Virus record (IMG/VR): IMGVR_UViG_3300020312_000001 | Length of the DNA stretch: 20,000 nt | DNA from: an uncultured virus (IMG/VR IMGVR_UViG_3300020312_000001) | Lineage: Duplodnaviria; Heunggongvirae; Uroviricota; Caudoviricetes; Crassvirales | Strand: one strand, 5' to 3' | Part shown: positions 1 to 20,000 of the stretch, in pieces | Position numbering within the stretch: position 1 is the stretch's first letter | How the letters are laid out: every line of letters begins with the position of its first letter | Position numbers and translations under genes: made by a program | Notes under the pieces: generated by a model | What the model saw: only the letters and a program-made list of their open reading frames with translations | What the model was told of the DNA's origin: nothing | Database searches by the model: none

Positions 1-1
1 T

Positions 2-2917
2 CGTTTAGTTAGACAGTTAAATAGTAAGTTAGCGTCTGATAGTAAGTCTATGGATAAATCTGAAGGTATGTCCGTATTTGACTTTGATGAAACATTGATA
101 ATAGATGGTAAAAACGTAGTGGTAGCAACAAACCCTAAAACAAAAGAAACAGAAGTAATAAGCTCTGAAGATTGGCCAACAAGAGGAACAGAATTAATGG
201 AGTTGGGTTGGAGCATGAACTTTGATGATTTTATAAACGTAAGAGGCGGTGTTAAAGGACCATTGTTTAAAAAACTTTTAAATAGAATAAAAAAATATGG
301 ACCTGATAATAATTTTATATTAACAGCTAGACCTCAAGAATCTGCTGTAGCTATTCACGGCTGGTTAAAATCTAAAGGAGTTAACATACCTTTAAACAAT
401 ATAACTGGATTAGGTAATAGTACTGGTGACGCTAAAGCTCAGTGGATATTAAATAAGTATAAAGAAGGTTATAACGATGTTTATTTTGTAGATGATGCAA
501 TGCAGAACGTTGATGCTGTTAAGCACGTTATGGATCAGTTAGACATAAAAGGTAGTTCTGTCCAAGCTAAAGTAGATTTTAATAAAAATGTAGACGCTGA
601 GTTTAATCAAATACTAGCAGATACTAGTAAGATGGATCCTTTAAAAAGAGTTACAGCTCAAGAAGCTGCTATGCTAGGTAAGAAAAAGGGTGGTTCACTT
701 TTAAAGAACTTTTTTATTCCACCATCCGCTGAAGATTTCAAAGGTTTACTTTATAGGTTTTTAGCTAAAGGAAAAAAGGGAGACCAACATATGGAATTTT
801 TTAAGAAAAATTTACTAGACCCTTACTCTAAAGCATATACCAATTGGAACTCATATAAACAAAACATGTCCAACGAATATAGTACTTTGAAGAAGAGTTT
901 TCCTAATGTAGTTAAGTCAATGAAGGATATTGTTCCGGGTACAAACCTAACTAATGACCACGCTATTAGAGCTTATCTATGGAACAAAGGTGGTTTAGAA
1001 GTACCTGGTTTATCTGATGCTCAAAAGCAAGTTTTAGTAGATCATGTTAGTAACAATCCTGAACTCTCTGGTTTTGCTGATAACCTAAGTAAAATAACTA
1101 GATTAGAAGAAGGATATATAAGACCAGATGAAAATTGGACCGTTAAAAATATTGCACGTGACTTAAACGATATAGTTAAAAACGTTGGTAGAAAACAATT
1201 TTTTGAAGAATGGAAAAACAATAAAGATCAAATATTTTCAAAAGAAAATTTAAATAAAATAGAAGCTATACATGGAACAAACTTCAGGCAAGAGTTGGAG
1301 AAAATGTTGTATAGAATGGAGACAGGTAGTAATAGGGTTACGGGTAAAAATAGACACGTTAATCGTTTTATGGACTGGATAAACGGTTCTGTTGGCGCAG
1401 TGATGTTTTTTAATATGAGATCAGCGAGTCTTCAAACTATATCTATGGCTAATTTTATTAACTGGAAAGATAACAATATATTTGCTGCGTCAAAAGCTTT
1501 TGCTAATCAACCACAATTTTGGAAAGACTTTGCTATGATATTCAACTCTCCAATGTTAAAACAAAGAAGAGCTGGTATGCAAATAGATGTTAACGCTAAT
1601 GAATTAATGGAGGCTTTTTCTGAAGGCAAAAGTAAACCAGAGGCTGTTATAAAATGGATGTTAGAAAAAGGATTCTTACCAACTCAAATGGCTGATAGTT
1701 TTGCTATTGCAATGGGTGGTGCTCCATTTTATAGAAATAGACTAGATAAGTATATAAAGGAGGGTAAACACCCCGAGCAAGCAGCTCAAGATGCTTGGAG
1801 TGATTTTCAAGAAATTGCTGAGGAAACACAGCAGTCGTCTAGACCTGATTTAATATCTAATCAACAAGCTGGACCATTAGGTAGATTAATACTAGCTTGG
1901 CAAAATACTCCAATGCAGATGACTAGATTAACTAAGAAAGCTATATCAGACTTAGTTAATGGTAGAGGTGATCCAAAACAACATATATCAAGAATAATGT
2001 ACTATGGTCTTATTCAGAACTTAATATTTGGAACACTACAAACAGGATTAGGATTCTTACTATTTGGTGATGATGAGGAAGATGAGAAAAGAAAGAAGAT
2101 GTCAACTGAAAGAGTTTTAAACGGAGCTTTAGATACTCTACTTAGAGGTACTGGTGTTTATGGAGCAGCTATATCTACAGTTAAAAATACTATAATGGAG
2201 TTTTATGAGCAAAGAAGAAAAGGTTGGGGAGCTGATCACGGTTACACTGTTATAGAAGCTATAAATTTATCACCACCTATTGGTAGTAAACTGCGTAAAG
2301 TTTACAAAGCTATACAAGCTGACAAATGGAATAGAGGGGTTGGTAAGAAATTAGGTTTTAGAGTTGAAAGTCCAGGTGCTGTTATTGCTGCAAATATTAT
2401 AGAAGCATTAACAAATGCACCTGTTGCTAGATTACTTAACAAAGCTAATCACATAGAAGAAGCTTTAACTGGTAACCATGAGATGTGGCAGAGAATGGCT
2501 TTACTAGGTGGATGGGACATGTGGTCTGTTGGAGTTAAAGACGAAGAGGTAGAGCAAGCTAAAGCAGATATAAAGCGAGAAAAGAAAGAACAAAAAGAAC
2601 TTGAAAAAATACAGAAGAAAAAAGAAAAAGAAGAACAAAAGAAAATAGAAGAACAGAAAGAGAAAGAAAGAAAAGAAAAAGAGGGTATAAAAACAGTTCG
2701 GTGTTCTGGTACAAATTCCAGCGGCAGAAGATGTGGTTTAACAACTGAAACAAAAAAGAAAACCTGGAAATGTCCTCACCACGCTGAGTTTAAAGATGGT
2801 AGTGATACAGATGGGGACGGTATAAAAGAATATAGATGTACAGCTGTGAAATCAAACGGTAAGCGCTGTAAGAACAAAACTGAGAATAAGAACAAGAAAT
2901 GTTATGCTCACCAATAA
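2..2917 (+). CDS. Very large phage protein, 5'-truncated by the window. HAD-superfamily domain, long helical region, Lys/Glu coiled coil and two C-terminal C-x9-C-x10-12-C-x2-H repeats; probable virion/ejected polyvalent protein
   Basis: The frame is open from base 2 to the ATG at 50, so the gene starts upstream. HAD motifs: VFDFDETL (I), ILTAR (II), K in GDAKA (III), YFVDD (IV). C-terminal CSGTNSSGRRC...CPHH and CTAVKSNGKRC...CYAH. Confidence 0.75.
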   Translation, partial: RLVRQLNSKLASDSKSMDKSEGMSVFDFDETLIIDGKNVVVATNPKTKETEVISSEDWPTRGTELMELGWSMNFDDFINVRGGVKGPLFKKLLNRIKKYGPDNNFILTARPQESAVAIHGWLKSKGVNIPLNNITGLGNSTGDAKAQWILNKYKEGYNDVYFVDDAMQNVDAVKHVMDQLDIKGSSVQAKVDFNKNVDAEFNQILADTSKMDPLKRVTAQEAAMLGKKKGGSLLKNFFIPPSAEDFKGLLYRFLAKGKKGDQHMEFFKKNLLDPYSKAYTNWNSYKQNMSNEYSTLKKSFPNVVKSMKDIVPGTNLTNDHAIRAYLWNKGGLEVPGLSDAQKQVLVDHVSNNPELSGFADNLSKITRLEEGYIRPDENWTVKNIARDLNDIVKNVGRKQFFEEWKNNKDQIFSKENLNKIEAIHGTNFRQELEKMLYRMETGSNRVTGKNRHVNRFMDWINGSVGAVMFFNMRSASLQTISMANFINWKDNNIFAASKAFANQPQFWKDFAMIFNSPMLKQRRAGMQIDVNANELMEAFSEGKSKPEAVIKWMLEKGFLPTQMADSFAIAMGGAPFYRNRLDKYIKEGKHPEQAAQDAWSDFQEIAEETQQSSRPDLISNQQAGPLGRLILAWQNTPMQMTRLTKKAISDLVNGRGDPKQHISRIMYYGLIQNLIFGTLQTGLGFLLFGDDEEDEKRKKMSTERVLNGALDTLLRGTGVYGAAISTVKNTIMEFYEQRRKGWGADHGYTVIEAINLSPPIGSKLRKVYKAIQADKWNRGVGKKLGFRVESPGAVIAANIIEALTNAPVARLLNKANHIEEALTGNHEMWQRMALLGGWDMWSVGVKDEEVEQAKADIKREKKEQKELEKIQKKKEKEEQKKIEEQKEKERKEKEGIKTVRCSGTNSSGRRCGLTTETKKKTWKCPHHAEFKDGSDTDGDGIKEYRCTAVKSNGKRCKNKTENKNKKCYAHQ

Positions 2918-2920
2918 ACG

Positions 2921-2932
2921 TGTAATAATATA
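2921..2932 (+). promoter_or_regulatory. Candidate phage promoter element TGTAATAATATA
   Basis: Intergenic, just before the ATG at 2936; 11/12 match to the minus-strand motif at 17885-17896. Confidence 0.45.
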
Positions 2933-2935
2933 ATT

Positions 2936-3076
2936 ATGGCTTATAGTGATAAACATAAGGAGAAGAGAAGTAAACTTGAAGATCAAGTAAGAAAGTATAA
3001 TGATATACAGTACTTCTATAAGGGTACCAAGCAGAGTGGCAAGCTACCTATTTTAGATCAAAAAAGAATAACATAA
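2936..3076 (+). CDS. Small basic hypothetical protein (~46 aa, MAYSDKHKEKRSKLEDQVRKY...)
   Basis: Translated by hand, below the ORF-track cutoff. Fills the gap after the motif. The end coordinate depends on reading the A-run at ~3060 correctly. Confidence 0.45.
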   Translation: MAYSDKHKEKRSKLEDQVRKYNDIQYFYKGTKQSGKLPILDQKRIT

Positions 3077-3086
3077 AAAGTAAAAT

Positions 3087-3266
3087 ATGATAAATTGGAT
3101 TAACTCCTGGAAAGCAGGTAATAAAAAAGATAGATACGAATTAGCATTAAGAATAAGTACATTAACTGTATTTGAATTAATGTTTTGCCCTTGCTGGGTT
3201 TGTGAAAATAAAGGTAAGTGTGCTAGGTTTAGACTGATGATTTTAAACTTTGGATTTGAAATATAA
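3087..3266 (+). CDS. Hypothetical 59-aa protein with CPCWVC...C cluster (MINWINSWKAGNKK...NFGFEI)
   Basis: Translated by hand; AT-rich upstream region; the stop overlaps the next ATG (TAATG). Confidence 0.6.
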   Translation: MINWINSWKAGNKKDRYELALRISTLTVFELMFCPCWVCENKGKCARFRLMILNFGFEI

Positions 3267-3334
3267 TGTGTCCTTGTCCAATATGTATAACAGCTATAGT
3301 TCTTGCAGCATGTAGTTATAAATTATTAAAATGA
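3266..3334 (+). CDS. Putative 22-aa Cys-rich hydrophobic micropeptide MCPCPICITAIVLAACSYKLLK
   Basis: TAATG overlap with the upstream ORF and ATGA overlap with the downstream gene at 3331 suggest translational coupling. Confidence 0.45.
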   Translation: MCPCPICITAIVLAACSYKLLK

Positions 3335-4047
3335 AATGGATAGGTGCTCACATATGGGATTGGGTTTCTAGATTTCGTAACGACGTTTATTTAGAGGATG
3401 TTACTGAATCTACACAGTCTCATATTGTTGGTATAGATTCTGACGGAAAACTATATAAACAAGATCCACCAACAGTACCAGCTACAACAAAGTATGTACA
3501 TCTACCTCCAGTGAGTTATATGTATTACTTATGGTATATTAATTACTACGATCGGTATTACTCGCCTAGTGGATACGCTCAACAATTAGCTAATGCTGGT
3601 ACTGCTATAACAGCTAATATAACTACCTCTAACCAAGCTCAACACGCGGGTTATGTAGCTCCAAGAGCATGTAAGTTGAAGTCTATATCTGCTACTTTTT
3701 ATATGTGGTCAAATTATTTTGGAAGTACAGGTGGTCACACTAATATACCCTTAGAATTTGAAATAATAAAATGGACACCTGGAGATGGCTCAACTAGTAG
3801 TGTAACACCCGCTGTAATGACCGCAACAGATCATGATGGGAATTATCTTGAGTTTAGAATTTATAATAAGAAGTGGGTTGTAACAGATGATGCAAATTCA
3901 ACATTAGCCGCTGGTGATGCATTTAATATATTCTGTAAATGCACGACTCAAGGTATTGTTCAAACTGGAGGTAGTGCGGGTGATACCACCAACACTACAC
4001 AGATCTTGATGAGAGGTGAAATGACATATGAAATAGAACTTACGTAA
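3331..4047 (+). CDS. Putative virion structural/tail-associated protein
   Basis: 238 aa, Thr/Gly/Ser/Tyr-rich with beta-strand character, in the + strand arm. Confidence 0.5.
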   Translation: MKWIGAHIWDWVSRFRNDVYLEDVTESTQSHIVGIDSDGKLYKQDPPTVPATTKYVHLPPVSYMYYLWYINYYDRYYSPSGYAQQLANAGTAITANITTSNQAQHAGYVAPRACKLKSISATFYMWSNYFGSTGGHTNIPLEFEIIKWTPGDGSTSSVTPAVMTATDHDGNYLEFRIYNKKWVVTDDANSTLAAGDAFNIFCKCTTQGIVQTGGSAGDTTNTTQILMRGEMTYEIELT

Positions 4048-4048
4048 C

Positions 4049-4645
4049 ATGGCTTTAACAGATAAAAAATACGAAACAATACATGACAAGACTGGTAACG
4101 ATAAGAATAAAATAAAGGAGGTTCACGATGATAAGTCTTTAGATGTGATAGCTAGCTTTCCTGAAAATAGTGATCCATTTATAACATCGTTAGTTCATCA
4201 AATATCCTTGATGCAGGAAGAATTAGATTATCTCAGAACAGAGATATCAGCTAATAAAGATAAAACTGGGATATCAACTAGTCAAGCAAGTGCTATTACA
4301 GCTAATACAGCTAAGACAGGTATAACAACCCAGCAGGCTACTGACATAACAGATAATAAAAACGAGGCTAAAAGGCTTGATGGTCTTGTTACAACTAACG
4401 CCACTAATATAACAGTTAATGCTAGGAGTATAGGAATAAATAATGCAGCCGCAATAAATGTGGGTGCTTATCCATCAAATACCTTTATGCCAGCAGGTAC
4501 TACTCAGAGTCACGGGTCTGAAATAGTTTATGACACTAAGCAAAAAAAGTATTTTCTAAATATTTATTACATAGAAGATACACCGGCTAAGGGTGGTAAG
4601 AAGGGTCAAAGAATAATAAGAGCAGGACAAATAGAATTAAAATAA
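4049..4645 (+). CDS. Putative fibre-like structural protein with coiled coil and 17-aa repeats
   Basis: Coiled coil LMQEELDYLRTEI followed by KTGISTSQASAITANTA / KTGITTQQATDITDNKN. Confidence 0.5.
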   Translation: MALTDKKYETIHDKTGNDKNKIKEVHDDKSLDVIASFPENSDPFITSLVHQISLMQEELDYLRTEISANKDKTGISTSQASAITANTAKTGITTQQATDITDNKNEAKRLDGLVTTNATNITVNARSIGINNAAAINVGAYPSNTFMPAGTTQSHGSEIVYDTKQKKYFLNIYYIEDTPAKGGKKGQRIIRAGQIELK

Positions 4646-4646
4646 T

Positions 4647-4964
4647 ATGTCAATACATAAAGTAATATCAAATACGGTAGCACAAACACTGGTAGAAAAA
4701 AATACAGCAGTTTTTTTTAAAGGCAGAATTGGTGGTGTTAATAAAATAACAATGACAAACGTTCACGCTAGCGCAGAACCAGTTATGCATTTATTTATAC
4801 AAAACCCAGATGTTAGTCCTGTTGAGACGTACACGATAGCTAAAACAAAAATACCTGTGAACACAACTTTAGTTTTAAGTGATAATGTTAGTTTTGATGG
4901 TACCAAGTATAGTTTAAAAGTTCAAGCAGATGGCACAGTTGATTGCCATGTAATAGTAAAATAA
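4647..4964 (+). CDS. Hypothetical beta-rich protein, possibly structural
   Basis: 105-aa ORF tightly packed in the operon; the stop overlaps the next start (TAATG). Confidence 0.6.
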   Translation: MSIHKVISNTVAQTLVEKNTAVFFKGRIGGVNKITMTNVHASAEPVMHLFIQNPDVSPVETYTIAKTKIPVNTTLVLSDNVSFDGTKYSLKVQADGTVDCHVIVK

Positions 4965-5461
4965 TGAAATTAGAGGTAATTAGAATAAGTAGTGGGTCTG
5001 ATAGTACGAATGGTGTATTATTAGAACTAGATAGATTAGCTTCAAATCCTCACGGAGAAGGATTTAGATGTAAAAGAGAGTTTTTAGCTTACACGCTAGA
5101 AGACGAGCAAAGAGATGAAAAAGTATATGGAGAAACAAGAATACCAAATGGAACTTACAAGTTGGCTCTCAGAAAAACCGGAGGGTATCATCAAAAGTAT
5201 AGTAAGCGTTTTCCAGACATTCATATTGGGATGCTTCACGTTACTAATGTGCCTGGTTTTGAGTATATTCTTATACATTGCGGTAATACCGATGAGCATA
5301 CAGCTGGTTGTCTCCTCGTTGGCGACTCCCAAGAAAACAACCAAATCACGAAGGACGGTTTTATAGGAAAATCGACTCAAGCATATAAAAGAATTTATCC
5401 ACGAATAGCAGAAGCTATTGAATGTGGGGAAGAAGTAACAATAACATATAAGACAATTTAA
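4964..5461 (+). CDS. DUF5675-family protein (L,D-transpeptidase-like H...GC motif; candidate peptidoglycan-active enzyme)
   Basis: YTLED, ETRIPNGTY, VPGFEYILIHCGNTDEHTAGCLLVG. Start placed at ATG 4964 (TAATG overlap) rather than 4943. Confidence 0.8.
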   Translation: MKLEVIRISSGSDSTNGVLLELDRLASNPHGEGFRCKREFLAYTLEDEQRDEKVYGETRIPNGTYKLALRKTGGYHQKYSKRFPDIHIGMLHVTNVPGFEYILIHCGNTDEHTAGCLLVGDSQENNQITKDGFIGKSTQAYKRIYPRIAEAIECGEEVTITYKTI

Positions 5462-5463
5462 TT

Positions 5464-5871
5464 ATGGCAGGATTTAAACTACCAAAAGATCTAGAGGTAA
5501 TAGCAAACGAACACGGCTTAAGCAAAGGTGAGGTTGAACAGTTTGCAAATAAACACAATGTAACTGGTTTAACCAGAGGTGGAGGCGCCCCAACAAAAGC
5601 TTCTAGCCCTGATGATATGATGGCACAAGCTTACGCTAGTAACACAGCTGTTACATCAGATAGAAGATTTTATGCTGATAAAAAAGACGCAGCGGCTGAT
5701 AGGAAGGAAAGAAAAATACATGGCGAAGGGGGTTTGATGGACAAGCTTCATGCAGCAGAACCAGGATCTGGTAGAGCTAAGAGATTAGAAAATAGAATAG
5801 CTAGAAAACAAGGTGCTATTGATAGAAAAAGAAAAAAAGCAAAAAACATAAGAACAGGACCACATTATTAA
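5464..5871 (+). CDS. Basic hypothetical protein (MAGFKLPK...)
   Basis: 135-aa ORF with a Lys/Arg-rich C-terminus, in operon. Confidence 0.65.
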   Translation: MAGFKLPKDLEVIANEHGLSKGEVEQFANKHNVTGLTRGGGAPTKASSPDDMMAQAYASNTAVTSDRRFYADKKDAAADRKERKIHGEGGLMDKLHAAEPGSGRAKRLENRIARKQGAIDRKRKKAKNIRTGPHY

Positions 5872-5889
5872 AAATTAAAAAAATAAGAT

Positions 5890-6081
5890 ATGTATAGAAA
5901 ACAAATGACTCCAGGCATGGCAGCATGCAAGAAGAAATATGGTGGCAAGAAAGATAGCCCATATGACTATTCTTTAGAAATGGGAGCTGGACAATCAGTA
6001 GAAAAAGTACAGCAACCAGGACAAGACTTAGCTTTCGGCTTAACTGAAGCTGGTAAGAAGCTGAAGGAATACGGTATGTAA
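5890..6081 (+). CDS. Small hypothetical protein
   Basis: 63-aa ORF with an A-rich upstream region, in operon. Confidence 0.6.
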   Translation: MYRKQMTPGMAACKKKYGGKKDSPYDYSLEMGAGQSVEKVQQPGQDLAFGLTEAGKKLKEYGM

Positions 6082-6085
6082 TAAA

Positions 6086-7141
6086 ATGAAAAATATATTT
6101 ATATTACTGCTTTTATCTATCAGTGTTATAGGTAATGCACAAATAAAAGACTTTTTTAAATACTCAACGTTTTATACTTCAATGACAATGGGTACGTCTT
6201 TTATAGAAGATGAAGATTATATTGCTGTAAATAAAGGATACGAAGACGTTACTGAAGTTAATCCTTATGATTATAATTTAACGATCGGGTTGAGGAAAAT
6301 CGCCCGTATGGATTATGAGTATAAGGTTAAGACGTGGTATTACGGAACTGAAGATGGAGTAAGTGATAACGTAACAATAGGTAACGCTATTGGTTGGGAG
6401 TATTTACTTAACTATTCTTTTATTAGAGAGCGTGGAGAAAAATTTAATAATCAAAATTTTTGGTTAAGATACTTGGGTAATAGTTGTGTTACTAAATTGC
6501 AATATACAGATAACCAAAGGGTTGATTTAAGATTTGGATCTTTTGATACTAGGTTTAGGTTAACTAAGGGCAATTGGGACTTCACTTTAGGGGCTGTAGC
6601 TAGAATACATCCCGTATATGGTGTAACACCAATAGATGATTTTTGGGTACCAGGAGAAAACACGTTTCAAGATTTAGCTGAAGACTTTGGGTATGCAGCG
6701 CAACCTTGGATTCAAGGATTTTATATCGACCAGAATTGGTACGATGTTAGTGGTGGAGATTCCGTACTTATCGCTACCTCAAACGACGAGTTTTTCCACC
6801 ACTATTTCGGAGACGCAGTTGCTAGATTTAATGAGCGTGAACTTGAGAAATTAGGTTTACAAAAAGAACTAAGCGCTGTTGTCGGTGTGGCCTACTATAA
6901 GTACACACCTAAATTATGGCTACATATTTGGGCTAACTGCTTACCTTTACATTATGGTTTAGATGAGTATTCATTTGAATATGGAGAGGAAAAATACGAT
7001 AATATAGAGTGGGATGCTGGTATTGTATTTGGCTCAAGGATTACTAAGTCACTTGGGATGTTTATTGAGGGAACTCATATGAAGTACTGGGACAAACCAG
7101 TATATGAAGTGAAGTTTGGTTTTAACTATTTAATATTTTAA
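6086..7141 (+). CDS. Exported protein, probable outer-membrane beta-barrel
   Basis: Sec signal MKNIFILLLLSISVIGNA|Q; many aromatic-rich alternating strands; C-terminal strand YEVKFGFNYLIF ending in Phe (BAM beta-signal-like). Confidence 0.7.
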   Translation: MKNIFILLLLSISVIGNAQIKDFFKYSTFYTSMTMGTSFIEDEDYIAVNKGYEDVTEVNPYDYNLTIGLRKIARMDYEYKVKTWYYGTEDGVSDNVTIGNAIGWEYLLNYSFIRERGEKFNNQNFWLRYLGNSCVTKLQYTDNQRVDLRFGSFDTRFRLTKGNWDFTLGAVARIHPVYGVTPIDDFWVPGENTFQDLAEDFGYAAQPWIQGFYIDQNWYDVSGGDSVLIATSNDEFFHHYFGDAVARFNERELEKLGLQKELSAVVGVAYYKYTPKLWLHIWANCLPLHYGLDEYSFEYGEEKYDNIEWDAGIVFGSRITKSLGMFIEGTHMKYWDKPVYEVKFGFNYLIF

Positions 7142-7143
7142 TT

Positions 7144-7524
7144 ATGCCGTTTAAAATGAGAGGCTTTACGCCATATAAATTAACAGACGAAGATGAGAAT
7201 ACATCTGGAATACAAGTAGACTCTAAAGACAAAGATAAAGAGTTTACAAAAGAAAACTTACCTTATTATGATGAAGTATCTGCCGTTCAAGTGGGTGATG
7301 ATGGAGGTAAGTTTGTTCACACTATAACAGATGATGAATATTACGACCCCAATGAACCTAATTTTGTGGGCGATTTTCAACCAGGTATAAAAAGAGATAC
7401 TATACATGTTCAAGAAAGATACCCTGAGGGCCATTTAATAGATGAAACGGAATGGGAAGAAGGCGAAGCTTTAAAGAACGCTGAAATAGAAGATAAAGAG
7501 TTTAGAGATAAAATAAAAGAATAA
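7144..7524 (+). CDS. Acidic hypothetical protein with MPFKMRGFTPYK N-terminal motif
   Basis: 126 aa, D/E-rich; N-terminus resembles that of 8207..8737. Confidence 0.65.
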   Translation: MPFKMRGFTPYKLTDEDENTSGIQVDSKDKDKEFTKENLPYYDEVSAVQVGDDGGKFVHTITDDEYYDPNEPNFVGDFQPGIKRDTIHVQERYPEGHLIDETEWEEGEALKNAEIEDKEFRDKIKE

Positions 7525-8204
7525 TGAAAAAATATATTATAATACTATTTGCGTTTATTGGCTCGTTCGTTAATGCGCAAGGATACGACTTTCAACAGTT
7601 ATGTTTAAACTGTGCAGAACAAAATGGTTTTTATTGTGGAGATGATCCAGCAAACTGGACGCAGTATTCACCAGAGGGGTGTGTGCCAAATGGTGCTGGT
7701 GGATTAGAATACTTAAATGATGGATGGGAAGATTGCGTAGATGGCTCAGATGAGAATGGAGCTGTACCAACCACAGCTGCGGATTGCGGTCCAGTTGGTC
7801 CTGGTCCCTGTGATACTGTTTTTGTTGAGATACCAATTATACAATATGAATATATATTTGACACAATCGTTGAATATGAGACCGTTGTTGAATACGACAC
7901 AATCGTTGAGACTGAATACGTATATAACGTTGATACGGTTTATGCTGACGTCTTAGATACAATGTTTATTGATGTTATTGAGTATGTTGAGATATTCGTT
8001 GTAGACACTGTAATAGAAATACAATATGAAGAAATTGTAGAATATATCGATTGTGATTCAGGTTTACCTTGTAATTCAAGCATTATGGAAATAGTGGATA
8101 AATCAAAACAAAACTCTGTAATATATAATATTAAAGGGCAAGCAATTTTAACAAGAGAAGGATTGTACATAGAGAACGGAAAAATTTATTATAAAACTAA
8201 ATAG
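7524..8204 (+). CDS. Exported protein with LDL-receptor class A-like module, DT-V/I repeats and T9SS CTD-like C-terminus
   Basis: Signal MKKYIIILFAFIGSFVNA|Q; FYC...GCVP...DGWEDCVDGSDE; repeated DTV/DTI; C-terminal VIYNIKGQ...GLYIENGKIYYK. Confidence 0.7.
   Translation: MKKYIIILFAFIGSFVNAQGYDFQQLCLNCAEQNGFYCGDDPANWTQYSPEGCVPNGAGGLEYLNDGWEDCVDGSDENGAVPTTAADCGPVGPGPCDTVFVEIPIIQYEYIFDTIVEYETVVEYDTIVETEYVYNVDTVYADVLDTMFIDVIEYVEIFVVDTVIEIQYEEIVEYIDCDSGLPCNSSIMEIVDKSKQNSVIYNIKGQAILTREGLYIENGKIYYKTK
7860..7909 (+). repeat. Direct repeat GACACAATCGTTGA (7860-7873, 7896-7909) within an 18-nt periodic coding repeat
   Basis: Encodes DTIVEY/ETVVEY/DTIVET. Confidence 0.8.
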
Positions 8205-8206
8205 TT

Positions 8207-8737
8207 ATGGCATTCAAAATGAAGGGTTTTAGCCCATTTACAAAGAAAACAGGAAATCCTGATTTAGAACAAGGATTAGGTAATGATGAGGATATGAGAG
8301 AATATCTGGAAAGAAAAGAAAAAGAAAAAGCTGGCGCGGCTAAAACACCACCGCCGCGTGAAAAGGAAGAGTTCAAAGAGCCAGAGGTAGAGGAGAATCC
8401 TGAAGAAGAAACTAAACCTAAAAGCTCAAGATGGGAAGAAAGAGCTGATGTGGAAGAAAAAACTAAAGATGAGGAAGATGATGATTTACCTTTTAAAATG
8501 AGCGTGTCGTTTAGTAGTCCATTTACAAAAACAAAAGATGATCCAGTTGATAAAAATTGGAAAGAAAATCAAAGTATAATGGATGACTTAAAATCTCTTA
8601 AAGAGGATTTAAGGGACGCTAAAACTCCAGAAGAAAAAAGAAAAATTCAAATGGACATAGAGCAAACTCAGAAGATAATCGACAAGGGTTACGAAGAGAG
8701 TAGTCAACTAAACCCTAATAATCCAGATAGAGACTAA
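8207..8737 (+). CDS. Highly charged hypothetical protein with two copies of the FKM...SPFTK motif
   Basis: MAFKMKGFSPFTKK at the N-terminus and PFKMSVSFSSPFTKTK internally (~8489). Confidence 0.7.
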   Translation: MAFKMKGFSPFTKKTGNPDLEQGLGNDEDMREYLERKEKEKAGAAKTPPPREKEEFKEPEVEENPEEETKPKSSRWEERADVEEKTKDEEDDDLPFKMSVSFSSPFTKTKDDPVDKNWKENQSIMDDLKSLKEDLRDAKTPEEKRKIQMDIEQTQKIIDKGYEESSQLNPNNPDRD

Positions 8738-9081
8738 TGGCAAAAGAATTATCAGAAGATAGTAAGTTTAATATAAGTATTAAAACTTTAATCAGTATAG
8801 TTGTAGCTGTTGCTACTGTTATATCAGCTTATTTTGGTTTAATGAGCACTATTAATTCTAAGTTTGGAGAACTAGAACTCAAAGTTAATGAAGCTTTAGA
8901 ATTACCAAAGCCTGGAACAGGTATATATACAATTGATATGGGTGATCCAGCGGCTACTAATACTTGGCCTCCAACTAGAATGGAGTTTAATATGAAAGAT
9001 CAAATGGCTCGTAATCAAATAGACATGTTGATTAAAGAGATAGAGGAAATTAATGAAGAAATTAAACTATTAAGAAAATGA
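8737..9081 (+). CDS. Single-pass membrane protein with coiled-coil segments
   Basis: TM segment TLISIVVAVATVISAYFGLM; C-terminal heptads IDMLIKEIEEINEEIKLL. Confidence 0.7.
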   Translation: MAKELSEDSKFNISIKTLISIVVAVATVISAYFGLMSTINSKFGELELKVNEALELPKPGTGIYTIDMGDPAATNTWPPTRMEFNMKDQMARNQIDMLIKEIEEINEEIKLLRK

Positions 9082-9476
9082 TAAAACAAATAGATATATC
9101 AAACTATCTCTACGTGTTAATAATGCTACTTGCTTTTGGTTGCGGAACAGCTATAGGGCAAGAGTTTATAAATGGTGATTTTGAAGATCGCATAGCTAAA
9201 GATGTTGTGGCTGTAGAGTTTTGGGCTGACTGGAACTCTGCTAATCAATTTAATGACTTAGCTAAATTAAAAGAGTGTGAAAAATATAGATTAGATATTA
9301 TGGCGAATTCTGACACTCAAGCCAAGTATAACGTATCTGCTATACCCACTGTTATTATATTTGATAATGGTGTAGAAAAAGAAAGGTTTAACGCTAATAT
9401 TATGTTTCAATTAGAAGCTGATAAAAAAACTATACAGAATTCTATTGACACAATAATACTAAATAAATTTCAATAA
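9078..9476 (+). CDS. Exported thioredoxin-fold protein lacking the CxxC active site
   Basis: Hydrophobic N-terminus; VAVEFWADWNSAN in place of VDFWAxWCGPC; KYNVSAIPTVIIFDNGVEKERF cis-Pro region. Confidence 0.8.
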   Translation: MIKQIDISNYLYVLIMLLAFGCGTAIGQEFINGDFEDRIAKDVVAVEFWADWNSANQFNDLAKLKECEKYRLDIMANSDTQAKYNVSAIPTVIIFDNGVEKERFNANIMFQLEADKKTIQNSIDTIILNKFQ

Positions 9477-9478
9477 TT

Positions 9479-9655
9479 ATGAGTAGTCCATTTCAAAAAT
9501 CATTTTCATCTAAATCACCAATGAAAAACGACAGTTGGTGGTCTAAGATTAAAAAACAATTTACTCCAACAGATTATTCTAGTTCTTCTAACGTGAAACG
9601 TAACGTAAAAACAAAAGTGAACGAATCTGGAATGCCTTCTAGAAGAGGTAAATAA
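9479..9655 (+). CDS. Small basic Ser-rich protein (58 aa, MSSPFQKSFSSKSPMK...)
   Basis: Translated by hand; last ORF before the terminator; carries SPF/SPMK motifs like its neighbours. Confidence 0.6.
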   Translation: MSSPFQKSFSSKSPMKNDSWWSKIKKQFTPTDYSSSSNVKRNVKTKVNESGMPSRRGK

Positions 9656-9688
9656 AAAAAAGGGAGCCGAAGCTCCCTTTATTATTTT
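9654..9688. terminator. Bidirectional intrinsic terminator
   Basis: Hairpin AAAGGGAGC-CGAA-GCTCCCTTT (9659-9680) with an A-run on the left and a T-rich run on the right, between convergent operons. Confidence 0.9.
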
Positions 9689-9866
9689 AACTATTTTTTA
9701 TAGTCTGAATTTGTTTCCTCACATTCTGAGCAGCTTCCTTAATTGTCTGCATACTCTTTCTAGCTCTAGTTCCAGCTGATTTATTTCCACCCATAAACTT
9801 TTCTATTTCCTCGTGAGCGCTGTGCATTTCATCTTGCATAACGTCTAATAATTCTTCTAAATTCAT
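9687..9866 (-). CDS. Histone H1-like (Hc1-family) nucleoid protein, 59 aa
   Basis: Hand translation MNLEELLDVMQDEMHSAHEEIEKFMGGNKSAGTRARKSMQTIKEAAQNVRKQIQTIKNS; GNKxAGTRARK is the Hc1-family signature. Confidence 0.8.
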   Translation of the reverse strand: MNLEELLDVMQDEMHSAHEEIEKFMGGNKSAGTRARKSMQTIKEAAQNVRKQIQTIKNS

Positions 9867-9884
9867 ATTTTATATTTTATTAAA

Positions 9885-11750
9885 TTAAACAACTTCACAT
9901 GATCCACCAGCACAAGCTAACTCGCCTGATAAATCTGTGTTATCTTCAGCTTCAATAACTTTCGTTAAATCTACATTAGATAATACTTTGGACATCTTAT
10001 TGTATTTAGCTTCGTCAATGTCCTCAAACGGAGCCTGAGTATATGTACCACCATCATATGGTAATACAGATAACCCGTTGTAATATTCTCTATTTTCCCA
10101 CATCCAATCTCCTGCTTTCTTCCATTCATTCTCTTTTAAAGATATCGTAGCTGAAACATTATGAGTATTACTACCTCGTCTATGACCAGGTCGTATCCAC
10201 TCTTGTGCAACACGTTTAACTCTTTCAAGAGTATCAAACGGTGATTCAGTTCTAAGTATTGAACCATCAGGTGCTTTTTGTGGTATGGAAATAACAGCAG
10301 TATCGTGAGGTCTGAAGTACTCATCTTCAATCAATTCCTTATGGTTATTTAATAAATACCCATATATAGCCTCATTCTTCCCTACGCGCATTCTACGGAC
10401 ATAATAATCATTATGCCAAGCATGAATACCCGAAGATGTTCCGAGGACCAGAGATGTCGTCCCTGCAGGTTTTACAGTTGTACATCTAGCTGATGAATTA
10501 ATCCCTATTAGTTTCGCTACTCGTGTATTTTCCTTTGTCACGATATTTGCAGCGGCCTTCATATCCATTTGGAGCACAGCGGCACTCCCGATTCCTGTCA
10601 TTGACACACCTATAAGAGCGTCTTTTTCTGTTGTTTCTTTCCATATTTCTCTAAGATAGTGGAAGTCAGTATATCCAGCTTGTAATGTCCCTATAAACGC
10701 TGCGGCTTTAACTCTAGCGTTTAAATCATCTTGATCTTTAACATTAGATACATTAACTTCACAAAGGTTACAGAACTGGAAGGGCCTAAGCGCTATCTCA
10801 CAGCAAGGGTTTGTACCCCAGTCTTTGTCATTGTTAAGATATATACCAGGCTCTCCAGCTCCAGATAGTTCAACTCGTTTCCATAGGTCCATAAAAAACT
10901 CTTTAGTTATTTTATGTCTCATTAAAACAGCTGAGTTATTAGCTCTACCTCTTTGTGGATTAGTTTCCCACCAATTACCAGACTTACAAGATATCATATC
11001 GTCGTCAGTAGCAGTAAACAAACTGATTAAAGCAGCTCGTCTAATACCACCAGCTAATACAGCGTCGGCTATATGACATATAATATCGTGTACTTCTAGT
11101 GATGTTAATGTTGAACCATCCTCCTTTGCTTCTAAAATACCCTCGACCTTTATTAAACATTCTTTTAAAGGCTGTGGACCAGGTGCTTTACCACCTGATG
11201 TCACTAGCCTAGCACCTTTAGGTCTGATGTCAGTATAATCAAATACTATTCTTGAAGCTCTTTTCTCTCCAAGATAAGATCTAATCAATACTTTAACAGC
11301 ATCAGACCAACCCTCAATTGAATCACCTATAACAAACCTTCTAGTTCTATTCCTAAAAGGTTTCATTAAAAACGGTAAACTCTTTATATGGTGCTGTTGA
11401 ACTGAATATCCAACTCCACATCCTGATAACAATAGAAACATTATCTCGTTGAACGCATCTAAGCTATCAACAGGTAGATAAGAACAGTTGTATAATCTAT
11501 TAGGAGATATTTCAATTGGCTTTCCAGCAAATTGTAAACTTCTCATAGATGGTAATATCTGTTTTGTAAACACATAACTATACGCTTTTCTTATTTCAAC
11601 CTCCAACTCCGGGTATTTCTTAATATGCATTGCCATATTTCTATCCACTAATTCTTCCCAAGTTTCTCTACGTTGTAGTTCAGGAATATATTTAGCGTAT
11701 TTCATATGAACAGTGATATCAGATAAAATGTTACTATTAATTTCTTTCAT
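9885..11750 (-). CDS. nrdJ: Class II (adenosylcobalamin-dependent) ribonucleotide reductase, monomeric RTPR-like
   Basis: LYNCSY, TNPCCEI, CNLCEV, TTVKPAGTTS, C-terminal ACAGGSCE; no beta-subunit gene adjacent. Confidence 0.9.
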   Translation of the reverse strand: MKEINSNILSDITVHMKYAKYIPELQRRETWEELVDRNMAMHIKKYPELEVEIRKAYSYVFTKQILPSMRSLQFAGKPIEISPNRLYNCSYLPVDSLDAFNEIMFLLLSGCGVGYSVQQHHIKSLPFLMKPFRNRTRRFVIGDSIEGWSDAVKVLIRSYLGEKRASRIVFDYTDIRPKGARLVTSGGKAPGPQPLKECLIKVEGILEAKEDGSTLTSLEVHDIICHIADAVLAGGIRRAALISLFTATDDDMISCKSGNWWETNPQRGRANNSAVLMRHKITKEFFMDLWKRVELSGAGEPGIYLNNDKDWGTNPCCEIALRPFQFCNLCEVNVSNVKDQDDLNARVKAAAFIGTLQAGYTDFHYLREIWKETTEKDALIGVSMTGIGSAAVLQMDMKAAANIVTKENTRVAKLIGINSSARCTTVKPAGTTSLVLGTSSGIHAWHNDYYVRRMRVGKNEAIYGYLLNNHKELIEDEYFRPHDTAVISIPQKAPDGSILRTESPFDTLERVKRVAQEWIRPGHRRGSNTHNVSATISLKENEWKKAGDWMWENREYYNGLSVLPYDGGTYTQAPFEDIDEAKYNKMSKVLSNVDLTKVIEAEDNTDLSGELACAGGSCEVV

Positions 11751-11893
11751 TATCGTTTCTTTCTTTTAAATATTGTTAAACAAAAATCTACAAGTGGTAG
11801 ATATATTACATGGTTATGTTTATTTCGTTCGGTATACGTTCTCATTCCAAAAAGTACACCAGGATAAAATCCTACGCTAAATTCCCAATTCAT
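11750..11893 (-). CDS. Small hypothetical protein (47 aa, MNWEFSVGFYPGVLFGMRTY...)
   Basis: Translated by hand; fills the gap exactly, with its stop overlapping the nrdJ start. Confidence 0.6.
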   Translation of the reverse strand: MNWEFSVGFYPGVLFGMRTYTERNKHNHVIYLPLVDFCLTIFKRKKR

Positions 11894-11894
11894 A

Positions 11895-12335
11895 TTATTT
11901 ATTTTTAGTTATTAACTCTATTACCTGATCACATTCTTTCTGGTTTTGAGGCTTATATAAAGTCACATAAGGTCTTGAAATATTAATCATTCTCTTAAAC
12001 AGTTTCCATCTCATTGGAAAACTTTCGTTTGCTCGACCTTTACACTCTATTATAAAGTTCTCATTTACAAAATCTGGTGTGTATTTAATTGGTAATACTT
12101 TCTTATCTCCTCTGTTTTTAAATTCTCCTTTTCCATTAGATTGTCTTTCATAACTATCAATTTCAAAATTAAATCCGTCTATTAAGGTGAATGTTTCTCC
12201 TTCGTATTCAGCTTTTATCTTAGCTTTCTTTAAAGCTTGATACATATACCTTTCTAAACTAGAGGCGAAGGTTATGCCGTCAAACACAACCTTCTTAGAC
12301 CTAACAGGCCCTTTCTTTTTACGTCTCTTTCTCAT
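11895..12335 (-). CDS. PD-(D/E)XK nuclease, T7 endonuclease I/DUF1064-like (candidate Holliday junction resolvase)
   Basis: DGITFASSLE, KYTPDF, IIECKG motifs. Confidence 0.75.
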   Translation of the reverse strand: MRKRRKKKGPVRSKKVVFDGITFASSLERYMYQALKKAKIKAEYEGETFTLIDGFNFEIDSYERQSNGKGEFKNRGDKKVLPIKYTPDFVNENFIIECKGRANESFPMRWKLFKRMINISRPYVTLYKPQNQKECDQVIELITKNK

Positions 12336-12618
12336 TTAACATATCTTTAAGTTCTTCTTGTGCAGTTTGTATGTATAATACCGCGTCCATAAGTTCTTCT
12401 TGAATATCAATTAAATACTTCATGAGACCTTTTATCTTCGTTGTTCTCTCTTCATGAAGAGTCGTGCCGTATTTTTCATAACCAGCGTCTGAACGCTCTT
12501 TAAATTTATCAACAACACGTTTTACAACAGGATCTCGAAACTCAGGACTTAAATCGCAATTCAAGCCGTTGATGGCTTCACTAAACCCTTGTGCATCCAT
12601 TATTTCTCTACTACTCAT
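12319..12618 (-). CDS. Small all-alpha protein, possible MazG/dimeric dUTPase-like NTP pyrophosphatase
   Basis: KYGTTL...IQEELMDAVLY, an EExxD acidic helix; adjacent to the MazG gene. Confidence 0.5.
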   Translation of the reverse strand: MSSREIMDAQGFSEAINGLNCDLSPEFRDPVVKRVVDKFKERSDAGYEKYGTTLHEERTTKIKGLMKYLIDIQEELMDAVLYIQTAQEELKDMLNEKET

Positions 12619-12621
12619 ATA

Positions 12622-13434
12622 TTAATCTTTTACAAATGTTCCATTTTTCATTTTACCAGTTCTTTTACTTATAACATCATAAGCTGATTCAACACATTCT
12701 TCAATTGTTAAACCACAAAGTTCTGCTAAGTTAGTTAATACAACAACCATATCACCGATACCATCTTTTATCTCAGCATCATCTTGTTTTAATATAGCTC
12801 TACCAACTTCACCAGCTTCTTCCATTAATTTGATATATTGGGTTTTAGGATCTCCATTAGCATATATACCACGATCTTCAGCCCAATCTCTAATTTTATC
12901 AAAGTAAAAAACCACACCATCATCATGCTCGTAGAAGTCTTCTTCTTTAAATGGAAGTTCATCTCTCTTGTTGTCTAAATACTTGATCATAGCTTTGTTA
13001 TAAACATAACATCTATCATTGTTAAACATGGATGTCTTAGCGTTTTTAACTATCCATTTAGTTAGATCAGTATCTAAATAAACACTACCATGCTCTGTAT
13101 CCCAGCGCATTTCTAGATTATCCATCAACCGACCTTTGAGCTTGTTGAGTGGACACGGAAAAGTAGTAGTCTGTTCCGTTACATTTATCTTCATATTCTT
13201 TAATTTTAAATTAACACTCAGTTCATTATATGGAATAAGATCAACTTTGTAACCATATTCCTTTTGTAATTCTATTTCACGTTTAGATATATAATTTATA
13301 TCGTCTGATGACTCTAGAATCTCATACTCACCCACCTCATAACCTTGTTGACATTCAACTCTATTGTATAGGTCGTTTGTAACACCGATCTTTTTTCCTG
13401 GTATGTGGTATATTACATATTTATTATCTATCAT
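12622..13434 (-). CDS. Multidomain protein: N-terminal GIY-YIG-like region, unknown middle domain, C-terminal MazG-like NTP pyrophosphohydrolase
   Basis: YVIYHIPGKKIGVT..LYNR; C-terminal KLMEEAGEV...EIKDGIGDMVVVL. Confidence 0.75.
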   Translation of the reverse strand: MIDNKYVIYHIPGKKIGVTNDLYNRVECQQGYEVGEYEILESSDDINYISKREIELQKEYGYKVDLIPYNELSVNLKLKNMKINVTEQTTTFPCPLNKLKGRLMDNLEMRWDTEHGSVYLDTDLTKWIVKNAKTSMFNNDRCYVYNKAMIKYLDNKRDELPFKEEDFYEHDDGVVFYFDKIRDWAEDRGIYANGDPKTQYIKLMEEAGEVGRAILKQDDAEIKDGIGDMVVVLTNLAELCGLTIEECVESAYDVISKRTGKMKNGTFVKD

Positions 13435-14084
13435 AGCTTTTCAATTATATTATCGTAAAGATGTAAGTTGTGTGCAAAGTGGTAATAACTACCTATTAGT
13501 AAACCTGTCTCTGTAGCAACTAATTCCTGTAACTTAGAGAAACAGTATTGATCGTTGCAGAAACCGTACCATAAATCATTAGAACGCATTACAACACACA
13601 TGTCAAGATGTTGAGCTTGAATCGTAAACTGAACAGCATAAGTACATGGAGTGTCATTTGTATAGTGCCCGTAGTTTATTTCCTTAGCATCATATATACT
13701 GATAGCAGCTTGTCTAGTTCTAGGATTTGTTTTAAGCATTGCTATAACATTATCTAGTTGGTTGTCTCTTTTCCATTGCCAACCATAATTAGAATTAACA
13801 TTACCATCTTTGTCAGCCATACGTTTCCATATCTCAGGTATTTTACCATATAATTCACCCAGCTTATTAATGTTTCTATCACCAGATAAATACCATTGCC
13901 ATTCAGCTTCAGCATAATCCCATTTCCAATTACGATCTTCATCATCAATCAAGTTGTCCATTGGGTCATTTATATAAAAACCAACATTAAACAAAGCTTG
14001 AGTGTCATCAAATTCAACACCATAATCTTTTATTAATCTTTTGTAATGCTTAAAAGCTTGATTTGCATTTCTAAATTTAATCAT
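13431..14084 (-). CDS. Thymidylate-synthase-fold enzyme, dCMP hydroxymethylase-like
   Basis: NSNYG, TRQA, DTPCT (catalytic Cys), MRSNDLWYGFCND, YYHFAHNLHLY. Start placed at ATG 14084 (MIKFRN). Confidence 0.8.
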   Translation of the reverse strand: MIKFRNANQAFKHYKRLIKDYGVEFDDTQALFNVGFYINDPMDNLIDDEDRNWKWDYAEAEWQWYLSGDRNINKLGELYGKIPEIWKRMADKDGNVNSNYGWQWKRDNQLDNVIAMLKTNPRTRQAAISIYDAKEINYGHYTNDTPCTYAVQFTIQAQHLDMCVVMRSNDLWYGFCNDQYCFSKLQELVATETGLLIGSYYHFAHNLHLYDNIIEKL

Positions 14085-14343
14085 CTTTTTTATATTTATT
14101 ATAATAGTAATCACAGTACTCATACACTTTGTGCATGATGCTTTCTTTTTTATATCTATTGGGATCAGTGTTTGTTTTACCGTTCATTGTTATTTCCACC
14201 GTCCAATTACCATAGTCTTGTCCCCAAAGAGGAATCGGTCCTATTTTTATACCATTACTAAAGCACCAGTTGTATGATTTTAAATCATCATCCACTCTGC
14301 AGTGTTTAGGGTATTTTCCGTGTTCCTCTTTTAACTTTCCCAT
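14077..14343 (-). CDS. Hypothetical protein
   Basis: 88-aa ORF overlapping both neighbours in the operon. Confidence 0.6.
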   Translation of the reverse strand: MGKLKEEHGKYPKHCRVDDDLKSYNWCFSNGIKIGPIPLWGQDYGNWTVEITMNGKTNTDPNRYKKESIMHKVYEYCDYYYNKYKKDD

Positions 14344-16052
14344 GGTAATGCTCCAACATCAGCTGTGTCAGTCACTAACGGTACGTAACTACCTGATTTT
14401 GGTTCCCAATTAAAATGAGCTTCAGCTTGATTCTCACCTAAGTTTTGAAACTTAACTTTTAAGACTTTGACCTTAACTGTTTTAGCTTCGTAATCTCTAT
14501 GCACTAAAAGTCCGTGATAACTAGCATCATACCATTCGCCTCCACCCTTAATACTATACATTGTGGGTTCTTCAATTTTACCCTCTTTATCTCTGTACAT
14601 TTTAGTAGGGTGAGCAACAACCATAACCAATACATCATATTTTTTAGCAAACGTTTCGATTTTAGTTAAATACTCCATAGTGTAACGATTAACATCTTCA
14701 GTCTTACAATCAACATCTCTAATCTTGTTAAAGGGATCAATGACTAAACATTTAATACCTTTACGTTTCACAAGCTCAGCACCTTTGCGTAGTACATCTT
14801 CTAAAGTATATCTATCCATATCAATAAAGAAATAATTATCATTAATATGTTCGGTAACTTGTTTCCATTTGTCACTACCAACATCATCTTTAGTTGGCAT
14901 TCCCTCCCATGTTTTACGTATCAACTTATGAGCATGTAGAAAATTAGGTTTGTTTTCTGGAGACGCAAACGCTGTCTTCCACCCATAATTTCTATTATAA
15001 CCTATACACATTTGGTCTACAAAGTCTGACTTACCAGATGATGGTATACCTGTTACAGTTATAAACTGCGAGGTATATGTAGAGAATATTCTATCAAAAT
15101 TCTCTAAACCAACCTGATAACCAGGTTTAAAACCGTTGTGTACGAAGTCGAGTAAATCAGCCTCAATATCTTTAAGGGTTGAAACACCTTCTAATGGAAC
15201 TTGAGTTGCAGAACTTATAACCTTTCTAAGTTCTTCTGCTCCGTGTTCTACTAGAAAATCATTAGGGTCTTTATTACCGTTGAAATCTACCAAATAACAG
15301 ACTTCAGCACCAAGACGTCTAATTAACTCATATCTTAAAGCTTGACCAGCCTCATCAGCATCGACCGCTAATATAACCTTATTCTTATCTTCAAAATAAT
15401 CAATACAATTATCTAGATAATCTAGATTATTACTGTTTAACGTGGCACCGTTAGGAACTGATATCACATTCTTGATTCCAGCTTCGTGTAATGCTAAAGC
15501 ATCCATTTCACCTTCAGTGATAACGCACCAGTCATATCCTACAATACTATTTATGTTGTAGAATATCTTTTCAGCACCTTTATATAGTTTAAAATTCTTT
15601 CTTCCATCTCTATACTTTATATTAATAAGCTCATCACCCATAATATAATTAAATTGTATAGTATTTTCTTTCCCTCCTGTTTGAGGCATAAACTCTTCGC
15701 CTGTTGTAACACTTAAGTCATCTAACGTTTGTTGAGATATACCTCTAGTTTTAAACCACTCAACAGCCTTGTCTTTAACTGGCTCGAATACTTCAACTGG
15801 TATTGGTTTTACATATTCTCTAGTCGCGTTACCTTTACGTTGGTATGTATGTAACTGAAAGCTAGTGTCACAGTTATGACAAGTGCCGAGACCACGTTCC
15901 CAATCATAAGAAGCACATTGCAGCTTCTGATTCTTAGGTTGTCTAGTGTGAGAGCACAAAGGGCAAATGCCTTGAGTGCTCCCAGGTTTTAGACTGTATT
16001 GATTGAATTGGTCAATCAAGAATCCATTGATCTCTGTGTTTTCTATATTCAT
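14331..16052 (-). CDS. Bifunctional primase-helicase (T7 gp4/Twinkle-like)
   Basis: Zn ribbon CPLC...CHNC; TOPRIM ITEGEMD and DADEAG; Walker A GIPSSGKS; LVIDP; VAHPTK. Confidence 0.92.
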   Translation of the reverse strand: MNIENTEINGFLIDQFNQYSLKPGSTQGICPLCSHTRQPKNQKLQCASYDWERGLGTCHNCDTSFQLHTYQRKGNATREYVKPIPVEVFEPVKDKAVEWFKTRGISQQTLDDLSVTTGEEFMPQTGGKENTIQFNYIMGDELINIKYRDGRKNFKLYKGAEKIFYNINSIVGYDWCVITEGEMDALALHEAGIKNVISVPNGATLNSNNLDYLDNCIDYFEDKNKVILAVDADEAGQALRYELIRRLGAEVCYLVDFNGNKDPNDFLVEHGAEELRKVISSATQVPLEGVSTLKDIEADLLDFVHNGFKPGYQVGLENFDRIFSTYTSQFITVTGIPSSGKSDFVDQMCIGYNRNYGWKTAFASPENKPNFLHAHKLIRKTWEGMPTKDDVGSDKWKQVTEHINDNYFFIDMDRYTLEDVLRKGAELVKRKGIKCLVIDPFNKIRDVDCKTEDVNRYTMEYLTKIETFAKKYDVLVMVVAHPTKMYRDKEGKIEEPTMYSIKGGGEWYDASYHGLLVHRDYEAKTVKVKVLKVKFQNLGENQAEAHFNWEPKSGSYVPLVTDTADVGALPWES

Positions 16053-16055
16053 ATA

Positions 16056-16361
16056 TTAAAACGGTAAATCCTCTGGTTTAACAGCTGCTGGTTCAGCTGT
16101 AGGTTGATTATCTCTTGGAGCTGGTTCAACGTTTTGACCGTTACTCCAAATTACTCTAGCATTACCAAGGTAAGTTTTAGCCTGTTTAGACTCTCTTTCC
16201 TCCTTAGTTTGCTCAACAACCACTGGACCTTGATTTCCGAATTGATCGACTTCATCGTTCAGTGTTATTGTTATCGGTAGGTACTTTCCTTTCTTCCCTA
16301 CGAATATTTTATCTTTCGGTATTTCAGAAAGATTTATAGAAGTTTTTATTATACTTGCCAT
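16056..16361 (-). CDS. Probable single-stranded DNA-binding protein
   Basis: Beta-rich core, Pro/Ala linker and EDLPF C-terminal tail; lies between recombination genes and the helicase. Confidence 0.65.
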   Translation of the reverse strand: MASIIKTSINLSEIPKDKIFVGKKGKYLPITITLNDEVDQFGNQGPVVVEQTKEERESKQAKTYLGNARVIWSNGQNVEPAPRDNQPTAEPAAVKPEDLPF

Positions 16362-16363
16362 AT

Positions 16364-16558
16364 TTATCCATTTATTAAGTTAACTAATTCTTTTACTTTA
16401 TCTACAGACGCCCCGGTCGTCCGTCTAAAATTATCATATTTTTTATGATAAGGGTGTAATTTATCCGGGGAGCTCGCATTAAAGTAAAAATTACTACTAT
16501 TTGCTCTAAATCTCTTTCCGGATATAGCACATGTTTTCATCTTATAAGCTGTTGCCAT
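16364..16558 (-). CDS. Small basic hypothetical protein
   Basis: 64-aa ORF in operon. Confidence 0.6.
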   Translation of the reverse strand: MATAYKMKTCAISGKRFRANSSNFYFNASSPDKLHPYHKKYDNFRRTTGASVDKVKELVNLING

Positions 16559-16562
16559 AGGT

Positions 16563-17297
16563 TTATAGGGTTTTAGTTATTAAATACTGCTTACTGTCAA
16601 AATCATCTGTCTTGTAAAACAGCTCGTACGCGTCAGTAGCTTTACGTACTTTATCTTCCCCAGAAGAATAAAAATCTGGAGAACAGTCGAACAAGCCTAT
16701 TTGGAGTGTTTCTTTGTCTATTACCATAAACAACATCTCATAACCAAATAGGCGACTATAGATATAAGCTTGACTATCATAGTTAAACTTAGAAGCGGAC
16801 CATTTAAATCTATCTATATCACTTGTAGTTTTAAGATCGATTACCAATCGTTCATCGTGGTTAACAATATCTGCTTTACCTTTCCACATATTACCATGTA
16901 TTTCAGTAACTCCAGGTATCTCATATTCGACGGTACCAAGACCATCTATAAGTTCTCTGCATATCTTGTTATCCATAATAGCCTCTCTCATTAATTCTAT
17001 TTTATCAACCTCGTGTTGAAGCAAACAGATCTCTCCTCCAGACATTTCTTTATATTGCTTAGTATTCCTAGTACTAGACTTAATAATCTTAAAACTCTTA
17101 AGCTTATGTGGTTCTAGTATTGCAGTGTGAAAATAGCCTCCTATCACCATTGCTGATGTTTTCGGTTTATCTTCTCTTAACCTTCTAGGATCTTTAAGTA
17201 ATATATGTATATCTGAATTACTTAAGAACTGCTTACCATAATCTCCATAGTAATGTTCGTCCTGTGTTAATTTCTCAATTATTTTTTCTTTATCCAT
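16563..17297 (-). CDS. PD-(D/E)XK exonuclease (RecE/exonuclease VIII, DUF3799-like)
   Basis: LSNSDI, GGYFHTAILEP, KGKADIV, IDLKTT, YDSQAYIY; next to ERF. Confidence 0.85.
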   Translation of the reverse strand: MDKEKIIEKLTQDEHYYGDYGKQFLSNSDIHILLKDPRRLREDKPKTSAMVIGGYFHTAILEPHKLKSFKIIKSSTRNTKQYKEMSGGEICLLQHEVDKIELMREAIMDNKICRELIDGLGTVEYEIPGVTEIHGNMWKGKADIVNHDERLVIDLKTTSDIDRFKWSASKFNYDSQAYIYSRLFGYEMLFMVIDKETLQIGLFDCSPDFYSSGEDKVRKATDAYELFYKTDDFDSKQYLITKTL

Positions 17298-17862
17298 TTC
17301 TTTCTTTTAAATGTATATCTAACTCTGCCATTTGCACTGAGTTAATACTGTATTTAGACTCGATGGCAGATATAGCCCCTCCATTTTTAATAAAATCAAT
17401 AGCTTTATCTAACTGCGAATCATTCATAGGTACTTTATTTGGTTTAGCTTTATTCACAAGTTGAGCTGCTTTCCCATGACTATTAGTCGAGTCAGCATCA
17501 GCTGTATCATCGATTAGAAATAAGTTGCCTAATGCATACTTTTTCCCGTAAGATGAAGCTGCTCCAAATTGTTGAGCCGTTTGCATACCTTTTTGTTGAA
17601 GGTCTACACCGACTATTGCTGTAGCTGTGATTGAATTTTCGCCATCAGAAATTGTGGCTGTTGATTTAATTGTAGGAGGTGTATCGTGAATCAATTCTTC
17701 ATCGACTCTTACTGACACACTTTCTCTAAGTAAGAAAGGCTTTACTGCCTCGAGTATATCTTCGGCTTTACGGAAATAATACTTCCCGAAAGAATTATAC
17801 GAAGATTTTTTTGCTTTTAATTCAGTCTGTATGACTGCTAATTTTTGGTTTAAATTCTTCAT
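17290..17862 (-). CDS. ERF-family single-strand annealing recombinase
   Basis: KSSYNSFGKYYFRKAEDILEAVKP, QQFGAASSYGKKYALGNLFLIDDTADAD. Confidence 0.9.
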   Translation of the reverse strand: MKNLNQKLAVIQTELKAKKSSYNSFGKYYFRKAEDILEAVKPFLLRESVSVRVDEELIHDTPPTIKSTATISDGENSITATAIVGVDLQQKGMQTAQQFGAASSYGKKYALGNLFLIDDTADADSTNSHGKAAQLVNKAKPNKVPMNDSQLDKAIDFIKNGGAISAIESKYSINSVQMAELDIHLKERNG

Positions 17863-17884
17863 GGTTTATTGGTTTTGGTCTATA

Positions 17885-17916
17885 TATATAATTACATATT
17901 CTATTTGTTATTTACA
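17885..17916 (-). promoter_or_regulatory. Candidate promoter TGTAAATA...TGTAATTATATA upstream of the ERF operon
   Basis: In the 73-nt gap between the sigma gene and ERF; the core matches the motif at 2921-2932. Confidence 0.45.
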
Positions 17917-17935
17917 TTAGTGAATCACTCCTAAC

Positions 17936-18694
17936 TTACAGATAGTCAACCACTTGCGAGTAAGGAACATTCTCTATCAACTTGTCAATTGCTTGCTTTT
18001 TTAACTGTGAAATCCGCACATAAGAACTACTACCTTTTATACCTAATACATCAGCTATTTCTTTAGCGGACATTTTATCACAATCAAGTCCATAAGACAA
18101 TCTTAATACTTGAAACTCTTTTGGATTCAAATGGCTAAGCATTAAACTCTTTATGTAAGCAGCTAGCATTTCTTTATTATAACTATTTATATCGTCTGGT
18201 ATATTATAAGCTTGATTTTGCTGCTCTTGTGTCCCAGCATCTAAACTTGTAAATACGGAGTTAAAAAATAAAGATACCATTCTTCTATCTTCACCAAAAT
18301 CCTTTCTTATTTCGTTTAATTTATGTTCAGGTATTCTCATGCTGCCTCTATTGCTATCTATACCTCTGCGTATTGCTCCTTTTATTCTTTTAGATAAGAA
18401 GGATTTTAATCTTTTACCTTGGTCTTCGGCATCTAATATAGTATCCCAATCTATTCGATCTACACCGGCACATAAACCTAAATTACCTTCTTGAAGTATA
18501 TCCATTATACTCATTACTCCACTAGCTTGTTGAGAAGTTGAAAATCTTCTAGCTAATTTTTCTACTAAAGGTAAAAACCTAATTATCAACTGGTCTCTAC
18601 TTAATTCATGATAAGGTTTATCTGGAACAGATCTCATAGCTTTAGACATATCTTCCTTCCATCTTATATAATTTTGTACGTGATATTTCTTCAT
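17936..18694 (-). CDS. Phage-encoded sigma-70-family RNA polymerase sigma factor
   Basis: Region 2 (LPLVEKLARRF...DILQEGNLGL...RIKGAIRRGI, MRIPEH) and region 4 HTH (VLRLSYGL...EIADVLG...RISQLKKQAIDKL). Confidence 0.9.
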   Translation of the reverse strand: MKKYHVQNYIRWKEDMSKAMRSVPDKPYHELSRDQLIIRFLPLVEKLARRFSTSQQASGVMSIMDILQEGNLGLCAGVDRIDWDTILDAEDQGKRLKSFLSKRIKGAIRRGIDSNRGSMRIPEHKLNEIRKDFGEDRRMVSLFFNSVFTSLDAGTQEQQNQAYNIPDDINSYNKEMLAAYIKSLMLSHLNPKEFQVLRLSYGLDCDKMSAKEIADVLGIKGSSSYVRISQLKKQAIDKLIENVPYSQVVDYL

Positions 18695-19305
18695 ATTTCA
18701 TTATTTAAATTATCTTTTTCTTGTTTTAATTCACTACACATATGTCTATGTATAGTTCTCGGTGTGCATTTTAAACTATTTGCCAATTTAGCTATAGTTA
18801 TCTTTTCATTACTATCGTTAATAAGTAACATGCTGTTATAAATGTCTTCTTTCTTTATACCATTTAACCTACCTATTAACTTACCAACGATACTAAGTTT
18901 CTCAGATTTTTCTAAACCACAATTAGTTTTAAATATAATTTTTCTAAGTTTATTTCTTGGTGGTTCTTCCAAGTCTAATATACTTAACTCATGTATAACT
19001 CTTTTAACATTCCAATCATTCATAGTAAATGTAGTGAAACCATTGGGCTTGTATGCTAAAAAACTAGCAACCTGATAAGCGTCACCTTCTTCCCACTCTG
19101 GATTTAAATGCCAGAGCACCATCATGTGCCAGTAAAATGATTTCCATGTTGTGATCTTTGCTTTACTTCTAAATAAGTCATAACACTGGTATGTACCATC
19201 TTTAAAAAACATGTATTCCCTGGTTTCTTCATCCGGTATATCGGTTATAGGATCTCTCCTATAAACAACTTGTCTATCCCATAAATATTTAAATCTTCTC
19301 TCCAT
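18691..19305 (-). CDS. Hypothetical protein with C-terminal helix-turn-helix (possible replication or regulatory protein)
   Basis: KITIAKLANSLKCTPRTIHRHM HTH; ATG at 19305 (alternative GTG at 19311). Confidence 0.65.
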   Translation of the reverse strand: MERRFKYLWDRQVVYRRDPITDIPDEETREYMFFKDGTYQCYDLFRSKAKITTWKSFYWHMMVLWHLNPEWEEGDAYQVASFLAYKPNGFTTFTMNDWNVKRVIHELSILDLEEPPRNKLRKIIFKTNCGLEKSEKLSIVGKLIGRLNGIKKEDIYNSMLLINDSNEKITIAKLANSLKCTPRTIHRHMCSELKQEKDNLNNEI

Positions 19306-19315
19306 GTTCACTGAC

Positions 19316-19361
19316 GTGACATTAGCCTATTACTGATTATATTTATTAAGGCTTTTGTCAC
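19316..19361. repeat. Imperfect 13-bp inverted repeat with a 20-nt AT-rich spacer
   Basis: GTGACATTAGCCT (19316-19328) and AGGCTTTTGTCAC (19349-19361); 11/13 complementary. Confidence 0.75.
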
Positions 19362-19444
19362 AGTTTGGTTTCAATTTTCCTATAATAATTCTTTTAGAAT
19401 TATGTTTTCTGTTATTATATTCTCTAATCTTTATTCTTAATCGT

Positions 19445-19693
19445 CTATTCATACTCATAATATTTTGTTCTAAAAAACTCTCTTATTCCTCTACCTTCTC
19501 TAGTATGAAATCCATAACTATGTGTGAAATGTCCTTTTATTGGTACATCACCTAACATAAACTTTATAACTTCCATTGGTTCCATGTCGGAGAATGAATT
19601 AGCCGTTTTTATAGCAGCATAAGACAACGCATCGACACTATGTCTAAGTTCCCAATCGTTATCATCTACATACTTTAATATCTCTTTATTCAT
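19445..19693 (-). CDS. Hypothetical protein
   Basis: 82-aa ORF overlapping the ligase stop. Confidence 0.6.
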   Translation of the reverse strand: MNKEILKYVDDNDWELRHSVDALSYAAIKTANSFSDMEPMEVIKFMLGDVPIKGHFTHSYGFHTREGRGIREFFRTKYYEYE

Positions 19694-20000
19694 AGTTTCT
19701 TATACATTTAAATAGTGGGTGACGGTACGATCCCGCCTTAGTTCTCTCAAAATATGTAAAGGTAGCACGCTGACCCATGTATTCATGGATATTAGCAAGC
19801 ATAATAGCAAGATCTTTATAATTATGGCCTTTTCCTGGTGGACAACCGAATTGATTTCCATCATCATCTTGCATTATAAACTTACCTAGCGTGCCGGTTC
19901 TTTTGCCTTTACCCTCTTCATAACCAACAATGTCAGCTTCAGCATCGCTGAAATCTTTGAATTTTCTAAGACTATGCGACCTCTTACATTGGTAAGGTGT
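19686..20000 (-). CDS. ATP-dependent DNA ligase, C-terminal part (5'-truncated by the window)
   Basis: The frame is open to base 20000: YQCKRSHSLRKFKDFSDAEADIVGYEEGKGKRTGTLG (motif V and OB domain) and SYRHPLFKCIR (motif VI-like). Confidence 0.85.
   Translation of the reverse strand, partial: TPYQCKRSHSLRKFKDFSDAEADIVGYEEGKGKRTGTLGKFIMQDDDGNQFGCPPGKGHNYKDLAIMLANIHEYMGQRATFTYFERTKAGSYRHPLFKCIRNYE

What the first reader, a model, noticed from the sequence alone, without database searches (positions are those of the whole stretch)
6086..9476. Phage-encoded cell-envelope cassette: beta-barrel OMP, T9SS-type cargo, inner-membrane anchor and redox-dead thioredoxin
Seen: four co-oriented genes with export features. 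6086 has an NA|Q signal and C-terminal F; 7524 has an NA|Q signal and a CTD-like end; 8737 has one TM helix plus coiled coil; 9078 has a signal and a Trx fold without CxxC. Established: signal peptides cleaved before Gln are typical of Bacteroidota, and C-terminal Phe strands are BAM signals. Inference: the phage builds a multi-part structure across the host envelope (IM anchor, periplasmic adaptor, OM barrel, surface protein). It could serve superinfection exclusion, receptor masking, nutrient uptake or non-canonical lysis. I do not recognise this as a described system.
Basis: partly seen in the sequence, partly recalled or inferred. Interest (0 to 1): 0.8.

Follow-up and report, generated by a model that had tools for sequence, protein, structure and literature searches.

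The report
Phage lysis-linked outer-membrane barrel module
An uncultured marine phage of Flavobacteria-type bacteria carries, among its cell-bursting genes, a conserved set of exported proteins (an outer-membrane barrel, an inner-membrane helical protein, an inactive thioredoxin and a surface-type glycoprotein) that may be an undescribed way of opening the host's outer membrane, though no function has been tested.

Summary
All four genes are real, carry the stated export features and are co-inherited in related phage contigs. Seeded on the barrel, 48 of 49, 24 of 25 and 24 of 25 loci hold the cargo, membrane-helix and thioredoxin genes. Seeded on the thioredoxin, 65 of 65, 65 of 65 and 62 of 65 hold the barrel, membrane-helix and cargo genes.

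6086 models as an outer-membrane beta-barrel of a virus-only family with no Pfam match. 9078 is a thioredoxin fold with no CxxC in any of 44 homologues.

New here: the invariant core is a trio (barrel, membrane helix, thioredoxin). It lies beside whichever of three unrelated endolysin types a phage carries (60 of 65 loci). In one divergent relative it sits in one block with a peptidase-M15 endolysin and a holin-family gene.

The window's candidate endolysin (DUF5675) also hides a conserved +1-frame ORF for a two-helix membrane protein, a holin candidate.

My best reading, at 0.42, is an outer-membrane step of lysis that replaces spanins. It is not a spanin: there is no conserved lipoprotein.

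The type IX secretion tail of 7524 rests on motifs only. Physical contacts remain untested, because the complex predictor was unavailable.

This scan has met the same cassette in at least seven other genomes. I found no published description.

The parts
4964..5461 (+). Candidate endolysin (DUF5675). The ORF listing gives a TTG start at 4943; homologues start at the ATG at 4964 (MKLEVIR).
5115..5366 (+). +1-frame ORF inside the DUF5675 gene: 83 aa, two hydrophobic spans, basic C-terminus KKTTKSRRTVL. Holin candidate.
   Evidence: The frame is open for 73-92 codons in 34 of 34 homologues. Synonymous shuffles average about 30 codons and reach the observed length in at most 0.5% of trials. Hydropathy of the frame has a median of 2.21 against 1.05 in shuffles. 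Controls: other gene families have medians of 18-58 codons, and the second endolysin type shows no excess. No Pfam family matches.
5464..6081 (+). Two small variable basic genes (5464-5871 and 5890-6081) between the endolysin and the barrel.
   Evidence: No family match. Not conserved across loci.
6086..7141 (+). Outer-membrane beta-barrel protein with a signal peptide cut before Gln19 and a C-terminal Phe.
7144..7524 (+). Variable insert gene, member of the MAFKMKGFSxF(T/K) N-terminal motif family (here MPFKMRGFTPYK).
7524..8204 (+). Exported acidic protein with a Cys-rich head carrying an LDL-receptor-A-like acidic motif, a repeat stalk rich in D-(S/T)-hydrophobic triplets, and a 43-residue C-terminal tail with motifs like a short type IX secretion signal.
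   Evidence: Pfam Ldl_recept_a hits 20 of 25 members at E<=1, all below the gathering score. The acidic motif is present in 46 of 49, and there is a median of 6 triplets against 0.9 in shuffles. Tail motifs were compared with Ye 2025 sections 3.1, 3.5 and 3.6. No curated CTD model matches in 0 of 25.
8207..8737 (+). Variable insert gene of the same motif family (MAFKMKGFSPFTKK).
8737..9081 (+). Single-span membrane protein with a conserved N-terminal motif M.KELSEDSKF..S.KTL, a Pro-rich loop and a C-terminal amphipathic helix.
   Evidence: phrog_20984, function unknown. No Cys in 44 of 44.
9078..9476 (+). Exported thioredoxin-fold protein without CxxC. Its start overlaps the stop of 8737 by 4 nt.
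   Evidence: The 4-nt overlap is present in 38 of 43 loci and the two genes are adjacent in 43 of 43.
9659..9680 (.). Two-way terminator-like hairpin that closes the late operon.

Best explanation
The genes belong to a phage-only envelope module kept by a large group of uncultured marine phages of Flavobacteria-type hosts.

The invariant core is a trio:
- an outer-membrane beta-barrel (6086);
- a single-span inner-membrane protein with a helical tail (8737);
- an exported thioredoxin-fold protein with no redox cysteines (9078), translationally coupled to 8737.

The acidic, probably glycosylated protein 7524 is a frequent add-on next to the barrel.

The module is part of the lysis gene neighbourhood. 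I think it most likely carries out, or gates, the last step of lysis, which is breaching the outer membrane. It would take the place of spanins, which these phages lack.

Proposed course:
1. Late in infection the host Sec, signal peptidase I and BAM machines place the barrel in the outer membrane, 9078 in the periplasm and 8737 in the inner membrane.
2. The holin candidate and the DUF5675 peptidase remove the cell wall.
3. The 8737/9078 pair can then reach the barrel, and the outer membrane is destabilised or opened.

Shown here: the genes are real, they carry export signals, the folds are as stated, the co-inheritance is strict, and the neighbours are lysis genes.

Inferred: the topology of 8737, every protein contact, the timing, and any effect on the outer membrane.
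For: Co-inheritance from two seeds:
- Barrel seed: 7524 is present in 48 of 49 loci with at least 1 kb downstream. 8737 and 9078 are each present in 24 of 25 loci with at least 5 kb downstream.
- Thioredoxin seed: barrel in 65 of 65, membrane helix in 65 of 65 and cargo in 62 of 65 loci with at least 5 kb upstream. The two locus sets share many contigs.

Lysis neighbourhood:
- An endolysin candidate of one of three unrelated types lies in 60 of 65 loci. The types are DUF5675; a 200-aa protein matching phrog_33083 'endolysin' at 8.5e-15; and Peptidase_M15_3 at 5.3e-9.
- It lies either just upstream of the barrel (39 of 53 loci) or just downstream of the thioredoxin gene.
- In the divergent relative L247 the order runs barrel, membrane helix, thioredoxin, one unknown gene, M15 peptidase, holin-family gene, in one block. 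tblastn positions are similar in L240, L242 and L244-L246.
- GTA_holin_3TM genes follow the endolysin in L051 and L053 (8.7e-7 and 4.7e-5).
- A 70-aa two-helix gene abuts 8737 in many loci, and is present in 29 of 65.
- The window's endolysin gene holds a conserved +1-frame membrane ORF.

Architecture: 8737 has the layout of an i-spanin, with an N-terminal membrane span and then helices.

Conservation: 8737 is 75-93% identical in the near clade. That is higher than the large virion-type protein g50, at 50-66%, as expected of a core function rather than an optional extra.

Context from print: 91 of 677 phages had no spanin, among them a Bacteroides phage and two Croceibacter phages (Kongari 2018, passages).
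Against: - No protein contact was tested, because the complex predictor was unavailable.
- 9078 is not a conserved lipoprotein: a lipobox-like motif is present in 14 of 44 homologues.
- 8737 has no Cys (44 of 44), whereas disulfide links are held to be general in two-component spanins (abstract).
- The part of 8737 beyond the membrane span is short, about 75 residues and about 55 in distant relatives. It may not bridge a periplasm.
- The topology of 8737 was not computed, and flanking charges do not settle it.
- In the window two unrelated genes separate the endolysin from the barrel.
- Elsewhere tail-fibre-like genes and metabolic add-ons (nuclease, 2OG oxygenase, PhoH) sit inside the module, so the region is also a general hot spot for inserts.
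- 5 of 65 loci show no endolysin within the DNA held.
- 7524 looks like a cell-surface protein, which a lysis role does not explain.
- No expression data were obtained.
Confidence: 0.42

Rival explanations
1. Surface remodelling. The phage plants its own proteins on the infected cell. The barrel sits in the outer membrane as an anchor or partner, and 7524 sits on the surface as a calcium-binding head on a glycosylated stalk. The purpose would be to block superinfection, mask a receptor or change adhesion. 8737 and 9078 would serve as helpers or have a separate task.
For: 7524 has host-type features:
- a signal peptide cut before Gln;
- a median of 6 D-(S/T)-hydrophobic triplets against 0.9 in shuffles. 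I recall, from no call, that this is the Bacteroidota O-glycosylation motif;
- a 43-residue tail with the B, D and E motifs of short type IX signals.

The barrel and 7524 are neighbours in 48 of 49 loci, with a 1-3 nt gap in 24 of 48. Phages of Porphyromonas also encode unknown proteins with Gln-rule signal peptides, read there as possible outer-membrane modifiers (passage).
Against: The module behaves as a core gene set rather than a sporadic extra. It lies in the late operon with lysis genes. A subclade keeps the barrel, 8737 and 9078 but lacks 7524, so the barrel does not exist only for 7524. No curated type IX model matches.
Confidence: 0.2
2. Lysis timing control. 8737 and 9078 act as a holin regulator pair in the periplasm, comparable to the T4 antiholin RI acting on holin T (recalled). 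The barrel would be the route by which an outside signal is sensed.
For: 8737 is small (114 aa). It has a strongly conserved N-terminal cytoplasm-side motif, with E4, E7, S14, K16, T17 and L18 invariant. It lies directly after a two-helix holin-like gene in many loci. The pair is translationally coupled.
Against: There is no similarity to any known antiholin. The strict coupling to an outer-membrane barrel has no parallel in known lysis inhibition.
Confidence: 0.15
3. Dedicated export or anchoring channel. The barrel secretes or holds 7524, in the manner of a split autotransporter or of FapF with its amyloid subunit.
Against: TM-scores are low (0.2-0.35), and the same lists hold every kind of small barrel. 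Barrels occur without 7524 in one subclade.
Confidence: 0.1
4. Uptake channel. The barrel is a nucleoside or nutrient pore, like Tsx, that feeds the phage's nucleotide metabolism.
Against: Tsx stands under 2 Z units above unrelated small barrels, with 6% identity. The gene sits in the late and lysis operon, not with the nucleotide genes on the other strand.
Confidence: 0.05
5. Virion parts. The proteins are components of the particle.
For: Tail-fibre-like genes lie nearby, and in some loci inside the module.
Against: Three of the four have cleavable signal peptides and one has a membrane span. The barrel has an outer-membrane fold and a C-terminal Phe.
Confidence: 0.03

Closest known systems
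Two-component spanins (lambda Rz/Rz1 type; survey by Kongari et al. 2018, PMC6139136, passages read)
   Same: A pair of coupled genes in the lysis neighbourhood. The first gene encodes a small membrane protein with an N-terminal span and helices beyond it. The presumed task is the outer-membrane step of lysis.
   Different: The second gene is a folded thioredoxin domain, not a short proline-rich lipoprotein, and its lipobox is not conserved. There are no cysteines for disulfide links. A third, invariant partner is an integral outer-membrane barrel. The reach into the periplasm is short.
'Short' type IX secretion C-terminal domains of Prevotella intermedia (Ye et al. 2025, PMC11969387; sections 3.1, 3.5, 3.6 read)
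   Same: The 43-residue tail falls within their 40-51 residue range. It shows Tyr..Gly (motif B), Gly-x-Tyr-Ile (motif D) and a terminal basic residue (motif E). An N-terminal signal peptide is present.
   Different: The protein is phage-encoded. No curated CTD model matches. The host, and whether it has a type IX system, are unknown. No cleavage-site motif was checked.
Thioredoxin (Pfam PF00085)
   Same: The fold is recognised by sequence above Pfam's threshold, and the best PDB matches are thioredoxins.
   Different: It is exported. No CxxC occurs in any of 44 homologues, so it cannot be a thiol-disulfide oxidoreductase.
Phage-encoded outer-membrane proteins (lambda Lom and prophage porins, recalled; BFVD rows named porin, OmpC and OmpW of uncultured phages and Aeromonas phage phiAS5)
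   Same: A phage gene for a host outer-membrane barrel.
   Different: Those are sporadic extras related to host families. This family has no Pfam or cellular relative in my searches, and it is a core gene tied to lysis genes.
Genes embedded out of frame in lysis genes: Rz1 inside Rz (182 embedded spanin pairs, Kongari 2018); holin inside the endolysin gene of Staphylococcus phage 187 (recalled)
   Same: A small membrane-protein ORF lies in the +1 frame of a lysis gene, here 5115-5366 inside the DUF5675 gene.
   Different: The host gene family is different, and the ORF matches no known holin family.

Membership tests
Two-component spanin | i-spanin: small inner-membrane protein with an N-terminal span and a helical periplasmic part | tested here: inconclusive
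   One hydrophobic span at about residues 17-38, followed by helices read from the alignment. Topology and coiled coil were not computed.
Two-component spanin | o-spanin: outer-membrane lipoprotein with a lipobox Cys | tested here: not met
   A lipobox-like motif occurs in 14 of 44 homologues of 9078. All 44 have a Gln-type signal peptidase I site.
Two-component spanin | Two coupled genes within the lysis gene cluster | tested here: met
   4-nt overlap in 38 of 43 loci; adjacent in 43 of 43; an endolysin type in 60 of 65 loci.
Two-component spanin | Periplasmic cysteines for intermolecular disulfides | tested here: not met
   8737 has 0 Cys in 44 of 44 homologues.
Two-component spanin | Needed for outer-membrane disruption | not testable with these tools
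   This needs genetics in a host-phage pair.
Type IX secretion cargo (type A CTD) | C-terminal domain matching the curated models (TIGR04183, Pfam Por_Secre_tail) | tested here: not met
   No hit for the window protein at E<=1. No hit in 0 of 25 members in Pfam at E<=1 or NCBIfam at E<=10.
Type IX secretion cargo (short CTD) | 40-51 residue tail with motifs B, D and E | tested here: inconclusive
   The tail has 43 residues. My own regular expression for B..D..E hits 38 of 49 homologues, and I compared the motifs with the paper's text only. No hit among longer proteins.
Type IX secretion cargo | Host has a type IX system and secretion depends on it | not testable with these tools
   The host is unknown. 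The nearest cultured phages infect Cellulophaga and Flavobacterium.
Thioredoxin | Thioredoxin fold by sequence | tested here: met
   PF00085 at 31.8 bits against a 23.5-bit cut-off. PDB thioredoxins match at 3e-7.
Thioredoxin | CxxC active site | tested here: not met
   0 of 44 homologues.
Outer-membrane beta-barrel proteins | Signal peptide, barrel fold, C-terminal aromatic residue | tested here: met
Any curated outer-membrane protein family (PorP/SprF, OmpA-like and others) | Match to a Pfam model | tested here: not met
   0 of 31 members match any barrel family at E<=1.
LDL receptor class A module | Pfam PF00057 above the gathering score | tested here: not met
   20 of 25 members hit at E<=1, best 0.0017, all under the cut-off. 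The PDB profile gives E 0.09.
LDL receptor class A module | Acidic calcium-cage motif D.W.DC.D..DE | tested here: met
   46 of 49 homologues.
YkuD-fold peptidoglycan L,D-peptidases (for DUF5675) | Shared fold and a conserved His/Cys pair | tested here: inconclusive
   [not shown]
Holins (for ORF 5115-5366) | Small protein with membrane spans and a charged C-terminus, located in a lysis cluster | tested here: met
Holins (for ORF 5115-5366) | Match to a known holin family | tested here: not met
   No Pfam family at E<=0.01.

The most novel reading that the evidence does not exclude
The barrel, the membrane-anchored helical protein and the dead thioredoxin form a third kind of outer-membrane breaching device of phages, beside spanins and disruptin peptides. 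It would be built around an integral outer-membrane barrel that the phage has the host's own BAM machine install. It would be used by a very abundant group of marine flavobacterial phages, and perhaps explain how spanin-less phages of Bacteroidota finish lysis. With it comes a holin hidden in the +1 frame of a new endolysin type.
Probability: 0.3. Interest if true: 0.85.

Novelty: new variant of a known kind. Interest (0 to 1): 0.66.

Why it matters
How phages of Bacteroidota breach the outer membrane is open. A published survey found no spanin in 91 of 677 phages and asked whether another route exists. Flavobacterial phage genomes rarely show one.

This module is a concrete, testable candidate, and it is common:
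- the thioredoxin-fold gene alone has 1355 clusters at 90% identity in public metagenomes, many from ocean surveys;
- the barrel has 232 representatives at 50% identity.

If the module instead decorates the cell surface, it would be an example of a phage using host export, glycosylation and possibly type IX secretion for a protein of its own.

Tried and rejected
Searches and jobs that gave nothing:
No result of any kind.
- Read laying returned nothing, so there is no expression evidence. One metatranscriptome run holds a tenth of the sampled words, but I could not lay it, so it counts for nothing.
- No genome is held for the window.
- No DNA or protein match for the region, the barrel or 8737 in 50,697 deposited phage records.
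- No barrel relative in 185,579 species genomes, by a scan that finds close relatives only. The alignment-based scan was not possible.
- The C-terminal 50 residues of 7524 found no longer proteins.
- DUF5675 has no PDB relative by sequence.

Readings I rejected or could not settle:
- Lipoprotein reading of 9078: rejected, because the Cys is not conserved.
- Crowding of synonymous sites inside the overlapping ORF was not seen (0.37 inside against 0.32 outside). The case for that ORF therefore rests on stop avoidance and hydrophobicity, not on slowed silent change.
- The strand number of the barrel is not settled. DSSP lists about 15 strands, while the best matches are barrels that I recall as 12-stranded.
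- I did not test whether the phage is crAss-like, as earlier notes say of relatives. The primase-helicase is closest to Cellulophaga phage phi10:1, at 42%.

Literature: three full-text searches on lysis and spanins found no description of this module. The last, on five terms together, returned 0 papers. These are narrow searches of an open-access library, and supplements were not read.


Full report
**What the window is**

The window has about 34% G+C and two convergent gene blocks. The minus-strand block, 9885-20000, is a phage replication module. It holds a class II ribonucleotide reductase, a DUF1064 nuclease, MazG, thymidylate synthase, primase-helicase, an exonuclease, Erf and a sigma factor. 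The plus-strand block, 1-9476, is a late operon that ends at a two-way hairpin at 9659-9680.

The primase-helicase is closest to Cellulophaga phage phi10:1 (42%), then to Tenacibaculum and Flavobacterium phages. The host is therefore probably a marine member of the Flavobacteriia. No whole genome is held for the window. The sequencing runs that hold the stretch are marine metagenomes.

**The observation**

All four genes exist at the stated coordinates, with the stated features.

- 6086 and 7524 both start with a hydrophobic leader ending NA|Q. 9078 has a leader ending G|Q, and that Gln is invariant.
- A small residue followed by Gln in the expected place is present in 50 of 50, 49 of 49 and 44 of 44 homologues of the three proteins. 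This fits the published Gln rule for signal peptidase I substrates of Bacteroidota (PMC5837995, search listing and start of the abstract only).
- The barrel ends in Phe in 44 of 50 homologues.
- 8737 has one hydrophobic span and a C-terminal helix with 3-4 spacing of hydrophobic residues. I read this from alignment A2 and did not compute it.
- 9078 matches Pfam Thioredoxin above threshold and PDB thioredoxins. WNSAN stands where WCGPC should be, and none of 44 homologues has CxxC.

The span in fact holds six genes. 7144 and 8207 are variable inserts.

**The barrel**

The protein has no Pfam, PHROG or NCBIfam match. None of 31 family members matches any Pfam barrel family at E<=1.

The family is sizeable and looks virus-only:
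- 305 clusters at E<=0.001 in the word-indexed search;
- 232 representatives in the exhaustive search;
- nearest Atlas clusters 100% viral;
- no relative in species genomes, by a scan that finds close relatives only;
- none in deposited phage genomes;
- one homologue in BFVD.

**The acidic protein 7524**

The Cys-rich head carries D.W.DC.D..DE in 46 of 49 homologues. It hits Pfam Ldl_recept_a weakly in 20 of 25 members, all below threshold, and the PDB profile gives E 0.09.

The stalk varies in length. It holds a median of six D-(S/T)-hydrophobic triplets against 0.9 in shuffles, and 47 of 49 proteins exceed every shuffle. I recall, from no call, that this triplet is the general O-glycosylation site of Bacteroidota.

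After a conserved CDSGLPC loop come 43 residues with Tyr..Gly, Gly-x-Tyr-Ile and a basic end. Ye et al. 2025 describe short type IX signals of 40-51 residues with these motifs (sections 3.1, 3.5 and 3.6 read).

No curated CTD model matches any of 25 members. The tail found no longer proteins. The type IX reading therefore stays a lead.

**Co-inheritance**

Seeded on the barrel, I obtained 57 viral contig loci at 33-96% identity.
- Of 49 with at least 1 kb downstream, 48 have 7524 next.
- Of 25 with at least 5 kb downstream, 25 have 7524, 24 have 8737 and 24 have 9078. The exceptions are L057, which lacks 7524, and L037, which lacks the pair.
- 8737 and 9078 are adjacent in 43 of 43 loci and overlap by 4 nt in 38 of 43.

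Seeded independently on 9078, I obtained 80 loci.
- Of 65 with at least 5 kb upstream, 65 have the barrel, 65 have the membrane helix and 62 have the cargo.

The two sets share many contigs, so they are not independent samples of phages. The second seed does show, however, that the pair does not occur without the barrel. The invariant unit is a trio, and 7524 is an add-on.

**The neighbourhood is the lysis cluster**

The gene before the module in the window is DUF5675. Its true start is probably the ATG at 4964.

The stronger argument is replacement.
- In loci without DUF5675 the same place holds a 200-aa protein that matches phrog_33083 'endolysin' (8.5e-15).
- In others a Peptidase_M15_3 protein follows 9078 directly (5.3e-9).
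- One of these three types lies within 1.6 kb upstream of the barrel in 39 of 53 loci.
- One of them lies somewhere in the held DNA in 60 of 65 loci of the second set.
- A GTA_holin_3TM gene follows the endolysin in L051 and L053.
- A 70-aa two-helix gene lies directly before 8737 in many loci and is present in 29 of 65. It is absent from the window.
- In L247 the order is barrel, membrane helix, thioredoxin, one unknown gene, M15 peptidase, holin-family gene, in one block.

**A hidden gene in the endolysin**

The window has no separate holin-like gene. However, ORF 5115-5366, in the +1 frame of the DUF5675 gene, encodes 83 residues with two hydrophobic spans and a basic end.

- The frame is open for 73-92 codons in 34 of 34 homologues.
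- Versions with synonymous codons redrawn average about 30 open codons and reach the observed length in at most 0.5% of trials per gene.
- Other gene families of these loci have median longest +1 runs of 18-58 codons, with minima of 12-38.
- The second endolysin type shows no excess, with a median of 36 against 43.6 in shuffles.
- The hydrophobic stretch is also more hydrophobic than in shuffles, with a median of 2.21 against 1.05. The observed value is reached in at most 1.75% of shuffles in every gene.
- Against it, silent differences are not fewer inside the overlap (0.37 against 0.32).
- The ORF matches no known family.

I read it as a holin candidate embedded out of frame.

**What the module most likely does**

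Strict co-inheritance, conservation higher than that of a large virion-type protein and the lysis neighbourhood all point to a core late function at the envelope.

8737 has the layout of an i-spanin. The set nevertheless fails the definition of a spanin: there is no conserved lipoprotein, there are no cysteines, and there is an integral barrel as a third part (Kongari 2018 passages). That survey lists 91 of 677 phages without spanins, including Bacteroides and Croceibacter phages, and asks whether another route exists.

I therefore put 0.42 on an outer-membrane step of lysis carried out by the trio.

The weak points of this reading are:
- the short reach of 8737 beyond the membrane;
- its uncomputed topology;
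- the lack of any contact test;
- the lack of expression data;
- the presence of 7524, which looks like a surface protein;
- the fact that the region is also a hot spot for unrelated inserts.

The rival readings are surface remodelling (0.20), lysis timing control (0.15), a dedicated channel or anchor for 7524 (0.10), an uptake pore (0.05) and virion parts (0.03).

**Novelty**

This scan has met the same cassette in at least seven other genomes, with similar readings. I re-derived the main points here and added the following:
- the trio-versus-add-on split from a second seed;
- the three-way endolysin replacement, with counts;
- the compact block in the divergent relative L247, with similar tblastn positions in five of its relatives;
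- the embedded ORF, with controls.

My three full-text searches on lysis and spanins found no published description. One paper notes unknown Gln-rule proteins in Porphyromonas phages (passage). These searches are narrow and cover open-access text only.

Noticed in passing
window 5115-5366 (+), inside the DUF5675 gene 4964-5461: +1-frame ORF of 83 aa with two hydrophobic spans and a basic end. It is kept open in 34 of 34 homologues against a shuffle expectation of about 30 codons. Its N-terminus has two or three closely spaced Met codons (MKKYM here, MNNEMKKYM in relatives).
   Followed up: yes
window 7144-7524 and 8207-8737; many loci, e.g. L001:9703-9897 and L002:9056-9388: A family of variable, lysine-rich small genes shares the N-terminus MAFKMKG(F/W)S(P/A/G)F(T/K)K. 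It covers 99 of 1333 plus-strand ORFs in 36 of 57 loci and 0 of 1593 minus-strand ORFs. The DNA start ATGGC.TTTAAAATGAAAGG abuts the previous stop codon. The exact pattern occurs in 110 stretches of IMG/VR.
   Followed up: partly
L247:7990-8193 and the same place in L240, L242, L244-L246: The Peptidase M15 endolysin gene of this subclade also has a +1 frame open for 68 codons (shuffles average about 27) that encodes a hydrophobic peptide. Other M15 homologues do not show it.
   Followed up: partly
between the 7524 and 8737 homologues in related loci (e.g. L013:9844-10248, L014:10315-10956, L014:11179-11835, L041, L044, L046): This spot is a hot spot for inserted genes: staphylococcal-type nuclease, 2OG-Fe(II) oxygenase, PhoH, tail-fibre-like genes, and Gln-rich coiled-coil proteins with an LDTSNPY motif.
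   Followed up: partly
window 9687-9866 (-): A 59-aa protein matches the histone H1-like Hc1 family (Pfam PF07432, E 9e-18). It is the last gene of the replication block.
   Followed up: no
window 50-2917 (+): A protein of 955 aa or more has no family match. Its C-terminus has a Lys/Glu-rich stretch followed by two Cys-x-Cys...Cys-x-His-type repeats that look like zinc knuckles.
   Followed up: no
window 5890-6081 and L006, L015, L026: Small basic proteins share an N-terminal R-K-x-M-T-P-G motif. This is a second recurring start motif in these phages.
   Followed up: no
window 9479-9655 (+): A 58-aa Ser/Lys-rich ORF lies after the thioredoxin gene and before the terminator. It starts MSSPFQK, like a worn copy of the SPF(T/K)K motif.
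   Followed up: no
[not shown]
   Followed up: no

Follow-up and report, generated by a model that had tools for sequence, protein, structure and literature searches.

The gene for P0001 occupies positions 7524..8204 on the plus strand of the window, by which we mean the whole 20,000-nucleotide stretch of viral DNA analyzed here. It starts with an ATG codon, its end coordinate includes the stop codon, and it encodes an exported protein of 226 amino acids. P0001 is a mosaic of four parts: a signal peptide, a head resembling the LDL-receptor class A (LDLa) repeat, a stalk, and a C-terminal tail. The open reading frame is a real, conserved gene, and all of the features described in the initial annotation are present in it. 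The sequence strings quoted there were located at residues 36–38 (FYC), 52–55 (GCVP), 64–77 (LNDGWEDCVDGSDE), 200–206 (IYNIKGQ), and 213–224 (GLYIENGKIYYK). These strings, along with their conservation in the family, place the features of P0001 far beyond chance.

Of 1495 candidates, 1401 are homologous to P0001 at E≤0.01, and on viral contigs a relative is encoded in 213 of 229 candidate stretches. The window and 80 related loci that were fetched supply 81 proteins, every one of which has exactly nine cysteines after the signal peptide, and 78 of which retain the tail pattern. A search of a phage reference collection (50,697 records) yielded zero matches by blastn or tblastn. A 165-nucleotide contig from an RNA library of the probable source sample is identical to positions 7560–7723, and was left out as evidence of transcription because DNA can occur in such libraries. 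The AF2 model of the whole protein, which drew on 25 close homologues, was unusable (pLDDT 37.5).

The neighbors of P0001 are conserved as well. Directly upstream (6086..7141, plus strand) lies the gene for a 351-amino acid protein that has a signal peptide, ends in FGFNYLIF, and is likely an outer-membrane β-barrel. This barrel gene precedes the P0001 homologue in all 80 related loci, an invariant partnership that had escaped the initial annotation. Downstream on the same strand are genes for a 114-amino acid protein that has a single membrane helix at its N-terminus and a stretch resembling a coiled coil at its C-terminus (8737..9081; 73 of 80 loci) and for a 132-amino acid exported protein with a thioredoxin fold lacking CxxC (WADWNSANQ; 9078..9476; 74 of 80 loci). 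The latter two genes overlap by 4 nucleotides. The cassette is placed after tail-fibre-like genes and a DUF5675/phrog_1501 gene.

The signal peptide (residues 1–18; 7524..7577, plus strand), as read from the sequence, is composed of MKK, a hydrophobic core, and VNA. It is followed by Gln19, which is invariant in all 25 sequences of a family alignment (A1). The signal peptide appears to be of the Bacteroidota type, and we infer that it is cleaved before Gln19, exposing this invariant residue in the fashion of the Bacteroidetes ‘Q-rule’ as given in the abstracts of its sources (PMC5837995, PMC10653852).

The head (residues 25–88; 7596..7787, plus strand) opens with a CxxC, continues through FYCGDDxxNWTxYSPxGCVP and a calcium cage, and closes on a displaced last cysteine, C88. 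The core of the cage (residues 63–77, YLNDGWEDCVDGSDE; 7710..7754, plus strand) has the acidic pattern D-x3-D-x5-D-E following an aromatic residue, as contributed by Y63, D66, D70, D76, and E77. All four of the acidic residues are invariant in alignment A1 (25 of 25), as are N65, W68, E69, C71, and D73. The position of the fourth cysteine of LDLa repeats is occupied by Asn65, confirming the replacement of the cysteine before DG that had been noted at the outset; this residue is asparagine in 80 of the 81 proteins and alanine in the other.

A profile built from 17 sequences of the module matched 87 PDB sequences at E≤1. The 60 matches listed all contain LDLa repeats or closely related complement-type repeats, with LRP2, VLDLR, and LDLR leading; single LDLa repeats match as well (for example 2knx_A, at 2.4e-5). 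The matching region spans GCVP..DG..DC.DGSDE..C. The Pfam LDLa model proposed for verifying this assignment, PF00057, fell short on P0001 itself (13.4 bits, where the cut-off is 24.1; E 0.095; residues 66–78 only), and its cut-off is passed over the same stretch by homologous modules (26.1 bits for P0165, 30.4 for P0220, and 26.1 for P0261). These results support an LDLa-like identity for the head, in a form that is bacterial and divergent.

A canonical LDLa repeat has six cysteines (paired C1–C3, C2–C5, and C4–C6) within about 40 residues. The P0001 head does not have this six-cysteine spacing. It shares with LDLa (PF00057) the half with the pattern GC[VI]P..[WY]..DG..DC.D.SDE, all four acidic side-chain positions being kept. 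Unlike LDLa, the head is about 64 residues long rather than about 40, contains a conserved insert of 14 residues (GDDxxNWTxYSPxG) between its second and third cysteines, carries an extra cysteine three residues before the first, and has its last cysteine displaced about 8 residues onward. In the subtype of this head found in phage and Flavobacteriales, the fourth cysteine is replaced by N, A, or G. In all 17 of the modules aligned, the two cysteine-pattern states change together, and we infer that the disulfide pairing of the head is rewired, with C27 joined to C88. As predicted, the head would be a calcium-dependent ligand-binding module.

The initial expectation that LDLa modules are mainly eukaryotic does not hold here, in that the same LDLa-like subtype is common in marine bacterial proteins. 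Seven of the scanned carriers of this N-terminal module terminate in PF18962 domains, and two clusters of carriers (Flavobacteriales and Marinimicrobia) are named ‘T9SS type A sorting domain-containing protein’ by their sources. The head is thus common to cargo of type IX secretion systems (T9SS) of marine Flavobacteriales and Marinimicrobia, and therefore is no import from eukaryotes. Judged by these relatives, the head derives from bacterial surface proteins rather than from eukaryotes.

The stalk (residues 96–176; 7809..8051, plus strand) agrees with its initial description as an acidic repeat region: it is rich in V, E, I, Y, D, and T and lies between C88/C96 and C177/C183. Its length varies among relatives. 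Six D-T-[VIM] sequons (residues 97, 113, 125, 137, 145, and 161) are present in P0001, all of them within the stalk, and none of 5000 shuffled sequences had six. DT[IVM] is described as the O-glycosylation motif of Bacteroidota (PMC12871550), and the stalk is accordingly dense in predicted sites of this kind. At the DNA level, an 18-nucleotide repeat in 2.8 copies (7860–7909) occurs within the stalk region. The junction between stalk and tail is formed by the cysteine pair C177-x5-C183 (CDSGLPC; 8052..8072, plus strand), which phage and cellular copies both retain.

The tail (residues 184–226; 8073..8201, plus strand) resembles short T9SS C-terminal domains (CTDs). It is about 41–49 residues in length, depending on the cleavage site. 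Five of its residues (Y201, G205, Y215, E217, and G219) are invariant in alignment A1. The invariant Y201 and G205 belong to IYNIKGQ (8121..8141, plus strand), the equivalent of CTD motif B, and Y215 to GLYI, the equivalent of motif D, which is followed by a basic strand, KIYYKTK, equivalent to motif E (8160..8201, plus strand). Within the window, an HMM of the tail matched only the P0001 frame. The AF2 model of residues 168–226 (pLDDT 78.6) has one helix (185–196) and a single small β-sheet with strands at 200–202, 213–217, and 220–224, along with a two-residue bridge at 207–208. The small sheet is as expected of a short CTD, the helix being extra. Structure searches did not add to this: Foldseek of the tail model against the PDB returned no match at E≤0.001 and no CTD, and VIA-align against 48,161 chains returned none at Z≥5, the best (Z 4.3) being an unrelated chain, with no CTD listed. 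In a protein atlas, the named clusters nearest to the tail carry PF19910 or PF18962 and score 0.79 and 0.77, values that offer no more than a lead.

The canonical type A T9SS CTD is a seven-strand, 3+4 β-sandwich of about 70–100 residues. No such sandwich is seen in P0001, which has about 43 residues after C183 and, in the AF2 model, three to four short strands. The initial annotation had taken the tail for a type A CTD in short form and pointed to TIGR04183 and PF18962, neither of which matched P0001 at E≤10. More broadly, the curated T9SS models (PF18962, PF13585, PF19910, and TIGR04183) did not detect the tail; at E≤10, NCBIfam matched none of 25 full-length members of the family, and Pfam and NCBIfam together matched none of 13 tails.

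Profile–profile comparison gave a different result. A profile of 41 tails was aligned by hhalign with 30 diverse Bacteroidia CTDs, picked with PF19910, at a probability of 74.9% (P 2.6e-5, score 27.6, 28 columns); the tail alone aligned with the same CTDs at 81.6%. None of 300 column shuffles reached the score (mean 9.3, sd 2.1, maximum 16.5), and controls with a reversed profile and with the N-terminal module gave probabilities of 0.2% and 0.1%, respectively. In the alignment, IYNxxGQ and GxYI each fall on the equivalent CTD motif, with a 14-residue deletion bridged between them. When the comparison was made with two narrower sets of canonical CTDs, the probabilities were 14.7% and 11.2% (14–18 columns), and in the second of these comparisons the score was reached by 1 of 200 shuffles. 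As aligned, the tail corresponds in sequence to a T9SS CTD from which the two middle strands are deleted. It matches the motif B and D strands of canonical type A CTDs (TIGR04183/PF18962) and of DUF6383 (PF19910), and differs from them in being about 30 residues shorter and in lacking YPNP-type first strands as well as the two middle strands. The initial reading of a short-form T9SS tail is supported by the broader profile–profile comparison, by the position of the tail on cellular secreted proteins, and by published short CTDs (both below), and is not supported by curated HMMs, by the narrower CTD sets, or by fold searches.

Further evidence comes from cellular proteins. In a search of 1.84 billion representatives, every recurrence of the tail was at the very C-terminal end of a signal-peptide protein. 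All 23 cellular carriers with a visible C-terminus have it at this position (several are N-terminally truncated, such that signal peptides are not all visible), and none of the 23 also has PF18962 or PF13585. Their passengers are varied, and include Laminin_G_3, LRR, DUF285, thyroglobulin-1, trypsin, and SprB repeats. A strictly C-terminal location together with the exclusion of canonical CTDs is what characterizes a sorting signal, not a binding domain. Carriers in Flavobacteriales genomes have ordinary cellular surroundings. Among 401 genomes, five have tail matches, and all five have SprA; each has a single copy of the tail as compared to 25–42 matches to the canonical CTD model PF18962, an imbalance that counts against the T9SS reading. 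PorV and PorU were above cut-off in three of the four genomes with strong matches. A strict-pattern scan of genome contigs gave two loci, the second of which (in a Faecousia MAG, 41% identity, E 2e-4) was taken as a chance match.

The closest published counterparts of the tail are the short CTDs of Prevotella intermedia. As described by Ye et al. (2025, Open Biol 15:240335, PMC11969387), these are 43–55 amino acids in length, form a three-stranded sheet, and keep motifs B, D, and E, with the gap between B and D reduced from 10–17 to 1–6 amino acids; five cleavage sites were established by mass spectrometry, and LRR, protease, and DUF285 passengers are common. Compared by this published description, with motif definitions taken from the text of the paper, the P0001 tail has the same order of motifs (Y..G with a basic residue, GxY-I, and a basic last strand) and a shortened first gap: IYNIKGQ, six residues, GLYI, and KIYYKTK. 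It is of similar length (about 41–49 amino acids), is predicted to form a small sheet rather than a seven-strand sandwich, and has a small residue and then I or M at a plausible cleavage junction, LPCxS|[GS][IM]. Like the published examples, it forms the very end of a signal-peptide protein, and its cellular carriers also have LRR, protease, and DUF285 passengers. Unlike the P. intermedia domains as described, the phage tail belongs to marine Flavobacteriales and their phages rather than to Bacteroidales, and in it the sheet is preceded by a CxxxxxC pair and a helix of 12 residues. A further point against the T9SS reading is that the CTD of one species may not be compatible with another species (PMC11285876).

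One published proposal of T9SS cargo encoded by a phage exists, for ‘Cryophage’ (Bellas et al. 2020, Nat Commun 11:4403, PMC7468147), and its authors read this as hijacking of the host secretion system. Both cases involve a metagenomic phage of a Bacteroidota-type host with T9SS sorting-domain genes. As presented in that paper, Cryophage has canonical type A CTDs on enzymes, namely an endoglucanase, a GH39 protein, and a PA14 protein, encoded in variable islands, whereas P0001 is a conserved core gene product with a miniature tail, a binding head, and a paired barrel gene.

The barrel gene invites comparison with a second arrangement. In Flavobacterium johnsoniae and Porphyromonas gingivalis, genes for type B CTD cargo stand beside genes for PorP/SprF barrels. 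Here too a barrel gene directly adjoins a gene with a C-terminal sorting-type domain, but the tail has no match to PF13585 or TIGR04131 and the barrel none to the PorP/SprF family. Neither Pfam (E≤0.001) nor NCBIfam (E≤1) contained a match for the barrel. Its identity as a relative of PorV, of PorV-like proteins, or of PorP was considered and rejected within the reach of these searches (hhalign probabilities of 0.1–0.3% against PorV and four PorV-like ORFs of carrier genomes). A complex prediction for the barrel (residues 20–351) and the tail (residues 165–226) gave a score of 0.17 against a mark of 0.32, which speaks neither for nor against binding.

With modest confidence, we lean toward reading P0001 as a phage copy of a host-type surface protein, composed of host modules and exported by means of a short T9SS tail. 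A possible, if rather unlikely, alternative is a lysis-linked or envelope-remodelling cassette, which comes into consideration because the P0001 gene follows the barrel gene in all 80 contigs. P0001 would in that case remain periplasmic, or on the outer membrane's inner face, and open or reshape the envelope with its neighbors, and the tail would be a binding or oligomerisation domain rather than a secretion signal. The retention of the barrel, membrane, and thioredoxin-fold genes is consistent with such a cassette, as are its placement after the tail-fibre-like and DUF5675/phrog_1501 genes, which fits a periplasmic or lysis role, and the failure of curated T9SS models to detect the tail. The sequence of the 114-amino acid protein also suggests the layout of an inner-membrane spanin, in which a single helix at the N-terminus is combined with a coiled coil at the C-terminus. 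In two-component spanins, the outer-membrane subunit is a small periplasmic protein with a lipobox cysteine, and its gene is embedded in or adjacent to that of the inner-membrane subunit. P0001 has instead an SPI-type signal (VNA|Q), and another ORF intervenes before the coiled-coil gene; lacking a lipobox, P0001 is not an outer-membrane spanin of known kind. Against the cassette, the tail and stalk are also present on cellular proteins whose passengers are of adhesin or enzyme type, the genes of these carriers have no barrel, coiled-coil, or thioredoxin neighbor, and a single-protein query found no barrel relative in the five tail-carrying genomes. The alignment of the tail with CTDs is, moreover, well above shuffles, and DUF5675 has no demonstrated lytic activity among the results of the present analysis.

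Highly improbable is a soluble or virion-associated adhesin independent of T9SS, freed at lysis or decorating particles, with the tail as a small carbohydrate- or protein-binding domain of convergent CTD likeness: the gene does follow tail-fibre-like ORFs on the strand of the late, structural genes, the likeness is limited to 28 columns, and fold searches found no CTD, but the strictly C-terminal tail of the 23 cellular carriers excludes canonical CTDs, and the signal peptide with its invariant Gln, the nine invariant cysteines, and the sequons indicate an extracytoplasmic life rather than cytoplasmic assembly.

If P0001 is a T9SS-exported copy of a host-type protein, its path can be proposed as follows. 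P0001 would leave the cytoplasm through Sec, and signal peptidase I would cleave it before Gln19. In the periplasm, its nine cysteines would be oxidised and its DT[IVM] sites O-glycosylated. The 41–49-residue tail would then act as a ‘short’ T9SS sorting domain, docking on PorV, and the protein would pass the SprA translocon, to be either cleaved by PorU and fixed to a surface glycan or released. The infected cell would as a result display at its surface a glycosylated stalk topped by a ligand-binding head that depends on calcium. The phage thus probably plants its own predicted calcium-binding protein on that surface. As to purpose, our guess is that P0001 masks a surface receptor or serves as a decoy for one, whether for superinfection exclusion or such that progeny are spared cell debris, or that it cooperates with the barrel. 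The roles put forward in the initial annotation, display of a ligand binder or jamming of T9SS or gliding-linked receptors, are likewise conjectural. More tentative, and in our estimation unlikely in its entirety, is the wider proposal that a very abundant lineage of marine Flavobacteriales phages drives a glycosylated, calcium-dependent LDLa-like receptor or decoy through the host T9SS by means of a ~41-residue tag and, with the barrel, rebuilds the cell surface for control of superinfection or of the fate of progeny. On this proposal, short CTDs would be phylum-wide and exploited by phages rather than a peculiarity of P. intermedia.

Should the tail be a working short CTD, miniature T9SS signals would extend well beyond the single oral species in which they were demonstrated. 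A widespread group of marine phages would then have T9SS cargo as a conserved core gene, as represented by the 1401 homologues and 213 viral contigs; in print so far there is a single metagenomic case, with canonical CTDs (PMC7468147). The tail would also provide a compact export and display tag for Flavobacteriia, and a host-prediction marker by which these uncultured phages could be linked to marine Flavobacteriales with small genomes. In the head we have a record of a bacterial LDLa subtype whose disulfide pattern is apparently rewired, and P0001 as a whole offers a concrete case of a phage building a surface protein from host parts.

The ORF at 7524–8204 (+) comprises 226 codons and encodes the exported protein P0001, in which a head, a stalk, and a tail are joined. 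Its N-terminus is MKKYIIILFAFIGSFVNAQ, its first third contains FYC, GCVP, and LNDGWEDCVDGSDE, and its C-terminal end is IYNIKGQ...GLYIENGKIYYKTK; every string quoted in the initial annotation was found in this translation, as read from the ORF. The stalk (amino acids 96–176) is rich in V, E, I, Y, D, and T and is flanked by the cysteine pairs C88/C96 and C177/C183. A word-indexed search (1495 candidates) returned 1401 homologues at E≤0.01, many from marine surveys and with contigs of up to ~70 kb. A scan of viral contigs found relatives encoded in 213 of 229 candidate stretches, and 80 loci were retained from it. Together with the window, these give 81 P0001-type proteins (204–308 amino acids in length), all with exactly nine cysteines after the signal peptide; the residue preceding DG in the head is asparagine in 80 and alanine in one, and the tail pattern is kept in 78. 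The calcium-cage residues, Y201, G205, Y215, E217, and G219 are invariant in an alignment of 25 sequences, and the stalk is the site of nearly all length variation. The gene is real and not a chance frame.

The head had been described as an LDLa-like module, LDLa repeats being mostly eukaryotic; the likeness held. PF00057 scored 13.4 bits on P0001 (residues 66–78), under its cut-off of 24.1, which is passed by the homologous stretch in three search-derived relatives (P0165, 26.1; P0220, 30.4; P0261, 26.1). A head profile built from 17 sequences matched 87 PDB sequences at E≤1, and among the 60 matches listed all were LDLa-repeat-containing or closely related complement-type-repeat proteins, with LRP2 first (2.6e-66). 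Single LDLa repeats matched as well (e.g. 2knx_A at 2.4e-5), and the aligned span was GCVP..DG..DC.DGSDE..C. Unlike LDLa, the head has a first half (C..C..GGFYCGDDxxNWTxYSP) that lacks a counterpart and behaves as an insert of 14 residues separating the second cysteine from the third. The 17 modules occur in two states. Seven have the fourth cysteine and a single starting cysteine, with the last cysteine close after DE in five of them. The other ten, including that of the phage, have N, A, or G at the fourth position, an extra cysteine three residues (two in one case) ahead of the first, and a last cysteine shifted to ...GAVPTxxxC. From this pattern we infer that the C4–C6 disulfide may have been replaced by a bond between the new first and the displaced last cysteine. 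Because the N-type module is found in proteins of Flavobacteriales and Bacteroidota (P0209 and P0135), the phage head is of host type and not eukaryotic.

The P0001 family profile gave 154 matches at E≤0.001 in a search of 1.84 billion representatives, and these divide by module. The head (profile positions ~25–90) recurs within large cellular proteins. A PF18962 domain lies at the end of seven scanned head carriers (P0149, P0165, P0209, P0218, P0220, P0227, and P0239), and the cluster names of head carriers in their sources include T9SS type A sorting protein, one from Flavobacteriales and another from Marinimicrobia. In other proteins, the end of the stalk and the tail (~145–227) are confined to the extreme C-terminus. 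These tail carriers are cellular. Many begin with a Bacteroidota-type signal peptide; among their passengers are Laminin_G_3, LRR, DUF285, thyroglobulin-1, trypsin, and SprB repeats, and none of 23 has PF18962 or PF13585 alongside the tail. One belongs to a Flavobacteriales MAG, where its 69-kb contig also encodes, close by, a gamma-glutamyltranspeptidase-like protein, a TonB-like protein, and an SprB-repeat protein bearing a canonical T9SS C-terminal sorting domain (CTD); others adjoin ordinary housekeeping genes. Tail matches occurred in five of 401 sampled Flavobacteriales genomes (four strong, one weak; one match per genome). All five genomes are 1.0–1.5 Mb in size and have SprA and 25–42 PF18962 matches; PorV and PorU were above cut-off in three of the four with strong matches. 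The same passenger repeat families end either in a canonical CTD (P0209) or in a P0001-type tail (the protein of cellular locus L081), as interchangeable sorting signals would be expected to look. Head, stalk, and tail are each a host-type part.

The initial annotation had also proposed that the tail is a short-form T9SS CTD, a claim that gained support from comparison with a broad set of CTD-type domains but not from curated HMMs, narrower CTD sets, or fold searches. No T9SS model, including TIGR04183 and PF18962, matched P0001 or the tails of its relatives at E≤10: the NCBIfam T9SS models matched none of 25 full-length members at this threshold, and Pfam and NCBIfam models (PF18962, PF13585, PF19910, TIGR04183, and TIGR04131) matched none of 13 isolated tails. 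By hhalign, the tail aligned to seven canonical CTDs of head carriers with 14.7% probability (14 columns) and to 20 canonical CTDs from four tail-carrying genomes with 11.2% (18 columns), the latter score being reached by one of 200 column shuffles. AF2 modelling of residues 168–226 from a 41-row alignment (pLDDT 78.6, pTM 0.61) gave a helix (185–196) and three strands (200–202, 213–217, and 220–224), a predicted fold that is not a seven-strand sandwich. Neither Foldseek nor VIA-align gave a meaningful match to this model.

For the broad set, 401 Bacteroidia genomes were searched with PF19910, which matched in 70 of them and exceeded its cut-off in 43; from these matches 30 CTD-type domains were taken, each from a different genome. 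The 41-row tail alignment matched this set with 74.9% probability (score 27.6, P 2.6e-5), and the tail alone (186–226) with 81.6% (score 27.3, P 1.1e-5). Over 300 column shuffles the probability was at most 5.3% (score mean 9.3, sd 2.1, maximum 16.5), and none reached 27.6. The reversed tail alignment gave 0.2% (score 9.0) and the head, as a control, 0.1% (score 6.5); a canonical CTD set, the positive control, gave 99% (score 90.0). IYNxxGQxI of the tail pairs with the i.I.d..G..v strand and GxYI with the GiY strand, with a 14-residue deletion bridged between them.

This anatomy is that of the short CTDs of Prevotella intermedia, a likeness drawn to the text description of those domains. As described there (Ye et al. 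2025, PMC11969387), 48 short CTDs of 43–55 amino acids form a single three-stranded sheet, its strands matching strands 3, 6, and 7 of the long form. They retain motifs B, D, and E, with the B-to-D gap reduced from 10–17 residues to 1–6, and have LRR, protease, and DUF285 among their common passengers. Mass spectrometry in that work identified five cleavage sites and C-terminal glycosylation, the cleavage rule being a small residue then Ile. The tail junction LPC-x-S|[GS]-[IM] resembles this rule and is tentatively a candidate cleavage junction.

P0001 has six D-T-[VIM] triplets within the stalk and none elsewhere, a number reached in none of 5000 shuffles (mean 0.65 for the mature protein and 0.43 for the stalk). 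All 25 aligned homologues have three to seven, and in cellular carriers the triplets are concentrated in the last 120 residues. The sequon of the Bacteroidota general O-glycosylation system, described as acting on non-cytoplasmic proteins, is D-S/T-A/L/V/I/M/T (PMC12871550), and the stalk is thus probably glycosylated. A cellular LRR protein (L084, 178–1689 (+)) has, ahead of a P0001-type tail, a long stalk in which a unit of 14 residues (DTLYVDNFIYETLW) is repeated almost perfectly; its repeats show stalk expansion by tandem duplication in cells too.

The window is phage DNA, with genes on the – strand for a class II ribonucleotide reductase, thymidylate synthase, MazG, primase/helicase, Erf, exonuclease, and a sigma factor; on the + strand, large fibre-like ORFs are followed by a DUF5675/phrog_1501 gene and then a series of envelope-targeted proteins. 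A collection of 50,697 phage genomes held no record matching the P0001 region or protein. The closest relative of the primase/helicase is that of Cellulophaga phage phi10:1 (42% identity across 99% of its length), followed by those of phages of Flavobacterium, Tenacibaculum, and other Bacteroidota. The DUF5675/phrog_1501 protein (4943–5461 (+), E 2.4e-26), just upstream of the envelope cassette and with matches in the covered flanks of 38 of 80 loci, is possibly a cell-wall hydrolase; its homologue in viral locus L002 has an S-x-G-C stretch reminiscent of L,D-transpeptidase-fold enzymes. A 59-amino acid basic protein (…KSAGTRARKSMQTIKEAAQNVRKQIQ…; 9687–9866 (–)) of no assigned family adjoins the ribonucleotide reductase gene; 31 of 80 loci retain it, on the opposite strand.

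Upstream of P0001, in all 80 related loci, is a gene (6086–7141 (+)) for a 351-amino acid protein that has a signal peptide (…GNAQ|IKDFFKY) at one end and the aromatic C-terminus FGFNYLIF at the other. Every complete homologue has an aromatic or hydrophobic last residue, and in the atlas the nearest named clusters, at 0.93, are of barrel families, a lead only; the protein is likely an outer-membrane β-barrel. It matched no Pfam, PHROG, or NCBIfam family, and hhalign (0.1–0.3%) showed no relation to PorV or PorV-like barrels. Downstream are a 114-amino acid membrane protein with one helix and, towards its C-terminus, a coiled-coil-like stretch (8737–9081 (+), 73 of 80 loci) and a thioredoxin-fold protein without CxxC (WADWNSANQ; 9078–9476 (+), 74 of 80 loci), the two genes overlapping by 4 nt. 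The window copy of this pair has a lipobox-like LLAFGC that is absent from the L002 copy.

Small, highly charged, hypervariable proteins encoded at 7144–7524 and 8207–8737 (+) share a near-identical N-terminal tag, MAFKMKGF[ST][PGA]F.. (window copies MPFKMRGFTPYK and MAFKMKGFSPFTKK). By a strict pattern, one to five such ORFs occur in 35 of 80 loci, with many across the set. A common tag on otherwise unrelated proteins recalls the capsid-targeting sequences of phage internal proteins. In many related loci the P0001 homologue directly follows the barrel gene, and in one DNA contig from the probable source sample position 7143 runs straight into 7524 without the 380-nt MPFKM gene, a weak observation given its depth of 5 and a shorter side of just 27 letters. 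Short RNA-library contigs from the same sample match 7560–7723, 5461–5763, and 9004–9159 with 0–2 differences, only a hint of transcription as the library may contain DNA.

The conservation of the barrel, membrane coil, and dead thioredoxin around P0001 would fit a role within this cassette in lysis or envelope remodelling, with P0001 never leaving the periplasm. We consider this main alternative less likely, as the cellular tail carriers have no such neighbours, though it and surface display through the T9SS are not mutually exclusive. Canonical T9SS type A domains in phage genes have been reported once, in the accounts located, from cryoconite metagenomes, and interpreted as a hijack of the host system (PMC7468147). 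In a literature search mostly outside subscription journals, no short CTD was found reported from phage or Flavobacteriales, and by that literature its proposed occurrence there would be new. As the most economical account, with somewhat better than even chances of being right, P0001 would be exported by Sec and cleaved before the invariant Gln19, following the Q-rule (described in PMC5837995 and PMC10653852, and noted for proteins of Porphyromonas phages in PMC10367356). It would then be oxidized and O-glycosylated in the periplasm and directed by its short CTD through the T9SS, so that the cell surface would display the calcium-cage head atop its glycosylated stalk. Its purpose there, at a guess, may be receptor masking, decoy, or adhesion.

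Follow-up and report, generated by a model that had tools for sequence, protein, structure and literature searches.

A predicted dCMP hydroxymethylase gene coupled to a MazG-domain gene in uncultured marine phages: a probable cytosine-modification cassette

The closest described system is that of bacteriophage T4, in which the dCMP hydroxymethylase gp42 (PDB 1b49, 1b5e, 6a9b) is paired with the dCTPase/dUTPase gp56, and in which a kinase is needed to take hydroxymethyl-dCMP to the triphosphate. The literature provides several markers by which the products of such enzymes can be told apart. An Asp three residues before the Cys, together with a Ser-x-Tyr pair, is described as a signature of hydroxymethylation; the T4 mutants D145N, S94N, Y96F, C148S and D179N lose their product altogether or nearly so, and Trp83 of E. 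coli ThyA acts as a solvent shield of the active site (PMC6400193). Among substitutions given in E. coli numbering, N177D marks dCMP enzymes, L143D/E marks non-methyl products and D169N marks 5-hydroxy-dCMP synthases (PMC13326640). In addition, thymidylate synthase (TS) homologues with Asp177 are enriched on virome contigs with modified cytosine, where they co-occur with the MazG-superfamily domain PRA-PH (MetaGPA, PMC8670742).

The locus considered here lies in a window of 20,000 nucleotides (the whole stretch of DNA analysed) from an uncultured virus (IMG/VR IMGVR_UViG_3300020312_000001), in which the genes for a TS homologue, a three-domain protein of 270 aa and a helical protein, p99, are all co-directional (Table 1). 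The open reading frame of the TS homologue extends over 13431-14123, and the start at 14084 is favoured since it yields the length of an identical database protein (P0001); the protein carries the segments DTPCTYAVQF and MRSNDLWYGFCND. A preliminary description of this DNA had placed a TS homologue beside a MazG-domain gene, and matches to PF00303 and PF03819, together with the overlap of the two genes, bear this out. It had also seen neither kinase nor glycosyltransferase in the window, and none is present among the window ORFs scanned with Pfam and PHROGs. Downstream of the cassette, in the same gene string, the ribonucleotide reductase gene gives a context of deoxynucleotide supply. Megablast of positions 11800-14400 against isolated phages returned zero matches.

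Table 1. Features of the cassette and its neighbours in the window.
Feature	Coordinates	Strand	Description
Class II (B12-type) ribonucleotide reductase	9885..11750	minus	PF21995 and PF02867; phrog_367, E 8e-133
p99, 99-aa helical protein	12319..12618	minus	contains QEELMD; conserved cassette accessory
270-aa three-domain protein	12622..13434	minus	start overlaps TS stop codon by 4 nt
270-aa protein, residues ~170-270	12625..12927	minus	MazG-type all-alpha NTP pyrophosphatase; proposed dCTPase
270-aa protein, residues 80-157	12964..13197	minus	alpha/beta middle domain
270-aa protein, residues 1-72	13219..13434	minus	T5orf172/GIY-YIG-like, lead only
TS homologue	13431..14084	minus	217 aa; predicted dCMP hydroxymethylase (5-hydroxymethyl-dCMP synthase)
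88-aa protein upstream of TS gene	14077..14343	minus	overlaps genes on both sides; phrog_5945, context only

The TS homologue matches Thymidylat_synt (PF00303) with an E-value of 3.4e-27 (95.7 bits against a cut-off of 24.3), and its top sequence matches in the PDB, above all ThyAs, are T4 dCMP hydroxymethylase (1b49, 6e-18) and the CMP hydroxymethylase MilA (1.5e-17). Aligned to 1b49, its RSNDLWYGFCND falls on RSNDVVFGFRND of T4 and its GFCND on GFRND, placing Asp at T4 D179 (E. coli N177). In alignment A1, DTPC and AEWQW fall on SDFMC and RELEW of T4 (Cys148 and Glu60); NDTPC puts an Asp three residues ahead of the Cys, equivalent to T4 D145, and NSNYG is identical to T4 in its Ser94-x-Tyr96 motif. 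All seven residues of the T4 type (Glu60, Ser94-x-Tyr96, Asp145, Cys148, Asp171 and Asp179, T4 numbering), the set published for recognising T4-type dCMP hydroxymethylases, are present. In the protein's own numbering, Cys147 corresponds to E. coli C146, Asp178 to E. coli N177 and T4 D179, Asp144 to T4 D145, and Ser98-x-Tyr100 to T4 S94 and Y96. The likeness to gp42 extends to the TS fold and to the pairing with a gene for an all-alpha NTP pyrophosphatase; the two proteins differ in length (217 versus 246 aa), can be aligned over residues 69-197 only, and part at Lys28 and Arg124 of gp42, which are unmatched in the window protein.

Compared with E. coli ThyA (alignment A1), E58, C146 and D169 are kept, and L143, H147 and N177 give way to Asp, Thr and Asp. 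The resulting pattern D143/T147/N168/D169/D177 is identical in 82/82 loci by script count and recurs in 119 of 120 database homologues, the remaining one differing at position 168 only; the catalytic Cys is invariant among 73 aligned family sequences. Conservation does not extend to Arg21 and Arg127 of E. coli ThyA. Also missing is the C-terminal tail that in ThyA closes the site for hydride transfer: the TS homologue ends 8 residues past the equivalents of H207/Y209, and E. coli ThyA extends about 55 residues further. None of the NCBIfam ThyA equivalogs exceeds 79.5 bits, where the cut-offs are 108-576 (327 for the best-scoring model). On the strength of these three replacements, the missing tail and the sub-cut-off scores, canonical ThyA identity is rejected, and the initial judgement that this is not an ordinary thyA holds.

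Phylogeny speaks less clearly. The family of the TS homologue forms its own clade (92/92) together with a Bacteroides phage protein and stands apart from the dUMP hydroxymethylase clade (98/98), but it does not group with T4 gp42, which sits on a long branch. The deep nodes are without resolution, so the assignment as a dCMP hydroxymethylase rests on the active-site residues. The Bacteroides phage protein, gene 00032 of BF486P2, is the closest from an isolate (45% identity), shares the signature and is annotated, apparently automatically, as deoxycytidylate 5-hydroxymethyltransferase; unlike the window, BF486P2 lacks a MazG homologue within the 24.6 kb surrounding this gene, and it encodes a dUTPase as well as a second TS paralogue with Asp177.

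The C-terminal domain of the 270-aa protein has the four-helix MazG / all-alpha NTP pyrophosphatase fold. Pfam places MazG (PF03819) at residues 202-258 with 30.3 bits against a cut-off of 22, alongside a weak PRA-PH match, and PHROG profiles identify a MazG-like pyrophosphatase (1e-30 to 1e-34) of the small MazG type (phrog_715), here with two extra N-terminal domains. The AlphaFold model shows three separate domains (mean pLDDT 80.8), of which the MazG domain superposes in VIA on the MazG protein 1vmg (Z 9.9, rmsd 2.1, 81 aligned residues) and on MazZ of S-2L (7ody, Z 8.7); the profile of the fusion family likewise retrieves 1vmg from the PDB (8e-7). The acidic metal-binding positions Glu205, Glu206, Glu209, Asp224 and Asp228 are invariant in the family alignment. 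Foldseek matches of the whole protein include the dCTPases DCTPP1 (7mu5) and 6sqw-z (mouse dCTPase), the same entries that PMC13326640 lists in its Table 1 for T4-like dCTPases.

Whether this fold acts on dCTP is a separate matter. The subtype is present in 1538 phage records, and the copy in Riemerella phage RAP44, the nearest isolate at 54% identity, does not adjoin a TS gene, so subfamily membership is uninformative on dCTP specificity. The evidence that does bear on the point is synteny and the fold likeness to DCTPP1, which make a dCTPase activity plausible. The proposed role, conversion of dCTP to dCMP and PPi to feed a hydroxymethylase, would be that of T4 gp56. The two proteins nevertheless differ: gp56 matches dUTPase_2 and weakly PRA-PH in Pfam, the window protein MazG and weakly PRA-PH; gp56 has none of the extra N-terminal domains; and hhalign of the fusion family against gp56 gives a probability of 1.4%, so that no direct sequence relation is detected.

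The two other domains of the 270-aa protein have no Pfam match, and full-length fold searches, filled by matches to the MazG domain, barely probe them. In the AlphaFold model the N-terminal domain has a beta-beta-alpha-beta-alpha topology, which we take to fit the GIY-YIG / T5orf172 fold, and it has ESM Atlas feature matches to clusters that partly contain PF10544 (T5orf172) and PF13455 (MUG113), with scores of 0.94-0.97; its Tyr9, His10, Gly13, Lys15, Gly17, Arg25 and Glu53 are invariant. A T5orf172/GIY-YIG-like identity is offered as a lead only. In the middle domain, Thr86, Thr89, Thr91, Phe92, Asn131, Ser135, Arg141 and Tyr145 are invariant.

The protein p99 had been regarded as a second MazG-like pyrophosphatase, and here the comparison lends that no support: helices and an EExxD motif are present, with DxQEExxD invariant, but no link to MazG appears in sequence or fold. 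Pfam, NCBIfam and named PHROGs give no match; hhalign against the MazG fusion family yields a probability of 1.4%, and a profile search of the PDB is empty. The model is all-helical and of moderate confidence (mean pLDDT 68.8); with it, no MazG chain is listed, Foldseek returns one row at E 7.5, and the best VIA match (Z 5.0) is to generic helical chains. Its ESM Atlas matches are confined to unnamed viral clusters. A motif likeness to DUF6378 (ERS..YG, then ExL(L/M)DAxxY; alignment A4) is not sustained by hhalign (1.7%) and is kept as a lead. Among 27 representative homologues scanned with Pfam, including 17 that are at least 128 aa long, most gave unrelated matches or none, and only P0276 and P0355 were informative; P0355 is a natural fusion of a p99-like domain with the N-terminal domains of the 270-aa protein. 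In a predicted complex of the TS homologue, the 270-aa protein and p99, the score for p99 as a partner was 0.00, a value that counts as evidence neither way.

The gene pairing itself is conserved. A same-strand MazG gene lies downstream of the TS gene in 78/80 related viral contigs, and 69 of these 78 genes abut or overlap it (-61 to +2 nt). The coupling spans several genome backbones: 66 are fusions of 253-298 aa, and 10 loci have a stand-alone MazG of 100-104 aa beside a Terminase_3-type genome. The gene for p99 is present at 63/80 viral loci and in each of them follows the MazG fusion gene, and a homologue of the upstream 88-aa protein adjoins the TS gene in 64/80. Such tight and conserved coupling is in keeping with the T4 logic that the preliminary description saw in the pairing. 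A co-occurrence of Asp177 TS homologues and MazG-superfamily domains is already published from modified-DNA selection of environmental viromes; the account accessible in that source works with Pfam-domain associations, and neither this marine phage group nor the fusion architecture nor p99 is found in it (MetaGPA, PMC8670742). The window adds a member with unexplained accessory domains. The literature searched contained no description of this phage group.

Related stretches number 512 in IMG/VR, metagenomic homologues run into the thousands, and sequencing runs of marine and seawater metagenomes contain the window stretch or relatives. Contigs from three marine RNA libraries cover parts of the window, which is not proof of transcription, as DNA carry-over is possible and one run has its sample in common with the likely source; it is also uninformative on modification.

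Five near-complete relatives (59-96 kb, 92-100% complete), which among isolates come closest to phages of marine Flavobacteriia, provide the genome-wide context. PF00303 occurs once in each and ThyX in none, and none holds a deaminase or a second TS. The rest of the genome had been named as the place to look for a kinase or transferases, and in these five relatives neither is recognisable: a dNMP kinase (PF02223 or a T4 gp1-like protein) and glycosyltransferases (PF00535, PF00534) are found in 0/5, and Walker-A ORFs are confined to the primase-helicase and a single giant protein. Neither DNA polymerase A nor B turns up in any of the five. Unlike T4, this group is therefore, as far as the five genomes go, without gp1 kinase, glucosyltransferases and a polymerase of its own.

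Taken together, the cassette is probably a T4-type hydroxymethylase with a dCTPase for pre-replicative cytosine modification, giving unglycosylated 5hmC DNA. Cys147 would attack C6 of dCMP, with Asp178 selecting and protonating the cytosine, and the methylene of CH2-THF would pass to C5. Asp144, together with Ser98-x-Tyr100, would then position a water by which the exocyclic methylene is hydrated to 5-hydroxymethyl-dCMP, so that no hydride transfer would take place. The translationally coupled MazG domain would most likely convert dCTP to dCMP and PPi, at once depleting the competitor and feeding the hydroxymethylase, the part played by gp56 in T4. Since neither a phage kinase nor a phage DNA polymerase is recognisable, host enzymes are presumed to phosphorylate and incorporate the hydroxymethyl nucleotide; since no glycosyltransferase is recognisable, the 5hmC would be expected to remain unglycosylated. 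In vivo, 5hmdCTP is a substrate of the E. coli replicative polymerase (bioRxiv 10.1101/2024.12.05.627091), so a phage without its own polymerase could in principle use such a pathway. We infer a modified-cytosine genome whose DNA would resist cytosine-dependent restriction; cytosine, to whatever extent it is replaced, is probably replaced to escape host restriction, which would extend a known strategy to a new group of hosts.

An unlikely extension of this scheme is that 5hm-dCMP is the first step only, with genes not yet recognised (p99, the T5orf172-like and middle domains, other ORFs) leading on to a hypermodified base. Carbamoyl, glycosyl and other derivatives of 5hmC are known; family matches are missing for the majority of ORFs in G002, a complete relative; the cassette itself contains three conserved domains of unknown function, and in the sister lineages L058 and L078 the gene of a PLP-dependent enzyme overlaps the start of the TS gene. 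That enzyme, however, is missing from the window's lineage, the Pfam scan of G002 found no carbamoyltransferase, kinase or radical-SAM family, and the glycosyltransferase families are missing from all five relatives.

The preliminary description had left the choice between a 5-hydroxymethyl and a 5-methyl product, and the active site separates the two: Asp at Leu143 and the Ser-x-Tyr pair support the former, and the same Asp in place of Leu143 disfavours the latter. A dCMP methyltransferase of the Xp12 type, giving 5mC DNA with MazG again as the dCTPase, is accordingly judged distinctly improbable. Asp at N177 alone would be compatible with it, and two sources add that ThyA N177D mutants become dCMP methylases (cited in PMC8670742) and that virome Asp177 TS homologues have been shown to make 5mdC (bioRxiv 10.1101/2024.12.05.627091). 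The related lineage L020, moreover, has the order TS, dCMP deaminase, MazG, which the latter source ties to 5mC phages. Against a methylase stand Asp at L143 with the water-holding Ser-x-Tyr pair, both hydroxymethylase markers according to PMC6400193 and PMC13326640, the missing ThyA tail, and a Met in place of Trp83.

Ordinary nucleotide supply, in which a TS or dUMP hydroxymethylase is accompanied by a house-cleaning or dUTP-pyrophosphatase MazG and the DNA is unmodified or T-modified, is very unlikely. It would suit a phage without another TS or ThyX, a cassette amid ordinary replication and RNR genes, and a MazG subtype that is common in phages without a nearby TS gene. Yet Asp replaces Asn177 in 82/82 loci, the ThyA equivalog models stay far under their cut-offs, and the dUMP hydroxymethylase SPO1 gp29 (experimentally known) and its Kuttervirus homologue, which fall in the separate clade (98/98), keep Asn at the uracil-selecting position and have a one-residue insertion. 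A third product, 5-hydroxy-dCMP, did not figure in the preliminary description; a flavin- and O2-dependent synthase of the RB69 gp48 type hardly comes into question. RB69 gp48 and DLP3 gp80 (PMC13326640) do resemble the window protein in having Asp at N177 and an acidic side chain at L143. At D169, however, both carry Asn, whereas Asp (in RSND) is invariant there in 82/82 loci, and the near-complete relatives yielded neither arabinosyl- nor glycosyltransferase genes.

Within the preferred reading of a hydroxymethylase and dCTPase cassette, the remaining domains invite a more speculative proposal. It is doubtful, but conceivable, that p99, the T5orf172/GIY-YIG-like domain and the alpha/beta domain of unknown function, which are fused in an order that varies from phage to phage (P0355, P0276), form a new accessory unit that might serve as a nuclease against unmodified-cytosine DNA, for which endonuclease II of T4, a GIY-YIG enzyme, would be the analogue, or might supply the step from hm-dCMP to the diphosphate. 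If either role were true, cytosine would be replaced without a phage kinase or polymerase, by host replication enzymes only.

If the hydroxymethylcytosine reading is correct, very abundant uncultured marine phages, with Flavobacteriia as their likely hosts, would build hydroxymethylcytosine into their DNA through a minimal pathway of two enzymes. This would bear on restriction and CRISPR defence in ocean bacteria, on the recovery of such phages by library methods sensitive to modified bases, and on the amount of host machinery that base replacement requires. At 217 aa, the TS homologue is also a compact candidate 5hm-dCMP synthase, and the conserved accessory domains may hold new functions for DNA-modification pathways.

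The reading best supported by the sequence, and one that we consider probable, is a minimal T4-like pre-replicative cytosine-modification pathway, in which a MazG domain would convert dCTP to dCMP, a thymidylate-synthase (TS) homologue would convert dCMP to 5hm-dCMP, and host enzymes would finish phosphorylation and incorporation. The genes lie within a long minus-strand run of replication and nucleotide-metabolism genes in the window (ORF calling, Pfam, PHROGs), where the TS stop codon and the start of the gene for a 270-aa protein overlap by 4 nt. Both motifs cited for the TS homologue in the preliminary description are present in the ORF translation. The convergent reductase (-) and thioredoxin (+) units are separated, 3' of the reductase gene, by a GC-rich 9-bp hairpin that has runs of T on each strand and resembles a bidirectional terminator.

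Features of the window, with minus-strand genes in order of transcription
Feature	Coordinates	Strand	Remark
DNA ligase fragment	19686-20000	-	first in transcription order
Sigma-factor-like protein, Erf, PDDEXK exonuclease		-	after ligase fragment, before primase-helicase
Primase-helicase	14331-16052	-	
88-aa protein		-	between primase-helicase and TS homologue
TS homologue	13431-14084	-	longest ORF to 14123
270-aa protein	12622-13434	-	
99-aa protein (p99)	12319-12618	-	
DUF1064 / Holliday-junction-resolvase-like protein	11895-12335	-	after p99
Class II ribonucleotide reductase	9885-11750	-	after DUF1064 protein
Hairpin	9659-9680		
Giant ORF, C-terminal 971 aa	2-2917	+	

The TS homologue belongs to Pfam Thymidylat_synt (E 3.4e-27) and scores far under every cut-off of the NCBIfam ThyA equivalogs (best 79.5 bits vs 327); among solved structures, its top matches are T4 dCMP hydroxymethylase (6e-18) and the CMP hydroxymethylase MilA (1.5e-17), with ThyAs following from 5e-15 onward. 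Aligned with E. coli ThyA, T4 gp42, RB69 gp48, SPO1 gp29, a Kuttervirus TS homologue and three other phage homologues (reference sequences from annotated records), it retains E58, Y94, C146, R166, S167, D169, H207 and Y209 (E. coli numbering), carries Asp for L143, Thr for H147, Met for W83 and Asp for N177, has Ser two residues ahead of Y94, and ends 8 residues past Y209. Passages of PMC6400193 show that T4 Asp179 is the cytosine selector and that Asp145 (three residues ahead of Cys), Ser94 and Tyr96 hold the hydrating water of the methylene intermediate, and propose the Asp145 and Ser94/Tyr96 combination as a hydroxymethylase signature, while passages of PMC13326640 give N177D as a dCMP marker, L143D/E as a non-methyl marker, and D169N as the mark of the flavin-dependent 5-hydroxy-dCMP synthases of RB69 and DLP3. 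At every position of both published signatures the TS homologue is identical to T4 gp42, with Asp169 retained. By script, the pattern D143/T147/N168/D169/D177 was found in 82/82 loci (80 viral contigs, one Bacteroides phage and the window) and in 119 of 120 database homologues.

The rivals were ranked on this residue evidence. In a sister lineage (viral loci L058 and L078), the Asp177 TS gene is immediately preceded by a PLP-dependent enzyme gene (PF00291; L058:5756-6649, L078:6323-7228), the two overlapping in L058, and is followed by a stand-alone MazG gene; this set may form a hypermodification route from 5hmC. For the window's enzyme, hypermodification beyond 5hm-dCMP is unlikely, and a 5-methyl instead of a 5-hydroxymethyl product, given the non-methyl Asp143, slightly more so. 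Ordinary dUMP chemistry is very improbable with the dCMP marker Asp177, and a 5-hydroxy product, with Asp169 unchanged, is the least credible of all.

In a maximum-likelihood tree of 24 sequences, the TS family and the Bacteroides phage protein form their own clade (support 92/92) and two dUMP-type enzymes a distinct one (98/98); because the deeper forks lack resolution and T4, RB69 and E. coli have long branches, the functional call rests on the active site rather than on phylogeny. Among isolates, Bacteroides phage BF486P2 encodes two TS paralogues (L082:9156-9917 and 11989-12669), both with Asp177 and separated by a dUTPase gene. The enzymes of Agathobaculum phage AB434P2 (L085:2860-3522, annotated deoxyuridylate hydroxymethyltransferase) and Enterococcus phage VFW (L086:2992-3837, annotated thymidylate synthase) are probably dCMP-type, since both carry Asp177 and Asp143; the VFW gene adjoins a dUTPase and a beta-glucosyltransferase-like gene.

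Known-family matches of the 270-aa protein are confined to its last ~100 residues (Pfam MazG, 30.3 bits vs cut-off 22; PHROG 'MazG-like pyrophosphatase'; family profile against MazG 1vmg, 8e-7). Modelled by AlphaFold from 64 homologues (pLDDT 80.8), the protein divides into a beta-beta-alpha-beta-alpha domain (residues 1-72), an alpha/beta domain (80-157) and a helical domain (177-270). Structure searches matched only the last, with VIA Z scores of 9.9 to 1vmg, 9.6 to 2yxh and 8.7 to S-2L MazZ; the Foldseek hits, none stronger than E 3e-3, include DCTPP1, mouse dCTPase and further MazG proteins. The residues E205, E206, E209, D224 and D228, invariant in the family, would suit a metal-binding NTP pyrophosphatase. 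For residues 1-165, the nearest ESM Atlas neighbours are clusters bearing T5orf172/MUG113, a lead towards a similar N-terminal domain that agrees with the model topology.

In 78 of the best 80 viral loci the TS gene is followed by a MazG gene in the same orientation, which abuts or overlaps it in 69 and stands 76-724 nt away in nine; a dCMP deaminase gene intervenes in L019-L021. As for the other two, L032 ends 41 nt past the TS gene and L012 has another neighbour. The MazG gene encodes a 253-298-aa fusion in 66 loci and a stand-alone protein of 100-104 aa in ten, and is cut by the contig end in two. Since four loci outside the window's lineage (L020, L058 and L078 with stand-alone MazG, L062 with a fusion protein) sit in genomes of a different terminase type (Terminase_3), the pair travels between phage backbones. 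The pairing agrees with MetaGPA, in which, according to passages of PMC8670742, PRA-PH, a domain of the MazG superfamily, accompanies Asp177 TS homologues on contigs with modified cytosine. L020:10001-11381 has the order TS (Asp177), dCMP/cytidine deaminase, MazG, which a passage of bioRxiv 10.1101/2024.12.05.627091 links to modified-cytosine phages. Three observations count against a specific dCTPase: this MazG type is common (1538 records of isolated phages), the closest copy from an isolate, that of Riemerella phage RAP44, has no TS neighbour, and hhalign showed no direct relation to T4 gp56.

The preliminary description had also taken p99 for a MazG-like protein, a view not upheld by Pfam, NCBIfam, PDB profile, Foldseek, VIA and ESM Atlas searches, which matched it to no named family and, together with hhalign, found no relation to MazG. 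Predicted to be helical, with invariant D71, Q73, E74, E75 and D78, p99 occurs in 63 of the best 80 viral loci and has homologues in 2603 representative clusters (E up to 1e-3). Two natural fusions link it with its neighbour and so make p99 part of the cassette. In P0355 a p99-like segment (E 9e-13) is fused to both N-terminal domains of the 270-aa protein (E 4e-15), and in P0276 p99 residues 1-68 are fused to a MazG domain. The DUF1064 gene shares 17 nt with the end of p99 and occupies the same place in 62 of these 80 loci. In four loci of other lineages a DUF6378 gene lies upstream of the TS gene (L058:3683-3949, L078:4112-4420, L020:9480-9764, L062:1367-1687); DUF6378 and p99 share short motifs, yet hhalign gave no support for homology.

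The wider gene content was inferred from near-complete relatives rather than from the window's own genome. One of them (G002; 71,144 bp, rated 100% complete, identical sequence at both ends) encodes, by Pfam and PHROGs, portal, terminase and virion proteins, two giant proteins, GroEL, GroES, thioredoxin, ribonucleotide reductase, ligase, sigma factor, Erf, exonuclease, primase-helicase, pyrimidine-dimer glycosylase and a nuclease. Its giant ORFs (L093:13540-19908 and L094:7652-15778; >2100 and 2708 aa) have nearly no family matches, one showing a weak match to the C-terminal domain of the crAss muzzle protein, and the window contains the C-terminal part of one such giant ORF. As a group, the near-complete relatives (G001-G005, 59-96 kb) encode primase-helicase, ligase, Erf, exonuclease, sigma factor, GroEL/GroES and a histone-like Hc1 protein. 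The nearest terminases are those of Flavobacterium, Cellulophaga, Tenacibaculum and Maribacter phages, and marine and seawater metagenomes contain the stretch or relatives. Six-frame searches of five relatives (92-100% complete) recovered one PF00303 gene in each and, in none of the five, thymidylate kinase, T4 gp1-like kinase, dCMP deaminase, ThyX, DNA polymerase A or B, or glycosyltransferase families 2 and 1; a Walker A motif occurred in no ORF except the primase-helicase and one giant protein. The absent kinase is the main gap in the pathway reading. According to a passage of bioRxiv 10.1101/2024.12.05.627091, 5hmdCTP is incorporated by the polymerase of E. coli itself, which makes incorporation by host enzymes plausible.

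Altogether, this kind of system is already known from T4 and MetaGPA. The novelty lies in the phage group, in the compact enzyme, in the fusion architecture with p99 and in an apparent lack of genes for kinase, transferase and polymerase.
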